NCBI GenBank assembly: GCA_965223505.1
Contig: CBDCWP010000007.1
Coordinates: 1-64,000, forward strand
Length of the DNA stretch: 64,000 nucleotides
Origin: Planctomycetota bacterium
GTDB taxonomy: Bacteria; Planctomycetota; PLA2; JAEUHO01
Direction of reading: 5' to 3'
In this document: in pieces, positions 1 through 64,000 of the stretch
How positions within the stretch are numbered: the stretch's first letter is position 1
How the letters are laid out: each line of letters opens with the position of its first letter
Translations under genes and position numbers: made by a program
Notes under the pieces: generated by a model
What the model saw: the letters and a program-made list of their open reading frames with translations, nothing else
What the model was told of the DNA's origin: nothing
The model's database searches: none

Positions 1-3
1 GCG

Positions 4-717
4 CTAGCGGGTCGCTCGCCAGCGGCGAGCAGCCGCGCCCCAGTCGATGTGCTTACAGAAGCGATCGACGTATGTGGCCTTGTCCGTGCGGTAGTCGACG
101 TAGAACGCGTGTTCGTACATGTCGACGAGCAACAGCGGCCGGCCGAACCACAACGGACCGACGTCGTGCGCGTCGGAGAGGACGTTGTACAGCCGGTCGT
201 TCAGCGGGTGCGCCGCCAGCATCGCCCATCCGCTGCATGAGAGCGCGCACGCTTCGAAGTCGGCCCGCCACCGATCCACCGAGCCGAAGCGGGCTTTCAG
301 CGCCGCAGTCAGGTCCTTCCCCGGTTCGCCTGCATCCGCACGCATGCCTTCGAAGTAGAGCTCGTGCAAGATCACCGAGTTGGCCTTCGCCGACTGGGTC
401 TTGCCCAGCGCGCGCCGCGCCGCGCGATCGGTCACGCCTTCGCCGCCGTAGAGCCGCTTCTCGATGCCCTCGAGCCCTTTCAGTGCACCGCCGTAGTGCT
501 TCGTGTGGTGCAGTCCGATCTGTTCCTTCGACAGGAATCCGGGCAGCGCCTCGTAGCGCAGGGGAACGAGTTCGCCCGATCGGAGTGCGGTCGTCGGCTC
601 GGCCTCCTCGGCGCGCGCGGCGCGCACGTCACCGAGCCAAGCGGCCGACGTTGCTGCAATGCCGGCGAGCGTGGCGCTGCCGATCAGGTCTCGTCGCGTG
701 AAGTTGCGTGCATCCAT
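4..717 (-). CDS. Fe/Mn superoxide dismutase family protein with Tat signal peptide
   Basis: Likely start MDARNFTRRDLIG (twin-arginine) at 717. SOD motifs LHHTKHYGG, LHELYF, FGSVDRW, SGWAML and DMYEHAFYVDY. The upstream part of the 542-aa track ORF is shadow of the + strand gene. Confidence 0.85.
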   Translation of the reverse strand: MDARNFTRRDLIGSATLAGIAATSAAWLGDVRAARAEEAEPTTALRSGELVPLRYEALPGFLSKEQIGLHHTKHYGGALKGLEGIEKRLYGGEGVTDRAARRALGKTQSAKANSVILHELYFEGMRADAGEPGKDLTAALKARFGSVDRWRADFEACALSCSGWAMLAAHPLNDRLYNVLSDAHDVGPLWFGRPLLLVDMYEHAFYVDYRTDKATYVDRFCKHIDWGAAARRWRATR

Positions 718-825
718 GGCGATCTCCTCGGCCCGAGCACACCACGGCCGCCGGCCGACGTCCTCTGACAAAGTCTTCAGGAACTCGTAAGGCCCGCCCG
801 GCTGCTCGCCGGGGAAGATGTGCAG

Positions 826-1935
826 ATGCAAGCGAACCGATACGTCTTCCGGATCACCGTCCTCGTACTTCTCGCGTCGTTGACGCCGGCGGCTGCCGAA
901 GAGCCGGCCGAGCCCGATCTCGCGACCGCCATCGCCGAGAGTCCTCTCGAGCTGTGGGAGGCGGTCACGCGCGGCGGGGCGCGAAACGGCGCGACGCTGC
1001 GCGCGGGTTTCGCGCTCGACACGAACGGCAGGCTCGTCCTGCGCATGCTCGTTCGCACTGTGAAGGACGAGGCGGAACGCTTCGAAGAGTGGCGCGGGCC
1101 GCTCTACGACCAGGTGTGGGCGCCCCGGCGCCGCGTCCTCGCGGACGGGGAGGAGATCGCGAACGCGAGGAGACTCGACGACCTCGTGCGCAAGAGCAAG
1201 CGCACGCTCAGCACCGCGGTGACCTCGTCGCGCGGCGTGCAACGTGAAGACGAGTCCTGGCCCGGCGTGCCCGTGTCCATCGAGCCGACACTTCGAGACG
1301 GCGAGGTGCGCACCGAGGCGATCGTGATCATCGACAGTCGGTACTACCGGGTCACCCAGATCCTCGACTCCGGCATCATCCTCTCGACGAAGCCCGCGGA
1401 GGAACCGGTGCGCATCGAAGCCGATCCGCCGCGCACGTTGCCCGAGCTCACCGTTCCCGACGGAATCTGGGTCAACGCCGGGGAGCCGCCGACGCTGGCG
1501 AGCTGGAAGGGGAGTCCCATCCTCGTCGCCGTCGCCGATCCGGGGTGAGACACCTGACACAACATCACGCCGAACCTGGTCAGGTGGCACAAGCAATACG
1601 CATCCGCTGGATTGAAGATCGTCGCCGTTCAAGGCGCGAAACCCCGCCTCTCCACGAAGGATCCGCAGGAGGAGATCCGCAAGACCAAGGAGTGGGTCGA
1701 GCGGAAGGACCCTCCGTTCCCCGTTCTCGTCGATCCGACCGCGGCCTACTACGACGCGATCGGCTTCCCCGCGGGACCGTACCCGGTTCTCGTCCTCGTC
1801 GATCCGAAAGGAATCGTCGTCTGGATGGGGGGGACCGGCATTCGCCGGGAAGCGGAGGTGTGTGACGGCGCGCTTGCGCGCCTCATGAGCGGAGCGAAGA
1901 AAAAAGCCGCTGGCTCGGACGCGCTGCCGCGCTGA
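826..1935 (+). CDS. Exported TlpA/thioredoxin-fold selenoprotein with UxxU active site (two in-frame TGA = Sec) and an N-terminal PepSY-like region
   Basis: Track ORFs 820-1548 and 1612-1935 are in the same frame. The joining sequence reads LASWKGSPILVAVADPG-TGA(1546)-DT-TGA(1555)-HNITPNLVRWHKQYASAGLKIVAV, followed by FPVLVDP and YPVLVLVDPKGIV, a TlpA-like fold with the TGAs at the CxxC position. Signal peptide at the N-terminus and a SECIS-like hairpin downstream. Start at ATG 826 or GTG 820. Confidence 0.85.
1569..1588 (+). promoter_or_regulatory. Bacterial SECIS element (Sec insertion hairpin)
   Basis: GCC-GA-ACCT-GGTC-AGGT-GGC begins 11 nt after the second TGA. It has the same GGUC apical loop, a bulged 5' arm and the same 11-nt offset as the E. 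coli fdhF SECIS. Confidence 0.75.
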
Positions 1936-1946
1936 TCCTTGGGCGC

Positions 1947-2633
1947 GTGCGCATCCTGGTGATCGAGGACGAGGAGAAGATCGCGGCGGCCCTTGCGGAG
2001 GGTCTCGCGTCGGCCGGTTACGACGTCGCGGTCGCGAACACGGGTGAGGACGGGTTCTTCCGTTTCGTCTCCCGGCCGTGCGATCTCGTCATTCTCGACT
2101 GGATGCTCCCGGGTCGCGACGGCATCGAGATCCTGGAGACCATCCGGAAGCAGGGACGCGACACGCCCGTGCTCCTGCTCACGGCGCGCGACGCGGTGGA
2201 GGACCGCGTGCGCGGTCTCGACGCCGGCGCGGACGACTACCTCGTCAAGCCGTTCGCGTTTCCCGAGCTCGAGGCGCGGGTTCGCGCCTTGCTGCGACGC
2301 GCGCCCGCCGACACGCAGCAACGCTTCGAGGTGGGCGACCTGCATCTCGACGTTGCGCGGCGCCGTGTGGAGCGCGACGGACGGCCGGTCACGTTGACGC
2401 TGCGCGAGTTCGACCTGCTGCACTATCTCATGCAGCACGCCGGGCACGTCGTCTCGCGGGAGATGCTCGCCAAGGACGTGTGGGAGGAGACCGCGCGGGC
2501 GACGCCGCTCGACAACGTCATCGACGTCCACATGGCCCGACTGCGCAAGAAGGTCGACACGGATCCCGACGCGCGCCTGATCGAGACCGTGCGCGGCGTT
2601 GGATTCGTGCTGCGCGCGGGAGACGACGTATGA
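1947..2633 (+). CDS. OmpR/CusR-family response regulator
   Basis: MRILVIEDE, LDWMLPG, LTARD and DDYLVKPF receiver motifs plus winged-helix IETVRGVGF. Confidence 0.95.
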   Translation: MRILVIEDEEKIAAALAEGLASAGYDVAVANTGEDGFFRFVSRPCDLVILDWMLPGRDGIEILETIRKQGRDTPVLLLTARDAVEDRVRGLDAGADDYLVKPFAFPELEARVRALLRRAPADTQQRFEVGDLHLDVARRRVERDGRPVTLTLREFDLLHYLMQHAGHVVSREMLAKDVWEETARATPLDNVIDVHMARLRKKVDTDPDARLIETVRGVGFVLRAGDDV

Positions 2634-3946
2634 GCCTCGTGCCGCGCAGCATTCGCTCCCGTTTGGCACTCGGCTACGCGGCGGCCGTGGCGGTTACGGT
2701 GCTCGTCTACGCCGGCGTCGTCTACGGGTTCACCCGATCGGCGCTGATCGACCGGCTCGACGCGGCCCTTCGAGACGACTTCGAGCGCGCGGAGCACGCG
2801 TTCGAGATCGACGTCACCGGTGCGCTCAGCTGGAAGGAGCCCGAGCGCTTGGGGCACCACGACACGGCGGAGGCGCCGTGGACGCAGGTCCTGCATCCGA
2901 AGGGCGGCCCAGGCCTGCTCCGTCCGTCGAACGCCGACGTCGGCGACGCGTCGTATCGGGTCTTCGAGGAGGACTACTTGATCGCGGGCGAGACGTACCG
3001 CATCCGCGTCGGCCGGTCCATGGCTCCGATGGAGGCGGAGTTGAGCGGCCTGCGCACGCTCCTGGCGTTGTGCCTGCTGCCGGTGGTCGGGTTCGCGTGG
3101 CTGGGCGGGCTCCTGCTCGCGCGGCGTGCGCTTCAGCCCGTCCAGGACATGACGGAGCGCGCCCGGCACATCGGCGCCGAACGCTTGTCCGAGCGACTGC
3201 CGGTCGCGAACCCCGACGACGAGCTCGGGCGTCTCGCGACGGTGTTCAACGCAGCGTTCGAGCGCATCGAGGCGGGGTTCGAGCGACTGCGTGGGTTCAC
3301 GTCGGATGCCGCGCACGAGCTTCGCACGCCGCTCGCGGCGCTTCGAACCGTGGGGGAGGTCGGACTGGGGTCGTCGCAGGACGTCGAAGCGCACCGCGAG
3401 GTGATCGCGAGCATGCTGGAAGAGACCGCACGGCTGACCCGCCTGGTCGACGAGCTGCTGGAGCTCTCACGGGGCGACGCAAGGATGGCGGGGATCGAGA
3501 AGGCGCCGGTCGACCTCGCGGAGCTGTCGCGTTCGGTTTGCGAGCAGCTCGAAGTGCTCGCGTCGGAACGCGGGCAGGAGCTGGTCGTCGAAGGCGGCGG
3601 GGCGACCGTGCCCGGCGACGCGAACATGCTTCGCAGAGCGGTCACGAATCTCGTCGACAACGCGATTCGACACGGGCCGACGTCGTCCACGGTCCGGGTG
3701 CGGGTCGAGGAAGCAGCTGCGGAGGCCGTGATCGTGGTGGCGGACGAGGGAACGCCGATCCCGGCGAACCATCGGGAACGGATCTTCGATCGCCTCTACC
3801 GCATCGACGCGGCGCGTGCCGGCGCCGGAACGGGGCTGGGCCTCTCGCTCGCGGCCCAGGCAATCGAGCTCCACGGCGGCCGCATCGAGATCGAAGCGCG
3901 CGCCGAGGGCAACGCGTTTCGCGTGACCCTGCCCCGCGGCGGGTGA
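2630..3946 (+). CDS. HAMP-domain sensor histidine kinase (CusS/heavy-metal-sensor-like)
   Basis: ATGA overlap with the regulator stop codon. Two TM helices, HAMP domain, H-box AHELRTPL, N-box NLVDNAIRH and G-box GTGLGL. Confidence 0.92.
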   Translation: MSLVPRSIRSRLALGYAAAVAVTVLVYAGVVYGFTRSALIDRLDAALRDDFERAEHAFEIDVTGALSWKEPERLGHHDTAEAPWTQVLHPKGGPGLLRPSNADVGDASYRVFEEDYLIAGETYRIRVGRSMAPMEAELSGLRTLLALCLLPVVGFAWLGGLLLARRALQPVQDMTERARHIGAERLSERLPVANPDDELGRLATVFNAAFERIEAGFERLRGFTSDAAHELRTPLAALRTVGEVGLGSSQDVEAHREVIASMLEETARLTRLVDELLELSRGDARMAGIEKAPVDLAELSRSVCEQLEVLASERGQELVVEGGGATVPGDANMLRRAVTNLVDNAIRHGPTSSTVRVRVEEAAAEAVIVVADEGTPIPANHRERIFDRLYRIDAARAGAGTGLGLSLAAQAIELHGGRIEIEARAEGNAFRVTLPRGG

Positions 3947-3950
3947 TCCG

Positions 3951-5966
3951 CTACTGGACCTGGGCCGCGACCGGCGCGTCGAACGCCGTCTTGATCAGGA
4001 CCACGTCCTGCTGGCCCTTGCACGCGACCGCGAGGTACATCGGATTGCCCGGCAGGATGACGATGTCCGCGAGGCCTTGCAGGCCGGGCATCGTCCCTTG
4101 GATCGCCTGGACCACGGCGCCGCTTGCGTCGAGCCGGCCGAGCCACCAGTGCCCTGTCGTGTCCGACGCGACAGCGACGGCCGTCGTGCCGTCGTCGAGG
4201 GCGGCCATGTCGATCTCGAGCGGATCGGCCAGCGGGTTCGATGCGAACGTGTGCGTGCCGATCGGCGTGGGCGCCGACGTTCCGTTCCAGGTCAGGATGG
4301 TCAACGTGTTCGAGCCGTAGTTCGAGACCACCGCGACGCCGTTCTTGGCGCGCACTCTCCGTTGGTCGTTGCCGCCCGATGCGATCAGAGCGCCTTCGGC
4401 GCTCGCATCGATGCGATCGTGGTACCAGATCTGGCCTGGGGATCCGCTCATCGCGACGATCACTCCGCCTCCGGCGGCCGAGTAGACGAACGCGCTGACC
4501 GGATCGCCCGTGCGGTTCGGGAAGTTGACGTCGCCGCCCAGTGCGCCGGACGGAATCGGCGTTTGGAAGAAGTCGATGGCGTCGTCGAACTGCTGGAAGC
4601 CGACGACGATGCCGGCTGTGAGGCTCACGCCCGTCGACCTCGAGGTCCCGCCGAACGAAACCAGATCCCGTACGCCGCTCGAGACCGCAAGACCGCCCCA
4701 GTTCGCGCCTGCCCAGTGGGAGCGCGCGAAGCCGACGGGGTTCCACACGTACAGGGCGCGCGTGAGGTCGGCGTCGTCGCCGGCCGACACGGGCACGACG
4801 TCGTCATCCACCGCGGTGAGGATGCCGATGTCCTGCACCTGAGGCGTGGCGACGATCGTGCCGGACGCGTCGCGCTCGATCGCGAAGGCCTTGACGCCGT
4901 TCACGTCCGGCCCCGAAACGTACAGCATGGGATGGGTGCCGACGACGGGCGGGTCGTTCACGAGGTCGAAGTGGGCCGGTGCGAGACCTGCGACGTCGAC
5001 ACCGGTCTGGATGCGAAGGCTGTTCCCGACCGTCACGTTCGCCGTGGCGGGGGTGACTTCCATCCGGTACTCGCCGATGCTCGAGTGATCGACGTCGACG
5101 AGGAACAGCAGGCCGCTCGGATCGAGGGCGAGCACGAATCCGACGCCGACGGTGAGTGCCGTCTCGCCTACCTGCGTGGCCTCGAATTGGATCTCTCCTT
5201 CGTGCGTGGTGCGTCCGTTCGCCTCTGTCCTCGTCGTCGGGACGGCATCTCCGACGTTCGAGAGCCATGCGACGTTCGGATTCCCGGCAAGCTCGATCAG
5301 CTCGAAGGCGATCGGAACGTCGTACGCGTTGCCGTGCTCGAACGAGTATCGCAGCGCCGAGGGGACGTTGATCTCCGGCGAGGGGGGTGCTTCGAACTTC
5401 CAGCCCAATGTGACGTTGTCGTCACCGGCGGCCGGCTGGTCCTTCTCGGTGAGCGCGCCGACGGCGACCTCGTCGAAGAAGACGCCCGCCATCCCGTGGA
5501 GAATGAACCCTTCCTCGTTGTCCCACTCGACCCTCTGATCGGGGATCACTACCCGATCGTCCTCGGTCCGTGCGTAGTACGACGTGATGTCGAGCTCGAT
5601 GAGCTCCTCGATGCTGATCCTGGAGAGGTCCGGTTTCTGGAGCGTGAGCGTCGCGGGCGTGTTGAAGCGCAGTGGCGGCGTGATGTCGAACACCCTGCCC
5701 ATGACCGCGTGGCCGGCGTTGAACCCCCAGATCTGCGGATCGAGATCATCCGGCGGCTTCTCCGTGATGTTGACCTCGGTGTCCTGGAACAGCGCTCCGG
5801 CCGGCACCTTCAGCGTCAGCGTCCCGTCGTTGGAGGTCAGCGTCCCGCCGTTCGCGCCCACGGTGCCGCGGATCTCGGTCAGCAGGCCGAGGCGAAAGAA
5901 CTCGTCGAACCCGCCGCCGCAGGCGGGGATGAAGAGCAACGACGTCAACCAGAGCGCACGCGACAT
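3951..5966 (-). CDS. Lipoprotein with a ZU5-like N-terminal domain and probable C-terminal beta-propeller
   Basis: Lipobox LFIPAC-GGG. GGTLTSNDGTLTLKVPAGAL...DITPPLRFNTPATLTL resembles ZU5-type domains. Beta-rich C-terminus. Confidence 0.6.
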   Translation of the reverse strand: MSRALWLTSLLFIPACGGGFDEFFRLGLLTEIRGTVGANGGTLTSNDGTLTLKVPAGALFQDTEVNITEKPPDDLDPQIWGFNAGHAVMGRVFDITPPLRFNTPATLTLQKPDLSRISIEELIELDITSYYARTEDDRVVIPDQRVEWDNEEGFILHGMAGVFFDEVAVGALTEKDQPAAGDDNVTLGWKFEAPPSPEINVPSALRYSFEHGNAYDVPIAFELIELAGNPNVAWLSNVGDAVPTTRTEANGRTTHEGEIQFEATQVGETALTVGVGFVLALDPSGLLFLVDVDHSSIGEYRMEVTPATANVTVGNSLRIQTGVDVAGLAPAHFDLVNDPPVVGTHPMLYVSGPDVNGVKAFAIERDASGTIVATPQVQDIGILTAVDDDVVPVSAGDDADLTRALYVWNPVGFARSHWAGANWGGLAVSSGVRDLVSFGGTSRSTGVSLTAGIVVGFQQFDDAIDFFQTPIPSGALGGDVNFPNRTGDPVSAFVYSAAGGGVIVAMSGSPGQIWYHDRIDASAEGALIASGGNDQRRVRAKNGVAVVSNYGSNTLTILTWNGTSAPTPIGTHTFASNPLADPLEIDMAALDDGTTAVAVASDTTGHWWLGRLDASGAVVQAIQGTMPGLQGLADIVILPGNPMYLAVACKGQQDVVLIKTAFDAPVAAQVQ

Positions 5967-6002
5967 GGCCGTCCTCCATCCGGGGCGCACGAACCGCGCG
6001 CC

Positions 6003-6029
6003 TAGGACCTAGTGGAAGAATCAGATTCC
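6003..6029 (-). promoter_or_regulatory. Possible ECF-type promoter (GGAATC-N15-GTCCTA) for the lipoprotein gene
   Basis: Motif lies in the short intergenic gap directly downstream of an ECF sigma gene. Confidence 0.35.
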
Positions 6030-6063
6030 GTCGGTACGGCAGACACGAATTCGAAGATCGTTC

Positions 6064-6648
6064 CTATGCGCCGCCACGCCGGCGAAGCGCCAGCTCGTAG
6101 GTCTTCTTGAAGCGCTCCTGCGCCCGGAGCCGCGCCCGCTGGGCCGCGGCCGCGGTGATGTCGAGCCGCTCGGCCGTCTCGTCGATCGAGAGGCCGCGGC
6201 AGATCGCCTCTACGAGCTCGCGGTCGCGCGCGGGAAGGAGCGCCAGCGCACTGGTCGCGATCTCGAGCCGGGCGCGTCGGTCGGCGAAGGTGGCGGGCCC
6301 CGTGAGCCGCGCCTCCGGATTCACGCCGGAGCCGCTGCCGGGATCGGTCGTGTCCCCGAACGTCACGCGCAGCATGGGACCCGCGTTGCGCTTGAGCGCG
6401 CGCCAGTACGCGGTTCGATTCGCGATGTGCTGGCGGCCGATCGCACGGATCCAGCCCATGAACGCGGCGTCGCCCAGGTATTCGAACCGGTCCGCCACCC
6501 GCAACGCGTGCAACGCGGCACCCTGGGCCAGGTCTTCGGCGCTCTCGTAGCGCAGCAGCCCGGACCCCTCGCGCCGCAGGTGGCGCACCAACTCCGCGTG
6601 ATGCCGCTCGAGCAGCTCAGCGAGACTGGGCTTGGAAGCCTCGGCCAC
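6064..6648 (-). CDS. ECF RNA polymerase sigma factor
   Basis: SAEDLAQ, FMGWIRAI and region 4 GLSIDETAERLDITAAAAQRARLRA. Confidence 0.85.
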   Translation of the reverse strand: MAEASKPSLAELLERHHAELVRHLRREGSGLLRYESAEDLAQGAALHALRVADRFEYLGDAAFMGWIRAIGRQHIANRTAYWRALKRNAGPMLRVTFGDTTDPGSGSGVNPEARLTGPATFADRRARLEIATSALALLPARDRELVEAICRGLSIDETAERLDITAAAAQRARLRAQERFKKTYELALRRRGGA

Positions 6649-6657
6649 GCCCGCCCG

Positions 6658-9645
6658 CTACTCGAGGTCCCGGCGGCGAAAGACGAGTCGGAAGCCGCAG
6701 TCACCGCCGGCGTGCTCGGGATCGCGAGGGTGTCGCGCCGTGGTCGAGAACTCCCACCCCCGGCCCCGCAGCACGGATCCCCCGGCGGCCATGCCGCTGA
6801 AGCCTCGGGTGCCATCCCAATCCATCCACTCGATCACGCTGCCGCACAGGTCGTAGACGCCGGCCGGCGACTCGTCGATTGGAAAGCTCATCACGGGGTC
6901 GTATCCGCGAAACTCGTGTGTGACGTGAAGCGAGCTCACCCACTTGGGCCGAAACACGTCGCCGTGGGCGAAGCCGGCGAACGAGTTCCCGTGCGCGGCC
7001 CCGCGATACTCCTCGTGGGTCGGGATGCGATACGGCCTGCCGTCGCGCGCTCCCCGCCAGGCCGCGTACGCCTTCGCGTCGGCCAGATCGAGTCCCCGCA
7101 CCGGACGGTCGGGTCGCCACGTCGGCGGAAGCTCGAAACGGCCGTGTTCGTTGCGAATCCAGTGTCCGCCGGAGGCGGTGTTGAGCTGGTCGTCGCGTGG
7201 GTAGCGGATGTACCGGCCCTCTTCGAGGGCCGCGTCGATCTCCGCGAGGACCGCGGGGTCGTTGAGGAATTCGAGATACTCGGCGTTCGTCACCTCCCGC
7301 TCCTGCATCCAAAACGCGTCTTCGTCCGTACCGCGGACCGAGATGTAGACGAATCCCGGCGGCGTGGTCCCGATCGGGAGGGGCTTCAAGTCGTACCACT
7401 CGTCCCATCCGCCGCGGATCTTGCGCTGCAGGATCTGGTCTTCGTATCCCTTCCTGCGAAGGAGGAAGACATAGCGTCCGGGTTCGAGCGGATACGCTTC
7501 CGTCGGCGTGATGCCGATCCGGCTGCCGGGAGACGCGAACAGCGGCACGGCGGTCGTTCGTACGACGAGGCCGACCGGAAGCTGCATCTCGCGAACCACA
7601 CCGTCCTGGTAGACGCGGGCGGGCACGTTACCGCGCTCGGCGACGGCGGCCGCCGAGAGCACCTCGATGGGGGGCCGGTTCCAGCGCACCTCGAACTCGC
7701 GATCGTCCCTTGCGAAGACGTAGCGATGGGGACCGGGCGCGTCGGGCGGTCTGCCGTCGAGCATCAGCCGAATGCGACGCTTCCCGATGGCGACGAGGCG
7801 GTCCCCCCGGCGCACCTCGCCGTGCGAATCGGCGGCGAGGAAGGTGGCCTCGATCGGATGCCCGAACACCTCCAGAATCTGATCGCCCTGACGTAGATCA
7901 CCCGCGCCGCGCACGACACGAAGCGTCCACGTTCCCGGCAGGACCGGCGTCTCGCCGCGCACCGGCACCGGGACCAGCCGCCGGTCCCCGCCCGGGTCGA
8001 GGTCCCGCTGCACGTCGTGACGAAACGCGTGCAGCTCGAAACCCGCGGGGGTCGTGGACGCCCTGATCGAGCCGGACTTCAACAGCGCGCCGGTGTACCG
8101 CCCGTCGGGATCGTACTTGGCGATCTCGGCGCGATAGCGACGCACCGCCGCCTCGTTGGCCTGCGTGCGTGCTTCCTCCATGCGCTCCAACCAGAGCCGA
8201 GCCGTCACCTCGTCGACGCCGGGGACGTCGCGATCCCGTTGCTGCGCCTGATGCAGCAGCTCCAACACCCGGCTGAACATCAGGTCGCGCTCGGTGCCGG
8301 CCTTCTCACCCCGGTCCGTCATATCTTCCAGCTGACGGTCCTGCTCTTCGGTGGTGTGTCTGGACTCGTACCGCAGGAGCAGCTCACGAAAGCCCTCGTC
8401 GTAGTCCTTGCTGTCGATGCGCGCTTCTCGATAGTCGGCCAGCACCCCGCGCGCCCGCTCGACGAGTTGCAGCGCCTCCTGCCTCCGCTCGGCAGCTCGT
8501 TGCGCGCTGCCGTAGATCAGCAGCGCCACGATGGTCAGGACCGCGACCAGCAGGCCGGATACGGCGGTCGCCGTCACGGGTCTGCGACGTGTCCACTTTC
8601 GCAGCCGGGTGATCGGACCCGGTGCTCGCGCTCGGACGGGGCGCGATCGCGAGAGCGCCTCGAGGTCGTCGGCGAACGCCGACATGTCGTCGTAGCGCGC
8701 CGACGGCTTCTTCTCCATGGCCTTGAGGACGACGAGGTCGGCGTCGCGCGGCACGGATGGGTTGAGTCGCGACGGCGGCACGGCGTCTTCCAGCAACACC
8801 TGGCGGAAGACGCCTTCCAGCGTCTTGCCACGGAAGGGCAGGCCGCCCGTCACGCACTCGTACGCCGTGATGCCGAGCAGGTACACGTCGGTGCGGGCGT
8901 CGACGTCGCCGCCCTTGATCTGCTCGGGCGCGGCGTAGAGCGGCGAGCCCGCGAAGCTCTTGGTGAGGCGGGTGGCTTCGAGGCCGGTCATGTGGGCGAT
9001 GCCGAAGTCCAACAGCACGGCCCGGTCGTCCGGCGTGATGAGCACGTTGCTCGGCTTGACGTCGCGATGGACGATGCCCTGCTTGTGCGCGTACGCGAGT
9101 GCCCGGGCGAGCTGGGCCATCCACTGAAACAGGCGGTGGATGGGGATCGCGGTTCCTTCCTCGCGCAGGATCTCGGCGAGGGACCTGCCCGGAACGAACT
9201 CCATCGCGATGAACTGAACGTCCTGGTCCTCGGCGAGCTCGTAGACGCTCACGACGGCGGGGTGACGCAGCTGCGCGATCGCGCGCGCTTCGCGGCGGAA
9301 GCGCCGCAGCATGGTCGCCGAGGCGCCGAGCTCCGGACGCACGATCTTCAGCGCCACGATTCGACCGAGCGCCTCTTGCTCGGCCAGGAACACCGTTCCC
9401 ATACCACCCGTTCCCAGGCGGCGAACGAGTCGATACCCGCCGAGCCGCTCGAAGGGGAGTTCACCGTCGGCGTCGGACGACGCGGCGACGTACTCGCGAT
9501 GAAGCGCGTGGACGAGCTCGCGCATCTCGGTATCGACGTCGGGGTAGCGTGCGAGATAGAGATCGGGTTCTTCGGGACAACCGTCGAGGCAGGTCGCCAG
9601 ATACGCGTCGTAGACGTCCGTTGGATCGCGCGGGTCGGCGGCCAT
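6658..9645 (-). CDS. Membrane Ser/Thr protein kinase with C-terminal formylglycine-generating-enzyme (FGE-sulfatase) domain
   Basis: Start MAADPRDP. Kinase motifs LGTGGMGTV, VALK, HRDVKPSN, DFG and APEQ. One TM helix. FGE motifs EVTNAEYLEF, YRIPTHEEY, GVYDLCGSVIEW and GFRLV. Confidence 0.9.
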   Translation of the reverse strand: MAADPRDPTDVYDAYLATCLDGCPEEPDLYLARYPDVDTEMRELVHALHREYVAASSDADGELPFERLGGYRLVRRLGTGGMGTVFLAEQEALGRIVALKIVRPELGASATMLRRFRREARAIAQLRHPAVVSVYELAEDQDVQFIAMEFVPGRSLAEILREEGTAIPIHRLFQWMAQLARALAYAHKQGIVHRDVKPSNVLITPDDRAVLLDFGIAHMTGLEATRLTKSFAGSPLYAAPEQIKGGDVDARTDVYLLGITAYECVTGGLPFRGKTLEGVFRQVLLEDAVPPSRLNPSVPRDADLVVLKAMEKKPSARYDDMSAFADDLEALSRSRPVRARAPGPITRLRKWTRRRPVTATAVSGLLVAVLTIVALLIYGSAQRAAERRQEALQLVERARGVLADYREARIDSKDYDEGFRELLLRYESRHTTEEQDRQLEDMTDRGEKAGTERDLMFSRVLELLHQAQQRDRDVPGVDEVTARLWLERMEEARTQANEAAVRRYRAEIAKYDPDGRYTGALLKSGSIRASTTPAGFELHAFRHDVQRDLDPGGDRRLVPVPVRGETPVLPGTWTLRVVRGAGDLRQGDQILEVFGHPIEATFLAADSHGEVRRGDRLVAIGKRRIRLMLDGRPPDAPGPHRYVFARDDREFEVRWNRPPIEVLSAAAVAERGNVPARVYQDGVVREMQLPVGLVVRTTAVPLFASPGSRIGITPTEAYPLEPGRYVFLLRRKGYEDQILQRKIRGGWDEWYDLKPLPIGTTPPGFVYISVRGTDEDAFWMQEREVTNAEYLEFLNDPAVLAEIDAALEEGRYIRYPRDDQLNTASGGHWIRNEHGRFELPPTWRPDRPVRGLDLADAKAYAAWRGARDGRPYRIPTHEEYRGAAHGNSFAGFAHGDVFRPKWVSSLHVTHEFRGYDPVMSFPIDESPAGVYDLCGSVIEWMDWDGTRGFSGMAAGGSVLRGRGWEFSTTARHPRDPEHAGGDCGFRLVFRRRDLE

Positions 9646-9879
9646 GCGAACAGGATATCGCATCCGCGACTGCCGGGCGGGGGACCCGGTCCGAACGCAA
9701 TGACCCGCCGTCCACGTCGAGCGGCCACGCCGCCGGCACAGCCGAGTGCACGGCAATTGCGGAAGAAACCGACGCCGCCAATCAAAGCTGCGGCAAGAAG
9801 CACAGCCGTGGGTCGAACTCGCGGATTGGCGGCGAAAAGTCACTCGCTCGTTTGCGCCCAGGGGTGTGGAATATACGAG

Positions 9880-12597
9880 ATGGCGCTGACCTCCACCTTC
9901 AGCCGCCGCGTGAGCGTGGCGGTCGCCGGATGCCTGGTCGCCGCCGCCGCCTGTGTCGCGTGGGAGCTCTTCACACCGGAGGAGTGGGAGGCACCCGCCG
10001 AGATACGCATCGGGACGGCACGCGAAGGCGGCGCCTACCTGCCGATCGGCAACGCCTTCAAGCCCATCCTCGAACGCGAGTTCGAGGGGTCGTCCGTCTC
10101 GGTGCACGCGACGGGCGGGAGCGTCGCGAATCGTCTGCTCCTCGAAGACGGGCTGCTCGAGCTCGCGATACTCCAGAGCGACGTCGAACCGAGCGACAAG
10201 GTTCGCATCGTTCGTCCATTGCACGACGAGTTCCTGCAAATCGTCGTGAACACCGATGCCATCGCCGACGCGAAGTCGATCGTGGACCTGAAAGGCACAC
10301 GCATCTCCGCCGGACCGAAGGGCAGCGGCTCGCGGCGCCTCGTCATGGATCTGCTCACGTGGTACGACGTCGAGCTCGAGCTCGACGATGTGGCCAGCCC
10401 CGCGGAAGAGCAACGGCGCCTCCTGGCCGGTGAGATCGCGGCGATCTGTCGCGTGGCCGGTAGTCCCGACAACTTGATCAAAGAAATTCTGGAAGACGAC
10501 CGGATGACCTTGATTCCGGTCGAGCCGGGAACGGATGACAAGGCGCCTCGGAGGCTCGACGCATTCGGCGGCCCCAATCTCTTCGAGCCGGTCGAGCTGC
10601 CGAATTCGTACAGGCGGCAACCTCCGGGTCTCTGGACCGTGAACGTCACGGCGCTCTTGGTGGCGCATGCCGATCTCGACGACGGCTTCGTCTACGCATT
10701 GGCGAAGCTCTCGAAGGACGATCTCGCCGAGATGCGCAAGGACAAGAGTGTGCGCGTCCATCTCGGCGAGCTGCGGCCTTGCGAGGACGACTACAGTCAT
10801 CCGTACCACCACGGCGCCAAGGCATTCCACGAAGGGCAAAGCGTGGCGCACTCGGACCTGCTGGCTTGTCTGATGCGCCTGGGGCTCGCGGCCGTGTTCG
10901 CTGTGCTCGCGGTGGTCCTCTTCACGCGCGAGTTCCGACGCGTGCGTCGCATGAAGGCGTACGAGCGTAGCGTACCGAAGGGCGACCTCGACCCGTCGAA
11001 ACCGTTCGACCTCTTTCTCTCTTACAGCTCGCGCAGCAAGCGGGCGCGCAACGCCGTGAGGGTCATCGCCGAGGAGTTCGAGCCCGAGGTGACGTGCTGG
11101 TACGCACCCCGCAATGTCGCCTTCGGCGACGAGTGGACGGAGGGCATCGCGAACGCCATCGCGAGAACGCAGCAGGCGCTCGTCTTGATGTTCACGAAGG
11201 AGGCGTGTCGATCGAAGCACATCGCGCGCGAGCTACGACTCGCCGACAAACGCGACCTTAGAATCCTGCCGTTCTGGATGGAAGATGCGGAACCGTCGGT
11301 CTCCGACAACAAGGTCATCTACACGCTCGCGGGCCTTCAGCGCATCGACGCGTCGGGCCCGCGTGACGTCGCCATCCGAGCCCTGCACGACGCCGTTCGA
11401 CGGCCCGCGTCTCACGAGGATCTGCTTCCCGACCCTGTGATCCTCAAACGTCGCTCGGCTCCTTGGATGGTAGGCGCAGCCGCCGTCCTGTTGCTCGCGC
11501 TGTTTCCGCTGTGGAAGCCGTGGACGAAAGACGCCGTCGTCGAGGCGCCGGGGCCCGCGTTGACAAAGCCGGAACGCGAACAGCTGCTTCTCGGACAGCT
11601 CATCTACGAGTGGGCGTTCGAGGGCCAGCGCCCGGGTGTCACGTACGAGGTCCGTCGTACGAACGGTCGCGAGACCGCCACCTCCGAACGAATCAGCGTG
11701 TCCGCCTTCGAGGAACGGGCGCTTCACGGGACGATCAAGTGGCAGGTGCGAGCATTCGTGCCGGGATCGGACGGCGAGGTCGTCGCCACCGCGTGGTCCA
11801 CGCCGTCTCGCGTCGAGTTCTACAAAGACACGCTGCAGAAGATACGGATGCGGGGCGAGGTCGTCGTCGCCATCAGTGACGTGGTGAATCGCAAGAGAGA
11901 GGCCAATCCGGAGCTCCGTCTCATCGATCTTGCACTCAACACGGATCCGAACGAGAAGGTCCTCGTGTTGTATGAAAGCCGGTCGTTCGCCGACCTGAGC
12001 GGTTTGTTCAAAGGAGACGAGGCAGCCGAATTCGACGTCATGGCCGCTCGAATCTCGATCCGCGAGGACCGTGTAACGGGGCCCAACGCGTGGCGCGTCG
12101 CGTTCACCGACCCGCTGGATCAGTATCCACAGGCGTTCGTGTACCTTCCCGACAAGCAGCTGTGTGTCGGCCCCAATGCGTCCGGGCCCTGCCGTGTCGG
12201 TGTCGTCGAGGGGACGACGAACGAGGCGTTCATGGACGAGCTCCTGGCGGCGCGGAAACCGGAAGGCGCCGAGGTGGTCACGTTCACGGGCAGGACCCAC
12301 GTATACAAGCGGATGTACAACGCGTTGCGCGCGGGAGAGCTGGACCTCTTGACGGTCGACCGACCGTTTGCCGTACAGCTGCAGAAGGAGGCTGCGCAGA
12401 AAGACGACGTGACGCTTGCCGTGAGCACCGTCGACCAAGTTCTGCCGAGTCCGCCGCGGGACGAGAGGATCGCGCTCGCGGTCAAGTCGGCCGATCAACG
12501 CCTTCGCGACCGACTCGACGCGGCACTGAAGGAGCATCGCGCCGAGATCGATCGGATGTTCGACGAGCTTCAGCCGCGACCGATGCTGATCGACTGA
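9880..12597 (+). CDS. Multidomain membrane protein: TAXI-type solute-binding domain - TM - TIR domain - TM - family 3 solute-binding domain
   Basis: TAXI motifs IGTAREGGAYLPIG, TGGSVAN, AILQSD and GPKGSGS. TIR motifs FDLFLSYSS, CWYAPRNVAFGDEWTEGIANAI and SKHIARELRLA. C-terminal ISIREDR...FTDP...VGVVEGTTNE...LRDRLDAAL. Confidence 0.8.
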   Translation: MALTSTFSRRVSVAVAGCLVAAAACVAWELFTPEEWEAPAEIRIGTAREGGAYLPIGNAFKPILEREFEGSSVSVHATGGSVANRLLLEDGLLELAILQSDVEPSDKVRIVRPLHDEFLQIVVNTDAIADAKSIVDLKGTRISAGPKGSGSRRLVMDLLTWYDVELELDDVASPAEEQRRLLAGEIAAICRVAGSPDNLIKEILEDDRMTLIPVEPGTDDKAPRRLDAFGGPNLFEPVELPNSYRRQPPGLWTVNVTALLVAHADLDDGFVYALAKLSKDDLAEMRKDKSVRVHLGELRPCEDDYSHPYHHGAKAFHEGQSVAHSDLLACLMRLGLAAVFAVLAVVLFTREFRRVRRMKAYERSVPKGDLDPSKPFDLFLSYSSRSKRARNAVRVIAEEFEPEVTCWYAPRNVAFGDEWTEGIANAIARTQQALVLMFTKEACRSKHIARELRLADKRDLRILPFWMEDAEPSVSDNKVIYTLAGLQRIDASGPRDVAIRALHDAVRRPASHEDLLPDPVILKRRSAPWMVGAAAVLLLALFPLWKPWTKDAVVEAPGPALTKPEREQLLLGQLIYEWAFEGQRPGVTYEVRRTNGRETATSERISVSAFEERALHGTIKWQVRAFVPGSDGEVVATAWSTPSRVEFYKDTLQKIRMRGEVVVAISDVVNRKREANPELRLIDLALNTDPNEKVLVLYESRSFADLSGLFKGDEAAEFDVMAARISIREDRVTGPNAWRVAFTDPLDQYPQAFVYLPDKQLCVGPNASGPCRVGVVEGTTNEAFMDELLAARKPEGAEVVTFTGRTHVYKRMYNALRAGELDLLTVDRPFAVQLQKEAAQKDDVTLAVSTVDQVLPSPPRDERIALAVKSADQRLRDRLDAALKEHRAEIDRMFDELQPRPMLID

Positions 12598-12632
12598 TGA
12601 TTCGCTGACCCCGGTCGCGGTATGCTTCCGGC

Positions 12633-14105
12633 ATGCGAGAGGGGGGCGACGGCACCGGCGGGCGCAAGCGGCCCGGATGGGCGCTCGTGAACTGCTGGGC
12701 GCTCTTCTCGGGCTCGTCCCTGTTCGCAACCGCCGTCGCGCTGGATCTCACCGAAGAGAAGTCCGTCGCCGGACAGGTGTTCGATGCCGAGAACGTCACG
12801 CTCGCCGCCTGGGCGACGGCCATCGCGCTGAGCGTGACAGGCACCGTGCTGTTTCTCATCTGGCTGTATCGTTGCTGGAGCACGGTGCCCGCCGCGGATC
12901 GCAGGTGCTCGCCCGGCGCCGCCGTCGGACTGCTCTTCGTTCCGCTCTTCAACTTGTACTGGATCTTCGTCGCGATCGTCGGGCTCTCGAGCTCGCTCGG
13001 CAGGTCGTTCGGCAGGCAGTACGCCCGTCCGCCGGGGCTCAAGCTCGCGCGCGCCGTTTGCATCTTCACGATTCTCTTCGGTCTGCTCGGTGTCGTGTGC
13101 ACCGGGCTCGAGCTGATTCCCTGGGTGCTGTTGGTCGCCTGGGTGTGTGTGACCAACGACGCGAAGAACCGCCTCTTGTCCGGCAGCCCGGCCGAGCCGC
13201 AGACGGCGCGCTCCGTCGACGCAATCTGGATCGTCGTCGGCGGCGTGGCCGCGGTCGGCTGCGCGGTCGTTCCGCTGGGCATGTTGTCCGAGACCGAGAC
13301 GGAACTGCACTGGTTCTGGTCGGCGATCCTCGAAGGCTCTGCGCTCGACGGCCTGCTGGCATCGATGCCCGCAGCTGTGGGCCTGCTCGCGGTGTTGATG
13401 GTTCGCAGCCTGCCGCCGCGTGTCGTCGGTGTCGCCGTGTCGGCGCTTGCCGTCGGTACGATTGTTGTCAGCCGGCTCTTCTCGTCGCACCGCGCCAATG
13501 ACCTCGGCCTGCTGGAGTTCGCGGCGCTCGTCGGCGCGTTCGTCGGCATTGCGGTCGCCCGCTCCGGAGCCTCGAAACGCGCGCGCCGAACGGGCGCGAC
13601 CGTCTGCGCAGCAAGCGCGGCCATCGGACTCGCGCTCGTCCTCCTGCCGCGACAGGCGATGGATGACCAGCACAGCTTGGTGCTCGGGCCGTACTTGCAG
13701 CACTTCGAGACGACCGCGACCGATCCGTTGCTTCGTGAGGTCGCTCGGTTCCAGGGGCCGCGCCGGATCCACTTCGCGTATCCGTTGAGGCTCGACGACC
13801 ATGAGTTCACGGATGTGAACTTCTTCGGCCTCGTCCGTCGGCTCCTGGAGGCCGTCTTCTTCACGGCTTGTCTCGCCGGATTCAGGCGATCCAGGACGCG
13901 ATTCACGTGGATCTGGCCGCTCGGGGTGCTGGCGCTGGCGGTGATTCCGTTCCAGAGCTGGTTGCTCAAGGAAGCGGTCGCCGTACAGGGCATGCTGCCG
14001 TTCTCCGGCACCTTGCAGCTCAAGGCGTACTTGCTGGCCGCGGGCGTCGGATTGTTGCTCTGGCGCGGACTGACCGTCTGGATTCGCGAGGCGAGCGAAT
14101 TCTGA
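12633..14105 (+). CDS. Polytopic membrane protein, DUF4328-like N-terminus
   Basis: Many hydrophobic helices. FLIWLYRCW...SPGAAVGLLFVPLFNLYW motif. Confidence 0.55.
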   Translation: MREGGDGTGGRKRPGWALVNCWALFSGSSLFATAVALDLTEEKSVAGQVFDAENVTLAAWATAIALSVTGTVLFLIWLYRCWSTVPAADRRCSPGAAVGLLFVPLFNLYWIFVAIVGLSSSLGRSFGRQYARPPGLKLARAVCIFTILFGLLGVVCTGLELIPWVLLVAWVCVTNDAKNRLLSGSPAEPQTARSVDAIWIVVGGVAAVGCAVVPLGMLSETETELHWFWSAILEGSALDGLLASMPAAVGLLAVLMVRSLPPRVVGVAVSALAVGTIVVSRLFSSHRANDLGLLEFAALVGAFVGIAVARSGASKRARRTGATVCAASAAIGLALVLLPRQAMDDQHSLVLGPYLQHFETTATDPLLREVARFQGPRRIHFAYPLRLDDHEFTDVNFFGLVRRLLEAVFFTACLAGFRRSRTRFTWIWPLGVLALAVIPFQSWLLKEAVAVQGMLPFSGTLQLKAYLLAAGVGLLLWRGLTVWIREASEF

Positions 14106-14140
14106 GACGATCCGATCGCCGGGGCCATCCGGAGTGACCC

Positions 14141-14560
14141 ATGGACGTACACAGCGAAACGCTCGAGTTCTCTACCGGGGGCAACGACGACGTCCGCGAT
14201 CTCACGGGCGACGTGCAGCAGTGCGTCGCGGCGAGTGGATGCACGAGCGGAAGCGTCACGGTGTTCTGCCCGGGCAGCACGGGCGGCGTGACCACGATCG
14301 AGTACGAACCGGGGCTCGTGCACGACATTCAGGAGGCCGTGGAGCGATTGTTTCCCCGCTCACTGCGCTACCGTCACAACGAGCTCAATCACGACGACAA
14401 CGGTCACAGCCACGTGCGCGCGGCGGTGGTGGGGCCCTCGCTGACCGTGCCCTTCATCGACGGGCGCCTCACGCTCGGGACCTGGCAACAGATCGTCTTT
14501 CTGGACTTCGACTCGGGGCCGCGTAAGCGGCGGCTCGTGGTGCAGGTGCTCGGCCGCTAG
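14141..14560 (+). CDS. yjbQ: YjbQ/UPF0047 family protein (secondary thiamine-phosphate synthase)
   Basis: GSTGGVTTIEYEPG, DNGHSHVRA and LGTWQQIVFLDFD. Confidence 0.9.
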   Translation: MDVHSETLEFSTGGNDDVRDLTGDVQQCVAASGCTSGSVTVFCPGSTGGVTTIEYEPGLVHDIQEAVERLFPRSLRYRHNELNHDDNGHSHVRAAVVGPSLTVPFIDGRLTLGTWQQIVFLDFDSGPRKRRLVVQVLGR

Positions 14561-14565
14561 AGGGG

Positions 14566-15030
14566 CTACTTCTTCCCGCGCTTCTTCTTCTTCTTTCGCG
14601 GGCCCTTGCGCTTGTCCTTCTTCTTGCTCTTGCCCTTCGAGGCGCGCTCGGTCTTCTCTTTCTGCTTCTTCGACGTGCGCGGCTTCTTCTTGTCTTTCTT
14701 CCCGCGCTTGTCCTTCTTCGACTTCTGCTTGCGCTTCTTCCGCTTCGCGACGGCCGGCTTCTTGTCCTTTCGCTTCTTCCCCTTCTTCTTCTTGGCGGAG
14801 CGGCGCTTCTCGGGCGTCTTGGACGCGCTCGCGCGCGTGGTCGAGGCGACGAGTCGCCGCGCCGCCTGCTTCACACGCCGAGCGGTTACCGCTCCGAATC
14901 CGGGCGTCGCACTGATCTCCTCGACGGTCGCGTTCGCGAGTCGCCGCAACGTCGTGAATCCCTGCTCTGCGAGCGCGGCGGCGCGCTCCGGTCCGATGCC
15001 GTTGATGTCGGTCGTCGTCGGTGCTGTCAC
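14566..15030 (-). CDS. Helix-hairpin-helix DNA-binding protein with long Lys/Arg-rich tail
   Basis: Two HhH motifs (INGIGPERA and TPGFGAVTA) followed by about 85 aa dominated by K/R. Confidence 0.75.
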   Translation of the reverse strand: MTAPTTTDINGIGPERAAALAEQGFTTLRRLANATVEEISATPGFGAVTARRVKQAARRLVASTTRASASKTPEKRRSAKKKKGKKRKDKKPAVAKRKKRKQKSKKDKRGKKDKKKPRTSKKQKEKTERASKGKSKKKDKRKGPRKKKKKRGKK

Positions 15031-15203
15031 GTTCTGCCCTCCGGAAGCGCGGCGATCTTAGCGCGTTCGCGTCCCGCGCAATGCGCGACGTCGATTCATG
15101 TCCGAATGCGGCTGTGTGGAATTCCGCACTGCGCAAGGCAATTTCACGAACGACGCCCGACTACTGGTCAGGCGCTCACCTCGAGCGCGTCGGGAGCCTG
15201 ACA

Positions 15204-16439
15204 ATGACCGCGATCACTCGCGTTCTCGTCTTGTCGTTGATCGTCTCGGCCGTCACCGCGTGTGGCGGCGGCGACGACTTCGCAGCAGTCGTTCCGGCAC
15301 TCGGACAACCGCCGACCGCAGTTCTCGTTGTGACGAACCACGACGACGACGGCCCGGGCTCCTTGCGACAGGCGATCGCGGCCGCGCCGCCCGGCGCGTG
15401 GATCACGTTCGATACGGCGCTCGGGCTGGGGGCCGTCGTGCTCGAGTCCCCGCTGGTGATCACGAAGGTCCTCACCATCGGCGGCCTCGGCGGCGCGGGC
15501 GGCCGGCATCTGATCCACGGCCAGTTCATCCATCAGATCTTCTTCGTCGACGGCGGCGCATTGCAGCTGAACGACCTGCGGATCGAAGCCGGGTCGGCCG
15601 TGGAGGGCGGCGCGATCGAAGCGCGCAACGCCCACGTCGTTTGCTGGCGCGTCGCCTTCGCGCTCTCGTCCGTGACACTGAACGGCGGCTGCATCTTCAG
15701 CGAAGACGGGGTGCTCGAGGTCTACGACTCGCTGTTCCTCGGCAACTTCGCGGACGTGGACGGCGGCGCCATCACTGCGCGCGACTCGAGCACGCGCATC
15801 GAGCGTACGTCCTTCTCCGCGAACGGCTGCAACGAGCTCGGCGGCGCGCTGCGCATGACGGGCGGGACCGCGACGATCGTCAACTCGGCGTTCCACCACT
15901 GCGTGACCAACGCCTTCATGTCGTACGGCGGCGCGATCGCCGTCAGCTCGCACGGCGGATCGACGCCGGCGCTACTGCGCATCTTCAACTCGACCATCAC
16001 CGAGAACAATGCAGGCGAGGTGGGTGGGGGCATCTACGTGCGGCCGCTGGGCGGCAACACCGTCGACCTCGAGATGCAACGCACGATCCTGGCCCAGAAC
16101 ACGGCCGGGGCCGGCGACCCGGACGTCGCGTACAGCGGCGCCGGCTACGTCGTCACCGGCAGCTACAACCTCATCGGCGAGGGGTCGGGTGAGTTCGTCC
16201 ACGGAGTCGACAACAACCTGGTGGGCAGCAACGCGGTGCCGATCGATCCCATGCTGTTGGCCCCGATCATCCTGCCCGACGGACGACGCGTGAGCTTGCC
16301 GTTGCCGGCGAGCCCGGCGGTCGACGCGGTCCCGCCGGGCATGAACCCGAACCCCGAGGGCTTCCCGATGGTGGTCGATCTGCGGTTCCTACCGCGCGAC
16401 CCGGGCTTGCCCTCGGACATCGGCGCGATCGAGAACTAG
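15204..16439 (+). CDS. Lipoprotein with beta-helix (polymorphic-membrane-protein-like GGAI repeats, choice-of-anchor Q-like)
   Basis: Lipobox VTAC. DDGPGSLRQAI start, repeated GGAI/F.GN motifs, and C-terminal SPAVDA...DIGAIE. Confidence 0.7.
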   Translation: MTAITRVLVLSLIVSAVTACGGGDDFAAVVPALGQPPTAVLVVTNHDDDGPGSLRQAIAAAPPGAWITFDTALGLGAVVLESPLVITKVLTIGGLGGAGGRHLIHGQFIHQIFFVDGGALQLNDLRIEAGSAVEGGAIEARNAHVVCWRVAFALSSVTLNGGCIFSEDGVLEVYDSLFLGNFADVDGGAITARDSSTRIERTSFSANGCNELGGALRMTGGTATIVNSAFHHCVTNAFMSYGGAIAVSSHGGSTPALLRIFNSTITENNAGEVGGGIYVRPLGGNTVDLEMQRTILAQNTAGAGDPDVAYSGAGYVVTGSYNLIGEGSGEFVHGVDNNLVGSNAVPIDPMLLAPIILPDGRRVSLPLPASPAVDAVPPGMNPNPEGFPMVVDLRFLPRDPGLPSDIGAIEN

Positions 16440-16443
16440 GAGA

Positions 16444-17172
16444 TCAGTCTTCCTCCGTCGTGAAGAAGATGAGCCCGATCGTCTGGTTGCCGCTGGCTTC
16501 CTTGGCGATCACCTCGAGCTCGTACTCCGTGTCGTCTTCGAAGAATTCCGCCGGCACCGAGAGCGAGGTCGCGTCGGCCGGAAGTACGACGTCGTACCGG
16601 AAGCGCGAGTCTTCGTCGTTCGTCACGATCACCTGGTAGGAGACGATGTCGATGCCGGCGGGCGTCGACACGGCGTTCCACTTCACGACGACGTCGTCCG
16701 GGTCCACGACGTCACCGTCCTCGGGGCACGTGATCTCGGGCTCATCGGGCAGATCGTGCGTCAGCGCCACGGTGCTCGAGAGCTTGTCGCCCTCGATCGT
16801 GACGGCGCGGAACGTGTAGTCGCCCTCCGGGAAGAGCGCGAGGATCTCGTCCTTGGACAGCTCGTCGAACGTCGGCTCGTTGCTCTCGAAGCACAGGCTC
16901 GAGAGACCGAAGGTCTGCAGGTCGCCTTTTCCAGATACGTCGAGGATCAGCTTGTCGTCCGCGTTCAGGACCTGGAGCTGCCGCCACGGATCGGCGCCCA
17001 GGTTGAGCTGTACGCCGAGATCCTCGTCCGTCGCGTTGAACTCGAAGAAGAAGTCGAGCTCCTCGAGCGGTTCGGCGTCCGCCCAACCTTTGTTGTCGTC
17101 CGCCGCGCGGACGGTGGCGGACAGACCGAGCGCGGTCACCAACACGGCAAGTAGCAGGTAGGTCGTTCTCAT
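16444..17172 (-). CDS. Secreted acidic protein with C-terminal fibronectin type III-like domain
   Basis: Signal peptide ending VRA-ADD. VKWNAV...SYQV...YELEVIA...GNQT. Confidence 0.6.
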   Translation of the reverse strand: MRTTYLLLAVLVTALGLSATVRAADDNKGWADAEPLEELDFFFEFNATDEDLGVQLNLGADPWRQLQVLNADDKLILDVSGKGDLQTFGLSSLCFESNEPTFDELSKDEILALFPEGDYTFRAVTIEGDKLSSTVALTHDLPDEPEITCPEDGDVVDPDDVVVKWNAVSTPAGIDIVSYQVIVTNDEDSRFRYDVVLPADATSLSVPAEFFEDDTEYELEVIAKEASGNQTIGLIFFTTEED

Positions 17173-17393
17173 GGCATTGCCTCTCGTGGGAAGAAACGTG
17201 GTTCGAGAGGCACGCTAGGGACGGCGGCTTAGGGCGCTCTTGCGCGCAGCTTAGGGTCGGCTTGGAAGTCGAGGTGCGGGGCGACTGGCGAGGACGGGGA
17301 CCGGCGGGCCTCGAAATGGGGCGGGGGCCCGGGTTTGCGGGCTCGGTCGCCTTTTGCGGTGGGCAGGAGGTCGGCTACACTCCCAGGCCACGT

Positions 17394-17470
17394 GGGCGTA
17401 TAGCTCAGTCGGCTAGAGCGCCGCCCTGATAAGGCGGAGGTCCCTGGTTCAAGTCCAGGTACGCCCACCA
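17394..17470 (+). tRNA. tRNA-Ile (GAT)
   Basis: GGGCGTA/TACGCCC acceptor stem, anticodon arm CCGCC-CTGATAA-GGCGG, GGTTCAAGTCC T-loop and encoded CCA. Confidence 0.97.
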
Positions 17471-17772
17471 CTCAGTTTCGTGGTCGTAATTGGACCAGGG
17501 ACCGGGTGGGGGTAGGTCGCGAGAGCGACCGTAGGGGGTCACAGGACCCCCTGAGAACGCTACCCCCATTGGGCAGCGCCGCAGGCGCCTGCCCTGGTTC
17601 AAGTCCAGGTACGCCCACCACTCAGTTTCGTGGTCGTAATTGGACCAGGGACCGGGTGGGGGTAGGTCGCGAGAGCGACCGTAGGGGGTCACAGGACCCC
17701 CTGAGAACGCTACCCCCATTGGGCAGCGCCGCAGGCGCCTGCCCTGGTTCAAGTCCAGGTACGCCCACCACT
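17442..17772 (+). repeat. 150-bp perfect tandem repeat (about 2.2 copies), each unit containing the tRNA-Ile 3' end
   Basis: CCCTGGTTCAAGTCCAGGTACGCCCACCACT occurs at 17442, 17592 and 17742. The intervening segments are identical. Confidence 0.95.
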
Positions 17773-17793
17773 TCCTATTCTTTGCGACCGACC

Positions 17794-17870
17794 GGGGGCT
17801 TAGCTCAGCTGGCTAGAGCGCCGGCTTTGCAAGCCGGAGGTCAGGGGTTCGAATCCCCTAGCCTCCACCA
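17794..17870 (+). tRNA. tRNA-Ala (TGC)
   Basis: GGGGGCT/AGCCTCC acceptor with G3:U70, anticodon arm CCGGC-TTTGCAA-GCCGG and encoded CCA. Confidence 0.97.
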
Positions 17871-17893
17871 TCGGCGCGCCGGGACGAGCCTGC

Positions 17894-18145
17894 GTGGACG
17901 GCAAGCCCCAGATCGACTACCCCTGCGACTGGTCCTTTCGCCTGATCGGCGAGTCCGAGACCCGGATCCGCGCCCTCGTGGCCCGCATCCTCGGCGAGCT
18001 CGATCACTCGGTCGTCGTCTCGCGCAGCTCCGCCTCCGGTCGCTACGTCTCGCTCGAGCTCTCCTTCGTCGCCCGGGACGACGCGCACCGCACCTCGATT
18101 CACGCCGCGCTCTCCGCCCACGAGGCCGTTCGCTTCGTCCTCTAG
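17894..18145 (+). CDS. YbeD/DUF493 family protein
   Basis: IDYPCDWSFRLIG...SRSSASGRYVSL...VRFVL. Confidence 0.85.
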   Translation: MDGKPQIDYPCDWSFRLIGESETRIRALVARILGELDHSVVVSRSSASGRYVSLELSFVARDDAHRTSIHAALSAHEAVRFVL

Positions 18146-18334
18146 CCCGGACACGCGCCTGTCCCCTCCGGGAGAACCGCGCGTGCCCACAAGTCCCGGC
18201 CGTTTGTAAGATCCCCAGGAAATGGGGCTCAGGGGCCGACGGCCGCCAATCGCACGCTATTTGCGTGGGAATACACTCATTCAGGGGGCCGTCCGAGGCC
18301 GCGAGACGGACCGGCCGCTCGAGAGGAGTCCGGC

Positions 18335-18808
18335 ATGCGAGCACTGCAGGGATTGGCACTGGTACTCATCGTCGGAGGCGCGTTCGCACTGACCGCCTCC
18401 GCCGAGCTTCACACGGTCGACTACGCCGGCTACGACGCCGTCGTCACCGACACGAAGGGCGTCACGACCGAGGTCGAGGACTTCGGCTTCTGGACGGGGC
18501 CGAACATCCTCGTCGCCAAGCGCGGTGACGCGAAGGTCGAGATCCCGTTCCGGCGCATCCGCAGCCTCGAGATCCAGGCGTACCTGCCGGTCAAGGGCTA
18601 CTCGCCGGCGACGGTCACCACGAAGAAGGGCAAGACCTACAAGGTCCGAGTCGAGCGCTTCGAGGGGCGCAGGTACATCGGCGGCAAGACCGATTTCGGC
18701 ACCTTCCGCATCTACCTCATGAACATCTCGAAGCTGACGCTCAAGAAGCTCTCCCACTGGGACGAGGACCGCGGCGAGGGGCGCAACCCCACCGAGCCTC
18801 CGAAGTAA
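18335..18808 (+). CDS. Secreted hypothetical protein
   Basis: AGGAG RBS, signal peptide and typical codon usage. Confidence 0.7.
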   Translation: MRALQGLALVLIVGGAFALTASAELHTVDYAGYDAVVTDTKGVTTEVEDFGFWTGPNILVAKRGDAKVEIPFRRIRSLEIQAYLPVKGYSPATVTTKKGKTYKVRVERFEGRRYIGGKTDFGTFRIYLMNISKLTLKKLSHWDEDRGEGRNPTEPPK

Positions 18809-18890
18809 CAGGGCCTGATCGCGAATCTCTCGGCACGGGCGGCCCACGATTGGGGGCTCCCCGCGGACGCGGCGGTATCCTGATCGCCAG

Positions 18891-20582
18891 ATGACCGCGC
18901 GTGCGCCTCGCTACCTCCTCCAGTTCGACACCTACGGACTGCCGCACCATCTCGCAGATGTCCTGGTGATCGGTACGGGCGTCGCCGGCTACAGCGCCGC
19001 GCTCGCCGCGGCGGACGCGGGCGCGCGCGTTCTCGTCGTCGCCAAGGGCGACCCGCTGCTGAGCAACACGGCATGGGCGCAGGGAGGCATCGCGGCGGTA
19101 CTCCCCACGAGCCCGGACGACTCGGCCGACCAGCACGCGCAGGACACGTGCGACGTGGGCCAGGGCCTGTGCGATCGGGACCTCGTACTCGACATCTGTC
19201 GCGACGCCGCTGCGAGCATCGAGGCGCTGCGGGCGTGGGGCGCCACGTTCGACGTCGGCGACGGCGAGAACGAGGACGGAGTGGCGCTCGGTCTCGAAGG
19301 CGGGCATCGCGTTGCGCGCATCCTGCATGCCCGAGGTGATGCCACGGGCGCCGAGATCCGCGACACGCTCGCCGCGGCCGCACAAGCGAACGAGCGCATC
19401 GAAGAGTGGGGCGGCACCTACGTCGTGGATCTGCTGACCGACGGCGACGGCCGCTGCCTCGGCGCGCTCGCGCTCGTCGACGGCCGGCTGCGAGCCATCT
19501 GGGCCGGCGCGGTCGTGCTCGCCGCCGGCGGCTACGCCCAGATCTTCCAGGAATCGAGCAATGTGCCCGGCGCCACCGGGGACGGCATCGCGATCGCGTA
19601 TCGCGCCGGCGCGGTCGTGCAGGACATGGAGTTCGTGCAGTTCCACCCGACGACGCTCTATCTGGCCGGTGTGCCGCGGCTGCTCATCACCGAGGCGGTT
19701 CGCGGCGAGGGCGCGCACATCATCGACGATCTCGGGCGCCGCTTCCTCACCGACGTGCACGAGCGTGCCGAGCTCGCGCCGCGCGACGTCATCTCACGCG
19801 CGATCATGAAGCATCTCGAACGCTCGGATGTGGACGGTGTGTTCCTGGACCTCACCCATCTCGACGCGTCGCACATGGCGCGGCGCTTCCCGGGCGTCGT
19901 CAACTCGTGCCGTGCGCACGGTCTGGACATCTCCACCGACCGCATACCGATTCGTCCCGCCGCCCACTACTCCATCGGCGGCGTGCGCACGGACCAGCAG
20001 GGCGCCACCTCGTTGAGCGGTCTCTACGCCGCCGGCGAGGTCAGCTCGACCGGACTCCACGGCGCCAACCGACTCGCGTCGAACTCGCTGCTCGAGGGGC
20101 TGGTCATGGGCAGGCGCGCCGGCGCGGGCGCTTCGAAGTACGCTGCCGAACAGGTCTCGAAGCCGGCGAAGCTGACCGGCGCCGGAACCGGCAGCCAGAC
20201 CACCGGGTTCCTCGACGTGAACGACCTGCGCGTGTCGCTCAAGGCGCTGCTTTGGCGCGAGGCCGGGATCGAGCGGAGCGCAGGCAACCTGACCGGCGCC
20301 GCCGCCGCGGTGCGGGGTTGGGAGGAGTTCGCGCGACGGGTCGTCGGCCAGGCGGGCGTGCACCGCCTCACGCTGCTGAACATGCTCTGCGCGGCGCGAT
20401 TGATGACCGAGTCCGCGTTCATCCGGGAAGAGAGCCGCGGAACGCACTACCGCCGCGACTTCCCCGATCGGGACGACGAGCACTGGACGGTTCACATCAC
20501 GCATCAAGCGGACGAGGCCGTACCGGACCTCGTGCCGCTGGTCGCCGCGGGTGGAGCGGTGCCCGCGGGGGAGCGCGCATGA
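18891..20582 (+). CDS. nadB: L-aspartate oxidase
   Basis: IGTGVAG, WAQGGIAA, EFVQFHPT, LITEAVRGEG, ELAPRD and GLHGANRLASNSLLEG. Confidence 0.95.
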   Translation: MTARAPRYLLQFDTYGLPHHLADVLVIGTGVAGYSAALAAADAGARVLVVAKGDPLLSNTAWAQGGIAAVLPTSPDDSADQHAQDTCDVGQGLCDRDLVLDICRDAAASIEALRAWGATFDVGDGENEDGVALGLEGGHRVARILHARGDATGAEIRDTLAAAAQANERIEEWGGTYVVDLLTDGDGRCLGALALVDGRLRAIWAGAVVLAAGGYAQIFQESSNVPGATGDGIAIAYRAGAVVQDMEFVQFHPTTLYLAGVPRLLITEAVRGEGAHIIDDLGRRFLTDVHERAELAPRDVISRAIMKHLERSDVDGVFLDLTHLDASHMARRFPGVVNSCRAHGLDISTDRIPIRPAAHYSIGGVRTDQQGATSLSGLYAAGEVSSTGLHGANRLASNSLLEGLVMGRRAGAGASKYAAEQVSKPAKLTGAGTGSQTTGFLDVNDLRVSLKALLWREAGIERSAGNLTGAAAAVRGWEEFARRVVGQAGVHRLTLLNMLCAARLMTESAFIREESRGTHYRRDFPDRDDEHWTVHITHQADEAVPDLVPLVAAGGAVPAGERA

Positions 20583-21910
20583 AGCTCGATCCCCTGCCCG
20601 GCGTCAAGCGTGGTGGAGAGGATCGAGAGACCGCCGTTCTGGTGGGGCTCGATCTCCCGGAGAATCACGCGTCCCTGCCCGGCCAGCTCGACGAGCTCGA
20701 GCTGCTCGCCGACACCGCCGGTGCGGACGTCATCGAGCGGTTCATACAGAAGCGCCCGAAGCCGAACGCCCGTACGTTCATCGGCAGCGGCAAGGCGGTG
20801 GAGATCGGCCGATTCATGAAGGGGGCGGGCGCCGACCTGGCCATCTTCGATCACGATCTGTCGCCGTCGCAGTCGCGCAACCTCGAGAAGATCCTCGGCG
20901 GGCGCGTCATCGACCGCACGGAGCTCATCCTCGACATCTTCGTTCGCCGCGCGAAGAGCGGCATGGCGAAGGCGCAGGTCGAGCTCGCGCAGATGGAGTA
21001 CGCGCTGCCGCGCCTGAAGCGGCTGTGGACCCACCTCAATCGCGAGGTCGGAACCGGAAAGGCCGGCATAGGCGTGCGCGGACCGGGTGAGAAGCAGATC
21101 GAGACCGACCGCCGGTTGGTTCGCAAGCGCATTCGCGATCTGCGTCAGAACCTCGAGGAGATGCAGGCGCATCGCGTGCGTCAGACGCGCGCGCGCGGCA
21201 AGTACTTCACGGCGTGCCTCGTCGGATACACGAACGCCGGCAAGAGCACCTTGCTGCGCGCGCTGACCGGCGCCGACGTGTTCATCCAGGACCGTCTGTT
21301 CGCGACGTTGGACACGACGACGCGCGCGTGGACGATCGCGCCGCACCGGCGCATCTTCCTGTCGGACACCGTCGGGTTCATTCGCGACCTGCCGCACCAC
21401 CTCGTCAGCAGCTTCCTCGCGACGCTCGAGGAGGCGCGCTTCGCGGACGTGCTCCTGCATGTCGTCGACGCGGCGGATCCCGACGTGTTCGAGCACATCG
21501 ACGTCGTCGAGGAGACGCTGTCGGAGATCGGTGCGGGCGGCATCCCGCGCATCTCGGTGTTGAACCAGATCGACCGCGTGGACGACGCGGCACGGCTGCG
21601 CCTTCTCGAGGAGCGACTGCCGCACGCCGTCCGTACCAGCGCCACGACCGGTGACGGCCTCGACGATCTGAAGCACGCGGTGTTCGAGTACGTCACGCGC
21701 CGGCACCTCGACCTGGTGATCGAGAGCGACCCGGGCAACGGCAAGCTGCTCTCGCGTCTACAAGAGTGGGGCGAGGTCCAGGACACGACGTACCTGAACG
21801 GAAAGGTGCGCGTCGAGGTGCGCGTCGCACAGCGCTACCTCGATCACATCAAGTCCGAAGGCGGCATCGTCGTGGAGGGGGAGCCGGCGTCCCTGGAGGA
21901 GGAGACGTAG
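20579..21910 (+). CDS. hflX: GTPase HflX
   Basis: ATGA overlap with nadB. IDRTELILDIF, RGPGEKQIETDRR, GYTNAGKST, LFATLD and DTVGFI. Confidence 0.95.
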   Translation: MKLDPLPGVKRGGEDRETAVLVGLDLPENHASLPGQLDELELLADTAGADVIERFIQKRPKPNARTFIGSGKAVEIGRFMKGAGADLAIFDHDLSPSQSRNLEKILGGRVIDRTELILDIFVRRAKSGMAKAQVELAQMEYALPRLKRLWTHLNREVGTGKAGIGVRGPGEKQIETDRRLVRKRIRDLRQNLEEMQAHRVRQTRARGKYFTACLVGYTNAGKSTLLRALTGADVFIQDRLFATLDTTTRAWTIAPHRRIFLSDTVGFIRDLPHHLVSSFLATLEEARFADVLLHVVDAADPDVFEHIDVVEETLSEIGAGGIPRISVLNQIDRVDDAARLRLLEERLPHAVRTSATTGDGLDDLKHAVFEYVTRRHLDLVIESDPGNGKLLSRLQEWGEVQDTTYLNGKVRVEVRVAQRYLDHIKSEGGIVVEGEPASLEEET

Positions 21911-21957
21911 GGGCGGCCGCCACGCGAGGTGGCGACCGACCGACCTGCGTTCCGTCT

Positions 21958-24900
21958 CTACCGCGCCGGCGCCACCTCGCTCTTGCGCTCGCCTGTGAGC
22001 TCCTCGCCCATGGCCCACATCGGGAACATGACGAGGCCCGCAATCAGCGCGATCACGACGAACGCCAGACCCCAAACGGCCCACAGGATCGCCGCAACCG
22101 GCAGCGCGAGCAGCAGCGCCGCGCTCTGCGCGCACTTGGTCACGAGATCGTTGTTCGGCGCGATGCCCTTGATGCGCTCCCACAGCCACGGCAGGTAGAG
22201 CAACAGCGGTGACGCGATGGCGATCGTCGAATAGGTCCCGATGATCGAGCCGAGGATCAGCAAGAAGGCGAAGCCCTCCAGCACGTTGCGCTGTCCGAGG
22301 TTCAAGCCGAAGAGCGCGAGACAGACGAGCAGGAACGTCAGCGACGTTCGGATCGTGCGCGCCAGCGTCTGGTTGATCGACAGGTCGATGACCTCGGGCG
22401 TGATCCGCGGGTTCTTGCCGCGATTCTCGCGAATGCGGTCGAAGATCACCACCGTGTCGTTCACGGAGTAGCCCACCAGCGTCAGGAACGCGGCGACCAT
22501 CGCCAGGTTGATCTTCGCGTCGACCAGGCCGAGCGAGTTCGCCAGTGCCACGAGTCCGAGACAGATCGCAACGTCGTGGAACAGGCAGAACACGGCGGCG
22601 AAGCCCATCGCCCGCGAGTTGAAGCGGATCGCGATGTAGATGATGATCCCGATCAGCGAGAGCAACAGCGCGATGATCGCGTTGTTCTTCGCACGCTCCG
22701 CCGGGGCGGAGCCGATCTGGTCCTGAGACGGGAACGGCCGGCTCAGGCCGAGCTTCGACGTGTCGCCCCCGCCCTCGCCGAGTCGCTCCTTCAAGAGGTC
22801 GCGGAACTCCTTGCCGCCCATGAACTCGCCGAGGTTCTTCATGAGCCGATCGGAGATCTCGAACGAATCGCTGTCGTCCTGCCGGCTCTTGAACCAGACG
22901 TCGAACGCCTTCAGACCGGGCGCGGGGGATTCACCGTCGCGCACCTCGACGGTACGAACCAGCCCGGTGATGTTCGCCGGGTCGTTCCGTGACCGTTTGG
23001 ACCCCTGGTAGGTGAAGTAGGGGAACTTGGTCTCGAGCAGATCCCGCAGATCGGCCGCCGTCAGCACGTCGGCCGGATCGTCGAAGGCCACCGCGAACGT
23101 CTGCGCGCCGTCCACGTTCGCCAGCGGATCGTCGTCGCCCGTCTTCGTGTACTTGACCGGTTCGCTCAGGAGCCAGTGGGGCAGCAGCTCGGCGTCGAAG
23201 ACGCTGCCGACGTACTGCTCGAACTGGCGGGCCCGGACGGGCTCCATCTGCTCGCGCTGATCGTCGGGGATGTCGTCGAAGAGCGCCTGGACGGTGATCT
23301 CCACGCTCGGACGCTTTCCGATGACCTCGAGCACCTGGGCGTCGTCGTACGGCCCCAGCTCGTCGGCGAACTTCCGCGTCTCGATCCCGTCCTCGGTTTC
23401 GACCTCGTCGCTGACCTCGACCTTGCGCACCTGGGTCGCCAGTCGTTGCTTCACCTCGTCGACGGTCAGGGCGTCCTTGGTCTGGATCTGCAGCTTGTAG
23501 CCGCCGGTGAAGTCCACGTCGTAGAGCGTGTTGCGCTCCGTCATCGCGAAGATCGCGAGGCCGATCACGACCAGGATCACGCTGATCGGCGCGAACATGC
23601 GCCGCAACGCGAGCCACGAGATGGTCGGGATGGTCTTCGAGCCGTAGGTGCCGAGCTTCTGCAGCCCGCCCTGGCGCAGTCGCCACTCGAAGATCGTCCG
23701 CGTGACGAAGATGGCGGTGAACATCGAGACCAGGAGGCCGATGCCGAGCGTGACGGCGAAGCCCTTGATCGTTCCGCTGCCGTAGGCGTAGAGGAAGATC
23801 GCCGTGATGACGCTGGTCACGTTGGCGTCGATGATGGCGCTCAGCGCGCGGGCGTAGCCCTCGGAGAGCGCTCTTCGCAGTGTTCGACCCGCGCGACGTT
23901 CCTCTCGAATGCGCTCGTTGATCAGGATGTTTGCGTCGACCGCCATACCGACCGTCAGCACGATGCCCGCGATGCCGGGCAGGGTCAGCACGGCCTGGAA
24001 GAAGGCCAGGAAGCCGACGAGCAGCACGAGGTTCAAGAGCAGCGCGATGTTCGCGACGATGCCGGCGCCGCGGTAGTAGACCATCATGAAGATCAGCACG
24101 AGGCCGAACGCGACGAGTACGGCCAGGATGCCGCGGTCGCGCGACTGGCCCGCGAGGCTGGCGCCCATCGTCGCGCGGGACTCGAGCTTCGGCCGAATGT
24201 CCAGCGCGCCCGTCTCGAGGACGGTCGCCAACGCGCGCGCCTTCTTCTCCGCCTCTTCGAAGTTCGTCTCTCCGAGCGTGATCTGGACGTTGTCGGTCAG
24301 CTTCGAGTTGATCCGCGGCGCGGTGTCGTACTCCTCGTTGAGCACGATCGCCATGGGCAGGGCGATGTTCTGCTCCGTCCACTGGCCGAACTCGTTCTGG
24401 TACTTGCCCTTCACGTCGAAGTTCACGACGGCCTTGCCGAACTGGTCCTGGCCCACGCGGGGGTTCTTCAGCATCTTGCCGTCGAACCGGAACTGCTTCG
24501 GCGGCTGCTCGAGGACGTGGAAGTGGCCGACCTCCGTGCCGGGATACGCGGCGTTCTTGACGATGTAGAAGCGCGGGTCGGACGACTTGTACTGCACGCC
24601 CCTGGACTTGGCGTCCTTCCAGGCCTGGAACTCACGGGCCTTGAAGTCGTTGAATTCCTGCTCGGTTCCCGTCCACACCTTCGTGCGCTTCGGGTTGTCG
24701 TCGGCATCGAAGTTGTACTGCGGCAGCACCTCGATGCGGAACTGCAGGTTCCCGAGCGTGGTGACGACCTCGACGATCGACTCCGTCTCCATGCCGGTCG
24801 GAAGGGAGATCTCGAACTTGTTCTCGCCCACCGGCGTCAGCGTGATCTCGGCGACGCCGTGGGCGTTGATGCGCTTCTCGATGACCTCGATGACGCTGTC

Positions 24901-25104
24901 CACGAAGACCTCGCGCTGCGAAGGGGTCATGGGGTCGAGGCGTCCGGCCTCGATGCCCCCCTCGATGTCGAGCGAGAATCGCAGCGTGGTGCCGCCCTCG
25001 AGGTCCTGGCCGAGCTTGATGCCCCAGGCCTGGAAGGACCACACGAGCAACGCCGTGACGATGATGATGAGAACGAACCTTGATCGAGTGTTCGTCTGTT
25101 CCAT
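21958..25104 (-). CDS. secDF: Fused protein translocase subunit SecDF
   Basis: LGQDLEGG, LTLPGIAGIVLTVGMAVDANILINERIREE, DFTGG and GYSVNDTVVIFDRIRE. Confidence 0.95.
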   Translation of the reverse strand: MEQTNTRSRFVLIIIVTALLVWSFQAWGIKLGQDLEGGTTLRFSLDIEGGIEAGRLDPMTPSQREVFVDSVIEVIEKRINAHGVAEITLTPVGENKFEISLPTGMETESIVEVVTTLGNLQFRIEVLPQYNFDADDNPKRTKVWTGTEQEFNDFKAREFQAWKDAKSRGVQYKSSDPRFYIVKNAAYPGTEVGHFHVLEQPPKQFRFDGKMLKNPRVGQDQFGKAVVNFDVKGKYQNEFGQWTEQNIALPMAIVLNEEYDTAPRINSKLTDNVQITLGETNFEEAEKKARALATVLETGALDIRPKLESRATMGASLAGQSRDRGILAVLVAFGLVLIFMMVYYRGAGIVANIALLLNLVLLVGFLAFFQAVLTLPGIAGIVLTVGMAVDANILINERIREERRAGRTLRRALSEGYARALSAIIDANVTSVITAIFLYAYGSGTIKGFAVTLGIGLLVSMFTAIFVTRTIFEWRLRQGGLQKLGTYGSKTIPTISWLALRRMFAPISVILVVIGLAIFAMTERNTLYDVDFTGGYKLQIQTKDALTVDEVKQRLATQVRKVEVSDEVETEDGIETRKFADELGPYDDAQVLEVIGKRPSVEITVQALFDDIPDDQREQMEPVRARQFEQYVGSVFDAELLPHWLLSEPVKYTKTGDDDPLANVDGAQTFAVAFDDPADVLTAADLRDLLETKFPYFTYQGSKRSRNDPANITGLVRTVEVRDGESPAPGLKAFDVWFKSRQDDSDSFEISDRLMKNLGEFMGGKEFRDLLKERLGEGGGDTSKLGLSRPFPSQDQIGSAPAERAKNNAIIALLLSLIGIIIYIAIRFNSRAMGFAAVFCLFHDVAICLGLVALANSLGLVDAKINLAMVAAFLTLVGYSVNDTVVIFDRIRENRGKNPRITPEVIDLSINQTLARTIRTSLTFLLVCLALFGLNLGQRNVLEGFAFLLILGSIIGTYSTIAIASPLLLYLPWLWERIKGIAPNNDLVTKCAQSAALLLALPVAAILWAVWGLAFVVIALIAGLVMFPMWAMGEELTGERKSEVAPAR

Positions 25105-25256
25105 GTGACAACTCCTGCGGACTCTTCTCGGCGATGGCCGACGCGCGAGTCCCGGCGCGGAAATTCGATAGGGGAGGCTGCCGTGAGCAGCACGTCTTGC
25201 GAAGGGTCCGCACCTGAGGTTCGGCCGGTCGTCCGGCCCGCGTGCGGACCCCTTGC

Positions 25257-25616
25257 TCAGAGCAGTCGAGCGGTCTCGCTTGCGACGAGACGACGACTCA
25301 CGTCGTCGGCATCGGATCCGTCGGAAACCGTCTCGCGCGGCGCGGGCCAGACGGCCGTCTCGTCACGCGCGGGATGGATGATCGGGGTCTCGACGTTCGA
25401 CGCGGACGCTCCCGTGTCGACGCCGTCGGAGCGCGACTGGATCGAGCGGCCCAACGCGCTCAGCACCGCGGCAGAGAGATCGCCGGTGCCGGCGCCGCAC
25501 GCGTCGCTCTCGCCCGGGCTCAAGACGGAGAGGCCGAGTGGCAGTCCGACCACGAGCAGCAGCGTGAGCGTCGTACCCAGCGCGAGCATCCGGCGGGTAG
25601 TGCGCTCGTGCCTCAA
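25257..25616 (-). CDS. Hypothetical protein with N-terminal TM segment
   Basis: TTG start overlapping the yajC stop codon. Lies between yajC and secDF. Confidence 0.4.
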   Translation of the reverse strand: MRHERTTRRMLALGTTLTLLLVVGLPLGLSVLSPGESDACGAGTGDLSAAVLSALGRSIQSRSDGVDTGASASNVETPIIHPARDETAVWPAPRETVSDGSDADDVSRRLVASETARLL

Positions 25617-25963
25617 GCCGTCACCTTCTCGCCCTCGTTGCCCGTGACCACCTGCCAGATGGCCTGGCGGCTGAACTTCACGCGGACGTTGTTCTTGTCG
25701 TCGATGCGCAGGACGACGGTTTCGTCGTCCACGTTCACCACGGTCCCATGGATGCCCGCATTCGTGACGACTTTGTCGTGCTTCTTGATCGCCTGCACCT
25801 GCGCTTCCCTCTGCTTGCGCTCTTTCGACGCCGGGCGGAAGACCAGCAGCCAGAAGATCACGCCGACGATGATGATCGGCATGAAGAAGTTGAGCATGCT
25901 CCCGCCCTCGCCTTCGCCGTCGGCGGCGAGGGAGACGAGCGTGTGAAGCCAGGTCGACGGCAC
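25613..25963 (-). CDS. yajC: Preprotein translocase subunit YajC
   Basis: FWLLVFRP...KKHDKVVTNAGIHGTV...RVKFSRQAI. GTG start after GGAGG (alternative ATG at 25897). Confidence 0.9.
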   Translation of the reverse strand: MPSTWLHTLVSLAADGEGEGGSMLNFFMPIIIVGVIFWLLVFRPASKERKQREAQVQAIKKHDKVVTNAGIHGTVVNVDDETVVLRIDDKNNVRVKFSRQAIWQVVTGNEGEKVTA

Positions 25964-26155
25964 GGAACCCTCCAACCGGCCGCCTCGGGGCGCGAGCCCC
26001 TTTGGCGCCGGAACCGCGTATCGTAGGCCCGCGGCGACGGGTCCCCGCCGAATTGCGGTGCGTTCGGCCCGCTCCGGGTCATCCTGCGGGGGGCCGCCGA
26101 AGCGGCCCGAACCCCGGTCCGGCGCCGCCGTTCTCAGGAGTCCGAACCTCGACCC

Positions 26156-27280
26156 ATGCGCGTGCTTGCTGCCATCTCCGGAGGCGTCGACAGCGCCGTC
26201 GCCGCCGCGCGCCTCGTCCGTGAGGGCGCGGACGTGGTGGGCGTGCACCTGCGGACCGGCGTCGAGGCCGACGGAGCGTCGGCCGGCGGCGCGCGCTCCT
26301 GCTGCGGCGCGGACGACGCCCGCGACGCCAGGCTCATCTGCGCGCACCTCGGCATCCCCATCTACGTCGTCGACGTCCAGGACGCGTTCTCGACGGTGAT
26401 CGCCGACTTCGTCGACGCCTACGGCTCCGGTCGCACACCCAATCCGTGCGTCGTCTGCAACAAGAACGTCAAGTTCGGACGGCTCCGGGAGATCGCGCAC
26501 AACCTCGGCGCCGAGATCGTGGCGACCGGGCACTACGCGCGAACGGAACGCGCCAACGGCCGCGTTCGACCTCCTGCGCTCGATCGACGAGCGCAAGGAC
26601 CAGAGCTACGTCCTGTATCCGCTCGACCAGGCGCAGCTTGCGGCGGCCCGGTTTCCGCTTGGGGCGTGCGTGAAAGACGATGTCCGCGACGAGGCCGAGG
26701 CCGTCGGAAATTCCCGTTGCGCGCAAGCCCGACAGTCAAGAGCTCTGTTTCGTTCCCGACAACGGACTACCGCAAGTACCTGAAGAAGCACGCGCCGCAG
26801 ACGTTGGTGCCCGGCTCCTTCGTCAACCGCGACGGCGACGTCGTCGGTTCCCACGACGGCGCTGCCGGTTTCACCACGGGTCAACGCAAGGGTCTACCGG
26901 CGCTCGGCACCGCGCACTACGTACGCGGCGTCGATGCGCGCACCGGCCGTGTCGAAATTGCTGAACGCGCGGCGCTCATGCATCGTGTCGTCGGCGCCGT
27001 CGACATCAACTGGATCGACTGCGACGAGCCCGAGGTGGGGACGTCGTTTCGGGTCACCGGACGCGTACGTCACGCGGCGCCGCCCGCGCCGGGCACGCTC
27101 ACCGTGACCGAGCACGGGGTCGAGCTTCTGTTCGACGACCCGGTGTTCGCGCCCGCGCGCGGCCAGGCGCTCGTCGCGTACGTGGACGCCGCGGTGCTCT
27201 GCGGCGGCACGATCCTTCAGACCGCGCGGGAGCCGCGCGGCGGCTTGAAACCGGCCGGAGGCGGGGCGCAGCCCGCGTGA
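26156..27280 (+). CDS. mnmA: tRNA 2-thiouridine(34) synthase MnmA (three compensating +1 frameshifts at about 26565, 26709 and 26764)
   Basis: [21 protein letters not shown] and TGQRKGL in the main frame. The conserved KDQSYVL and KPDSQELCF segments lie in the two other frames between 26565 and 26765. Confidence 0.9.
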
Positions 27281-27370
27281 GACGCAGCGCGACCCCGGTC
27301 CCGTTCCCATGCGGCGCGCGAGACGTTTGCGCGCAGCAGAACACTCGATATCAGAGCCGCCTCGCGACGG

Positions 27371-27649
27371 CTAGGGCATCGGCAGCTTGTCCTTCAGCGC
27401 CTTGCCGGCGCGGAACGAGACACCCACGGACGCAGGAATCTGGATGCGTTCCTTCGTCTGGGGGTTCGTGCCCATTCGCGCCTTGCGCAGCGACTTGCGG
27501 AACGAACCGAAGCCCAAGATGGCTACGTCACCATCGCGCACGAGACCTTCCGTTACTGCTTCAACGAACGCTGCAAGCGCCCGTTCCGATTCCGCCTTGC
27601 TGGAACCGAGGATCCGTGCCATTGCATCGATGACTTCGGCCTTGTTCAT
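27371..27649 (-). CDS. hup: HU family DNA-binding protein
   Basis: MNKAEVI...GFGSF...RKARMGTNPQTKERIQIPA...FRAGKALKD. Confidence 0.95.
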   Translation of the reverse strand: MNKAEVIDAMARILGSSKAESERALAAFVEAVTEGLVRDGDVAILGFGSFRKSLRKARMGTNPQTKERIQIPASVGVSFRAGKALKDKLPMP

Positions 27650-27732
27650 AGTTCCTCCCGGCCAGTGTTCTTGACCCGCGGCGGGATCGTATCCAATGCA
27701 GGGCGGCGATCAAACCGGAAATCCGAACTCGC

Positions 27733-30051
27733 ATGAATCGTGCCCGTTTCCGCCACGTCGTGCTCAGGGTCGCGATGGTCGTTTGCTGCCTTGCCGCCAT
27801 CTTCGACCTGCGTCCGAAGACGGGCGCGTCGGAGACGTTGGCTGTCGCGATCGTCGACATCTCGATGAGCGTCGGCGGGGGCACGCCGAGCCTGCCCGAG
27901 GGTCTGAAAGTGCGTCCGCGCTGGATCCTGGTCGCTGACGGCGTGCAGGAGGTCGTCGGCGACGCCGAGCCCGCCCGACTGTCCCGGACGGGGACACAGC
28001 TCGGTGCGGCGTTACGCCGCGCGGCGGAAATCGCGCCAGGCATCGACGTCGTCTTGCTCACCGACGGCCGTGCCACGGGTCCGGACGCCGAGGCGGGGGC
28101 GCGCGCGGTGGCCCGGGCCGGCGGGCGCGTGTTCGTCCTTCCGCCGGCGTCCCCGGCGGCCGACCTCGGGCTCCTCGACGCGCGCATCGTCGCCGCCGGC
28201 GCCGGGGTGGTCGTGGTCGACGCCGTGGTCGCCGCCTCGACGAGCGGAGGTGGCCGGGTGGATCTGCTTCGCGACGGTCGGGTGCTCTCCGCCGCCACAC
28301 TGTCGATCGAGCCCGGGACGCGCGAGCGCGTCACGCTGCGCGACGAGGATCCGCCCGCTGCCGGCGCCGCCTACAGCGTCCGACTGAGCCCCTTCGAGGG
28401 GACGCCCAACGACGATCGCGGGAACGATCAGCTCACGCTCGGGTGGCGCGCGGAACGCCGCTCGGCCCTGCTCGTCGGCGCCTTGTCGCCCGAGCTCTTC
28501 GCCGCCGAAGACTTGCACGTCACGCGCGTCGATCGACTGCGGCCCGTCGATCTCGCCGCCGCCGACGTCATCGTGTTGTGCAACAAGACGTGGCGCGCGA
28601 TCGCGCCGTCGTTCACCGCGCTCGATCAGTTCGTCGGCAGCGGTGGACAGTTGCTGCTCCTTGGTGGCGACCGGGCGTACCAGGCCGGCGCGTGGGGCAA
28701 GACGCCGCTCGAAGAGAGGTTGTCTCCGTTGCGCATCCCCGCGCCCGAAGGGAAGGGGACTGCCGTGTTGCTCCTCGTCGATCGCAGCGGCAGCACGTCG
28801 CGCGAAGGCGCGCTCGAGCACTTGCGCGAAGCGGCGCGAAGCGCCGTACGCGGACTCGCGCCCGGCGAACGCATCGCCGTCCTCCCGTTCGCACAGGCGC
28901 CCGACGACACGTTGCTCGGGCCGGGTTTCGTGGAGCGCCAGGACGACCGGCGCGACGCGCTGCTCGACGCGTTGGATGCGTTGCGGCCGGAAGGCGACAC
29001 CGACCTGCTCGCTGCGATCCGGCGCGGCGCGACCTACCTAACGGAACCGCCCGCGAGCGAGCGCCTCGTCGTGTTGTTGACGGACGGGGACCCGGACCAC
29101 GCTCTCGACGCGTCCGACGTTCGGCGCGTGCGCAGCGAGCTCGATCAGGCAGGGGTGCGGTTCGCGGCACTCGTGGTGAACGACGAGCGCGCGGTGGACG
29201 CGTTGCTTCCGTTGGCCGCGACGCCCGAGCACGTGAAGCTGCTCACGTCGTCGAGTCGACTCCGAACCGTACTCGACGAGATGATCCGCGCACGCCGGCT
29301 CGATGCGAGTCGCTTGCCCGCGCCCGACGTGCTCGACGCGGGTGATCTGCCCGGCGCGACCGGCGGGCTCGACATCGACGGCCTGCGCCCTGCTTGGGTC
29401 CACGTGCTCGAAGCGCATCCGTCGGCCCGGGTGCGCGTGACGGCGGCGTGGTCGGATCGCTCCTCCACGGCCGTGCCGTTTCTCGCGTCGCGAGCGGCCG
29501 GGATCGGCAGCGGCTCGGTGTGGGCGCTCGCATGGGGGCCGGAGGCCGAGACCGACCCGAAGCGCGTCCACGAGGCCAACGAGCGTCTGCGGGGCCTCGT
29601 CCACCGGCTGGCCGGCCGCGCGGACCGGGGGATTGCGAGCGATTGGGAGGGGTCCGAGGTCGTCGTGCGCATGCCGGAGGCCTCGGGGCAAGGCCGCCTG
29701 CAAGCGTCCAGCGGCGAGGCGACGTGGGATTTGGTCGAGGCGGCGCGGGGCATCTTCCGCGGCGCCCCGACCCGGGCCCCGGCGGGGCCGATCTGGGTGA
29801 CGGCCGCCGACGGCGTTCCGCGACCGCTGCGGCTGCCAGCCCGGCCCCCGCCGGAGCATCGCGGTGTCGGCCTGGATGAGGCCGCGATGGCGCGCATCGC
29901 CAAGGCCGGCAACGGGGTGCGCCTCACCGACCCGCAACAGGTGCCGCGGGGCGCGGCGCGCTCCGGCCCCTCCTTGGCGCCGTGGCTCCTCCTGTTGACC
30001 TGTATCCTCTTGGTCGTCGACCGGGTTCGATCGAAGAGCACTCCGGCGTGA
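27733..30051 (+). CDS. Membrane-anchored protein with two vWA domains
   Basis: MIDAS-like DISMS and DRSGS, plus LLTDG twice. Glutamine-amidotransferase-like middle (FVGSGGQLLLLGG). N- and C-terminal TM helices. Confidence 0.75.
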   Translation: MNRARFRHVVLRVAMVVCCLAAIFDLRPKTGASETLAVAIVDISMSVGGGTPSLPEGLKVRPRWILVADGVQEVVGDAEPARLSRTGTQLGAALRRAAEIAPGIDVVLLTDGRATGPDAEAGARAVARAGGRVFVLPPASPAADLGLLDARIVAAGAGVVVVDAVVAASTSGGGRVDLLRDGRVLSAATLSIEPGTRERVTLRDEDPPAAGAAYSVRLSPFEGTPNDDRGNDQLTLGWRAERRSALLVGALSPELFAAEDLHVTRVDRLRPVDLAAADVIVLCNKTWRAIAPSFTALDQFVGSGGQLLLLGGDRAYQAGAWGKTPLEERLSPLRIPAPEGKGTAVLLLVDRSGSTSREGALEHLREAARSAVRGLAPGERIAVLPFAQAPDDTLLGPGFVERQDDRRDALLDALDALRPEGDTDLLAAIRRGATYLTEPPASERLVVLLTDGDPDHALDASDVRRVRSELDQAGVRFAALVVNDERAVDALLPLAATPEHVKLLTSSSRLRTVLDEMIRARRLDASRLPAPDVLDAGDLPGATGGLDIDGLRPAWVHVLEAHPSARVRVTAAWSDRSSTAVPFLASRAAGIGSGSVWALAWGPEAETDPKRVHEANERLRGLVHRLAGRADRGIASDWEGSEVVVRMPEASGQGRLQASSGEATWDLVEAARGIFRGAPTRAPAGPIWVTAADGVPRPLRLPARPPPEHRGVGLDEAAMARIAKAGNGVRLTDPQQVPRGAARSGPSLAPWLLLLTCILLVVDRVRSKSTPA

Positions 30052-30073
30052 GCCGATCTGGGGACGTAGAGCC

Positions 30074-30712
30074 ATGAACCGAATACTCGTGACCAGCATC
30101 CTGCTCGCACTCCTGTCGGCGACGGCGGCCTGCCAGCGAACGTCGAAGCCCACGCGCCCGGACCGCAACGCGGGCTTCAAGATTCCCGACACCAGCAAGC
30201 GCGAGTACTACAAGGGCTCGCCGCAGATGCAGGCCGCGCTGCAGACACAGATCGAGGCGCTACAGGGTGCGGAGCTCAAGGATCAAGTCGTCGCGATGAA
30301 CCGCATCCTCTCGCACGGGGAGCCTGCGGCGTTCATGCTCGAGAAGTCGTTGAAGCACGCGAGCCCCGAAGTGCGCGCGATGTCGGCGTACGGGCTCGGG
30401 CTGCGCCGCGACCCGCGCGCGCTCAACGCGCTCGCAACGGTCGTGGACGATCCCTCGGACAAGGTGCGTTTCGAGGCGGCGACGGCGATGGTGCGGCTCG
30501 GCGACCGGCGTGGCGCGCCGACGCTCGTGAGCGGCCTCAGCAATCCGGATCCGCTCGTTCGCAATCGGTCGATTCGCATTCTGGAGTCGGTGACGGGCGA
30601 GACGTTCGGCTATGCCGCCGACGACGAGCCGGGCGAACGCAATGCCGCGATCGCGCGTTGGCGCGCCTGGATCGACGCCTCGAACGCGCGGGCGAGGGCG
30701 CCGAAGCCGTGA
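30074..30712 (+). CDS. HEAT-repeat lipoprotein
   Basis: Lipobox TAAC. Repeats PEVRAMSAYGLG, DKVRFEAATAM and PLVRNRSI. Confidence 0.75.
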   Translation: MNRILVTSILLALLSATAACQRTSKPTRPDRNAGFKIPDTSKREYYKGSPQMQAALQTQIEALQGAELKDQVVAMNRILSHGEPAAFMLEKSLKHASPEVRAMSAYGLGLRRDPRALNALATVVDDPSDKVRFEAATAMVRLGDRRGAPTLVSGLSNPDPLVRNRSIRILESVTGETFGYAADDEPGERNAAIARWRAWIDASNARARAPKP

Positions 30713-31926
30713 ACGACAGCCGACGCGCTCCCGTCGGCCTCACGTACGCGCCGGCTCTCGTCGTTCTGTGCGTCGTCACGTTCGGTGCGTGCGCGCGACC
30801 GATTCCGCAGACGCCGGGGCCCGACTCAGCGCCGGCACAGCTGCGTCCGCTGTTGGCGCGGGGCGATCAGCTTCGCGGCGAAGCGTTGGCGGAGGACGCG
30901 CTGACGCGGTTCCGGCAGGCGATTCAACACGAGCCCGACGCGGTGGCCGGACACATGCGCTACATCGGCACGATGTTGTCGCTCGGGCGGCGCGCGGAGG
31001 TGCAGCGGGAGTACGAGGAGCGGGCCGCGCGGCCTGACGCCGGGATCGTCGATCGCACCATGGCGCAGCGACTGCAGTCGACGGGCGCCTCCTCGGCGCT
31101 ACGGCGCGTGTACACGGTCGCCGCCAAGCAGCAGCCGCAGGAGCCGTGGTGGCAGCTGGCACTGGCCGAGGTCGAGATCGCGGAGGCCGATGCGTGGAAC
31201 CAGCGCCGCCTCGACGCCATGGACCGCGGGGACCAGTCGCAGGAGCGCGAGGCGTTCGCGCAGGCGCGCGGCGCGGCGCATCGAGCGGACCGGGCCGTGC
31301 AGCGCGCCGCGGACGTGGCGCCGAACATGGCCGAGGTCGAGCTGTACCGGGGCCTGCTGCGGGCGACGGAGGGCGACCTGTTGGCCGGCGGTGCGGCCCG
31401 CGCGGCCGCCTACCGCGCGTCGGAGGCCGCCCTGACGCGCGCGACGCAGCTCGACGCCGACCTGGCGGCGGCGTGGGAGGCGTTGGGCGACGTGCGTTTC
31501 CGGCTCGACGACCTGGAGGGCAGCTTGGTGGCCTATCTGGCTGCGGCGCGGCACTCGCCGGCCGACGCCAGCATTCGGGAATCCCTGGGCGTCGTGCTCC
31601 ACGAGATCGGGCGCCACGAGGAGGCCGCAGCGCAGTATCGAACGGCCGCGCGGCTGCGGCCGTGGGACGCAAGCCTGTACCTGCGCCTGGGCGACGCGTA
31701 CGCCGACGGCGAGCAGTGGGAGCGGGCGCTCGACGCCTATGATCGCGCCTTGCACAAAGACCCGGGCGCTCTGGACGCGCACTACAAGATGGGGGTCGTC
31801 CTCGAGTTCACTCAGCGGCCGGCGCAGGCGCGCGCGGCCTACGAACGCTATGTCGATGCCGGCGGCCCGAGGTCGTCCGCCGTGCAGCGACGCATCGACC
31901 GGTTGTTGCGCCAGGAGGACAAGTGA
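30709..31926 (+). CDS. Tetratricopeptide-repeat lipoprotein
   Basis: GTGA overlap, lipobox FGAC and multiple TPR-like helices (AWEALGDV, LYLRLGDAY, AHYKMGVV). Confidence 0.75.
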   Translation: MNDSRRAPVGLTYAPALVVLCVVTFGACARPIPQTPGPDSAPAQLRPLLARGDQLRGEALAEDALTRFRQAIQHEPDAVAGHMRYIGTMLSLGRRAEVQREYEERAARPDAGIVDRTMAQRLQSTGASSALRRVYTVAAKQQPQEPWWQLALAEVEIAEADAWNQRRLDAMDRGDQSQEREAFAQARGAAHRADRAVQRAADVAPNMAEVELYRGLLRATEGDLLAGGAARAAAYRASEAALTRATQLDADLAAAWEALGDVRFRLDDLEGSLVAYLAAARHSPADASIRESLGVVLHEIGRHEEAAAQYRTAARLRPWDASLYLRLGDAYADGEQWERALDAYDRALHKDPGALDAHYKMGVVLEFTQRPAQARAAYERYVDAGGPRSSAVQRRIDRLLRQEDK

Positions 31927-32459
31927 GTCCGCGTCGCCTGTTCCTCGGTGGCTGCCTCCTGTTGGCCTCGTGTGGCGGCGAGCCCGCGCCGACGTTCGAG
32001 GACCTCAGAGAGGTCGCGGATGCCGCGTACGCGAGGGGCGACTGGCACGAGGCCTACGAGGCGTATCACGACGCCTACGCGTTGGAGGATCCGGTCGAGG
32101 AACGGCGTGCCCATCGCGCGTTCCTTGCGTTTCGCGTTGCTCGCTGTCTCGTCCGCTCGACGATCGAGCACGCCGACTCGCCCGACGTCTCGAGCCGGCG
32201 CATCGAGTTCATGTGTGACGATGCGCTGCTCTGGCTCGCCGAGACCGCGGCGCTCGACGAGAACGAATACTGGGTCTGGTTCGAGCGCGGGTTGATCTTT
32301 GACCGTGTGGGCCCGTGCCGCGATCTGCGCCTTGCGCGCGAGGCGTACGAGACGTTCTTGCGCATTCACGACGAGCGCACGGATCCGCCGGTGCCGCCGG
32401 CGGAAGAGATGAGCGGCGTGAAGACCGCCCGCGATCGGTTGAAGGAGCTGGGTGGGTAG
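31923..32459 (+). CDS. Hypothetical lipoprotein (helical/TPR-like)
   Basis: GTGA overlap and lipobox LASC. Confidence 0.65.
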   Translation: MSPRRLFLGGCLLLASCGGEPAPTFEDLREVADAAYARGDWHEAYEAYHDAYALEDPVEERRAHRAFLAFRVARCLVRSTIEHADSPDVSSRRIEFMCDDALLWLAETAALDENEYWVWFERGLIFDRVGPCRDLRLAREAYETFLRIHDERTDPPVPPAEEMSGVKTARDRLKELGG

Positions 32460-32923
32460 GGCGATGCTCGTGGTCGCACAGGTTCGGTGGCGCCACGTGG
32501 ACGGGTGGGGATGTAGGGGCGACCCTCGTGGTCGCCCAATTGGGCAGCCACAAGGGCTGCCCCTACACGCGACGCCCGTTCAGCCGTTGGTCGCCCGCGA
32601 GTGACTTGGTGACGGGAATCGTGATCGAGATCGTGATCGTGAGGACGTCGCAGCTCGTCAATGATCACCTCCTCGCCCGCCGTTGGAGACTTGCCGGTCC
32701 GGATCAGCACGTCAACCGATTCCGCGGCCCCTTCCGGCCTCATCGACCCACGCTCCCGATCACGATCACCATCGCGATCCCGTCTCGCCGGTGAGCCACG
32801 TCCATGTCCCCGAGCCGTCCCCTACATGCGACGCCCGTTCAAGGGGCGACCCTCGGAGTCGCCCAACTGGTAGGGGCGACCCTCGTGGTCGCCCAATTGG
32901 GCAGCCACAAGGGCTGCCCCTAC
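32456..32923. repeat. Cluster of GTAG-family REP elements between convergent genes
   Basis: Identical 54-bp doublets GTAGGGGCGACCCTCGTGGTCGCCC-AATT-GGGCAGCCACAAGGGCTGCCCCTAC at 32513-32566 and 32870-32923. Degenerate half-copies at about 32456 and 32842. Confidence 0.85.
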
Positions 32924-32925
32924 GT

Positions 32926-35631
32926 CTACGGTCGCTCGCGTTTGGGAAGCACGATCGCGCCGTGATGGACGTCGTCGTCCGTGATCGCCCACGCCTTCAC
33001 CACCAATCCCTTCGTCTTGCCGGCGAGCGGGAACTCGACGCGTGCAGCGCCGTCCTGGACGACCGCCTCCCGGCGATCGATCACCCAGTCGTTCGAGCGA
33101 CGGTGGTTTTCCCGAATCGTCGGAAACTGGGCGGGATCCAGCACGTTCGACACGGGCTCGGGCGTGTGCGCATTGCGGCTGCGCGAGTGTTCGAGCGTGA
33201 AGTGAAGCTCTGTGCCGTTCGGGAGCTTCGCGGCGGCGTCCACCACGATCGCCAGCTGCGTCTCGTCGAACGTCGACGTGAGCTCGATGGTGCGGCGCGG
33301 GAACGCGATCTTCAGTGCCGGATCGCCGAGGAGCGCGTAGAGCCAGACGCCTTCGAGCGCGAGGCGGTCCATCTCCTCTTGTGTCTTCAGGCCCGCGAGC
33401 ATGCGCGCGATCATGCGCAGCGACTTGAAGCCGATGTCGTCCTTCTTGGGACGAATCGTGTACGTGCCGGCCTTGGCCAGGATCTGGCCGAGCCGCAGCT
33501 CGCCCTCCTGCTTGGCCATGAACTGCGCGATCGAACGGCCGAGCAGGGCGTTGCCCGCCGGATGGCAGATGCGCGTCGCGCCCCAGTAGGCCACCGGACC
33601 GTTGGGCTGCTTCATGATCGCTTCGCCGACGCCGTCCTGATGGGGGAGGTCGAAGATCGCGGTCGTACACGCCACGACCAGCAGCGCCGGCGGCGTGCCC
33701 TTGATGTCGATGCGCGGGACGTCCTTGATCGTGAGGATCGGGTAGCGATGCCGCCCGGCCCGCAGGGCGTCGAACCCGAGCGCGAACCCGTGGCCCATGT
33801 ACGTGTAGAAGAGCGCGCCTTCGTTCAAGGCGTCGATCACCTTGTCGTTGAACTCGGGCGGCGGCCACAGGAACGACGACGCGACGCTGGCGAACGTGAT
33901 CTCGATGTCGAACGCGGGCGAGAGCTCCGTGGAGATCAGGTTCCGGAAGAGCCGCTCGATCCGCGCGTCGATGAGCTCGCCGAAGCGCCCTTCGCTCGTC
34001 ACGAAGCGCATCATGCGCCGTGACGCATGGTTCGGCGGAGCGGTCTCGTACCGGATCAACCGGTCGATGTAGGCCTTCATCGGCGCCGCGTCGCGGAACG
34101 GCAGGCGCCCGATGGCGGGCATGGGGACGTCGAGGTCCGCCGGCGGCTCGACGTAGAGCACGTCCGACGGCGTGGCGCCGTTGTACATCGTGCGCGACAT
34201 GACGGTGGGAATCGTGTCGATGTCGACCAGGTCCGTGCGGTCGTACGTCGCGTCTCCGGCAAGCAGCACGTAATCGAGCGGCACGTCCCCGCGCCGCATG
34301 CGCTTGATCAGGAACTCGCGGATCGCGCCGGGTGTCTTCTCACCGTGTCCGAACGACATGTAGATGTCGTTGTCCGGAATGACCACCGACGAGATGCCCT
34401 GGCTCTTTCGATGCGCCGCCAGGCGCTCGCACTCGTCGATGAGGGCCGGGACCGCGATGATGACGTGGCGCGCCAGACGTGCGTACGACAGGGGGTTGGT
34501 GAGCGTCGTGACGCGTTCGATCGTCGCATCCGTCACCTTGGTCGACGCGTAGAGCCGACAGCACGCATCGACGTTGCCGAACCGCACGACGAGCTGCCCC
34601 TCTCGGTCGCCAGGAGCCCAAGGCGCGGTCCACAGCGGAACGTGATCGCCTGCAGGGCCCACCATGCAAAGAAGAGGGCGCCGCGCCGTCTCGCTGTTGG
34701 TGACCCGGAACCGATGGAGATCATTCGGACACGCGTCGAAGACACGGAGCTTTTCGTCGATCCGCGCTTCGACTTCACCGGCCAGGGAGATCGACTCGAC
34801 CCAGATCGAGCCGCGACCGTCGGAGACGTCGTTACGGGGCGGCTTCGGAGGATCGACGGAGACGTCTCGTAGGGTCAACATCCCCGAGCCGTCGGGCATC
34901 GCGGCCGCGGGCACCTTCCACCGGAACTTGGCGCCGCCGGCGGCGTTGTCGATGCGCTCGACCGCGCTCGTGCCGAGCTCCTTGCCGCCGTAGCTCGCGC
35001 TGAGCGCCACGCTGCCCAGGCGCGTGCCGTAGGCGTGCACCTCGAGCGTCTGGTCGGCGCCCTTCGCCGCGCCGGAGGCATGCAGCGGAACCGTGAAGGA
35101 TTGACCGGCCGGGACTTTTCCGAAGAACCAGTGGGGGACGTCCTCGCCGTCGTACACGCGAACGTTGACGGCCGGATCCCTGCTCTTGTCCTCTTCGACG
35201 GCGGCGGCGAGCGGACCGAAGATCTGATCGCGATCGCTGCGTCGCGTCGATGTGACCGGCTGAAACGCGCCGTTCTCCGAGTCGGGCTCGACGCGGCGAA
35301 TCTGTCTGGCCGGACCGGAGATCAGCTCGTAGACCGCCGAGCGGCTGTGCGACGCCGCGACATCGTGCGCCAGGAACACGACGTCGCCCTTCGCTCCGTG
35401 CGTGACCATCGGCACCGGGACACCGCCGCGGCGCACGTGCAGTCCATGACCCTTCATGAGCTGAATGCGGGCCAGGAACGAGCCCGGAATCCGATAGAAC
35501 CCCGGCTCGGAAACCTTGATGCGCCCGACGACGTGCGGGTCGTCGGGGCTGGGGAGAGGACGGTCCTCTGCGACGGCCGGCGTGCACCACGGGAGCGCGA
35601 CGAGCAGGATCAGCGGAAGGGCGAAACGCAT
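32926..35631 (-). CDS. C25 (gingipain) family cysteine peptidase, secreted
   Basis: Signal peptide. YVLLAGD, SDVLY, IGRLP, catalytic YMGHG and VVACTT, and YALLGDP. Confidence 0.88.
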   Translation of the reverse strand: MRFALPLILLVALPWCTPAVAEDRPLPSPDDPHVVGRIKVSEPGFYRIPGSFLARIQLMKGHGLHVRRGGVPVPMVTHGAKGDVVFLAHDVAASHSRSAVYELISGPARQIRRVEPDSENGAFQPVTSTRRSDRDQIFGPLAAAVEEDKSRDPAVNVRVYDGEDVPHWFFGKVPAGQSFTVPLHASGAAKGADQTLEVHAYGTRLGSVALSASYGGKELGTSAVERIDNAAGGAKFRWKVPAAAMPDGSGMLTLRDVSVDPPKPPRNDVSDGRGSIWVESISLAGEVEARIDEKLRVFDACPNDLHRFRVTNSETARRPLLCMVGPAGDHVPLWTAPWAPGDREGQLVVRFGNVDACCRLYASTKVTDATIERVTTLTNPLSYARLARHVIIAVPALIDECERLAAHRKSQGISSVVIPDNDIYMSFGHGEKTPGAIREFLIKRMRRGDVPLDYVLLAGDATYDRTDLVDIDTIPTVMSRTMYNGATPSDVLYVEPPADLDVPMPAIGRLPFRDAAPMKAYIDRLIRYETAPPNHASRRMMRFVTSEGRFGELIDARIERLFRNLISTELSPAFDIEITFASVASSFLWPPPEFNDKVIDALNEGALFYTYMGHGFALGFDALRAGRHRYPILTIKDVPRIDIKGTPPALLVVACTTAIFDLPHQDGVGEAIMKQPNGPVAYWGATRICHPAGNALLGRSIAQFMAKQEGELRLGQILAKAGTYTIRPKKDDIGFKSLRMIARMLAGLKTQEEMDRLALEGVWLYALLGDPALKIAFPRRTIELTSTFDETQLAIVVDAAAKLPNGTELHFTLEHSRSRNAHTPEPVSNVLDPAQFPTIRENHRRSNDWVIDRREAVVQDGAARVEFPLAGKTKGLVVKAWAITDDDVHHGAIVLPKRERP

Positions 35632-35656
35632 CGCCGCATCGTACGGGAACGGGCGG

Positions 35657-37054
35657 CTAGCGTATGCGGCCGATGGCGCGCAAGAGCTTCATCTGCGCCT
35701 TGTTGAACCCGATGACGGATTGCAGGTAGTCGATGCGCGCCTGGGTCAGCGTCTCTTCGGCCGTGATCGTGTCGAGCGGCACGCCGACGCCCTGGCGCAA
35801 GCGCTCCTGATAGAGGTCCAAAGACTCCTGCGCTTCCGCCGCGCCGACCTCGGACACCTCGATCGCCCCGCCGCGTGCGCGCACCTCGGTGTGCGCCGCC
35901 GACACCTCGCGAACGATGCGACCCTTGACCTTGCGGCCTTCGAGGATCGCGCGCCGATAGCGCGCCGCCGCCGAGGCCTGACGCGCCGTGTCGCCGATGC
36001 CGCCGGGACCGACCGTCCACGACAGCCCGACACGCGTGTCACTCGTGCCGCCCAGGTCGTCGAAGAAGCTACCGAACCAACCCGGCTCGTAGCCGACATG
36101 CACGTCCGGGAAAAACTCGCCCGTGACGGTGCCCTTTTTCTCCGCGTCCGCCGCGGCGGCGAGCATGCGCGCCTCACGCAGCTCCGGCCGGCCCAGGAAC
36201 GCCTTGCGAACGAGCGACGGCTCGGTTTCGTCCGGACCGATCAGCTCGAGCTTCACCGGCTGCGGGTCGCTCGCGTACAGCTCTACGCTGTTCGGCAGGT
36301 CGAGCACCTCGCGCAACGTCGCGGACGCGACGCCGATGGCCTCGATGGCCTGCTGGCGTTGCACCTTCGCGTGCGAGAGCCGCGCTCGCGCGCCCAACAC
36401 GTCGCCGCGGAATCCTGCTCCCGCCTTCACCGCCGCTTCCGCCTCGCCGGCCAGGTCCTCGTAGAGCGCGACCGAGGCGTCCGCGATCTCGAGGAACGCC
36501 TGGCCGTACATCAGGTCGAAGTAGGCGAGTGCCGCTTCCAGTGCGCGGTCGTTCATCTCGGCGTAGCCGGCCTGGCACGCGGCGCCACGGCGTTGTTTGG
36601 CGGCGAGCTGATCGTAGATCGCGTCGCCCAGCTCCCAGTCTGCGTACACCGATGCGCCGAGGAATACGTTGTCCTTCGTCACGTCGACGATGCGTCCCTC
36701 GGTCGCCTGCACGTTGCCGTCGACGTGCTGATAGCGGATCGGCAGTCGCACGGTCGGCAGGATCCACTGGCCGGCGCGCACCATTTCGGCATGCGCCTCC
36801 CGCGCCGTCTCCTTGACGATGCGTACGTCGAGGTTGCGGCCGACCGCCAGCTTCAGCACGGTGGGAAGATCGACCGGCATGCGCCCTTCCGCGGCCTGAG
36901 CGACGCCGACCGCCGGCGCGTCGTCGTTCACGGCCGGCGCCTGCGAAGCGACACCGCCGCGTGCGAGCGAAGCCGGAATCGGCACGGACGTGGTGTGCGA
37001 CGACGAGCATGCGCACAGCGTCGCAAGTAACGCCGCTACGGCGATCCGGCTCAT
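35657..37054 (-). CDS. TolC-family outer membrane efflux lipoprotein
   Basis: Lipobox LCAC. OEP repeats (AYFDL, RPELREA, YQERLRQGVG). Confidence 0.88.
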   Translation of the reverse strand: MSRIAVAALLATLCACSSSHTTSVPIPASLARGGVASQAPAVNDDAPAVGVAQAAEGRMPVDLPTVLKLAVGRNLDVRIVKETAREAHAEMVRAGQWILPTVRLPIRYQHVDGNVQATEGRIVDVTKDNVFLGASVYADWELGDAIYDQLAAKQRRGAACQAGYAEMNDRALEAALAYFDLMYGQAFLEIADASVALYEDLAGEAEAAVKAGAGFRGDVLGARARLSHAKVQRQQAIEAIGVASATLREVLDLPNSVELYASDPQPVKLELIGPDETEPSLVRKAFLGRPELREARMLAAAADAEKKGTVTGEFFPDVHVGYEPGWFGSFFDDLGGTSDTRVGLSWTVGPGGIGDTARQASAAARYRRAILEGRKVKGRIVREVSAAHTEVRARGGAIEVSEVGAAEAQESLDLYQERLRQGVGVPLDTITAEETLTQARIDYLQSVIGFNKAQMKLLRAIGRIR

Positions 37055-38481
37055 TCCGATGCCTCCTTCATGACGGGCTCCGCGCGCTCGCCGTCGGCGA
37101 CCTTCGGCCCACCGCCGTAGATCACCTGCGAGTCCTCGCCGACTCCGTCGAGGATCTGAATCTTGTGGCCGTCGTCCACGCCGATCACGACCTTGGTCTT
37201 CTCGACCACGCCCTTTTCGTTGACGACCAGCACCGTGCTCTTGCGCTTCTTGGTCGTGACGCAGCGGGCCGGCAGTACGAGCGCGTCTTCATACGACTCC
37301 AGCGACACCTCGACCCGCGCGAACATGTGGGCGCGCAGCTTGCCGGCGCTGTTGTCGAGTTCGGCCTCGACCTCCATGGTGCGGGTCTTCGGGTCCAGCG
37401 CGTCGGCGATGCGCGCGACCCGCGCGTCGAACGACTCGTCGCCGAGCTCGTCGATGCGCACCTTGATGAGGCTGCCGACCTCGCAGTGCGGCGCATCGGG
37501 CGGCGCCAGGAAGAAGCGGATTCGCATCTTCGAGTCGTCCACCACCCGGAAGAGCGCCGTCGCGCCGCTGTTGCGCGTCGCGTCCTTCACCAACGTGCCC
37601 GTGTCGACCATGCGCTCCGAGACCACGCCCTTGAAGGGCGCGTGAATGGTGCCGAAGCCTTGCAGCGTCTCGGCCTCGCTCTTCTGGGCCTTGGCGAGGA
37701 GCTCGCCGGCCAACGCCGCGCCGACCGCCGCCTCGGCGGCGGCAATGCGCGCATCGGCGGCGGCGACCTGGGCCTGGGCGACGACGACGTTGTCCTCGGC
37801 CTCCTTGATGCCGACGCGGGCCACCTCGACGTCCGCTTGGGCGACCTCGTAGTCCCCGCGCGCTTCGTCGAGCTTGTCGCGCGCGACGGCGCGCGGCGCG
37901 TCCTTGATGACGGTGGTGAGGCGGTTGTAGACGATCTCCCGGTGGCGCAGGTTGGCCTCGGCCTTGGTGAGCAACGCCTTCGCCGCGTGGATGGCGCCGC
38001 GGGCCTGGCGCTCGTGGGCCTCGGCTTTGGCCTTGTCCTGGCCGGCCTCGAGCGCGGCCGCCTTCGCCTCGGCGATCGCCGCGGTCGCGCGCGCCACGCG
38101 GCTGTCCGCGGTCGCGACGGCCGCGTCGAGCTCCGGCACGGCGATGCGCAATAACACGGCTTCGCCGTCTCGGCCCTTGGGATCGACGCGCGTTCCGACC
38201 TCGACCGGTGGGCCGGCGTACCCGGCGACCTTGCCGTAGATCATCGCCTCGCGGTACGGCTTGACCTCGGCGGCCAACCGCACGACGCGCGTGATGGTCT
38301 CGACCGTGGGATTCACGACGAGCACCCTCGGGACCTCCCTGCGATGGACCGTCCCGTTCTCCGGCGCCGCCTCGGCGGTGCGCGTCACCGCGACGCTCGA
38401 TAGGCGATAGAGAATCGCGCCGCTGACACTGCCGACGATGACGAATGCGGCAACCAGCTGGATCTTCCGCTCGCGGGTCAT
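37051..38481 (-). CDS. RND efflux periplasmic adaptor (MFP)
   Basis: IYGKVAGY, long helical hairpin, IHAPFKGVVSER and LDPKTRTMEVE. Confidence 0.9.
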   Translation of the reverse strand: MTRERKIQLVAAFVIVGSVSGAILYRLSSVAVTRTAEAAPENGTVHRREVPRVLVVNPTVETITRVVRLAAEVKPYREAMIYGKVAGYAGPPVEVGTRVDPKGRDGEAVLLRIAVPELDAAVATADSRVARATAAIAEAKAAALEAGQDKAKAEAHERQARGAIHAAKALLTKAEANLRHREIVYNRLTTVIKDAPRAVARDKLDEARGDYEVAQADVEVARVGIKEAEDNVVVAQAQVAAADARIAAAEAAVGAALAGELLAKAQKSEAETLQGFGTIHAPFKGVVSERMVDTGTLVKDATRNSGATALFRVVDDSKMRIRFFLAPPDAPHCEVGSLIKVRIDELGDESFDARVARIADALDPKTRTMEVEAELDNSAGKLRAHMFARVEVSLESYEDALVLPARCVTTKKRKSTVLVVNEKGVVEKTKVVIGVDDGHKIQILDGVGEDSQVIYGGGPKVADGERAEPVMKEASE

Positions 38482-41400
38482 TCGGTTTCCTCCCGGAACT
38501 CCATGGCCAGGCGGCCTCGGAACAAGACGTAGAGAATCGGCACGACGAAGAGCGTCAGCACCATCGCGGTGAACACGCCGCCGATGACGGCGCGCGCCAG
38601 CGGGATGTTCGCGCCGCCGTAGAGCGCCATGGGCAACAGGCCCAGCATGGCTGCGAACGCGGTCATGAGAATCGGACGTAGACGGGCGACCGCCGCTTCC
38701 GTGACGGCCTCGGTGATGCTGCGGCCGCGCGCCCGCAGCTGGTTGGCGAACTCCACCAGCAGGATGGAGAACGCCACCACGATGCCCACCATCATGATGA
38801 CGCCCATGATCGACTGGATGTTGAGCGTGTCCCCGGTCAACAGCAGCGTGAGCACGACGCCGACAAATCCCAGCGGCACGGCGAACATCACGATGAACGG
38901 GTCCACGAACGACCGGAATTGCACCACCATCACCAGATAGACGAGCGCGGCCGCCATGATCAACCCGAATGCCAGACCGCCGAACGAATCACGCATGATC
39001 TGGGTCTCACCGCGGTTGTGAATCGCATACCCTTTCGGGATCTTTCCGGCCGCGCGCATGTCGTCGAGGATCACGTCGACCTCCGCGGCGACCGCGCCGG
39101 CATCGCGGCCTTCGACGTTCGCGAAGACGTCCGTCACACGCGTGATGTTGAGATGCGTGACCTCGGAGGGGGCCATGTCGCGCTCGATGGTGGCAACCGA
39201 CTTGAGCTGAATCGGGCGTCGGCCGTCATTGGGGTTGATGACGGCCTCCTCGAGCGCCTGGCGCATGTCCATGTCCTTGACCTTGTACTGTGCGCCGACG
39301 AAGTAGTGGTTGCCGTTGTTCGGATCGAGCCAGAACGACTTCTCGAACGAGATCGACGAGCGGAAGGCCGTCACGACGTTCTTCACGATGTCGCCGGCGT
39401 CCATGCCGAGCATGTACGCCTTCTCGCGGTCGATCTCGATCTTGTAGGTCGGCGTGTCGAGGCGCTGCTGGATGCGCACGTCCTTCGCGCCGGGAATGTT
39501 CCCGACGCGCGCGCGCACCTCCTCGGCGATCTCGTGCGCGACATCGAGGCTCTTGCCGTCGATCTGGACGTTGATGGGGTGCGCGACACCGTTGTTGACC
39601 GCGGCGGACAGAATGCCGGCCGTGTCGAACGAGAATTCGAGGCCCGGGAACTGCTTGTTGAGCTTGGGACGCAGCTCCGCCACGTACTCGAAAACGGACT
39701 TGCGTTCGATTCCCTCCCTGAGCTGGATGCTGACGAACGCGTCGCCGGACCCCGAGTTCGGCGTGTAGGCCGCCGGCCACTCGTTGAGCACGCCGATGTT
39801 GGTGATCATCTTTTGCAGGATCTCTTCGGGGATCGTGCGCTGGATGGTCTTCTCGACCTCGGCGAGAGTCTTCTCCGTTTCGACCGGCGTCGTGCCGGAG
39901 GTCTCGCGAACGCGAATCATGAACTGCCCCGCGTCCACGGGCGGGAACAGCTCCTGGCCCAGTGCCGGGAGCAACGCGACGAAGGTGAACGCCATCACGC
40001 CGCCGACGATCGCCAGCACGAGCCAGCGGGCTTTCAGGGCCGCGCCGAGCATGCCGCGATAGGCGCTCTGCAGCTTCTCGAGCATCCCTTTCAGCGCGCC
40101 GGCGATGCCGCGCTCCTCCTCGTGCTCCTTCAAGAACCTGGAAGCGAGCAGCGGTAGAAACGTCATCGTCAGGACGTAGGAGGAGAACATGGCAAAGGCC
40201 ACCGAGATCGCCATCGGGACGAACAGGAACTTGCCGATGCCGGCGAGGAAGATCACCGGGAAGAACACCACCGTGACGGTGAACATGATGAGCAGTCGCG
40301 GCCGCGCCATCTCGCGCATGCCGTCGAGCGCGGCGTCCATTCGACTCTTACCCATTTCGAGGTGGCGTGCGATGTTCTCGATCGACACGATGCCCTCGTC
40401 CAGGATCATGCCGGTGACGAGCGCGAGGCCTCCGAGCGTCATGATGTTGATCGACTGTCCGGCCGCATAGAGGCCGACGAACGCCGCGACGACCGTCAGC
40501 GGCAGCTGGATGAGGATGAAGACCGTCGTCCGGACGCTGCGCAGGAAGACGAGAATCATCAGCGCGGCGAGCAGCCCGCCGATGAGCATCTCCAGCACGA
40601 GGTTGTTGACGGCCTTCCGGACGAACAGCGACTGATCGAAGATGACGTCGAGGTTCACACCGTCGGGCAGGCGCGCTTTGATGGGCTCCAGCTTCTCCTT
40701 GACCGTATCGACGATCTGGATCGTGTTGGCGCCGGGTTGACGGTAGATCGGGATGTAGGCCTGCCGCGCGCCGTCGATGCGAACGATATTGCTCTGAATC
40801 TCGGCCGAGTCTTGTACGTCGGCGACGTCCTTGATCCGCACCATCCGATCGCCGTCGAGCTTGACCGGATAGTCGTTCATCTCCTCGACGTCGTGGGGGA
40901 GCGCGTTCGATTCGAGCAGGTAGTCGATGCCGCCGATGCGCGCCGCGCCGACGGGAATGAAGATGTTGTTGTTGTTGAGCGCGTCGACCACGTTCATGTT
41001 CGACAGCCCGCGGGCTTCGAGGGCGCGCGGATCGATGTAGGCCAGAATGCGGCGCAACTTGCCGCCGTAGACGGCGGGCGCAACCACGCCCGAGATGCTC
41101 TGCATCTTGTTGCGTAGCTCGAAGTACGCGATGTCGTAGAGAGCCGTCTCGTCGTAGATCAGCTGGCCTGCAGCGTCGCGCTCGCTGGAAACGGCGAGCA
41201 GGCACAGCGGGAACGTCGCCGTCGGGTCGAACGGCATCATCATCGGCGACCACGTGCCGGGGGGCAGGTAGTAGAGGTCGGAGATCGCGTACGCCGAGAC
41301 CTGCGCCATCGCGGCGTCGGGATCGATCTCCTCGTGGAAGAAGTCCTTGACGATGCTCACGCCGAGCATCGACTTCGCTTCCTGATGTTCGATGCCGACG

Positions 41401-41615
41401 GACTGGCCGGTCCAACGCTGAATACGGCTGGTGATGTCCTTCTCGACGTTCTCCGCGGGCATGCCGGGGTACATCGTCAGGATCTGCACGGCGGGCTTCT
41501 TGTAGGTCGGCAGGATGTCGGTCGCCATCAGCGGAATGACCCTGCCGCCGATCAAGATGATGGCGAGCACGAGCACGAGCACCCCGTGGGGGTACTTGAT
41601 TGCCCACTTGACCAT
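38478..41615 (-). CDS. RND efflux permease (AcrB/CzcA family)
   Basis: 1045 aa. INIMTLGGLAL, SIENIARH, FPPVDAGQF and RLRPILMT. Confidence 0.95.
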   Translation of the reverse strand: MVKWAIKYPHGVLVLVLAIILIGGRVIPLMATDILPTYKKPAVQILTMYPGMPAENVEKDITSRIQRWTGQSVGIEHQEAKSMLGVSIVKDFFHEEIDPDAAMAQVSAYAISDLYYLPPGTWSPMMMPFDPTATFPLCLLAVSSERDAAGQLIYDETALYDIAYFELRNKMQSISGVVAPAVYGGKLRRILAYIDPRALEARGLSNMNVVDALNNNNIFIPVGAARIGGIDYLLESNALPHDVEEMNDYPVKLDGDRMVRIKDVADVQDSAEIQSNIVRIDGARQAYIPIYRQPGANTIQIVDTVKEKLEPIKARLPDGVNLDVIFDQSLFVRKAVNNLVLEMLIGGLLAALMILVFLRSVRTTVFILIQLPLTVVAAFVGLYAAGQSINIMTLGGLALVTGMILDEGIVSIENIARHLEMGKSRMDAALDGMREMARPRLLIMFTVTVVFFPVIFLAGIGKFLFVPMAISVAFAMFSSYVLTMTFLPLLASRFLKEHEEERGIAGALKGMLEKLQSAYRGMLGAALKARWLVLAIVGGVMAFTFVALLPALGQELFPPVDAGQFMIRVRETSGTTPVETEKTLAEVEKTIQRTIPEEILQKMITNIGVLNEWPAAYTPNSGSGDAFVSIQLREGIERKSVFEYVAELRPKLNKQFPGLEFSFDTAGILSAAVNNGVAHPINVQIDGKSLDVAHEIAEEVRARVGNIPGAKDVRIQQRLDTPTYKIEIDREKAYMLGMDAGDIVKNVVTAFRSSISFEKSFWLDPNNGNHYFVGAQYKVKDMDMRQALEEAVINPNDGRRPIQLKSVATIERDMAPSEVTHLNITRVTDVFANVEGRDAGAVAAEVDVILDDMRAAGKIPKGYAIHNRGETQIMRDSFGGLAFGLIMAAALVYLVMVVQFRSFVDPFIVMFAVPLGFVGVVLTLLLTGDTLNIQSIMGVIMMVGIVVAFSILLVEFANQLRARGRSITEAVTEAAVARLRPILMTAFAAMLGLLPMALYGGANIPLARAVIGGVFTAMVLTLFVVPILYVLFRGRLAMEFREETE

Positions 41616-41650
41616 GTTCCCTCCCTCTATCCGTCCCTACGCGGCCGTTG

Positions 41651-42427
41651 CTACGGGTCGAGCTTCTTGCGCACGACCTCGAGATCGCGCGAGTCGTCGG
41701 CGACGAAGACCCACACGTACTCACCTCGCCCGAACATCAGCACGTCGTGTTCGCACGCGCGGTCACCGTCCCTGCATGGACGCATGAATCGCGGCGCGAG
41801 ATCGGCCGGAAGGTCGAAGTCCGCCCTCCGGATCTGTAGCAGCGTGACGGGCCCTTGGCCCTTCCACAGGCTGAACGCGACCGGGTGACCTCCCAGCTTG
41901 CAGAGCCGTCCTCCTACGACGCCCAGCCCGCCGACTTCACGCGGGATGTTGACCTCGAATGGAATGTGCGGCCGGAGCTTCGTCGCAAGCTCGTCAGCGG
42001 TCTCCGCCGTGACGTCCCAGCTGTGGGTGTTGCGGTGGTCGTTCACCGCCATCACGCCGACCGCGTTGAGCCGCTCCTCGAGCGAGCGTGTATCAACCGG
42101 CCGGAGCATCCAGATCGCGCCGACGACGATCAGGAGCAGCGCCGCGATCGCAACGAACCGTCCAGGGCCGGTGCGCGGCAGCATCGGCGGCCGCGTGTCG
42201 GCCGGGATCGCCAGCAGGCGCTCTTCGAGACCCGCCGGTGCGTCGGCCCGCGCGAGCTCGAGCCGCATGCGCTCGCCTTCCTCGAGCAGCGAGAGCCACT
42301 GGGCTTGCGCCCAGCCCCCGCGGCGCGCGACCTCGGCCTCGACCGCCTGCCGTCGCTCGTCGTCGGGCGGGAGCGCGGATGCTTCACCGAGCTTGCGCAG
42401 CCACTCGGACCGGTCGGGCGCCTTCAT
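41651..42427 (-). CDS. Putative transmembrane anti-sigma factor
   Basis: ATG overlaps the ECF stop codon. Single TM helix. Periplasmic domain with GGRLC motif. Confidence 0.7.
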   Translation of the reverse strand: MKAPDRSEWLRKLGEASALPPDDERRQAVEAEVARRGGWAQAQWLSLLEEGERMRLELARADAPAGLEERLLAIPADTRPPMLPRTGPGRFVAIAALLLIVVGAIWMLRPVDTRSLEERLNAVGVMAVNDHRNTHSWDVTAETADELATKLRPHIPFEVNIPREVGGLGVVGGRLCKLGGHPVAFSLWKGQGPVTLLQIRRADFDLPADLAPRFMRPCRDGDRACEHDVLMFGRGEYVWVFVADDSRDLEVVRKKLDP

Positions 42428-42998
42428 GCCGACCCCCGCTCGACGTCGCGCGCTTCCCGTTCGCGCCGTTGCTCCAATCGGCGTAGATGGGCCCGCAGCT
42501 CGCCGCGGGCGCGATGAATGCGCGAGAGCACCGTGCCCAGCGGAATGCCGAGGCGCTCGGCCGCCTCCCGGCACGTCACCCCTCGAGGAACACCAGCAGG
42601 AACGCCGTGCGTCGCTCGACATCCACCTGATCCAGCGCCAGCTGGATGTCCTCGCGGCGCGCCAAGAGGTCGAGCTCCGGCTCCGGCAGCGGCGACGCGT
42701 CGAGGTTGTCGTCGAGCGGACGGTCCACCACCGGGCGTGCGCGGGCCCGCCGCAGCCGGCGCGACGCGCGGTGCATCATGATCGACACGAGCCACGAGCG
42801 GCCGGCGGCGGGCTCCCGCAGCGCCGCGCTCGAAGAGCACAGCGAGCGCCAGGCCTCGTAGTAGGTCTCCTGCGTGAGGTCCTCGGCGTCGTCGCGGTCA
42901 CCCGTGAGGCGATACCCGAGGCGCCAGATGCGCGCACTGTGCTCCCGGACCAGCTCGCGATAGAGCGCTTCCGGCCGATCAACAGGCGTGGGGGACAA
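42424..42998 (-). pseudogene. ECF sigma factor split by a 1-bp deletion in a G run at about 42580 (probably a sequencing error)
   Basis: DAEDLTQET...SWLVSI...FLEG in one frame. Region 4 TCREAAERLGIPLGTVLSRIHRAR continues in another frame. Confidence 0.85.
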
Positions 42999-43027
42999 GT
43001 GCGAACGATCCTCCGCTCACCCCACTC

Positions 43028-43054
43028 TGTGCCGTTTCAGCGGCTGACGATTCC
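43028..43054 (-). promoter_or_regulatory. ECF-type promoter GGAATC-N15-GGCACA upstream of the ECF sigma gene
   Basis: Same motif and spacing also occur at 43536-43562. Confidence 0.6.
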
Positions 43055-43078
43055 CGTTTTCTCGGATTTGCGCGCGGG

Positions 43079-43459
43079 CTACTTGCCGTCGCCTTCGGCC
43101 GCGTCGCCTTCCTCCGGCTTGGACGCGTCCTCTTCCGACCCACCATGCGCCGTGCAGGCCGTGTTCGGGTCCCAGCAGTCCTTGCAGGCGACCGCCGCCC
43201 CGTCCGTGTAGCCCTTGCTGCAGCCTTCGCACCAGACGTTCTCGCCGGTCAGGCCCTTCCAGCAGTCCTCGCAGCTCTTCTCTTCGCCGTTGAACCAGCC
43301 GTGCTTGCAGTCCGCGCACCAGACGTTCTCGCCGCCCTTGCCTTTTTCACACTCGGTGCAGGCTTCCGCCGCCTTCTCATTCCCGCTGTCGTCGCTACAG
43401 CCGCAGAGCGCGAAGCCCATCAGGCTCACTGCGAGCACCACCAACATCGCCGTACGCAT
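43079..43459 (-). CDS. Small Cys-rich (5x CxxC) lipoprotein, putative metal-binding
   Basis: AGGAG RBS and lipobox LCGC. CTEC, CADC, CEDC, CEGC and CKDC, with duplicated GENVWC units. Confidence 0.8.
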   Translation of the reverse strand: MRTAMLVVLAVSLMGFALCGCSDDSGNEKAAEACTECEKGKGGENVWCADCKHGWFNGEEKSCEDCWKGLTGENVWCEGCSKGYTDGAAVACKDCWDPNTACTAHGGSEEDASKPEEGDAAEGDGK

Positions 43460-43535
43460 CACTCTTCTCCTAGGTCCCGCGTCGCGCGCATACCCATGGA
43501 CGCGGGTCTCGAATTCGACCGGGTTCACCATTCTA

Positions 43536-43562
43536 TGTGCCTGTTTTGGGCCGCCGGATTCC
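43536..43562 (-). promoter_or_regulatory. ECF-type promoter GGAATC-N15-GGCACA upstream of the Cys-rich lipoprotein gene
   Basis: Second copy of the motif at 43028-43054. Confidence 0.6.
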
Positions 43563-43626
43563 AGGGAATTCCGAAAAACGGCCGCGATGCGGCTAGGATG
43601 CCGCGCCGTTCGGTGGAAATCGTCCC

Positions 43627-43806
43627 GTGTACGGCTTTGGAAAGTTCCTGCAGGCGGTCGGCCTGGTGCTGCCGCTCTTCGGCCTGTTTCAGGCGCTCGA
43701 CCGCGGCGCGGAGCGCGGGATCCTCATGCAGGAGTTGGCGTTGCTCGCGACCGGAGCGTTCCTTTTCTTCATCGGCTACAAGATCTGCCAGAAGACCGGC
43801 GGCTGA
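43627..43806 (+). CDS. Small two-TM membrane protein (59 aa, absent from the ORF track)
   Basis: GTG start. MYGFGKFLQAVGLVLPLFGLFQALDRGAERGILMQELALLATGAFLFFIGYKICQKTGG-stop, with GC3-rich codons. Confidence 0.6.
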   Translation: MYGFGKFLQAVGLVLPLFGLFQALDRGAERGILMQELALLATGAFLFFIGYKICQKTGG

Positions 43807-43858
43807 TCGTTTCGCGGGCGACCTCGCTGCTCGCCGCCCGGGGCGTTCCCCGTTCGCG

Positions 43859-44338
43859 TTACGCGGCGGTCTCGGCCTTCGCAGCGGCCTTCTCTTCGAT
43901 GACCGCTTGCGCGGTCTCCGAGACGCGCGGGTGCAGTTCGATCGCGTCCTTGATGCAGACCGAGACACAGAGCATGTCGCAGCCCTTGCAGATGTCGGGG
44001 TCGACCGTCGCGACGTTGTAGAAGCCGTCGTCCGCGCGCACGTACTCGATCGCGTCGAAGGGGCACACGTCGAAGCAGAAGTCGCACGCCGTGCAGCGCT
44101 CCGGCGTCACGATCGCGATCCGGTCGCTGTCCTGGCGGCGCTTGAAGCGCGTTGCGATGTTGCCGTCGAAGTCCAGGATGGCCTCCGGCGGACAGACGTA
44201 GCCGCACAGCCCGCAGTCCACGCAGATGTCCTCGTGGATGACGTGCATCTCCCCGCGCGCGCCCGCGATGGCGTTCACCGGACAGGCCTTCACGCAGGCC
44301 GTGCAGCCGATGCAGGTCTCGATGATGCTGTACGACAT
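43859..44338 (-). CDS. Polyferredoxin / 4Fe-4S dicluster protein (four cluster motifs)
   Basis: CIGCTACVKACP, CVDCGLCGYVCP, CTACDFCFDVCP and CKGCDMLCVSVC. Confidence 0.9.
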   Translation of the reverse strand: MSYSIIETCIGCTACVKACPVNAIAGARGEMHVIHEDICVDCGLCGYVCPPEAILDFDGNIATRFKRRQDSDRIAIVTPERCTACDFCFDVCPFDAIEYVRADDGFYNVATVDPDICKGCDMLCVSVCIKDAIELHPRVSETAQAVIEEKAAAKAETAA

Positions 44339-44449
44339 GCGGCGTCCGGAACGGGGTCGCGCCCGGTGGTGGCCGAGCGGGGGGCCCGGCTAGGATACGG
44401 GACCGCCGCCCTGTCTGGGTGAGATTTCGATCGCCGGAAGGAGCCCCCG

Positions 44450-44929
44450 TTGAGGCCTGAAGTACGACTCCTGGTCGGGTATCTGGTCCGGCTGGTTCTG
44501 CTGTTTTTCGCGGGCTGGTTCCTCTTCTACGAGGGCTCGATGCCCGACGCGCACATCGTCTCGCGCATCGGCGTAGCGATCCTGTTCCTAATCTCGCAGA
44601 TCCTCGTCGGCGAGGTCACGACGGTTCGTACGCACGTCGGCCTGTTGATCGGTGCGCTGCGAGCCGTCAGCGGCGGTACACCCGCCGGACAGGTCACGGC
44701 CGCCATCGCGGATCAGGTCGGCGGCGGCGCGCCGGCGGTGCCCGACGTGCAGGCGGCGGTGGACATCCTGATCCAGAGCCTCGGTGCGAGCGATCCGGAT
44801 ACGCGTGACAAGGCGCACAAGCACCTGATGCGCATCACCGGCGAGTCCTTCCCCGCCGAGGTCGCAACGTGGGCGGACTGGTGGGCCGAGAACCGAGAGG
44901 GTTTCGAGTCCAAGCTACCGACCGACTGA
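44450..44929 (+). CDS. Hypothetical membrane protein with C-terminal HEAT-like segment
   Basis: Two TM helices. Translationally coupled to the next gene (TGATG). Confidence 0.65.
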   Translation: MRPEVRLLVGYLVRLVLLFFAGWFLFYEGSMPDAHIVSRIGVAILFLISQILVGEVTTVRTHVGLLIGALRAVSGGTPAGQVTAAIADQVGGGAPAVPDVQAAVDILIQSLGASDPDTRDKAHKHLMRITGESFPAEVATWADWWAENREGFESKLPTD

Positions 44930-45948
44930 TGAGCGACGCCAACGACCCCGCAGCCGAACCGACGACGCCGCGCGGCATCCCCGAGGTGCTGGCGCCCGTG
45001 CAGGCCGACCTCGAGCAGGTCGGGGACGCGTTCAAGTCGATCCTGCAATCCGTTTCGTTTCGCAGCCGTGACATGGTCGATCAGGGCGCGTCCTTCACCG
45101 GGAAGCGCCTTCGTCCCGCGCTCACCTGCGTGGCCGGCCGGATCGCGGGCGGCGAGATGACCGACGCGCTCGCTACGGTGGCGGCCGTCGTCGAGCTGAT
45201 TCACACCGCGACGCTGGTTCACGACGACATTCTCGACGGCGCGGTCGTGCGCCGGAAGGCAGCGACGCTCAACGCGCGTTGGGGCGAGCAGATGGCGGTC
45301 CTGGTCGGCGACGTGCTGTTCAGCAAGGCCTACCACGCCGCCGCGCACCTCGAGGACCGCTACGCGTCACAGTATCTGTCGGAGATCGTGGGCGAGGTGC
45401 TCGAAGGCGAGATTCACCAGGACGTGATGGCGCACAACGCCGAGCTGAGCGAGGACGAGTACTACAAGATCATCCGGGGCAAGACGGCGGCGCTGTACGA
45501 GGCCGCCCTCAGGGTGGGCGCGCACTACGGCGGTGGTGACGAGGGCTTGAAGACCGCGCTCGGCGACTACGGACATCATCTCGGGATGGCATTCCAGATC
45601 GTGGACGATCGGCTCGACGTGACGGGTGACGAGGCGACGGTCGGCAAGTCGCTCGGGCGCGATCTCGGCGAAGGGAAGACGACGCTGCCGGTCATCTACT
45701 GGCTCGCGGGCGTCGAGGGCCGCGAGCGCGAGACGGCGATCGCGCTCATCGAGCGCGCGTGGAACGACGAGGACGCCGCGCGAGCCGTGGGGCGGGCGTT
45801 GCGCGAGAGCGGCGCGCTCGAGAAGGCCGACGAGGCGGCGCAGTCGCACATCGATCGGGCCCTCTCGGCGCTGGCCGACGTTCCGATGGGCGCGCAGCGG
45901 CAGCTGCTCGAAACCGTCGCCCGGTTCGTCCTCAGCCGCGCGTCCTGA
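44929..45948 (+). CDS. Polyprenyl diphosphate synthase
   Basis: GKRLRP, HDDILD (FARM), KTAAL and FQIVDDRLD (SARM). Confidence 0.93.
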   Translation: MSDANDPAAEPTTPRGIPEVLAPVQADLEQVGDAFKSILQSVSFRSRDMVDQGASFTGKRLRPALTCVAGRIAGGEMTDALATVAAVVELIHTATLVHDDILDGAVVRRKAATLNARWGEQMAVLVGDVLFSKAYHAAAHLEDRYASQYLSEIVGEVLEGEIHQDVMAHNAELSEDEYYKIIRGKTAALYEAALRVGAHYGGGDEGLKTALGDYGHHLGMAFQIVDDRLDVTGDEATVGKSLGRDLGEGKTTLPVIYWLAGVEGRERETAIALIERAWNDEDAARAVGRALRESGALEKADEAAQSHIDRALSALADVPMGAQRQLLETVARFVLSRAS

Positions 45949-46142
45949 GCTCTCGATTCGGTCCTGGCGATCTTGCGCCGCACCAGCATCGGAAGCTGTG
46001 CGATCGTCGTGACGCTCGTATGACAGAGAGTGACATAAGTCATTCCATTCACGAAAGATACGTCGGTTCTTCTCTGTAAGTTCACTCTGTTGTTCGTACC
46101 ATCCGCGCCGACCTCGGCAGGGAGGTCAGGAGGACACGAACG

Positions 46143-47558
46143 ATGATCAACCGGGTCATGTGGGCGGCACTCGCGGTCGCCATCGGATGCGTCGGACTCG
46201 CCGGGCAGGCGGCGGCGGACGAAGCGGAAATGCGCGCGATGGTCGCGGAAGCCGTCAAGGCCGAGATGGCCAAGCAGGGCGGCGACGAGTTCCGCGTGTA
46301 CTGGAAGGACGGCCTGCGCCTCGAGAGCGGCGACGGCGGCAAGACCTTCAAGGGCAAGATCGGCGGCCGGATCATGCTGGACGCGTGGGTCTTCGACGAC
46401 GACGAGCTCAAGGACGACGTCATCGTACAGCCGCCCTTCGCGCCCGGCGTGCCGGGCTCGTACCAGGAGGACGGCGTCGAGTTCCGGCGCGTGCGTCTCT
46501 ACAACTCGGGCCTGATCCACGACCACGTGGAGTACAAGCTGCAACTCGACTTCGCCCACGGCGACGTGTCGTTCCGCGACGTCTACTTCGGTCTCACCCA
46601 CCTCAAGGACTGCTGGGGCTGCGCGTTCCCGTCGATTCGCGTGGGGCACCAGTTCCAGCCCATCAGCCTCGAGGCGAACACCAGCTCCAAGTACATCACC
46701 TTCATGGAGCGTTCGTTCCTGGCGAACACGTTCGGGTACGCGTCTCGTGCGACGGGTATCAAGATCCACGACTCCCTCATGGGCGATCACCTGAACTACC
46801 AGTTCGCGTTCTTCAGCCCCACGAGCAGCCCCGGAGGCGGCGGCGACTTCGACTTCGATGACGGTTGGGCCGTGGCGGGTCGCGTCACCTACGCGCCCTG
46901 GTGGGACTGCAACTGCAGCTGCAAGCGCGCGCACGTCGGCATCTCGGGCGCCTACTACGACGACCTCAAGGGCCGTCGCTTCCGCTCGCGCGCGCCGTCG
47001 CACATGACGAGCCGCTACGTGAACACCGGCACCATCTCCGACGTCGAGTCGTACACGACGCTCGGTTTCGAGGGCGCCGTGGTCTACGGGCCGTGGTCGG
47101 TGCAGGGTGAGTACCTGCTGGCCGACGTCGACTCCGACATCGCCGGCGACCCGACCTACACGGCCTGGTACGTGTACGCGAGCTACTGGCTGACGGGCGA
47201 GTGCCGCAACTACAAGCACGGCGCCTTCAGCCGCACGAAGCCGTGCTGCAACTTCCTCGACAACGACTGCTGCTGCACGGGTGGGTGGGAGCTCGCCGCG
47301 CGCTACGAGGGGATCGACCTCTCGGACGGCAACGTCGACGGCGGTGAGATGACCGCATTCACCTTCGGCGTCAACTGGCACCTGAACCCGAACGCGCGCA
47401 TCATGCTCAACTACTTCATCGCGACGATCGACGGGACGCCTGCCGGGTTCAACGTGCTGCAGGACGCCAACCCCGGCGTGGCGGCCGCCTCCGGTGTGGC
47501 GACCTTCGACGACACCACGTTCAGCGGCTTCGGCATTCGGTTCCAGGTCGACTGGTAG
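46143..47558 (+). CDS. OprO/OprP-family phosphate-selective porin with Cys clusters
   Basis: AGGAGG RBS and signal peptide. GGRIMLD, EFRRVRL, TSSKYITFMERS, SYWLTGE, WELAARY, GVNWHLNPNARIMLNY and terminal RFQVDW. Confidence 0.88.
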   Translation: MINRVMWAALAVAIGCVGLAGQAAADEAEMRAMVAEAVKAEMAKQGGDEFRVYWKDGLRLESGDGGKTFKGKIGGRIMLDAWVFDDDELKDDVIVQPPFAPGVPGSYQEDGVEFRRVRLYNSGLIHDHVEYKLQLDFAHGDVSFRDVYFGLTHLKDCWGCAFPSIRVGHQFQPISLEANTSSKYITFMERSFLANTFGYASRATGIKIHDSLMGDHLNYQFAFFSPTSSPGGGGDFDFDDGWAVAGRVTYAPWWDCNCSCKRAHVGISGAYYDDLKGRRFRSRAPSHMTSRYVNTGTISDVESYTTLGFEGAVVYGPWSVQGEYLLADVDSDIAGDPTYTAWYVYASYWLTGECRNYKHGAFSRTKPCCNFLDNDCCCTGGWELAARYEGIDLSDGNVDGGEMTAFTFGVNWHLNPNARIMLNYFIATIDGTPAGFNVLQDANPGVAAASGVATFDDTTFSGFGIRFQVDW

Positions 47559-47594
47559 TTCCTGCTAGAGACAAACACCCTTCGTCTGTAGCTG

Positions 47595-47632
47595 CGAGGG
47601 CGGGAGCTTCGGTTCCCGCCCTCGTTCTCTTT
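47595..47632 (+). terminator. Rho-independent terminator after the porin gene
   Basis: CGAGGGCGGGAG-CTTCGG-TTCCCGCCCTCG followed by TTCTCTTT. Confidence 0.75.
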
Positions 47633-47648
47633 CGGGCTCGACCCGCGA

Positions 47649-48557
47649 CTAGTGCACGAAGAGCGGCAGCTGGCTCGGATCGTCGCGCGGCGGCATGCCT
47701 TCGGCGGCCAACACGGTGTTGCGCATCAGGACGGCGACGGTCGCGGGTCCGACGCCGCCGGGCACCGGCGTGATCGCGCTCGCGATCTTCGCGACCGGCT
47801 CGTAGTCGACGTCGCCCACGATGCGGTTCTTGCCTTCGGCGTCTTTCACCGCGTTGATGCCGACGTCCACCACCACGGCGCCCGGCTTCACCATGTCGGC
47901 GGTGATCAGGCCCGGCTTGCCGACGGCGACGACGAGCACGTCCGCCTCGCGCGTGTGCGAGCCGAGATCCTGCGTGTGGACGTGGCACGTCGTGACCGTG
48001 GCGTCCTTTGCCAGGAGCAGGAGCCCGACGGGCTTGCCCACGATCTCGCTGTGGCCGACGACCACGGCGTTCTTCCCCTGGAGATCGATCCCCGACGACT
48101 CGACCAGCGCCATCGCGGCCAAGGCCGTGCACGGCAACAAGCCGTAGCGCCCGTAGAGGCACTCGCCGAGGTTCTCGGGATGCACGCCCTCGACGTCCTT
48201 GTCGGGATCGATGTCGTGTTGCAAGGTGCGCGCGCCCACACCGTCGGGCAGGGGGAGCGAAAGCAAGATGCCGGTGACGCCGCGGTCGGCGTTCAGCTCC
48301 TTGATGACCTTGCGAATGGCGCGTTCGTCCGACGCCGCCGGCAGGGTGCGCACCGAGAACCCGATGTCCCACTTGTCCGCGCCGCGGCGCTGTCCGCGCA
48401 GATAAGCGTCTGCGGCGCCGTCCTCGCCGACCTTGACGACGACGAGATTCGGCCGCCGACCCGAGTCGATCAGCGCCTGCACCTTGGGCTGGTAGTCGAC
48501 GCGCACCCGCTCGGCCAGGGCGCGTCCGTCGAGGATGGTCGCTTCGGCGTCGCTCAT
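47649..48557 (-). CDS. folD: Bifunctional methylenetetrahydrofolate dehydrogenase/cyclohydrolase
   Basis: ILDGRALA, KDVEGVHPENLG, PCT, VGHSEIVGKP, DVGIN and ITPVPGGVGP. Confidence 0.95.
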   Translation of the reverse strand: MSDAEATILDGRALAERVRVDYQPKVQALIDSGRRPNLVVVKVGEDGAADAYLRGQRRGADKWDIGFSVRTLPAASDERAIRKVIKELNADRGVTGILLSLPLPDGVGARTLQHDIDPDKDVEGVHPENLGECLYGRYGLLPCTALAAMALVESSGIDLQGKNAVVVGHSEIVGKPVGLLLLAKDATVTTCHVHTQDLGSHTREADVLVVAVGKPGLITADMVKPGAVVVDVGINAVKDAEGKNRIVGDVDYEPVAKIASAITPVPGGVGPATVAVLMRNTVLAAEGMPPRDDPSQLPLFVH

Positions 48558-48621
48558 CGGCCTTGCTCTACCCGACCGCCGCGGTGGGCACAAGGGCGCG
48601 ACGTGGTGGTAGGCTCCGATC

Positions 48622-49488
48622 GTGGGTGTTCACAACCGCGACTACATGCGGGATCGGCCCGTCTACGAAGCCGACTGGCGCGCGTGTCGCGTCACGTGGT
48701 GGTTGATCGGCATTCAAGGCGTGTTGTTCCTGTTCGTCGGCGCCGCCGGCGGCGCCAACGCCCGCGGCTCGCCCATCGCCCCCTTCATCCACGACGAGCT
48801 CTGGCTGCACCCGTCGGCCGTGCTCTCCGAGCTGAAGGTGTGGCAGGTCTTCACGTCGCTTTGGTTCCACGACGTCGATGCCGGCGTCGGCCACGTCTTG
48901 CTGAACATGCTGCTGCTCTACGCGCTCGGCTCGCGCGCCGAAGCGGCGTTCGCGGATCGCCGCCGCTATCTCGTGCTCTACGTCGGCGGCGGCATCACGT
49001 TCGCGCTCGCGCAAGTGGCCGCCGCGGCCATCGGCGTCGAAGCGTCCGCATCTTGCGGCGCGAGCGGTTCGATCTTCGCCTTGATCGCGTACGTGCTGAT
49101 CGCGCACGGCAACGAACCTGTGCGGCTCTTCGGAGTTTGGCGCATGTCGATGCGCGCGTTCGCGTGGATTGGGCTCGGAACGTGCTTACTGTTCTACCTC
49201 GTCTCGATGCGTGTGCCGCCGGCCTGGTCCATCGGTCACGCGGTCGCGCTCGTATGGGGTTGGCACGCGGCGCGCCGTACAGCGGACGTCGCACTGGGCG
49301 CCGGCGTGACGTCGACGACCACGGCGCAACCGGAGAACGAAGCTCCCGAGGACGAAGAGAGCGACGGCGCGGATGACGTACGAGGCCGGGTCGACCGGCT
49401 GCTGGAGAAGATTTCGGACGACGGCATGGCGTCGCTGTCGGACGAGGAGCGGGCGTTTCTCGAAGACGCTTCGAAACGGTTCCAGTAG
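48622..49488 (+). CDS. Rhomboid-family intramembrane serine protease with C-terminal DUF6576-like domain
   Basis: WQVFTS, HVLLNM, GASG and catalytic His (IGHA). Tail VDRLLEKISDDGMASLSDEERAFL. Confidence 0.85.
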   Translation: MGVHNRDYMRDRPVYEADWRACRVTWWLIGIQGVLFLFVGAAGGANARGSPIAPFIHDELWLHPSAVLSELKVWQVFTSLWFHDVDAGVGHVLLNMLLLYALGSRAEAAFADRRRYLVLYVGGGITFALAQVAAAAIGVEASASCGASGSIFALIAYVLIAHGNEPVRLFGVWRMSMRAFAWIGLGTCLLFYLVSMRVPPAWSIGHAVALVWGWHAARRTADVALGAGVTSTTTAQPENEAPEDEESDGADDVRGRVDRLLEKISDDGMASLSDEERAFLEDASKRFQ

Positions 49489-49515
49489 CGTGCGTGGCCG
49501 GGTACGCTGCGCGCG

Positions 49516-49962
49516 ATGACCGGCAAGCAACCCAATCCCGTCGTGAAGGCGTTCCTGATCTGCGATCAGATCATTCATGACGCACAGACAGGGAAGAAGT
49601 CGTTGATCGGCGTTTTCCACGAGCTTCGTGCCGACCGGTTCCCCGCGACCCATCCCACGCTTTGGATCTACGCGAACCTCACGGATGCCCGTGGTCGCTA
49701 CGATTTCGAGATTCGCCTGATCGACGTGTCGCGCAATCAGGTGCTCGGCAAGGGCACGCCGCCGCCCATCGAGATCTCGGGGCCGCTGCAGACGACGGAG
49801 CTGTCGGCACAGCTTCGCAACGTGACGTTGATGCAGCCGGGCACGTACGAGTTCCAGCTGCACGCGAACGACCAGCTCGTCGCCACGAAGGCGGTGCGTG
49901 TGATGCAGGTGGAACCCTCGCAGGGCGCGCCGGAACAACAGGAGCCCGGCGAGGAGGGGTGA
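49516..49962 (+). CDS. DUF6941-like protein
   Basis: AFLICDQIIHDAQTGKKSLIGVF...PGTYEFQL. Confidence 0.7.
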   Translation: MTGKQPNPVVKAFLICDQIIHDAQTGKKSLIGVFHELRADRFPATHPTLWIYANLTDARGRYDFEIRLIDVSRNQVLGKGTPPPIEISGPLQTTELSAQLRNVTLMQPGTYEFQLHANDQLVATKAVRVMQVEPSQGAPEQQEPGEEG

Positions 49963-49965
49963 CGA

Positions 49966-50922
49966 CTACTCGTCGCCGGCTGGGATCGGCGAGATCAGCC
50001 GGAAGCCGGCGTGCGGGAGCTTCGTGTCCGGCACGAATCCGGTCCGGTGTCCAGACGCGAGCGCGCTCGGGCTGCCGCTCCAAGCCCCGCCGCGCATGAC
50101 GCGCGTAGGCGGGTCCAGCTCCTCGCCTTCGAGGTGGTCGCAGAGCTCCCAGACGTTGCCCGCCATGTCGTAGAGCCCCCACGCGTTGGGCGCGTAGCTC
50201 GCCACGTGGGCGCTCACCATGAACCCGTCGTCGCGCTGCCAGTGTCTTCGCTCGGCCGGCCACGAGGCCTTTGCGTAGCCCGAGATCCCGAAGACGGATT
50301 CCGATTTCGGATCGAGACCGTTGGCGTACTTCCAACCGTCCGCCGACACGTCGCCCCAGAAAAACCGCGTCGAGGTGCTCGCGCGACACGCTCGCTCCCA
50401 CTGGGCTTCGGTCGGCAGCCGGTAGGAACGCTTCGGGTCGCGGTCGGACACCCATCGGGCGAACACGCGTGCGTCCTGCCACGAAACGCGCACCACGGGC
50501 TGTTCGTCTTCGTCCAACGTGTATCCGTCGTGAAACGTCTTGCTGTCGTGGGTGGGGCGCATGCGCCGGAACTGGGCGTTCGTGACTTCCGTGGCCTGCA
50601 TGTAGAACGGTCGTTCGATCGTGACGTCGCGTTCGGGTGCGTCGCGACATCCGCCACCGGGATCACCCTTGGGCAGTCCCATGCGAAACGAGCCGGGAGG
50701 GATCAGGACGAAGCGCATGCCGAGGCTGTTTTCGAAGGACACGGGGACGCCGTACTGCTTGGCGGCCTCGAGCTGTGCGGGGGCCGGCTCGGGCCATGGC
50801 GGAGGGCGGGAGGGGCGCATGGCGGGCGTGGGCGGCGCGTGTCGTTGCTTCGGCTGTTCGTCGCCGCACGCTGCCAGCAGCGCGAGGAGTCCGAGGGCGG
50901 TGGCGACGCGTGTCCGGTTCAT
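49966..50922 (-). CDS. Formylglycine-generating-enzyme family lipoprotein
   Basis: Lipobox LAAC. NSLGMRFVLIPPGSFRMG, RLPTEAQWERACRA, PNAWGLYDMAGNVWE and GFRL. Confidence 0.9.
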   Translation of the reverse strand: MNRTRVATALGLLALLAACGDEQPKQRHAPPTPAMRPSRPPPWPEPAPAQLEAAKQYGVPVSFENSLGMRFVLIPPGSFRMGLPKGDPGGGCRDAPERDVTIERPFYMQATEVTNAQFRRMRPTHDSKTFHDGYTLDEDEQPVVRVSWQDARVFARWVSDRDPKRSYRLPTEAQWERACRASTSTRFFWGDVSADGWKYANGLDPKSESVFGISGYAKASWPAERRHWQRDDGFMVSAHVASYAPNAWGLYDMAGNVWELCDHLEGEELDPPTRVMRGGAWSGSPSALASGHRTGFVPDTKLPHAGFRLISPIPAGDE

Positions 50923-51009
50923 CGAGGGGGAGCATACCCTCGAGGCGGTGGCTTCTCTTGAGGGGTATTCGAACGCCTGATAGGGTCACCCGCCGCTACG
51001 GCGAAAATG

Positions 51010-51086
51010 GGGCGCATAGCTCAGCTGGCTAGAGCGCATGCTTCACACGCATGAGGTCACAGGTTCGAGTCCTGTTGCGCCCACCA
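51010..51086 (+). tRNA. tRNA-Val (CAC)
   Basis: GGGCGCA/TGCGCCC acceptor, anticodon arm CATGC-TTCACAC-GCATG and encoded CCA. Confidence 0.97.
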
Positions 51087-51089
51087 CGT

Positions 51090-51626
51090 TCATCGCTCGA
51101 AGAACCGGGCCCAACGGGCCTCTTGGAGTCGCCCGCAGCGCTTTTCTCTCGGCTGGTTCTGGGCAACGAAGTGCGGCGAAGAGCAGGTTCCGGACAGGAG
51201 CGGCACATCTGCGGCACGTTCCACGGCGCTGTGGAGGTCCCGCGAGCGCAAATGCGTGTAGTGCTTCATCGTCAACGAAATGTCGCTATGCCTCGCCAAC
51301 TCCTGCGCGGTCCGAGGATGCACGTCCGCCTGGGCGAGCCGCGTCACGAAGCTGTGTCGCAGCGCATGGCGATCCAGAACACGCCCTTCCTCGTCCTCGT
51401 GCGGGATCTTCGCGTAGTCGATGTCTCGTCGAAAGCACCGATGGGAAGGGAACAGGCGTGCAGGGATGACAGGATCCTTCGCGCCATCCGGGTGCCCCTG
51501 CGCCCGAGTGGCGGCGCGGTAGGCCTTGAGTGCAGCAACAAGATCAGCGCGCAGGGGAATGCGCTGCTCGCGCCGGGACTTCGCGTGTCTGGCGATGATG
51601 CGTATCCGCGACTCCATCTTCCTCAA
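51090..51626 (-). pseudogene. Tyrosine recombinase/integrase, C-terminal fragment
   Basis: AKSRREQRIPL, HALRHSF and LARHSDISLTMKHY. N-terminal domains absent. Points toward tRNA-Val. Confidence 0.85.
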
Positions 51627-51949
51627 CTCGCTTGTGATACGCCTTGCTCAGACGGTAGTCACATGTCACCCCGAGCAACCTCGATAGTTTCGCGGCTCGG
51701 AGCCGCTTGCGAATGTCAACCATCAGCCTTGTCCGCAGCTCGTCCCAACGCGAAATGGACGGCCCCCGGGCGGGGACAAGCATGGCGCCCTTTCCCCGGC
51801 TGATCAGGCCGGCGCGGGGCCGTCCCCTACATCTTCTCCCGGGCGGTGGACAGGCCCTGCGTTGCTTGGAAGCCCTTTGCGCTGGCCCTGGTAGCGGCCA
51901 GTTGGCTACCCTTTCAGGCCTAGATGCTGCTGTGGGAGGTGAGCGTGAG

Positions 51950-52643
51950 GACAGTCTGGTGCGCATTGGTGGTTGTCGTAACGCTCGTCGTGTCAGCACC
52001 GCAGGTAACGACACCACGCAAAGGAGGAACGACGTGACCCACCACGAACAGCGTACGCCTTGGGGCGACGCACTGGAAGCGCTCAGCGAGAACGGGTTCG
52101 ACGGCATGGCTGAGGCGATGCGGGTGCTGGTGAACGAGGCCATGAAGGTCGAACGCAGTGCCTTCCTCGGCGCCGAGCCCCACGAACGCACGGATCAGCG
52201 CCGCGGCTACGCCAACGGCTTCAAGCGCAAGCGCGTCAGAACCCGCTTGGGCGAGATCGACGTCCAGGTGCCCCAGGTTCGCGACGTCGAGGGCGGCGAC
52301 ACGTTCTACCCCTCCAGCCTCGAACGCGGCCAGCGAAGCGAGAGAGCGCTCACGCTGGCCCTGGCGGAGATGTACGTCCAGGGCGTCTCGACGCGGCGTG
52401 TCGAGGCGATCACGAAGGTGCTTTGCAACGGCCTGGAGATCAGCTCCACGAGCGTGTCTCGAGCAGCTGCGCTGCTCGACGAGGAGCTCGAGCGCTGGCG
52501 CACACGTCCGCTCGGCGCGTTCAAGTACCTCGTACTCGACGCTCGCTACGAGAAGGTGCGCCACGGCGGATCGGTGCGCGACTGCGCTGTGCTGATCGCC
52601 ATCGGCGTCGATTCTCACGGCAAGCGCAGCGTGCTGGGAACGG
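51950..52643 (+). mobile_element. IS256-family element remnant (5' part of the transposase)
   Basis: GTG at 52034 after AGGAGG. RRGYANG, PQVRD, EMYVQGVSTRRV and LDARYEKVR, then similarity ends after KRSVLG. Left boundary is approximate. Confidence 0.85.
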
Positions 52644-53191
52644 CTGCAATCTCCGATGAGATCACGCTTGAGTTCGACGTTGACATCACTGAGAAGTTCG
52701 GCGGGTTCGTGGGCGGCCCTGACACCGCTACGCTCTCGATCACGTTCGACACCAGCATTGGGATCAGCATCGAATCAGACCCTGTCGGGACTCTGGCCCA
52801 GTACAAGGAGGCCGTTGCTGGAGACTCTATTGACTGGCTGATCACGTACGACGGTACGGATTACAGCCGCAATGCGACCGAACTTGCAGCGATTCAAGTT
52901 GAGAACGACAACCCGCTCGATGAGATCAAGCTGATCTCCGGAGAGGGTCTGCACATCAGCGTGAAGAACTTCGACGCCGATGCGATCAGTGGGATCGGGT
53001 TGCCTACAACGCTGGATACTGATGACTGGGCAACGACTTTCTTTGAGTTCGAACTCTTCAACGAGTCGGGCGTGGTGACGGATCGCATTCGGGGGACGCT
53101 CACCACGGTAATCCCCGAACCCACATCCCTCGCCCTCCTCGGCCTCGGCGTAGCCGGACTTGCGTGGCGGCGTGGGCGCGCGCGGGACTAG
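52644..53191 (+). pseudogene. PEP-CTERM protein lacking its own start/signal peptide, fused in frame to the IS256 fragment
   Basis: Acidic beta-rich body ending VIPEPTSLALLGLGVAGLAWRRGR. Confidence 0.8.
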
Positions 53192-53193
53192 AC

Positions 53194-53628
53194 ATGGCGA
53201 AGCAAGGTCCGAAGGGAATCCATTTCACTTCACTGCCTCTTACTGAGCCCCCGCCTCACTTCATTCCCGATCTAGTTGGCGTGTTCAAGGCGCACCGCAG
53301 TGAGATCTCAACGGAGGAACTAGAGAAGGGACTGACCAGCGATCAGGTGCTTGCAGTCCTGGGGGACGACCTACGCGAACTCGGGTTCGAGGTAGAGCGC
53401 AGCAAGGCCAAAGCTGACAAGATCGAGCGCCCCGTCTTCTTCGGTGAGGATGGGGTGCCCACACTTCGGTACGAGATCGACGCGTATCACGCTGACTGGC
53501 AATGCGCTCTCGAGGTAGAGGCCGGCCGCGCGTGGATGGGCAACGCTGTATATCGAGACCTCATCCAGGCGGCTGTGATGGTCGGCGTGAAGCACCTGTG
53601 CATCGGCGCTTGGACCTCGAACTTCTGA
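53194..53628 (+). pseudogene. Putative PD-(D/E)xK restriction-endonuclease-like protein truncated by an IS3 remnant
   Basis: EIDAYH...LEVEAGRA...N...RDL resembles a nuclease core. Sequence switches to IS3 orfB DNA at about 53604. Confidence 0.5.
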
Positions 53629-54379
53629 TCGAGCGTGTTCGGCGCTATCGGCAGCGTGTGCTTCGAGTCCGTCGTTCGCCGCCAACGGCGTTTCAGGCGC
53701 GCTGAGATGCCGTTCTTGCGGATCAGGCGCGCCACGCGGTGAACGCCAACCGGCCGCTTCCGTGACTTGAGCTCGGCATGGACGCGCGGACTTCCGTACG
53801 TGCCCCGACTCTCCCTGTGGATCTCGCGGATCTCCCTCACGAGCCGCTGGTTGTCGATCGTGCGTTTGGACGGCGGCCTGGTGCGCCAGGCGTAGAAGCC
53901 GCTGGGCGAGACGCCCAGCAGCAGCTCGGATCGGCACGTTGGCCTTCCCCGCCTCGATCAGCTCGAAGGCTTCGAGCTCTCCTCCCTGGCGAAGAAGGCT
54001 GCGGCTTTTTTCAGGAAGTCCCGCTCCATCCGGAGCCGCTTCACATCCCGCTTGAGCTGCCGCACTTCGGCTTTCTCCGCGGTGGTTAGCGCCTCCGGAG
54101 GACCCTCCCCTGCATCGACCTCAGCCTGCTTGACCCAGTTCCTCAGCACGTTCGGGTGGATGTCCAGATCCCGCCCGACCCTCGCGTAGTTCCCAACGGC
54201 CTTGTAGAGCCGGACGGCCTCCGCCTTCTGCTGGGCCGTGAACGTGCGCTTCTTCCTCTGTCCCATCGGTATACTCCTCGACCAGTATCCTACTCCGCAG
54301 GGTAGGAAGGATGGGATCTCGGCATCGTGGGATCTTTCCACCCCCACGGGTAGGTGTCCACGAAACCGGGTCAACTCCA
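53604..54379 (-). mobile_element. IS3-family element remnant (IRL, orfA, truncated orfB)
   Basis: IRL TGGAGTTGACCCGGTTTCGTGGACAC from 54379. orfA 54266-53958 (RTFTAQQKAEAVRL...LRNWVKQ...MERDFLKKAAAFF) with an A6G run at 54005-54011. orfB start GVSPSGFYAW...TYGSPRVHAEL...TTDSKH...APNTL. DDE domain and IRR missing. Confidence 0.9.
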
Positions 54380-54382
54380 GAA

Positions 54383-55567
54383 CTACTTGGCTCCAGTCTC
54401 AGGCCACATGCCATCGAAGTGCTTCATCGCAAACTCACGAATCACCCTCTCGACTTCCTTCGCATGACGCTCAACCACTCTCACGTTCTTTTCAGAGGCA
54501 CTCTCGCGCAAAGTAGAACCGGGCTGTAGCCACGCGTTTTCGACAGTCTTGCGAACTGCCTGTCTTGAGGGCGCCAGCGCTCGCTCGCTCTCTACGAGCT
54601 TGGCAATGTCTTCTCGAGCCGCCGGCGTATCGAAGACAGTCTGGGCAAGTCGATCGGTCGCCTCGCTCAACCGCTTGTCGCTCAATGAGCCTGCTGAGCA
54701 CTCATTGAGCAGCCCCACTCCTCGGAAGACATGCAGAGCCCTGAAGAAGCGGTCAGATTCACGAAGCTGCGGATCCAAGTCAGGCGTGGCCAGTATCGTA
54801 TTGATGCGCTCTTTCCACTCAACCTGCTCAAGTTCGACGCTCCGACGCGTGAGTGTGGTCTCAGCGCCGGTCGACTCGGACCGGGCACGGGCAGAGAAGA
54901 GAAGACCTGTCGAACGATCAAATACCAGTTCGGCTCGTTTGGAGGAGAGCACTACTCGCTTCTTTGCTTCGTCTACGCGGACTGACTTGGTCGCGAACAG
55001 CTCTCGATCGAGCCAGCGAGCTGGATGCCCTTCACCAACGCCGAGGCCCCACTCGTATGAAGTCGTATCATCGGCTGCCTCATCAATGAGAATCTGCACG
55101 TAGGTCGAGTGGCGCTCCATCTTCAATCTTGGAAGTTTCCAGTCCCTACAGATCTCGTCTAGAGTCGTTTGCACTCGCTTGACCTGCTTGTTCAACTCAT
55201 TAGGCCCTCGGCAGGAGTAGACTGCCGTGCCGTTCGCCAGGCTCACAAAGCGTGAGCCATTGCCAGCAGACCATAGGGTCGTGAGTTTGCCTTCTCCTCG
55301 CAGTCGAAGATAGGCGCCCGTGAGGTCCCCGCTCCTGAAGAGCTCTCCGAGCCCCTCCCTTGGTTCGACGAACGCCAGACTGCCCGGCGTCATCTCCAGC
55401 CTGTAGGCGATGTGCAGTTCCGCCTGTCTGTCAACACTGGCCTGCAGCTGCTTTCGTAGCACCTCGGAGCTGCGAGCGCCTTCCTCAGCATTGGCAGTAC
55501 CAGCGACAATCAACGTGAGGACTAGCAACGCTCGCCGATACATGGCCAACATGATACTCGCGAGCAA
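54383..55567 (-). CDS. Secreted hypothetical protein (island cargo, atypical codon usage)
   Basis: Signal peptide RRALLVLTLIVAGTANA. Visibly more AT-rich third positions than flanking genes. Exact start uncertain. Confidence 0.6.
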   Translation of the reverse strand: MLASIMLAMYRRALLVLTLIVAGTANAEEGARSSEVLRKQLQASVDRQAELHIAYRLEMTPGSLAFVEPREGLGELFRSGDLTGAYLRLRGEGKLTTLWSAGNGSRFVSLANGTAVYSCRGPNELNKQVKRVQTTLDEICRDWKLPRLKMERHSTYVQILIDEAADDTTSYEWGLGVGEGHPARWLDRELFATKSVRVDEAKKRVVLSSKRAELVFDRSTGLLFSARARSESTGAETTLTRRSVELEQVEWKERINTILATPDLDPQLRESDRFFRALHVFRGVGLLNECSAGSLSDKRLSEATDRLAQTVFDTPAAREDIAKLVESERALAPSRQAVRKTVENAWLQPGSTLRESASEKNVRVVERHAKEVERVIREFAMKHFDGMWPETGAK

Positions 55568-55789
55568 ACGCGCCCCTCAACCCGTCAACTCCGCGACTGG
55601 CTGGCGGTACTAGAGAATTGGGAGCTAGCGTCCAAGTTCGCTAGGATGGTTTGCCGAAGCATGCGCTCGGAGGGTCGTTGATCTTCGCCGGGACTGGGCT
55701 TATCCCACACGCATGAGCTTCGCGCCCGGTGCCGCCCAACCTGCGGATTCCGGCGCCGCCCCGGCTACGCTGGCGTTTGGAGACCCAGC

Positions 55790-57886
55790 GTGAAGCGCCT
55801 GATCCGATTCCTCCCCCTGCTCGCCGTCGCGGCCGTGCTCAACGTCGCGTTCGTCGGGGACTTCATGCGCTCGACGCTCCCCGAACGCAGGCCCGCGCCC
55901 GCCGCCGATGCCGACACCGTGCCTCGCGTCGTCGTGCTCGGGTTCGACGGCGTCGACGCCCGCATGCTGCAGGCGTACATCGACGCGGACCAGCTGCCCG
56001 CCCTGGCCTCGCTCGCGCGCGACGGCGCGTTCCATCCGCTCATGAGCGAGATCCCGCCGGAGTCGCCCGTGGCCTGGGCGAGCCTGATGACCGGCGTCAA
56101 CCCCGCGCGCCACGGCGTCTACGACTTCGTCACGCCCGGCCCGGGTTACGAGCCCCAGAACGGGATGGTCGACATCCGCCGCGCGCGCCTGCTCTTCGAC
56201 CGCGTCCCCTTGCGTGCACCGCGCGTGCGCTCGCGCCTCCGCGCCCCGACGTTCACCGAGCTCGTTCGCAATGCGGGCTACTCCGTTCTGGCACTACGCC
56301 AGCCCTTGCTCTTCCCGGTGCCCGATCGTCCGGGTGCGCACATGACCCCCGGACTGGGCACACCCGACGTTGCCGCATCCTCCGGATTCGGCACGCAGTA
56401 CTCCGCGGCCCTCGGGTTCACGTCCGGCGTGACGACGTTCGGCACGTATCGCGTCCCGTTGCCGGTCGCTCCCCCGGATGAGCGGTACGACACGCTGCTC
56501 TACGGACCCTACGACCCGAGCTTGGGCCGCAACGCGCGTGGCGGCCGTCGGCGCGCGTCGGTTCCGCTGCGTTTCGAGGTGCGCGCGGACGCACGCGTTC
56601 GCATCACGCTGGCCGGGGTCGTACAGGACGTACGTGTCGGCGACCGCAGCGACGTCTTCTCCGTTCGCTTCGAGCTCGGGTTGATTCCGAGTCGATCGGT
56701 CGACGGCGTCGTGCGATTCGAGGTGAAGAGCGTCGATCCCCTGAAGGTGCTCGCCGATCCCGTCAACTTCGATCCGCGCAACGCCCCCTTCCCGCTCTCG
56801 ACACCCGACGACTACGGCGCGAAGCTCTGGAACACCTACGGGCCCTACGAGACGGTCGGTTGGCAAGAGCAGACGATGCCGCTGAACGACCGCTTTCAGA
56901 GCGACGAAGACTTCCTGCGCGACCTGCTCGAGGACATGGACCGCGGCGGCGGCATCCTGATGGGGGAACTGGCGCGCAATGACCGCTGCGTGTTCGCCTG
57001 CTTCACCGCGACCGACCGGGCGTGCCACGGTTTCTATCGCTACCGCGACTTTGGTCATCGCCTCCACGACGACCGAAGCAAGAGTCTCGACGATCCCATC
57101 CTGCAGGTCTTCCGGAAGATGGACACGATCGTCGGCGCCGTGAGAGCACGACTCGACAAGGACGACCTGCTGTTGATCGTCTCCGATCACGGCTTCCAGA
57201 CGTGGCGCTGGGCGGTCAACATCAACCAGTGGCTCGTCGACGAGGGCTACATGGTGTTGAAAAGCGACGCCGAGGAGAAGGGACTGGCGCCGTTCTTCGG
57301 CGGCGAGACCGGCGTCGACGTCGTCGACTGGTCGAAGACGCGGGCGTACGGCCTCGGTCTCGGGCAGATCTACCTGAACCTACGCGGCCGCGAAGAGCAG
57401 GGCATCGTGGATCCCGAAGACGCCCGCGCTCTCTCCGCGGAGATCCGCGACAAGCTTCTCGCGATTCGCAACCCCTACGTCGATGACGCCCGTCCGGTCG
57501 AGGGCGCCGACACGCCCGTCACGTCGCGCGCGGTCGAGACCGTGACGCTGCTGGCCGACGTCTACGACGGACCCTTCGCGAGCGAAGCGGCCGAGATCCA
57601 GGTCGGGTTCGCGCCCGGCTATCGTGTGTCGTGGCAGACCGCGCTGCTCGGGGGCATGGCCAAGAGCGGCGACGTGTTCGAGTACAACGACGTGGCATGG
57701 TCCGGCGATCACTGCAGCACGTCGCGCGACCGGGTTCCCGGTGTCTTGCTCGTCAATCGCAAGGTCGCGCGGCCTCGCGACGACCGGCCGTATCACGTAC
57801 GTGACGTCGCCGCGACGGTGCTTCGCCACTTCGGCCTTCCGACGGGTGAGCTCGACGGTGTGCCGGTGACCTTCCCGGCGGACTGA
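55790..57886 (+). CDS. Alkaline phosphatase superfamily / type I phosphodiesterase-like protein
   Basis: VVLGFDGVD, PPESPVAWASLMTG, HGVYDF, TDRACH, VSDHGF and WSGDH. Confidence 0.88.
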   Translation: MKRLIRFLPLLAVAAVLNVAFVGDFMRSTLPERRPAPAADADTVPRVVVLGFDGVDARMLQAYIDADQLPALASLARDGAFHPLMSEIPPESPVAWASLMTGVNPARHGVYDFVTPGPGYEPQNGMVDIRRARLLFDRVPLRAPRVRSRLRAPTFTELVRNAGYSVLALRQPLLFPVPDRPGAHMTPGLGTPDVAASSGFGTQYSAALGFTSGVTTFGTYRVPLPVAPPDERYDTLLYGPYDPSLGRNARGGRRRASVPLRFEVRADARVRITLAGVVQDVRVGDRSDVFSVRFELGLIPSRSVDGVVRFEVKSVDPLKVLADPVNFDPRNAPFPLSTPDDYGAKLWNTYGPYETVGWQEQTMPLNDRFQSDEDFLRDLLEDMDRGGGILMGELARNDRCVFACFTATDRACHGFYRYRDFGHRLHDDRSKSLDDPILQVFRKMDTIVGAVRARLDKDDLLLIVSDHGFQTWRWAVNINQWLVDEGYMVLKSDAEEKGLAPFFGGETGVDVVDWSKTRAYGLGLGQIYLNLRGREEQGIVDPEDARALSAEIRDKLLAIRNPYVDDARPVEGADTPVTSRAVETVTLLADVYDGPFASEAAEIQVGFAPGYRVSWQTALLGGMAKSGDVFEYNDVAWSGDHCSTSRDRVPGVLLVNRKVARPRDDRPYHVRDVAATVLRHFGLPTGELDGVPVTFPAD

Positions 57887-58051
57887 GCCTCGCTGGATAC
57901 CTGTTTTCCATTCACTCCGCGTGCATACTTCGTTGCCGGGACGACCGTCCTCAACCAGGCCGCGGAGCCCATACTTTGGGGCGCTCGGCGGAGTTCGCGA
58001 TGTCAGTCTACGCCTGTGGAAGACGCCGATCTCGGCGATCGCGAGGTCCGC

Positions 58052-59596
58052 ATGCACGCGACGAACAGGCCCGAGCTGCGTCGGTTTCGCCTGTTGGTCG
58101 TCTGGGCGTTGCTGGCCGCCGCCATGGTTGCTTGCGGCGACGAGCGGTCGCCGGAGTCGGACGTCCGGCGCGCATTCGACCGCACGCGACCGAACCTCGT
58201 CGTCATCTGCATCGACACGCTTCGCGGCGACGCGCTCGAGGCGACCGCCGCCGGTGAGCCCCGGATGCCCTTCACCGCGTCGCTCGCAAGGGACGGCGTT
58301 CGTTTCGACCAGGCGGCGGCACCGGCGCCGTGGACGGTTCCCTCGGTCGTCAGTCTGCTGACCGGGCTGTGGCCGAGCGAGCACGGCTGCAATCGGCCTT
58401 TGGAAGATCCTTACCTGCTCGATCCCGTGCAGACCTACGCGGAGACGCTTCGGGACGAACACGGCTATCAAACCGCCGCCTTCGTGGGCGGCCCTTGGTG
58501 GTCGAAGTCGTTCAACCTGTTCCAGGGATTCGACGACGGCACGACGGACTTCGGGTTGCAGGGCACGGACGAGGTCGTCTTGCCGTGGGCGGAGCGGCGC
58601 GAGGCCGCACGGCCGTTCTTCCTCTACCTGCACACCTACGAAGCGCACGATCCGTACGGTCGTCACAATCATCCGTTCCCGGACAACCCTGCCAACATCA
58701 GGACGAAGCGAAGGGTCGACGTCGACGAGCTCGACGAGGCCCACGAGATCGCACGTGCGTTCATGCTCGACCACGCGGCGCGAAGCGCTTTGGCGAAGCG
58801 GTATCGCGGGGGCCTTCAGCACATCGTGGCGAAGTACTTCCACTCGGGCTACCGAGACGACCCTCGACCCGAGCTCGCCGCGGAGCTCGAGCGCGAGTAC
58901 TGGAAGGGCGTCGCCTGGGTCGACTCGCTGATCGAGAGCACCGTCGCGTCCCTCGAGGCGGCCGGGCTCATGGAGAACACGCTGTTGGTGGTGACCAGCG
59001 ATCATGGCGAGGCGTTCGGCGAGCACGGAACGCTGATGCACGGCCGGGTTCTCTACGACGAGCTCGTTCACGTGCCGTTGGTGATGGTCGGTCCGAAGCC
59101 GTTCGACCGGGGCGCCGTCGTCTCGTCCAGCGTGGGCCTGATCGACGTCATGCCGACGTTCTTCGATTGGGCGGGCTTCGATCAGCTGCGCGATGCGCGG
59201 GGCGTGTCGATGCTGCCGCTGCTCGCGGAGAAGCGTGAGCCCCGCCCGGTTCTGTCCGAGGAGCTGCTGACCTACCTCAACACGACCGAAGATCGGCAGG
59301 ACTTCCTCGTATCGCTGCGCTCCGAACGCTGGAAGTACGTCGCCACGTTCGACGCCCTGAACAACACCCATCGCGAAGAGCTCTACGATCTCGCGGCCGA
59401 CCCTGGTGAGAGCAACAACCTGACCGTCAACTGGCGCGTGCCCGTCGCCACGGAGCTGAACGTCGACTTCTGCCTCGGGATCGCCAAGGCACGGCGGCAC
59501 CTGTGGAAATGGGCGTCCGGCCGGGTGACCCCGCCCGAAGGAGGGGCCGGGACGCATCCCGTCCGGCCGCTTTCGTGCGAATCCGAGAATCGCTGA
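58052..59596 (+). CDS. Sulfatase-like hydrolase lipoprotein (Thr at the nucleophile position)
   Basis: Lipobox MVAC. IDTLRGD, APWTVPSVVSLLTG, HTYEAHDPY, TSDHGEAFGEHG, HVPL and ELYDLAADPGE. Confidence 0.85.
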   Translation: MHATNRPELRRFRLLVVWALLAAAMVACGDERSPESDVRRAFDRTRPNLVVICIDTLRGDALEATAAGEPRMPFTASLARDGVRFDQAAAPAPWTVPSVVSLLTGLWPSEHGCNRPLEDPYLLDPVQTYAETLRDEHGYQTAAFVGGPWWSKSFNLFQGFDDGTTDFGLQGTDEVVLPWAERREAARPFFLYLHTYEAHDPYGRHNHPFPDNPANIRTKRRVDVDELDEAHEIARAFMLDHAARSALAKRYRGGLQHIVAKYFHSGYRDDPRPELAAELEREYWKGVAWVDSLIESTVASLEAAGLMENTLLVVTSDHGEAFGEHGTLMHGRVLYDELVHVPLVMVGPKPFDRGAVVSSSVGLIDVMPTFFDWAGFDQLRDARGVSMLPLLAEKREPRPVLSEELLTYLNTTEDRQDFLVSLRSERWKYVATFDALNNTHREELYDLAADPGESNNLTVNWRVPVATELNVDFCLGIAKARRHLWKWASGRVTPPEGGAGTHPVRPLSCESENR

Positions 59597-61086
59597 TCCT
59601 CGTACTGCTGCTCTTGGCGGCTTGCGCCGAAGACGAGCAGCCGCGAGCACCCGTGCGCGCTTACGACAGCGACGGTGCGCTGCTGATCGACCCGCCGACG
59701 ACGCGGCGTCCCAGTCTCGTCGTCTTCGTCCTCGAGGGCGTCCGCGCCGACGCGGTGCACGGCGACATGTGGCTGGCCGCCGATGGCGACGTCTCGAGCG
59801 CCGCGCTGCGCTGCGAGAACGCGGCGGCGCCGTCGCCGCGCGCCGTGCCGTCGTGGGTCAGTCTGTTGACCGGCCTGCTGCCGAGCGCGCATGGATGCGA
59901 TGCGCCCGGTCGCCACGCGTCGATGCCGGCCGCGGTGACGACGTATCCCGAGGCGCTCGCGAAGGGGTTCGGCTACGAGACCGTCGCGCTCACTACAGGC
60001 CGCTGGCCTCCGGGGTTCGACACCGTGCTCCAGGGCTTCGAGACGATCATCGACGGGCGCGACCGCGCGATCGCCGAGCTCGGAGAATGGCTCGCAGGTC
60101 GCGACGCCACGCGACCGTACTTGCTCGTCTTGCGCATCGACGCGGCCAACGGGACCTACGACGCGCGGCGACTCCAGCCCGACCGCTCGCTTCCGAGGCC
60201 CGCGGTTCCCGACACGCTGCCGACCGATCGGGAGCTCGCGGCCATCGACGCGTTGGACCTCGCCCAACGCGATTCGTACCGATCCCGATTCGGCTACCGC
60301 TACGAACGCGCGGTCCGCCGCTACCGATTCGAAGGGTTCGCCCGGGCGCCGGACGCGCCGCTGTCCAAACGGCTGCGCGACGCGTACGACCGTCAGGTTG
60401 GGCGGGTGGACGATCTCGCACGGGCGATGCACGGGCTCCTCTTCACCGACGGCGGGGACGACACCTTCTTCGTCGTGACGTCGTCGAACGGCCAGGCGTT
60501 CGGCGAGCGCGGCACGCTGGGCGAGGGGCTTGGTCTTCGCGACGAACACATCCACGTGCCTCTGGTCGTTCTGGCGCCGAGGGTCCTGCCGCGTGCGCGT
60601 TGGCGCGGAAGCGTCGGCGTGATCGACGTCTTCCCGACGCTGTTCGACTGCGCAGGCTTCACGCCGCTTCAGGGCGTTCACGGACGTTCGTTTCGCGAGG
60701 ACGCGCTCCGTTCCGGAGACGGGCGTCCGGTGTTCAGTGAGGAGCGGCTCGGGCGCGACAACACCGGCGTCGACGTGATGCGCATTCTCACCAGCGTTCG
60801 ATCGACGCGCTTCAAGTACGTCATCACGTTCGATCGCTTGGCGGGAACCGTCCTCGAGTCGACCTTCGACCTCGACGCCGATCCGGAGGAGCGTCTCGAC
60901 CTTGCGAAGCAAGGACGTATCGAGGGCCTCGTGTTCGATGCCGCGTTCTGCGACGCGGTCGAGGCCGCGCGCGATCGAATCTGGGGCGCCGCCGAGGGCG
61001 TGAAGCGGCGCGAGCACACGCCGTACGGCGCCGGCGAGGCGCAGGTGACTTCGAAGCGTCCGGCGTCGTGCGCCCCGACACGCTGA
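59575..61086 (+). CDS. Sulfatase-like lipoprotein with degenerate catalytic motifs
   Basis: Lipobox LAAC. Paralog of the preceding gene but with LEGVRAD, PRAVPSW, IDAANGTY and TSSNGQAFGERG. Confidence 0.75.
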   Translation: MRIRESLILVLLLLAACAEDEQPRAPVRAYDSDGALLIDPPTTRRPSLVVFVLEGVRADAVHGDMWLAADGDVSSAALRCENAAAPSPRAVPSWVSLLTGLLPSAHGCDAPGRHASMPAAVTTYPEALAKGFGYETVALTTGRWPPGFDTVLQGFETIIDGRDRAIAELGEWLAGRDATRPYLLVLRIDAANGTYDARRLQPDRSLPRPAVPDTLPTDRELAAIDALDLAQRDSYRSRFGYRYERAVRRYRFEGFARAPDAPLSKRLRDAYDRQVGRVDDLARAMHGLLFTDGGDDTFFVVTSSNGQAFGERGTLGEGLGLRDEHIHVPLVVLAPRVLPRARWRGSVGVIDVFPTLFDCAGFTPLQGVHGRSFREDALRSGDGRPVFSEERLGRDNTGVDVMRILTSVRSTRFKYVITFDRLAGTVLESTFDLDADPEERLDLAKQGRIEGLVFDAAFCDAVEAARDRIWGAAEGVKRREHTPYGAGEAQVTSKRPASCAPTR

Positions 61087-61103
61087 ACGTCACAAGGACG
61101 TCG

Positions 61104-61985
61104 CTACGCCAGCTCGCGCAACTGCTCGTACAGCGCCTTCTGCGCGTCCGTCGGCTTCGCGGGGACGTCGACCATCACCGTTGCCAGCAGATCGCCGCCG
61201 CGGATTCCCTGGCCTTTGAGCCGCATGACCTGGCCCGACGAGGTGCCCGCAGGGATCTTCACCTGGGCTTCGCCGCGCAGCGTGCGTACCGTCGCGCTTC
61301 CGCCCAGCACCGCGGTGTGCGCAGGCGTGTGCAGCGCCACGTGAATGTCGTTGCCGTCGCGTCGCATGGACGGATCGGGCGCAACGCGGATGCGCAGCAG
61401 CAGGTCGCCGGGCGGTCCGCCGCGCATGCCCGCCTGACCGAGCCCGTTCAGACGCAGCTTGGCGCCGTCCGACGTGCCCTCCGGAATCGTGACCGTCACT
61501 TTGCGCATCGCTCCGCCGGCGCCGCCCAGCGACGGCGCGCGCAGCGTGACCTCGACCTTGCCGCCGAGCGCGGCGGTGCGGAAGTCGACGCGTAGCTCCG
61601 CTTCCATGTCGCGGCCGCGCTGCTGCACGTTGCGTGCATGGAACGGCACCCCGAAGCCGCCGAACAAATCGCCGTAGCGGCCGAGGATGTCCTCGATGGA
61701 GATCGACTGGAAGTCGCCGCCGAACATGTCGCCGAGGTCGCCGATCCCTCCGCCGAATCCGCCCCGAAGGCGCGCGTCGTAGGCCTTGCGCTTCTGCGCG
61801 TTCGACAGCACGTCGTACGCCTGGGAGAGCTCCTTGAAGCGCTCTTCGGCCTGCTTGTTCCCCGGGTTCTTGTCCGGGTGGTACTTGATCGCGGCCTTCC
61901 GATAGGCCTTGCGGATCTGGTCGTCGGAGGCGTCCTCGGGCACGCCCAGCACTTCGTAGAGATTCTTGGCGCTCACGGCGAGCAA
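61104..61985 (-). CDS. DnaJ/CbpA-class co-chaperone (J domain plus C-terminal domain, no zinc finger)
   Basis: [33 protein letters not shown] and GGPPGDLLL. Start at TTG 61985 or GTG 61976. Confidence 0.92.
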
Positions 61986-62014
61986 GGTACCTCCAATCGG
62001 GCCGTGACGAACCT

Positions 62015-62344
62015 ATGCTGGCCCCGATGCCCACTCGTTCGGCCGAGGCGCCCGTTCGCGATCTCCCCGTGGAAGGAATGCACTGCGGCGGTTGCGCGGC
62101 GAGTGTCGAGAAGCTCGTCGCCGGCCGCCGATCGCTCGGTCGCAGGCCGGCTGGGCATCGACGCGTCGAGGCGGAGATCGATCCGCTGGGGAAGGCGGCG
62201 CGCGTCAAGGCGCGGCGCGAACGAGGCGTCGTCGCGATGGTCGGCGACGGCGTGAACGATGCGCCCGCGCTCGCGGAGGCCGACGTCCAGTGTGTCCGTG
62301 GTGACCAACTCGCTGCGGCTGCGGCGGGTGCGGCTCTAAGATGA
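62015..62344 (+). pseudogene. Collapsed remnant of a heavy-metal P1B-type ATPase (CopA-like)
   Basis: HMA motif VEGMHCGGCAASVEK joined within about 40 codons to KAARVK...VAMVGDGVNDAPALAEADV. Confidence 0.7.
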
Positions 62345-62351
62345 CCTCCTG

Positions 62352-63146
62352 ATGAAGGCCCCCGCGCACCACCGCCTGCCGCCGATCGCGGACCTCCCGC
62401 CGATGGCGACACCGGTTCACGTGGTGGGGGACGTTCATCTATGCCCCGAGGAGCCGGAGGTCGTTCAGCGCTTCTTGGCGTATCTCGACAGCGTCGCCGC
62501 GCGCGGCGGCACGCTGGTCCTGCTCGGCGACGTCTTCGACTACTGGGTCGGCCGCCCGCAGGCGCGCGACGCGTTCTCGCAACCGATCCTGGCGAAGCTG
62601 AAGGCGGTGGCGGAGGCGGGGGTCGAGATCGCGTTCCAACCCGGCAATCGCGACTACCCCTTCGACGGCAGCGAGGAGATGCCGATCACCGTTTGGCCCG
62701 ACGTCGTGCGCACCCTTTGGGGCGACCGCACGGTGCTTCTGACGCACGGCGATCTTCTGTGCACGTCGGACCACGGCTACTTGAAGTACCGCAACGCGAC
62801 CCGGACCGCGAACGGCAAGCAGCGGCTCTGGAGCCGGCTGATTCCCTATTCGGTCGCGAGCTATCTCGCGCGCGGCCTGCGCAACGTGTCCATGCGCGAG
62901 ACGAAGCGCAAGTCCCCGTCGATGATGGGCATCGACTATGCCGTCGCGCGCTCGTGGCTCGAGACGGCCGACGCCGACGTGCTCGTCGCGGGGCACGTGC
63001 ACACCGGTGTGCACCATTACCTGCCCGAAGATCCCGATGCGAGCTCGCGACGCGACGTGTTCGTCCTGCTCGACTGGGAGCACGGCGGCGGCGTCGTCGA
63101 GTTCGACGGGTCGTCGATCCGCCTGGTGCGACCGGAGGGGGCATGA
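62352..63146 (+). CDS. lpxH: UDP-2,3-diacylglucosamine diphosphatase (LpxH-like metallophosphoesterase)
   Basis: GDVHL, LGDVFDYW, PGNRDY, THGDLLCT, GHVH and LLDW. Start may be ATG 62403. Confidence 0.75.
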   Translation: MKAPAHHRLPPIADLPPMATPVHVVGDVHLCPEEPEVVQRFLAYLDSVAARGGTLVLLGDVFDYWVGRPQARDAFSQPILAKLKAVAEAGVEIAFQPGNRDYPFDGSEEMPITVWPDVVRTLWGDRTVLLTHGDLLCTSDHGYLKYRNATRTANGKQRLWSRLIPYSVASYLARGLRNVSMRETKRKSPSMMGIDYAVARSWLETADADVLVAGHVHTGVHHYLPEDPDASSRRDVFVLLDWEHGGGVVEFDGSSIRLVRPEGA

Positions 63147-64000
63147 GGTACCGCGACCCCGTCTACCGGCCGCCGTCGGAGGCCAACTCGTACCTGTTGC
63201 ACGTGACCTACGGCTGCAGCCACAACGAGTGCACGTACTGCGCGATGTATCGCTCCAAGCGGTTCGAGGTCCGGCCGGTCGCCGAGGTCCTGGAGGACAT
63301 CGAGACCGCCGCACAGCTCATGCCCGAGACGCGCCGCGTGTTCCTCCTCGACGGCGACGCGCTGACGCTCTCGGCCAAAAAGCTGATCCCGATCCTGGAG
63401 GCGCTGCGCGTCCACTTTCCGAACCTGCAGCGCGTGACCGCCTACGCCAACGCGATCTCGGTCAACAACAAGACGGACGAGGAGCTGGTCCGGCTCCGGG
63501 AGCTCGGCTTCGCGATCGGCTACATCGGCCTCGAGACCGGCGACGAGATCGTCAACGAGCGCATCGTGAAGGGCGCGACGATCGAAGAGCAGGTGCGCGC
63601 GGTGCGGCGCGCCCAGGCCGCCGGCATCAAGATGAGCGTGATGACGCTACTCGGGATGGGGGGGCGGGACCGCAGTCGCGAGCACGCCGTCGCGACGGGC
63701 AGGGTTCTGTCCGAGATGGATCCGCGCTTCATCTCGTGCCTGTGCGTGACGCCGGTGCCGGGGACACCGCTCTACGACGACGTCGAGGCGGGTCGCTTCG
63801 AGGTGATCACGCCGGAGGAGACGCTCGACGAGCTCTACGCGTTGGTCGAGAACACGCATGTCTCGGGCGCCGTCTTCCGCAGCAACCACGCGAGCAACTA
63901 CCTGCCGTTGGGCGGCCGGTTACCGGCGGACCGGGAGCGGCTCTTGGAGGCCATCGACGCGGCCCGCCGCGGCGAGGTCGCGCTGAAGCCGGAGGCATTC
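63143..64000 (+). CDS. Radical SAM protein (runs off the window end; absent from the ORF track)
   Basis: ATGA overlap. MRYRDPVYRPPSEANSYLLHVTYGCSHNECTYCAMY (CxxxCxxC), FLLDGDAL, GLETGD and FRSNHASNYL. Confidence 0.9.
   Translation, partial: MRYRDPVYRPPSEANSYLLHVTYGCSHNECTYCAMYRSKRFEVRPVAEVLEDIETAAQLMPETRRVFLLDGDALTLSAKKLIPILEALRVHFPNLQRVTAYANAISVNNKTDEELVRLRELGFAIGYIGLETGDEIVNERIVKGATIEEQVRAVRRAQAAGIKMSVMTLLGMGGRDRSREHAVATGRVLSEMDPRFISCLCVTPVPGTPLYDDVEAGRFEVITPEETLDELYALVENTHVSGAVFRSNHASNYLPLGGRLPADRERLLEAIDAARRGEVALKPEAF

Follow-up and report, generated by a model that had tools for sequence, protein, structure and literature searches.

The window, that is, the whole stretch of 64,000 nucleotides of Planctomycetota DNA that was analysed, contains a well-supported gene for a protein with two selenocysteines (Sec, U). 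The gene, P0023, is located at positions 826 to 1935 on the plus strand and encodes 369 amino acids, in which a predicted signal peptide is followed by a tandem PepSY-like module and a TlpA-type thioredoxin domain with a UxxU redox site. UxxU in the PF00578 fold was already known; the fusion to a PepSY-like module, a third cysteine and the link to an operon appear to be undescribed. The read-through protein had been proposed in the original prediction; new beyond it are the SECIS-like hairpin, the two-component operon, the upstream box and the invariant third cysteine.

Two UGA codons and a common hairpin

From the ATG at 826 to position 1932 the frame specifies 369 residues including U241 and U244, and it ends at a true stop (TGA, 1933 to 1935). 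Two open reading frames, 820 to 1548 and 1612 to 1935, had been proposed to share one frame and to be parted only by TGA codons, and the sequence and the ORF list confirmed this: the sole interruptions are the TGA at 1546 to 1548, assigned to Sec241 at the first redox position, and the TGA at 1555 to 1557, assigned to Sec244 at the second, with GAC ACC between them. Across the whole genome, 11 of 1309 coding-like TGA ends are followed, three codons later, by another TGA in frame; a coding-like frame continues in two of these 11, the present gene and a WD40 gene described below.

Both codons recur in the family. DNA over the motif was available for eight distinct family loci, with identical proteins counted once (L061 = L022, L072 = L023, L066 = L025, L097 = L024). 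The first position is TGA in seven of the eight, the second is TGA in six, TGC in one and a shifted cysteine in one. This corresponds to six UxxU sites (UDTU in the window, L022, L023 and L081, UDYU in L074, UDGU in L082), one UxxC (UEAC, L025) and one CxxxC (CELEC, L024), so that the homologs have TGA or cysteine at both positions, as had been anticipated; both TGAs are kept in orthologs of 45–49% identity. Assembled contigs from the runs X1 and X2 were checked for TGC or TGT and cover both TGAs with no other letter, but both runs belong to one study, maybe the assembly's own source, and are thus not independent.

The machinery for Sec incorporation is present. In the genome, which is 92% complete, selA, selB and selD were found above their cut-offs, selD itself with one in-frame TGA, together with one tRNA-Sec with the anticodon TCA. 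SelB and SelA were present in all five related genomes tested, four of which carry the family. An altered genetic code was ruled out, with 735 of 1874 long ORFs ending in TGA. The read-through is thus supported by the single frame, the TGAs at the CxxC positions of ResA (see below), the TGAs of the orthologs and the Sec machinery, and none of the three contrary results named beforehand (no Sec genes, homologs that stop there or lack Cys and Sec, TGC or TGT in place of TGA) turned up.

A SECIS-like hairpin common to both UGAs is located at 1569 to 1588 (plus strand). Its distance to the first UGA is 29 nt and to the second 20 nt, and its loop of 4 nt (1578 to 1581) starts with GG. The rule given in PMC13188914 for bacterial SECIS asks for a loop of 3–9 nt, a G in the first two loop positions, a distance of 16–37 nt from the UGA and an energy of at most -7.5 kcal/mol. 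Loop, G and distance of the window hairpin agree with this rule, and its energy of -7.2 kcal/mol narrowly misses the threshold, which is passed by five of seven Sec-type members (28-nt slice). Compared with shuffled sequences the hairpin showed no significant excess of stability (z -0.58 to -1.74 and 0.40). Since energy alone is weak, the case for a SECIS is built on conservation. In the four Sec-type genes from the protein search, a 17-nt run over the hairpin is the sole invariant run of at least 8 bases, and degenerate codons are fixed in 3/3 cases inside the run versus 0/37 outside; one of the fixed codons is AGG, which accounts for 2616 of the 86,854 Arg codons of the genome. The CxxxC ortholog L024 is without the 17-nt run.

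The first alignment offered no block of sufficient conservation for scanning loci, and DNA patterns were used instead, in which the first TGA and the hairpin core are fixed and TGA, TGC or TGT is permitted at the second position. L074, L081 and L082 were found by forcing the pattern and were therefore left out of the count of hairpin conservation. The pattern search yielded 19 loci, all of them in Planctomycetota records: four belong to the fused family (three UxxU, one UxxC) and the remaining 15 are different TlpA genes, all UxxC. The UxxC ortholog and these 15 unrelated genes have the hairpin at an equivalent position, and its location in the UxxC ortholog suggests that the second Sec needed no new element. 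L056–L059, L062–L065 and L067–L071 represent a separate Planctomycetota TlpA family, whose members have this hairpin core too and carry UxxC (mostly UESC), followed by a second thioredoxin-like part.

Taken together, both UGAs are very probably read as Sec through SelB acting on one hairpin located at the usual distance from each, since selA, selB, selC and selD are present, the hairpin is conserved and relatives break off at the first TGA. It is improbable that either UGA, or both, is decoded as cysteine via SelC*/tRNA-ReC, which would make the site of the protein UxxC or CxxC. A tRNA-ReC has been reported in about 56% of the genomes having UXXU hydrogenases (PMC13582414), and with 92% completeness a tRNA could be missing from the assembly; against this, the genome has just one RF01852 match over the cut-off, one SelB over the cut-off and, among 66 tRNA calls at default settings, one with TCA and one tRNA-Cys, and no second Sec-like tRNA was found in the 92% complete genome, where relaxed tRNA scans gave noise only. 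The idea of a pseudogene, of an error in sequencing or of genuine termination at 1548, followed by a small independent gene, deserves hardly any credence: a 240-aa product does stand in the databases and the hairpin is no more stable than shuffles, but this explanation is already contradicted by the ortholog set, in which both TGAs are kept in six loci with identity down to about 30–49%, the downstream frame is conserved and one member has TGC at the second position, and the contigs agree.

For UXXU hydrogenases a single SECIS for two UGAs has been proposed, not shown (PMC13582414), and the present gene offers a compact test of whether one coding-region SECIS serves two UGAs nine bases apart. 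An alternative stem of 8 bp was observed at 1551 to 1585 of the window, in which the second UGA pairs with the 3' arm of the hairpin (fold -15.1 kcal/mol); 8/8 pairs form in the window and 6–8 of the 8 in seven genes. This stem might hide the SECIS on untranslated mRNA, and it may also be a mere reflection of codon constraints.

The genome contains further candidates. A second UxxU gene encodes a WD40 propeller with the motif G-U-G-P-U and an N-terminal hydrophobic stretch (P0028; G000:C30:182703-183716, plus strand, equal to L085:2704-3717). Of the 39 other genomes searched in the order, two contain orthologs (L089, L090; 32–35% identity), in which both TGAs are kept and a hairpin is conserved. 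The 119-family table of PMC13188914 contains no WD40 family, and this gene is possibly more novel than the PepSY-thioredoxin gene. The whole genome (G000) yielded 49 read-through candidates; 29 pass a loose Cys-motif filter, many of them thioredoxin-like UxxC proteins, and two close UxxC TlpA paralogs are located on contigs C34 and C39. The tRNA search also gave two odd calls, a Leu tRNA with AAG anticodon (89 nt) and a 91-nt tRNA without assigned type, at G000:C12:6550-6638 and C13:102042-102132.

Domains, redox site and family

The N-terminus resembles a signal peptide (residues 1 to 24, 826 to 897, plus strand), ending in Ala-Ala-Ala, with the cleavage site read by eye. Hydropathy peaks at 2.54 within the first 30 residues and three orthologs have similar peaks, which supports the original prediction of an exported protein; export thus appears probable from sequence. 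An AlphaFold2 model of the whole protein, built with a 19-row alignment, reached a pLDDT of 90.9 and a pTM of 0.83.

The region behind the signal (residues 29 to 196; 910 to 1413, plus strand), described as PepSY-like by eye before, forms a putative tandem PepSY-like module according to fold comparison of the model. Modelled alone it reached a pLDDT of 94.3. Foldseek placed 4exr on top (E 7e-4, the only match under 0.001), and the best four of 48,161 chains in VIA-align were FoxB (Z 8.6, rmsd 5.7, 136 aligned), 4exr (Z 7.5, rmsd 5.4, 146 aligned), YpmB (Z 6.4, rmsd 1.6, 60 aligned) and YpeB (Z 5.6, rmsd 7.0, 95 aligned). YpmB and YpeB contain PepSY domains. According to PMC9988556, 4exr is also the best match of the two-PepSY protein LanP; UipA, a PepSY protein from the same report, gave Z 4.3 against the module. 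Pfam and NCBIfam returned no family for the window module and the structure Atlas no usable match. The relative P0016 scored 19.5 bits against PF03413, below the cut-off of 24, and a stand-alone relative matched, with a score of 0.88, a cluster in which 31% of the members carry PepSY. We therefore have fair confidence in the modelled module working like a tandem PepSY: the Z values are middling and no Pfam family was matched; the weight lies in the agreement of the structural matches. The fused N domains are near neutral, with 30 acidic and 26 basic residues, which argues against an acidic metal sponge.

The second domain (residues 200 to 362; 1423 to 1911, plus strand) is a thioredoxin domain of the TlpA/ResA/DsbE type, as had been predicted. 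The read-through protein matches PF00578 with 46.4 bits (cut-off 26) and PF08534 with 35.1 bits (cut-off 26.6); P0024 and P0027 reach 41 and 26.6 bits for PF00578 (cut-off 26). The structure prediction yielded a thioredoxin fold that matches TlpA/ResA/DsbE-type chains, the C-terminal domain of the model aligning with 3gl3 at a VIA-align Z of 17.5 (rmsd 1.9, 136 aligned). U241 and U244 align with the cysteines of the CEPC motif of ResA, which bears out that both TGAs fall on the two Cys positions, and P320 aligns with the proline preceding the next strand. The scores stayed below the curated NCBIfam cut-offs for ResA (23.4 of 170), TlpA (16.2 of 230) and WAxxUGC (19.3 of 300). The sole cysteine of the protein, Cys346, is located in the C-terminal helix (1861 to 1863, plus strand); its equivalent is present in 10/10 full-length members, and the UxxC outgroup genes lack it.

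U241 and U244 would form a diselenide. Diselenides have been reported to have very low potentials (PMC2397514); being hard to reduce, their turnover is not assured, which counts against a redox switch. The same genome encodes a DsbD-type protein with DsbD_N, DsbD_TM and Thioredoxin_7 domains and an in-frame TGA in a UxxC motif (L098:808-2865, G000:C11). This Sec-bearing protein is a candidate reductant for the UxxU site, and the pair bears on the question raised in PMC2397514 of how a cell turns over a diselenide.

Word-indexed protein searches gave two matches each, and the family was recovered by exhaustive and genome searches. With the N-terminal region as query, the exhaustive search returned 20 matches. 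Fourteen of them, including the window's own product, end exactly before the first TGA, which makes the family invisible to motif searches; the second redox position is known for three of these 14. The other six comprise two full-length CxxxC proteins, two duplicated N domains without a thioredoxin part, one fragment and one unrelated protein. Profile searches found the fused gene in 5/40 genomes of the order (the class search covered the same 40), and among 401 genomes of the phylum eight matched, three with the fused gene and five with stand-alone N-domain genes (six loci). No plain CxxC member was present among the fused-family sequences found. In the N-domain tree, which L082 entered as P0021, a 94/90 split separates all six known UxxU members from the UxxC, CxxxC and stand-alone rows. 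This fits a single origin of UxxU as far as sequence goes, with a split that falls short of the 95 mark; a tree of the thioredoxin domain did not resolve the order of the motif changes. Natural UxxU, UxxC and CxxxC orthologs are thus available for comparison.

The operon and the proposed function

Directly downstream, an OmpR-family response regulator (1947 to 2633, plus strand) and a sensor histidine kinase with a small periplasmic domain (2630 to 3946, plus strand) are located. Their best-matching families are the heavy-metal types CusR/CopR (TIGR01387, 249.3 bits, cut-off 279.2) and CusS/CopS (TIGR01386, 282.4 bits, cut-off 292.55), in both cases below the cut-off. According to the alignment, the periplasmic part of the kinase spans roughly residues 33 to 141, about 100 residues, with no cysteine and with conserved acidic residues. 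The regulator follows directly in 6/8 fused loci and the kinase comes next in all five that extend far enough; the sequence of L081 stops 38 bases past the gene end. The UxxU locus L082 has no regulator within 128 downstream bases and no box (see below) in its full upstream gap, which speaks against a fixed link of the fused gene to the regulator.

Upstream, a divergent gene of the Fe/Mn superoxide dismutase family (4 to 717, minus strand; Sod_Fe_C 81.5 bits, Sod_Fe_N 29.9 bits) has a twin-arginine-like N-terminus, read by eye. It recurs at three other fused loci with 63–70% identity, thus at 4/6 longer loci. Between the two genes, a box consisting of an inverted repeat and a direct repeat with an 11-bp period is located at 764 to 792 (plus strand); it is present in 5/6 aligned upstream regions. 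With a matrix from the four other loci, the window box ranked first of 10,307,096 genome positions (33.8; next 20.5). A five-site matrix, whose scores are not strictly comparable with those of the four-site matrix, gave 40.3 for L074 and 31.9, 29.5, 26.4, 16.1, 14.5 and 11.0 for the six stand-alone loci, of which three are clear, two marginal though well placed and one not significant. The operator consensus of CusR/CopR has been reported as TGACA-N4-TGTCA (PMC12428095), and the window box has the same spacing, an exact first half and 3/5 matches in the second. The box is likely to be the site of the downstream response regulator. A search for a sigma-70 promoter gave no match.

In 2/6 loci the stand-alone N-domain genes are preceded by a regulator and a kinase of this type, and in 4/6 they are located beside chrA/chrB, with no kinase in the available DNA; a ChrB C-terminal-domain gene adjoins a fifth. 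They represent an unnamed secreted tandem-PepSY-like family (L076, L078, L079, L080, more widely L092 and L094–L096, as well as L075 and L077), in whose neighbourhood chrA/chrB, a CusRS-like pair or an exported superoxide dismutase is encoded, with the box in common. A chromate role in the present host is unsupported: chrA is located on a different contig and has no box in its vicinity (best 9.9), and a ChrB_C search of the genome found no match, with the control silent too. At the UxxC ortholog locus, merR, merT/HMA and thioredoxin-like genes are located directly behind the superoxide dismutase (L066:832-3333). An AhpC/TSA protein adjoins the stand-alone gene of L078 (717-1442, minus strand), and its called frame ends at Ala-Asp-Trp within a strand of thioredoxin-like type; this end may be another Sec codon. 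Further downstream in the window (3954 to 9645, minus strand), a ZU5-like lipoprotein-type gene, an ECF sigma factor and a Ser/Thr kinase with an FGE-sulfatase domain form a typical planctomycete cluster that is unrelated to the double-Sec gene.

The reading that we favour, though with limited confidence, is that the protein acts in the periplasm as a partner of the kinase, much as DbfQ does, and has acquired a diselenide redox domain, with the UxxU site reporting periplasmic oxidant or soft-metal load. The fused gene heads an operon with the CusR/CusS-like pair, which probably activates its own promoter via the box, and the same regulator would probably activate the divergent superoxide dismutase through it. 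The PepSY pair would dock on the small periplasmic domain of the kinase, as DbfQ does on DbfS. The UxxU site would switch between diselenol and diselenide, or get blocked by a soft metal or oxyanion, its state would alter the kinase/phosphatase balance, and the DsbD-type protein would re-reduce it. In the simplest history, a DbfQ-like module would have acquired a TlpA domain and then two Sec.

A partnership with the kinase is suggested because the regulator adjoins in 6/8 fused loci and the kinase in all five that can be judged, and because fused and stand-alone genes have the box in common, two of the six latter with a kinase. The DbfQ precedent, the cysteine-free periplasmic part of the kinase with its conserved acidic residues and the near-neutral N domains, unlike the acidic UipA and LanP, point in the same direction. 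Against it stand L082 without box or adjacent regulator and the four of six stand-alone genes that are located by chrA/chrB without a kinase, which equally fits an effector. Furthermore, DbfQ is small, with a single PepSY and no redox domain, the PepSY call depends on middling Z values (5.6–8.6) and no Pfam family, and regulator and kinase are below the heavy-metal cut-offs.

Such an effector would be an exported double-Sec oxidoreductase that is induced by the two-component pair and repairs or reduces periplasmic targets in metal or oxidative stress alongside the superoxide dismutase, the PepSY pair merely recruiting a substrate or a metal. We consider this possible yet doubtful. It would explain the TlpA/ResA fold, the divergent superoxide dismutase in four of the six longer loci, the chrA/chrB and ChrB neighbours of five stand-alone genes, the merR/merT-type genes beside L066 and the missing regulator of L082, and the tandem PepSY proteins UipA and LanP have been reported to bind metals (PMC9988556). 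Yet the stand-alone genes, which are without a redox domain, keep the box and in two of six loci the kinase, and PepSY genes have been reported as >60-fold enriched beside two-component pairs (PMC12714742).

Selenium might also tune the two-component system twice: the diselenide domain, kept on the cysteine-free kinase by the PepSY pair, would be its actual sensor, and the selenium supply would determine which form of the accessory protein is made and how much regulator and kinase. We regard this as rather unlikely; it is suggested by the exported PepSY-only protein that a stop at the first UGA would give and by the regulator start, which is located 11 nt behind the stretch then left untranslated. 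It is likewise unlikely, and a little more so, that U241, U244 and C346, instead of serving as a catalytic redox pair plus a bystander, together bind a soft ion, for instance Cu(I), Hg(II) or As(III), through a site of three chalcogens. All 10 full-length members have C346, which the UxxC outgroup genes lack, CxxxC replaces UxxU in three members, and the regulator and the box resemble the CusR/CopR system with its TGACA-N4-TGTCA operator. The CxxxC spacing is that of the copper-binding Sco proteins. On the other hand, the helix pattern suggests a buried position for C346, and the protein retains the proline ahead of the third strand that redox-active relatives also have. Should the PepSY pair bind the kinase, as we tentatively propose, a selenoprotein would act as sensing partner of a two-component system, a role not found in the 119-family catalogue of PMC13188914.

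Comparison with known systems

The closest known selenoproteins are the Prx-like thiol:disulfide oxidoreductases with PF00578 and UxxC/UxxU, which are listed in PMC9312934 and in the 119-family table of PMC13188914. Further UxxU families are tabulated in the same two reviews, and ocean data have yielded Prx-like sequences with UxxU (PMC2398784). Common to them and to the family described here are PF00578 over the cut-off, UxxU as well as UxxC forms and a SECIS in the coding region. Compared by table rows (representative WP_010940744.1), the present family differs in the extra PepSY-like module, the third invariant cysteine and the two-component operon. The suggestion of an undescribed diselenide family thus holds in part: UxxU in this fold is known, but the architecture and the operon link are absent from the 119-family table of PMC13188914. 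The words PepSY, WD40, propeller and Planctomycet are likewise absent from the main text of that review, and our search, in a collection without most subscription papers, found no paper on a double-Sec PepSY-TlpA architecture; BSepDB (as described in PMC13326102), deep-Sep and supplements could hold members under the PF00578 label.

The original prediction had named the rare SelL as the known case of UxxU. SelL is indeed such a case, but the motif is not confined to it, as the PF00578 rows with UxxC/UxxU demonstrate. Both proteins have a thioredoxin-like fold with two Sec, and a diselenide has been reported for SelL (PMC2397514). The proposed difference from SelL was upheld: the window protein fails the SelL profiles (NF040769, 12 of 120 bits; PF13911, 17.6 of 27), and together with the different architecture this indicates a parallel case and not a member of SelL.

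With TlpA, ResA and DsbE the protein has in common the fold, the positions of the redox pair, the proline and export, which is predicted here. It has two Sec, with Asp-Pro-Gly ahead of the pair, and a cleavable-looking signal with a PepSY module in place of the bare membrane anchor. UipA and LanP (PMC9988556) likewise have two PepSY domains and are exported, as is predicted for our protein, and 4exr is the top match for LanP as well as for the module. Those proteins are strongly acidic metal binders, whereas the module described here has a near-neutral charge and is joined to a redox domain.

A system similar in gene order is DbfQRS of Vibrio cholerae (PMC12714742), in which DbfQ, a secreted PepSY protein, has been reported to bind the sensor domain of the kinase DbfS 1:1 with a Kd of 30 nM. 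In both systems a secreted PepSY protein (predicted here) is encoded directly upstream of a regulator and a kinase. The operon is autoregulated in Vibrio, and the box suggests autoregulation here. Binding to the kinase was shown for DbfQ, whereas for the present protein it is a proposal. DbfQ has 135 aa and one PepSY with neither redox domain nor Sec, whereas the protein described here has 369 aa and carries a thioredoxin domain.

What the first reader, a model, noticed from the sequence alone, without database searches (positions are those of the whole stretch)
826..1935. Hidden double-selenocysteine (UxxU) exported thioredoxin-fold protein split into two ORFs by gene callers
Seen: ORFs 820-1548 and 1612-1935 share a frame and are separated only by TGA(1546-1548)-GAC-ACC-TGA(1555-1557). 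Read through, the sequence is ...PTLASWKGSPILVAVADPG-U-D-T-U-HNITPNLVRWHKQYASAGLKIVAV...FPVLVDP...GPYPVLVLVDPKGIV. Known: this is the TlpA/redoxin pattern (beta strand, CxxC, helix, cis-Pro strand), and both TGAs fall exactly on the two Cys positions. UxxU motifs forming a diselenide are known from the rare SelL family. Inference: a 369-aa exported selenoprotein with a signal peptide and an extra N-terminal region of about 180 aa (PepSY-like by eye). That architecture differs from plain SelL and may be an undescribed diselenide oxidoreductase family. Two independent nonsense mutations landing on both catalytic positions is implausible.
Basis: partly seen in the sequence, partly recalled or inferred. 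Interest (0 to 1): 0.95.

Follow-up and report, generated by a model that had tools for sequence, protein, structure and literature searches.

The report
Split gene hides double-selenocysteine redox protein
Two stop-like TGA codons sit exactly on the two catalytic positions of an exported thioredoxin-like protein, so this is most likely one selenium-containing enzyme that gene finders cut in two: a rare form of a kind that is already known.

Summary
TGA 1546-1548 and TGA 1555-1557 lie in the frame of ORF 826-1935. Read through, they give a 369-residue protein: signal peptide, a 180-residue N-terminal module, then a TlpA/ResA-like thioredoxin fold. Both TGAs fall on the two CxxC cysteines.

The strongest evidence is comparative. 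Sixteen divergent relatives (22-46% identity, separate 50% clusters) all end at the residue before the first TGA. Five full-length Cys-form relatives carry the same two parts as one chain. TGA is otherwise the normal stop here (18 of 31 genes).

I read it as a real selenoprotein gene (about 0.85). That both TGAs encode selenocysteine is less sure (about 0.6): one relative appears to be UxxC, and UGA-to-Cys tRNAs are known.

Not shown:
- The downstream hairpin has the right shape (GGUC loop, 20 and 29 nt spacing) but is no better than chance.
- No selA/B/C/D lies in the window.
- The genome and the DNA of relatives could not be reached.

By domain and motif it belongs to the published "Prx-like thiol:disulfide oxidoreductase, UxxC/UxxU" selenoproteins. 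It is not SelL. What is new is the weakly PepSY-like N-terminal module and the position directly upstream of a response regulator and kinase, as in dbfQRS.

The parts
826..1935 (+). Whole gene: ATG 826 (alternative GTG 820) to the terminal TGA 1933-1935. It has 369 codons, including two in-frame UGA.
   Evidence: The stored gene call P0002 starts at ATG 826.
826..897 (+). Signal-peptide-like N-terminus: basic start, hydrophobic core, then Ala-Ala-Ala followed by Glu-Glu.
   Evidence: Read from the translation. Relatives have the same layout. AlphaFold places helix 2-21 here. No signal-peptide predictor was available.
898..1434 (+). N-terminal module of two alpha+beta units (two helices plus four strands each). 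It has no Pfam family and is weakly PepSY-like.
   Evidence: Model pLDDT 94.5. Pfam gives nothing in 21 of 22 members and a sub-threshold PepSY match in P0042. Best PDB fold match is 4exr, E 1.2e-3.
1438..1908 (+). TlpA/ResA/DsbE-like thioredoxin-fold domain.
   Evidence: Pfam AhpC-TSA 4.6e-12 and Redoxin 1.4e-8. ResA alignment. Foldseek hits DipZ-C, DsbE, ResA and TlpA at E 4e-8 to 3e-6.
1546..1548 (+). First in-frame UGA, at the position of the N-terminal (nucleophilic) Cys of CxxC. Sixteen relatives end just before it.
1555..1557 (+). Second in-frame UGA, at the position of the resolving Cys of CxxC.
1569..1588 (+). Small hairpin with apical loop GGUC (1578-1581), 29 nt after UGA1 and 20 nt after UGA2. 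This is the candidate SECIS, and it is unproven.
   Evidence: The shape fits the published bacterial SECIS model. The energy (-5.7 bare, -7.2 to -7.4 with flanks) misses the -7.5 limit, and 164 of 400 control sites do better.
1551..1586 (+). Alternative longer hairpin (8+2 bp) whose 5' arm contains UGA2. It excludes the small hairpin.
   Evidence: -15.1 kcal/mol, matched or beaten by 4 of 200 shuffles. However, 1532 of 2000 real coding segments of the window fold at least as well.
1947..2633 (+). OmpR-type response regulator starting 12 nt after the stop. Probably in the same operon.
   Evidence: Pfam. The best NCBIfam model is the heavy-metal response regulator, 249 bits against a cutoff of 279. 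No terminator-like site lies between the genes on the + strand.
2630..3946 (+). Sensor histidine kinase (HAMP, HisKA, HATPase) overlapping the regulator's stop. About 105 residues lie between its two hydrophobic segments.
   Evidence: Pfam. The best NCBIfam model is the heavy-metal sensor kinase, 282 bits against a cutoff of 292.6.
4..726 (-). Divergently transcribed Fe/Mn superoxide dismutase with a twin-arginine (Tat-type) leader.
   Evidence: Translation. Pfam Sod_Fe_C 5e-23 and Sod_Fe_N 8e-7.

Best explanation
One gene, 826-1935, encodes an exported selenoprotein. It consists of a cleavable signal peptide, an N-terminal module of two alpha+beta units, and a TlpA/ResA-type thioredoxin fold. 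In that fold the CxxC redox centre is written U-D-T-U.

Shown:
- The frame, the fold and the position of both UGAs on the catalytic residues.
- A diverged family keeps a stop at the first position.
- Cys forms of the family are single chains.

Inferred:
- SelB and tRNA-Sec recode both UGAs, using one hairpin just downstream. When the ribosome covers the 5' arm of the long hairpin, the small GGUC-loop hairpin can form, 20-29 nt away.
- After Sec-dependent export, the protein acts outside the cytoplasm as a selenol/diselenide (or selenenylsulfide) oxidoreductase of the TlpA/ResA type.
- Because it sits directly upstream of a CusRS/HprRS-like regulator and kinase, and beside a Tat-exported superoxide dismutase, it probably belongs to an envelope oxidant or copper stress module.

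My odds: real selenoprotein gene with Sec at the first position, about 0.85. Sec at both positions, about 0.6. A role in envelope redox stress, about 0.5.
For: - The frame and the TGAs are as described, and coding composition carries on across them.
- No usable start serves the downstream ORF. The only one is TTG 1612, with GGA directly abutting it.
- Pfam AhpC-TSA scores 46.4 bits against a cutoff of 26, and the match spans both ORFs, residues 207-335.
- The ResA alignment puts both U on CEPC and aligns the cis-Pro strand.
- The AlphaFold model has pLDDT 89.4 and pTM 0.82. U243 and U246 sit at the start of the helix that follows strand 234-239.
- Fold matches are DipZ-C, DsbE, ResA and TlpA.
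- The library search gave 428 hits at E<=1e-3. Among the best 150, sixteen proteins of 231-271 aa from separate 50% clusters match residues 11-242 and all end at ...PG, the residue before UGA1. Five full-length proteins (358-387 aa) and one N-terminally cut protein carry Cys there and continue into the redoxin domain.
- On a tree of the N-terminal parts, the stop-at-PG forms lie on both sides of the deepest split (15 and 2), with median end branches of 0.62 changes per site. The stop has therefore been kept over long divergence.
- CxxC relatives of the domain (P0024, P0028, P0029, P0065) share the helix motif after the centre and align Cys with both U. In all, 142 of 150 aligned stretches are Cys/Cys.
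- TGA is the usual stop in the window, in 18 of 31 Pfam-supported genes, so the code is not reassigned.
- UXXU centres read from a single downstream SECIS have been proposed for other bacterial proteins (passages of PMC13582414).
Against: - No tRNA-Sec, selA, selB or selD lies in the 64 kb. The rest of the genome could not be reached.
- The RNA evidence is no better than chance. Model-conform hairpins at <=-7.5 follow 164 of 400 random sense codons in the window's genes.
- The longer hairpin is matched or beaten by 1532 of 2000 real coding segments.
- Rfam gives no SECIS match.
- No DNA of any relative was available. It is therefore not shown that their stop is TGA, nor what they carry at the second position.
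- One C-terminal fragment (P0023) begins M-C-H..., with Cys aligned to the second U. UxxU is thus not general in the family.
- tRNAs that read SECIS-linked UGA as Cys are reported to be enriched in UXXU genomes.
- The word-index searches found almost nothing.
- Raw reads could not be checked.
Confidence: 0.7

Rival explanations
1. A selenoprotein, but with only one selenocysteine. The first UGA is Sec, as in the rest of the family. The second UGA is read as Cys by a SECIS-dependent Cys-tRNA (tRNA-ReC/SelC*), or it is a very recent TGY-to-TGA change or base-call error in what is really a UxxC protein.
For: - The fragment P0023 starts M-C-H-G..., with Cys at the second position.
- tRNA-ReC-like genes are reported in about 56% of UXXU genomes against about 2.3% of other Sec-type genomes (passage of PMC13582414).
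- TGC or TGT becomes TGA in one step.
- Conservation of the second TGA in relatives could not be checked, because no DNA was available.
Against: - UxxU forms of this kind of protein are on record.
- A second UGA only 9 nt from the first lies within reach of the same hairpin: the spacing is 20 nt against an allowed 16-37.
- There is no sign of decay downstream.
Confidence: 0.2
2. Two separate products. A stand-alone periplasmic N-module protein ends at a true stop at 1546, and the downstream redoxin piece is a remnant or is made separately.
For: - Gene callers give exactly this, here and in 16 relatives.
- Small PepSY proteins upstream of two-component systems exist as stand-alone regulators.
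- No significant SECIS was found.
Against: - The upstream ORF runs 36 residues into the redoxin domain, whose Pfam match starts at residue 207. It stops exactly at the catalytic position, and it does so in all 16 relatives.
- The downstream piece lacks its first strands, its active site and a credible start, yet it keeps coding composition and a Pfam match.
- Cys forms are single chains.
Confidence: 0.05
3. A pseudogene: a former CxxC gene inactivated by two nonsense mutations.
For: - There are two in-frame stops.
- No Sec machinery is visible in the window.
Against: - The chance of both hits landing on the two catalytic codons is about 1.8e-4.
- The same stop position is kept in 16 relatives at 22-46% identity, on both sides of the deepest split of the tree.
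- There are no other stops or frameshifts, and GC3 is 0.81 downstream.
Confidence: 0.04
4. TGA is a sense codon genome-wide (code 4 or 25).
For: None, beyond the open frame.
Against: - 18 of 31 Pfam-supported genes in the window end in TGA, this gene included.
- The window is 67% G+C.
- Trp or Gly at both CxxC positions would destroy the centre.
Confidence: 0.01

Closest known systems
Prx-like thiol:disulfide oxidoreductase selenoproteins (PF00578; UxxC or UxxU; 1-2 Sec), as listed in the reviews PMC9312934 and PMC13188914 (tables read)
   Same: - PF00578 domain above the Pfam cutoff.
- Sec at the first, and here also the second, position of the CxxC-equivalent centre.
- Cys-form homologues exist.
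- The function is predicted, not tested.
   Different: - It carries a conserved 180-residue N-terminal module and a signal peptide.
- It sits in front of a response regulator and kinase.
- It reaches no curated NCBIfam selenoprotein model.
- I could not fetch the reviews' example protein to compare it directly.
SelL, the UxxU selenoprotein with a diselenide (Shchedrina et al. 2007; seen only as a reference entry; the paper is not held; details recalled)
   Same: - Thioredoxin-like fold with U-x-x-U in place of CxxC.
- From memory: bacterial SelL uses one in-frame SECIS for both UGAs.
   Different: - The SelL-related NCBIfam model scores 12 bits against a cutoff of 120.
- SelL has no such N-terminal module and, from memory, is cytosolic.
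- This protein has a signal peptide.
ResA / TlpA / DsbE (CcmG) / DipZ C-terminal domain: extracytoplasmic thiol-disulfide reductases
   Same: - They are the best sequence and fold matches.
- The CxxC position, the cis-Pro strand and the extracytoplasmic location all agree.
   Different: - Sec replaces Cys at both positions.
- The ResA and TlpA NCBIfam cutoffs are far from met: 23 against 170, and 16 against 230.
- No cytochrome-maturation, Sco or CcdA/DsbD genes were seen among the 46 window ORFs scanned.
DbfQ of Vibrio cholerae and other small PepSY proteins encoded upstream of two-component systems (PMC12714742; abstract and passages read)
   Same: - Gene order: exported protein, then response regulator, then histidine kinase.
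- The exported protein is an alpha+beta module whose best, though weak, matches are PepSY proteins.
   Different: - DbfQ is a single 12 kDa PepSY domain with no redox domain.
- Here the PepSY assignment is weak.
- Binding to the kinase was not tested.

Membership tests
Prx-like thiol:disulfide oxidoreductase selenoprotein (PF00578, UxxC/UxxU) | AhpC-TSA (PF00578) domain | tested here: met
   46.4 bits against a gathering score of 26, residues 207-335.
Prx-like thiol:disulfide oxidoreductase selenoprotein (PF00578, UxxC/UxxU) | In-frame UGA at the first (and optionally the second) position of the CxxC-equivalent motif, with Cys in homologues | tested here: met
   Of 150 aligned stretches, 142 are Cys/Cys.
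Any bacterial selenoprotein | SECIS hairpin just downstream of UGA: loop of 3-9 nt with G in its first two positions, stem of at least 4 bp, 16-37 nt spacing, MFE <= -7.5 (model quoted) | tested here: inconclusive
   The shape and spacing are met by hairpin 1569-1588 (loop GGUC; 29 and 20 nt). The energy is not met: -5.7 bare, -7.2 to -7.4 with flanks. Controls pass at 164 of 400 sites. No covariation test was possible.
Any bacterial selenoprotein | selA, selB, selD and tRNA-Sec in the genome | not testable with these tools
   None lies in the 64 kb window.
Any bacterial selenoprotein | The UGA position is conserved among orthologues | tested here: met
   Sixteen relatives end at the residue before UGA1, and they lie on both sides of the deepest tree split. 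That their stop codon is TGA is inferred, because no DNA was available.
SelL / SelL-related redox protein (NF040769) | Match to the family model | tested here: not met
   12 bits against a cutoff of 120, E 0.12.
ResA / TlpA equivalogs (NF002854, NF047696) | Match to the family model | tested here: not met
   23.4 against 170 and 16.2 against 230. The fold class is shared.
WAxxUGC-motif ResA-like selenoprotein (NF041054) | Match to the model and a UGC motif | tested here: not met
   19.3 bits against 300. The motif here is U-D-T-U.
PepSY domain (PF03413) | Pfam match above the gathering score | tested here: not met
   None of 22 family members reaches the cutoff. One (P0042) scores 18.8 bits against 24.
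PepSY domain (PF03413) | PepSY-type fold | tested here: inconclusive
   The best PDB match is 4exr (E 1.2e-3, TM 0.41/0.46). YpmB and YpeB match at E 0.07. That 4exr is a two-PepSY protein is recalled, not tested.
dbfQRS-like module | Exported small-domain protein directly upstream of a response regulator and a histidine kinase | tested here: met
   Gene order 826-1935, 1947-2633, 2630-3946 on one strand, with no terminator-like site between them.
dbfQRS-like module | The exported protein binds the kinase's sensory domain | not tested
   The complex-prediction job was never accepted because the queue was full (and later).

The most novel reading that the evidence does not exclude
The protein is a selenium-based redox co-sensor. 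A DbfQ-like periplasmic module docks on the sensory domain of the adjacent CusS/HprS-like kinase. It is fused to a U-x-x-U switch whose selenol/diselenide state reports oxidant or copper stress to the kinase. This would be the first selenoprotein to act as the input device of a two-component system. The sixteen or more 'truncated' relatives would then be a hidden family of such sensors.
Probability: 0.15. Interest if true: 0.85.

Novelty: new variant of a known kind. Interest (0 to 1): 0.55.

Why it matters
- Annotation. Gene callers cut this gene, and at least sixteen relatives, at the catalytic residue. The family is therefore recorded as 240-residue hypothetical proteins plus orphan redoxin fragments. 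No curated NCBIfam model would rescue it.
- Chemistry. Natural U-x-x-U centres are rare. An exported one in a TlpA-type fold would offer a second natural setting, besides SelL, in which to study a protein diselenide.
- Signalling. The position in front of a regulator and kinase, in the arrangement now known for DbfQ, gives a testable link between selenium redox chemistry and envelope signalling.

Tried and rejected
- Relatives' DNA. A tighter one was scanned and gave 17 pattern matches, none confirmed. The single protein gave 65 pattern matches, none confirmed.
- Word-index protein searches. The near search gave the window's own protein plus one weak hit. The search for shorter proteins with the C-terminal region gave only the window's own protein. 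The profile of A2 gave P0019 plus the window's own protein.
- Rfam. At gathering thresholds it found only three tRNAs. A relaxed search of 1480-1720 gave only a chance miRNA match.
- ESM Atlas. The N-module gave no usable hit. P0009 gave only leads below 0.9.
- A PDB profile search with the N-module found nothing below E 0.24.
- BLASTP of the two halves of the N-module against each other found no similarity. The 'two units' reading rests on the model alone.
- Codon hint. The Arg codon in the hairpin's 3' arm is AGG, which makes up 27 of 913 Arg codons in the window's genes. But this gene uses 4 AGR among its 33 Arg codons, so I give it no weight.
- A second in-frame TGA candidate at 53960 (minus strand) turned out to lie between pieces of an IS3-like transposase.
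- The SelL paper is not held. Supplementary files of the selenoproteome papers are closed and may list members of this very family.
Full report
THE OBSERVATION

ORF 820-1548 and ORF 1612-1935 share a frame. The only interruptions are TGA 1546-1548 and TGA 1555-1557, two codons apart. The stored gene call for the upstream piece starts at ATG 826 (P0002, 240 aa). From there the read-through product has 369 residues, with the in-frame stops at codons 241 and 244. Elsewhere I count from GTG 820, which makes them U243 and U246. The gene ends at a third TGA, 1933-1935.

ONE GENE, NOT TWO

- Third-position G+C is 0.88 before the TGAs and 0.81 after them in the same frame. It is 0.78 in the 54 bases 1558-1611, which belong to no standard ORF.
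- Of 107 in-frame TGAs in the window with open flanks, only three have coding-like composition on both sides. They are these two and one that is antisense to the kinase gene.
- The Pfam AhpC-TSA match (46.4 bits, cutoff 26) covers residues 207-335, so it begins 36 residues before the first TGA and continues after the second.
- A sequence search of the PDB finds ResA. Its alignment places both U on the CEPC cysteines and aligns the cis-proline strand.
- An AlphaFold model built on 27 family sequences is confident (pLDDT 89.4, pTM 0.82). It puts U243 and U246 at the start of the helix that follows strand 234-239, the classical CxxC site.
- Its best structural matches are the extracytoplasmic reductases DipZ-C, DsbE, ResA and TlpA, at E 4e-8 to 3e-6.
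- The downstream ORF has no credible start of its own.
- No terminator-like site separates the pieces on the + strand.

THE FAMILY

A full HMMER pass over 1.84 billion cluster representatives gave 428 hits at E<=1e-3. Among the best 150:
- Sixteen proteins of 231-271 residues, each standing for a different 50% cluster and 22-46% identical to the query, match residues 11-242. Every one ends at ...PG, the residue before the first TGA.
- Five full-length proteins of 358-387 residues, and one N-terminally cut protein, carry the same N-terminal module and the redoxin domain as a single chain. They have Cys at the first position: a C-E-x-E-C centre in five, and C-E-S-T in one.
- Short proteins (P0013, P0023, P0053, P0116, P0148) match only the part after the centre.

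[quoted passage not shown] The Cys forms make one group (support 85/62), and the median end branch is 0.62 changes per site. In that tree, four of the five Cys rows were simply cut at residue 250. A stop kept at one codon through this much divergence is the signature of a Sec codon, not of decay.

More distant CxxC redoxins share the helix motif that follows the centre and align Cys with both U. Of 175 aligned stretches from 151 proteins, 150 cover these positions, and 142 of those are Cys/Cys. The query carried C for U.

TGA is not reassigned here: 18 of 31 Pfam-supported genes in the window end in TGA.

WHAT IS NOT SHOWN

1. The Sec machinery. The window has three tRNAs, none of them tRNA-Sec, and no selA, selB or selD among the 46 ORFs scanned. 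Neither scan of genome contigs found the genome or any relative.

2. The SECIS. The published consensus asks for four things: a loop of 3-9 nt with G in its first two positions, an upper stem of at least 4 bp, 16-37 nt between the UGA and the loop, and an energy of -7.5 kcal/mol or lower (legend read).
   - Hairpin 1569-1588 has a GGUC loop, a 4-bp upper stem, a 2-nt bulge and 3 more pairs. It lies 29 nt after UGA1 and 20 nt after UGA2. Its energy is only -5.7 kcal/mol bare, or -7.2 to -7.4 with flanks.
   - Model-conform hairpins at -7.5 or lower follow 164 of 400 random sense codons in this G+C-rich window.
   - A longer hairpin, 1551-1586, has UGA2 in its 5' arm. It looks unusual against shuffles (4 of 200), but 1532 of 2000 real coding segments of the window fold at least as well.
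   - A suitable hairpin therefore exists, but it adds no statistical weight. Without DNA of relatives, no covariation test was possible.

3. The second Sec. P0023 starts M-C-H..., with Cys aligned to U246, so at least one relative is probably UxxC. A recent paper on UXXU hydrogenases proposes one SECIS for both UGAs. It also reports that tRNAs reading such UGAs as Cys are enriched in UXXU genomes (passages).

THE REST OF THE PROTEIN AND ITS NEIGHBOURS

The N-terminus reads as a signal peptide, and relatives have the same layout. No predictor was available.

Residues 27-205 form a confident model (pLDDT 94.5) of two units, each with two helices and four strands. This module has no sequence-detectable family:
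- Pfam finds nothing in 21 of 22 members, and a sub-threshold PepSY match in one.
- The best fold match is the lipoprotein 4exr (E 1.2e-3, TM 0.41/0.46). The PepSY proteins YpmB and YpeB match at E 0.07.
- PDB profile and Atlas searches gave nothing usable.

'PepSY-like' is therefore a weak lead.

Twelve bases downstream begins an OmpR-type regulator, followed by an overlapping sensor kinase. Their best NCBIfam models are the heavy-metal (CusRS/CopRS-type) pair, just under the cutoffs (249 against 279, and 282 against 293), with HprR next for the regulator. Upstream and divergent lies an Fe/Mn superoxide dismutase with a twin-arginine leader.

The order 'exported alpha+beta protein, regulator, kinase' is that of dbfQRS. 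There, a small PepSY protein binds the kinase's sensory domain, and PepSY genes are reported to lie next to two-component genes more than 60-fold more often than chance (abstract and passages of PMC12714742). HprSR-type systems are described as controlling periplasmic oxidised-protein repair under chlorine and copper stress (search listing only). I could not test binding, because the complex-prediction queue stayed full.

MECHANISM

Shown: the gene structure, the fold, the catalytic placement of both UGAs, and family-wide retention of the first stop.

Inferred:
- SelB and tRNA-Sec insert Sec at both UGAs, using the small hairpin. That hairpin can only form once the ribosome has opened the 5' arm of the longer one.
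- The protein is exported unfolded by the Sec pathway.
- The U-x-x-U centre cycles between selenol and diselenide, as TlpA/ResA centres cycle between thiol and disulfide.
- The gene is co-expressed with the regulator and kinase, as part of an envelope oxidant or copper response.

The electron donor is unknown. No CcdA/DsbD gene was seen among the ORFs scanned.

COMPARISON AND NOVELTY

Two reviews list 'Prx-like thiol:disulfide oxidoreductase' selenoproteins defined by PF00578 with UxxC or UxxU and 1-2 Sec (tables). The GOS survey reports UxxU variants and unnamed N-terminal fusions of Prx-like selenoproteins (passages). By that definition this protein is a member, so a double-Sec Prx-like protein is not new.

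It is not SelL (12 bits against 120). It also reaches no curated NCBIfam selenoprotein, ResA or TlpA model.

No paper in the searchable library holds both 'PepSY' and 'selenocysteine', and the 2026 review does not contain 'PepSY', 'periplasm' or 'signal peptide'.

I rate it a new variant of a known kind. The reason is a conserved fusion of an uncharacterised exported module with a Sec-bearing TlpA-type domain, found here in the UxxU form and in a dbfQRS-like position.

VERDICT

The selenoprotein reading is well supported by comparative evidence, but it is unproven at the level of the SECIS, the Sec machinery and the second Sec. The claim of an undescribed family is overstated. Interest is 0.55.

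Noticed in passing
window 17394-17870 (+): tRNA-Ile(GAT) and tRNA-Ala(TGC) lie 324 nt apart. This is the pair usual in rRNA operon spacers, but no rRNA was found anywhere in the window.
   Followed up: no
window 51707-54300: Mobile-element remnants. A Mutator-family transposase ORF (51707-53191, +) has a long reading frame that also ends in a PEP-CTERM match. IS3-like transposase pieces lie on the minus strand, separated by an in-frame TGA at 53960. These are transposase pieces, not a selenoprotein candidate.
   Followed up: partly
window 6658-12597: Two divergent large genes. On the minus strand is a Ser/Thr protein kinase fused to an FGE-sulfatase domain. On the plus strand is an NMT1_3 domain protein with a TIR domain. 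Their overlapping long ORFs are an effect of the high G+C content.
   Followed up: no
window 6064-6648 (-) and 49966-61086: An ECF sigma factor has as its best NCBIfam match, below the cutoff, a Planctomycetaceae-specific subfamily. There are also several sulfatase and FGE-sulfatase genes. Together these hint at a Planctomycetota-like organism, no more.
   Followed up: no
ESM Atlas clusters near P0009: In two clusters of DUF2092 proteins, commonest in Planctomycetota, only 10-15% of members carry AhpC-TSA. This could mark other N-module-plus-redoxin proteins that gene callers cut at a Sec codon. The scores are below 0.9, so it is only a lead.
   Followed up: no
P0091 (library hit): A 374-residue protein consists of two tandem copies of an N-module like that of the Cys form P0042, with no redoxin domain. 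The module therefore also occurs on its own.
   Followed up: no
P0006, P0007, P0014, P0016, P0022: The full-length Cys forms have a five-residue C-E-x-E-C centre instead of CxxC. Their redoxin domains no longer reach Pfam thresholds: P0006, P0007 and P0014 give no family at all and P0016 gives AhpC-TSA at E 0.13 (P0022 was not scanned). This Cys branch is thus the more divergent one.
   Followed up: partly

Follow-up and report, generated by a model that had tools for sequence, protein, structure and literature searches.

The window analysed here is a 64,000-nucleotide stretch of DNA from a member of the Planctomycetota. A single open reading frame on the plus strand, with an ATG at 9880 and a stop at 12597, encodes a protein of 905 amino acids, called the TIR receptor in this study. 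The gene, its parts and its immediate surroundings are as follows.

9664..9879, no strand: divergent intergenic region of 216 nt, between the TIR receptor gene and a Ser/Thr kinase-FGE gene
9880..12597, plus strand: whole gene, for a predicted three-pass membrane protein of the order TAXI - TM - TIR - TM - beta domain - family-3 solute-binding domain (SBP3)
9916..9972, plus strand: TM1 or signal anchor, aa 13-31, preceded by SRR (Kyte-Doolittle hydropathy 2.11; K/R 2 before and 1 after; modelled helix 9-31)
10009..10830, plus strand: predicted periplasmic TAXI-type solute-binding domain, aa 44-317
10867..10923, plus strand: TM2, aa 330-348 (hydropathy 2.53; modelled helix 323-364)
11005..11400, plus strand: predicted cytoplasmic TIR domain, aa 376-507
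11230..11232, plus strand: codon of Glu451 (in ARELRLA; codon position checked), the Glu at the catalytic position
11455..11511, plus strand: TM3, aa 526-544, preceded by ILKRR (hydropathy 1.88; K/R 3 before and 2 after; modelled helix 529-540)
11557..11823, plus strand: predicted periplasmic all-beta spacer, aa 560-648
11830..12570, plus strand: predicted periplasmic family-3 (polar amino acid type) solute-binding domain, aa 651-897
12633..14105, plus strand: polytopic membrane protein that fits no known family, with a weak match to DUF4328, starting 36 nt past the TIR receptor stop

The frame of the TIR receptor gene stays open upstream as far as 8017, and the starts of its relatives coincide with the position of the ATG at 9880. 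The GC3 was 0.82, compared with 0.85 in the neighbouring kinase gene. An earlier note had described the protein as a TIR domain flanked by two different periplasmic binding domains, and this domain order was borne out by Pfam and NCBIfam matches, by the hydrophobic segments and by the structure model. The two transmembrane helices that it had placed around the TIR domain, at 10879-10923 and 11464-11514, correspond to the computed TM2 and TM3; the motifs FLSYS, W...I..AI and ARELRLA are all present, and both NMT1_3 and TIR_2, which it had named for an architecture search, were matched. As the same architecture recurs in independent sequences only 32-37% identical to this one, it is neither a product of chance nor an assembly chimera, and the latter was ruled out.

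The middle domain matched Pfam TIR_2 (PF13676) at aa 379-495 with an E-value of 1.7e-10 and 41.9 bits, above the curated cut-off of 28, which agrees with its earlier assignment as a TIR domain. When searched on its own, this TIR gave a weak match to solved TIRs (E about 0.2), and a profile of its family matched TIR-STING (4e-10), Cat1 (1e-8) and AbTir (1.5e-6), as well as TLR6, TLR1 and Hydra TRR-2. The domain was modelled with a pLDDT of 92.4 and a pTM of 0.87. The best structural match of the model was the active AbTir filament 7uxu (TM 0.72/0.75), followed by the SARM1 (TM 0.71-0.76) and SPARTA TIRs, and MyD88 TIR filaments matched as well as these enzymes did (TM 0.71-0.72). The prediction of a complex of two copies of the TIR domain gave no answer, with a score of 0.00 against a mark of 0.42.

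The TIR was the best-conserved part of the receptor family. W407, S445 and E451 were invariant in all 25 TIR-bearing relatives, and the importance given to this Glu in the earlier note is consistent with that conservation. In alignments, Glu451 falls at the Glu of AbTir, TIR-STING and Cat1 and also at that of TLR6; the residue is necessary for catalysis, and its presence in TLR6 makes it insufficient as proof. Four positions before the Glu, the relatives have His (15), Gln (8), Leu (1) or Tyr (1) and never Trp, which is the residue found there in TIR-STING, Cat1 and TLR6 as part of the stretch S-x-W-C-x-x-E.

The charge distribution around the hydrophobic segments was used to orient the protein. 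TM2 is followed by TREFRRVRRMKAYER, with seven K/R in the 15 residues after the helix and none before it, and the same kind of bias was seen in relatives. The signal for TM3 was clearer in the relatives than in the target. By these positive-inside counts the TIR domain would sit in the cytoplasm, between two transmembrane helices, as had been proposed. In the full-length model the pLDDT dropped under 50 over aa 364-370 and aa 511-530, indicating flexible tethers on both sides of the TIR domain; the pTM of this model was 0.49, and the relative placement of the domains in it is unreliable.

The N-terminal binding domain matched Pfam NMT1_3 at aa 44-317 (E 3.8e-30), the NCBIfam TRAP_TAXI model TIGR02122 (117.4 bits against a cut-off of 84.35) and the sequence of PDB entry 8s4j (E 5e-13). 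Foldseek placed it with 4ddd, 9ibo, 8s4j and 1us4, which include glutamate-binding TAXI proteins, at a TMt of 0.78-0.79. Six of the nine listed ligand contacts of VcGluP are kept (Y45, S75, Q93, H123, E125 and G156), the key residues Y45 and Q93 among them, and three are changed (D157 to S, Y200 to R and M201 to V). As Y45 is common among TAXI proteins (78% of the published alignment) and three contacts differ, glutamate is no more than a candidate ligand of the TAXI domain.

At the C-terminal binding domain, Pfam SBP_bac_3 (PF00497) matched aa 705-889 with 18.8 bits, which is below the cut-off of 26.4; among four full-length relatives it passed in three (27.4, 28.0 and 29.6) and scored 25.9 in the fourth. 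TIGR01096 matched with an E-value of 2.3e-11, the target alone matched HisJ-like chains at 7e-6, and a profile of the domain family matched AncCDT-1 at 1e-27 and also ArtJ, HisJ and LAO. Foldseek returned amino-acid binding proteins at a TMt of 0.66-0.72, with the periplasmic domain of EvgS among the matches. The family-3 assignment stands despite the weak Pfam match because the family profile, the HisJ-like sequence match and the fold agree. The equivalents of HisJ Arg77 and Asp161 (R731 and D827) are kept in all 23 sequences and that of Thr121 (T780) in 22 of the 23; in HisJ these three residues hold the alpha-amino and alpha-carboxyl groups of the ligand. From the contact residues kept in both binding domains, each would most probably bind an amino acid or a compound closely derived from one.

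Between TM3 and the family-3 domain lies the segment that the earlier note had called Ig/FN3-like. It was confidently modelled as an all-beta domain (pLDDT of the strands about 90-96), so that part of the description stood; the likeness to FN3 or Ig is one of secondary structure only, and no sequence search names it, as there was no Pfam match and no significant PDB sequence match. W578, G617 and W639 are conserved in this spacer, which is always N-terminal to the SBP3 domain in the relatives.

An exhaustive search recovered four other clusters with the identical order of parts (P0005-P0008), and these are the sequences with 32-37% identity to the target. Architectures were counted in 151 proteins, namely the best 150 of this search and one word-index match: the full layout was present in five, TAXI-TM-TIR in two and TIR-TM-beta-SBP3 in 19, and in the commonest relatives the TIR was N-terminal. 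The 25 TIR-bearing relatives are 21-35% identical to the target. In a quick tree, one clade (SH-aLRT 98) united the TIRs of the full-length proteins with those of the TAXI-TIR form. The sensor modules were also found on other outputs. The TM-beta-SBP3 module is carried by a Ser/Thr kinase (P0093) and by an NMT1-TM-ATPase-TM "sandwich" with a STAND-like ATPase (P0118), the TAXI domain is joined to a kinase in P0038, and in P0045 a TIR is found with OpuAC plus SBP3. This reuse on Ser/Thr kinases and a STAND-like ATPase argues for a signalling receptor. In a larger membrane-anchored set with the same TIR subtype, 88 of 117 relatives had a TIR, one TM and an ectodomain.

Other searches returned little. 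The word-index search for homologues gave only the target itself and one match of 15% coverage, and with the family alignment it recovered P0005, a TIR protein from an animal and nothing else. A search for related loci with a conserved pattern in the TAXI domain gave plain TAXI relatives at 60 of 61 loci, with a TIR only in L001; the genome from which the window comes was absent from these loci. Plasmids searched by tblastn with the TIR-to-SBP3 part gave only an ordinary ABC binding protein, and the Protein Atlas had no usable match to the TIR receptor or to the downstream protein.

The genes around the TIR receptor (SecDF, YajC, MnmA, FolD, NadB, the kinase and an ECF sigma factor) are housekeeping or regulatory, and no defence or mobile genes were found close to it. 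A relative in a Pirellulaceae genome likewise has non-defence neighbours. No second TIR and no reader of an ADP-ribose signal were found in the window, nor were ThsA, cyclase or pAgo genes, of the kind that accompany TIRs in the known anti-phage systems (Thoeris, CBASS/SAVED-TIR, SPARTA, Pycsar). In the divergent intergenic region there was no sigma-70-like promoter and no Rfam match; terminator-like sites near the gene fall inside coding sequence, and the repeats around it are short and chance-like only. A functional link to the divergent kinase/ECF module, from which the earlier note had recorded divergent transcription, was rejected, as the neighbours were different at the one other locus seen, that of a relative. 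The polytopic protein downstream is possibly co-transcribed with the TIR receptor, and it matched no transporter family. No DctM/DctQ, ABC permease or ATPase was found among the 42 ORFs of the window that were scanned, which bears out the earlier remark that no TRAP or ABC permease adjoins the gene. As DctM lay within about 5 kb at only four of 21 TAXI-relative loci, and 17 of the 21 were without it, a missing permease gene is usual in this branch and is weak evidence, although TAXI subunits of TRAP transporters function with a fused membrane component whose gene is close by.

The explanation that we favour, and to which we give about an even chance of being right, is a receptor in which amino-acid-type sensors gate the assembly of the TIR domain and the cleavage of NAD+ through Glu451. 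The N-terminal anchor would hold the TAXI domain on the periplasmic side; TM2 would lead to the TIR domain in the cytoplasm, and TM3 would return the chain to the outside, where the beta spacer and the SBP3 domain would lie. Each periplasmic domain would close on a small ligand, and ligand occupancy would alter the packing of receptor molecules in the membrane. As short flexible stretches link the TIR domain to the helix on either side, a change in receptor packing would change TIR-TIR contact. The assembled TIRs would then cleave NAD+ through Glu451, giving either a lower NAD+ level or an ADP-ribose-derived signal. Activation by assembly is established for SARM1, AbTir and other TIR enzymes, and it is from these that the mode of activation is suggested here; the NADase chemistry and any downstream target are likewise proposals.

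A different possibility is a genuine receptor whose TIR has no enzymatic activity and serves for assembly or as an adaptor, in the manner of animal TLR and MyD88, so that ligand binding would make the TIRs recruit or release a cytoplasmic partner. The TIRs of TLRs are scaffolds, and to our knowledge they do not cleave NAD+. The structural matches to MyD88 filaments, which are as good as those to enzymes, the profile matches to TLR6, TLR1 and Hydra TRR-2 and the missing Trp before the Glu are all in keeping with such a domain, as is the Ser/Thr kinase that can stand in for the TIR in a protein with this sensor module, since it means that the output need not be metabolic. However, a Glu that is invariant in 25 of 25 relatives at only 21-35% identity to the target is a better fit to catalysis, no candidate TIR partner was seen in the window, and all bacterial TIR domains that we know to have been tested to date are NADases. 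A scaffold was considered unlikely.

Lower chances were given to explanations in which the protein serves in defence or in transport. As an anti-phage or abortive-infection effector, it would use its periplasmic domains to signal a cue from the envelope or from infection, deplete NAD+ through the TIR and stop growth. Many bacterial TIR proteins are established in defence, and 19 of the 25 relatives had weak TIR-level PADLOC matches, to SAVED-TIR (best 3e-11) and PDC-S66, with a pAgo-associated TIR in 12. There is also a published precedent for joining a death-type effector to TM helices and an extracellular binding protein, the caspase-TM-PBP arrangement of a conflict system (PMC7159879). The target itself, however, matched none of the PADLOC families, its neighbours and those of the Pirellulaceae relative do not suggest defence, and the contact residues of the binding domains are of amino-acid type. 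The earlier note had mentioned immunity among the roles of bacterial TIR domains; for this protein, with no PADLOC match and no defence context, we regard such a role as decidedly unlikely. More improbable again is that the protein acts as two binding proteins on a membrane tether that pass ligand to a transporter encoded elsewhere, with the TIR as a regulatory or vestigial insert. Both binding domains are from transporter-associated families, membrane-anchored TAXI proteins have been published, according to a reference in PMC12344293, orphan TAXI genes are common (the 17 of 21 loci noted above), and a membrane protein of no known family lies directly downstream. Such a role is at odds with the best-conserved TIR and its invariant Glu, with the sensor modules found on kinases and an ATPase, with the absence of DctM/DctQ, ABC permease or ATPase from the 42 ORFs and with the downstream protein, which belongs to no transporter family.

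The favoured reading of a sensor-gated TIR enzyme was compared with known systems. The name "Toll-like" used in the earlier note holds for the order ectodomain-TM-TIR in the N-terminal half and does not hold as family membership; the likeness is an analogy of layout. Toll-like and IL-1 receptors have LRR or Ig ectodomains, whereas this protein has solute-binding proteins and no LRR match, and the metazoan TLRs are single-pass type I proteins, whereas three passes and a second ectodomain are present here. The TLR6 and TLR1 TIRs were matched by the family profile, and the TLR-like layout was most likely assembled independently. AbTir, TIR-STING, Cat1, the SPARTA TIR-APAZ protein and Thoeris ThsB share the TIR fold and the aligned Glu with the TIR receptor. 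The bacterial and CRISPR-linked TIR NADases are cytoplasmic, lie in defence loci and become active in response to nucleotides, nucleic acids or cues from phages; the receptor described here is membrane-embedded, with periplasmic sensors, no defence context and a His replacing the Trp before the Glu. The principle proposed for it, a TIR NADase that is controlled by a metabolite-binding domain of its own chain, is that of SARM1, the ARM domain of which reads NMN and NAD+; the sensor of SARM1 is cytoplasmic, whereas those here are predicted periplasmic binding proteins.

On the sensor side, kinases of the BvgS/EvgS type also use a membrane helix to connect family-3-type binding domains with an output in the cytoplasm. 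In them the output is a histidine kinase, and the two flytraps are on the same side of the only TM, whereas here a TIR lies between two different sensors. The TAXI proteins of TRAP transporters (VcGluP and BP0403, with membrane-anchored and multi-domain forms) share the TAXI fold and several glutamate contacts with the TIR receptor; unlike them, it combines this domain with a TIR in one chain and has no TRAP or GltS partner nearby. In System 4, the caspase-TM-PBP arrangement mentioned above, a cytoplasmic effector is connected through TM helices to an extracellular PBP (Kaur, Burroughs, Iyer, Aravind 2020, PMC7159879). It differs from the TIR receptor in its caspase effector, its EACC1 gene partner and its mainly actinobacterial occurrence, and the passages on that system in PMC7159879 mention no TIR-PBP form.

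Literature searches found nothing on bacterial TIRs fused to binding proteins, and the words "TIR" and "kinase" are absent from PMC12344293. The earlier note had not recognised the architecture as described, and these searches agree with it; the two-sensor membrane TIR layout is apparently undescribed and rare. A TIR wired to periplasmic small-molecule sensors would extend TIR chemistry to ordinary environmental sensing. The bacterial TIRs known to us so far either cleave NAD+ in the cytoplasm as components of phage defence or are secreted as virulence factors. The receptor would also offer a simple, testable setting in which a ligand from outside the cell controls a TIR enzyme, and the modular family, in which one sensor is combined with TIR, kinase or ATPase outputs, provides natural chimeras for the study of flytrap switching of a single-pass receptor. 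It bears as well on the origin of the receptor-TM-TIR layout, which is regarded as an animal and plant theme.

A broader and more speculative reading, which we consider unlikely, is that a bacterial class of surface receptors with TIR output exists that includes the larger TIR-TM-ectodomain set, and in which extracellular amino acids, for example glutamate, gate NAD+ cleavage or the production of a messenger. These amino acids might be released by damaged neighbours or mark the nutrient state, and an ADP-ribose-derived messenger would control growth or dormancy, outside phage defence. If this were true, the class would be a functional counterpart of the Toll-like receptors that reads metabolites, and with two unlike sensors around one TIR the cell could combine two ligands.

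The window was GC-rich (0.61-0.74), with many long spurious frames. The reading frame of the receptor gene was open from 8017, and its portion before 9880 overlapped the divergent kinase gene. The ORF from the ATG at 9880, with which the start of the relatives coincided, encoded 905 aa and had a GC3 of 0.82 in each third. Opposite-strand open frames of about 1520 codons each overlapped at this locus (6658-11220, reverse; 8017-12597, forward), both being a real gene plus a long stop-free antisense extension. Such extensions are typical at this GC content and are a trap for ORF-based gene calls.

The earlier note had described a TIR domain between two different solute-binding domains, and its coordinates and motifs proved correct when checked on the translated ORF and codon positions. 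The segments of the protein were as follows:

aa 13-31, 330-348 and 526-544: hydrophobic segments TM1, TM2 and TM3 (hydropathy)
aa 44-317: NMT1_3 (TAXI) binding domain, Pfam E 3.8e-30
aa 379-495: TIR_2, Pfam 41.9 bits, above the cut-off of 28
aa 560-648: beta domain, no named relative by Pfam or PDB sequence search
aa 705-889: SBP_bac_3 (SBP3), Pfam 18.8 bits, below the cut-off of 26.4

With NCBIfam, TRAP_TAXI was matched above cut-off and LAO/HisJ-type binding proteins weakly.

When 1.84 billion cluster representatives were searched exhaustively with HMMER, 10,112 matched at E <= 0.001, and 14 of these at E <= 1e-30. The best 150 of the 10,112 (target included) and one other homologue match were classified, 42/151 with Pfam and all 151 with domain HMMs cut from the alignment A1 plus a hydropathy scan. 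Apart from a remainder of mostly TAXI or multi-TIR proteins, the layouts were:

TM-TAXI-TM-TIR-TM-beta-SBP3 (full): 5/151, the target and P0005-P0008
TAXI-TM-TIR: 2/151, P0009 and P0011
TIR-TM-beta-SBP3: 19/151, with an additional OpuAC domain in P0045
TM-beta-SBP3 behind another cytoplasmic domain: 2/151, P0093 (Ser/Thr kinase) and P0118
kinase-TM-TAXI: 1/151, P0038

An assembly chimera was thus ruled out, as the full layout is real and recurs in separate sequences (5/151); P0005-P0008 were 32-37% identical to the target over the whole length. In a quick tree, full-length and TAXI-TIR proteins shared a single TIR clade (SH-aLRT 98). P0011 (561 aa), which ends two residues past a third TM, nested among the full-length forms in that tree; instead of being a true short form, it may have a truncated record or come from a split gene. 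P0009 was identical to a gene in a Pirellulaceae genome (L001), where the neighbours differed from those of the target (FHA-GAF histidine kinase, receiver protein, M28 peptidase).

The sensor modules were also carried by Ser/Thr kinases (P0093, P0038), and the TIR of P0045 bears both OpuAC and SBP3. P0118 (1238 aa) is a sandwich with a different filling, NMT1-TM-AAA/STAND-like ATPase-TM-beta-SBP3. Sixty of the 151 were TAXI proteins that combined an N-terminal anchor with one or two more TMs and had a conserved tail of about 100 aa in the cytoplasm (including P0018, P0020, P0025, P0029-P0031 and P0036; loci L004-L053). These orphan-like membrane-anchored proteins could be receptors in their own right.

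A cytoplasmic position of the TIR, as the earlier note had proposed, was favoured by the K/R counts at TM2 (0 before, 7 in the 15 residues after) and TM3 (3 before, 2 after), a bias that was clearer in the relatives than in the target. The full-length model had a mean pLDDT of 86.6 but a pTM of 0.49, so the domains can be trusted individually, but not their arrangement relative to each other. Low model confidence at aa 364-370 and 511-530 suggests that these linkers are flexible tethers.

W407, S445 and E451, the last being the Glu of the ARELRLA motif, were invariant in 25/25 TIR-bearing relatives. The target TIR alone matched solved TIRs weakly (E about 0.2); a family profile of 13 TIR segments (A4) matched TIR-STING (4e-10), Cat1 (1e-8) and AbTir (1.5e-6), and also TLR6, Roq1, PdTIR and SPARTA TIR-APAZ. 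In the profile alignments, the invariant Glu aligned with the Glu of TIR-STING, Cat1 and TLR6; these three have a Trp four residues before it, whereas the target family mostly has His or Gln. The TIR model was confident (pLDDT 92.4), and its top structural match was the AbTir filament with bound substrate analogue, followed by MyD88, SARM1 and SPARTA.

The family-3 domain matched amino-acid binding proteins at profile level (1e-27) and in fold. Equivalents of HisJ Arg77 and Asp161 were present in 23/23 family-3 domain sequences and that of Thr121 in 22/23; in HisJ these residues hold the alpha-amino and alpha-carboxyl groups of the ligand. The TAXI domain was structurally nearest to glutamate-binding TAXI proteins (TMt 0.78-0.79). 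For one of these, VcGluP, PMC11574862 lists nine contacts; mapped by alignment, Y45, S75, Q93, H123, E125 and G156 are kept in the target, and D157, Y200 and M201 are changed.

The genes and features of interest around the target were:

6064-6648 (-): ECF sigma factor, best match a Planctomycetaceae-specific subfamily, below cut-off
6658-9663 (-): Ser/Thr kinase fused to an FGE-sulfatase-like domain, 1001 aa, upstream and divergent
12633-14105 (+): polytopic membrane protein, 490 aa, starting 36 nt past the target; weak DUF4328 match, no NCBIfam or Atlas match
18819-20582 (+): L-aspartate oxidase NadB (TIGR00551, 503.6 bits, cut-off 452.75)
49966-50985: second FGE gene
53487-53957 (-): HTH_21 (transposase-type) ORF
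57887-61086: sulfatases

The gene at 12633-14105, which is followed by a YjbQ-like gene, may be co-transcribed with the target. The remaining genes were housekeeping (SecDF, YajC, MnmA, FolD, NadB, RND efflux, sulfatases), and the window held no second TIR, TAXI or SBP3. NadB catalyses the first step in making NAD de novo from an amino acid. That its gene sits 6 kb downstream of a receptor that may sense amino acids and cleave NAD+ is probably a coincidence. The kinase-FGE and ECF sigma factor genes, taken with the sulfatases and the second FGE gene, point to a host of planctomycete type. At about 52000-56000 GC fell to 0.61-0.63, and with the HTH_21 ORF this region may be what is left of an insertion sequence.

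We give about an even chance to the reading of the target as a membrane receptor that is gated by ligand and has the TIR as its output, taken as a full chain that includes NAD+ cleavage. The Glu at the catalytic position also occurs in TLR6, and the Trp four residues before it is replaced in the target; both call for caution in reading E451. A TIR acting as a non-enzymatic scaffold is unlikely. A role as a defence effector is more doubtful still, as the target had no PADLOC match and its neighbours in the window are of the housekeeping type. The earlier note had pointed to the lack of an adjacent transporter permease, and no recognisable TRAP or ABC permease was found next to the gene. As a control, 23 of 61 fetched loci were chosen, 2 of which were left out for their size; in the other 21 TAXI-relative loci (86 ORFs of 380 aa or more scanned), DctM was found in 4/21 and was not found within about 5 kb in 17/21. 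Orphan TAXI genes are thus frequent here, so that a missing permease beside the target says little. These counts speak for tethered binding proteins that serve a distant transporter, which we nevertheless rate as the least probable of these explanations.

In the main text of openly accessible papers, nothing was found that describes a TIR joined to solute-binding domains. In their accessible parts, the TIR survey PMC7075850 does not contain the word 'periplasmic' and PMC12344293 contains neither 'TIR' nor 'kinase'. Of the designs in print, the caspase-TM-PBP proteins of PMC7159879 come closest.

A profile of 18 TIR-TM-beta-SBP3 proteins matched 132 proteins in a word-indexed collection (E <= 1e-20), under generic record names such as 'toll/interleukin-1 receptor domain-containing protein' and 'ABC-type amino acid transport substrate-binding protein'. 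The 117 that were new comprised:

TIR, one TM and a tail: 88/117
TIR and several TMs: 19/117
TIR-TM-beta-SBP3: 4/117
TIR without TM: 3/117
TMs ahead of the TIR: 3/117

Among single-pass TIR relatives whose tail was 100 aa or longer (P0160-P0272), 69/94 had one unnamed ectodomain in common, in which a duplicated repeat (G-x-W...V-D...Y-x-x-T-W-P) comes after a Pro/Ser-rich linker. The single-pass TIR proteins with this repeat ectodomain are a large uncharacterised family. As judged from the layout counts among the new relatives, TIRs of the target's subtype usually form the cytoplasmic end of membrane proteins whose outside part varies.
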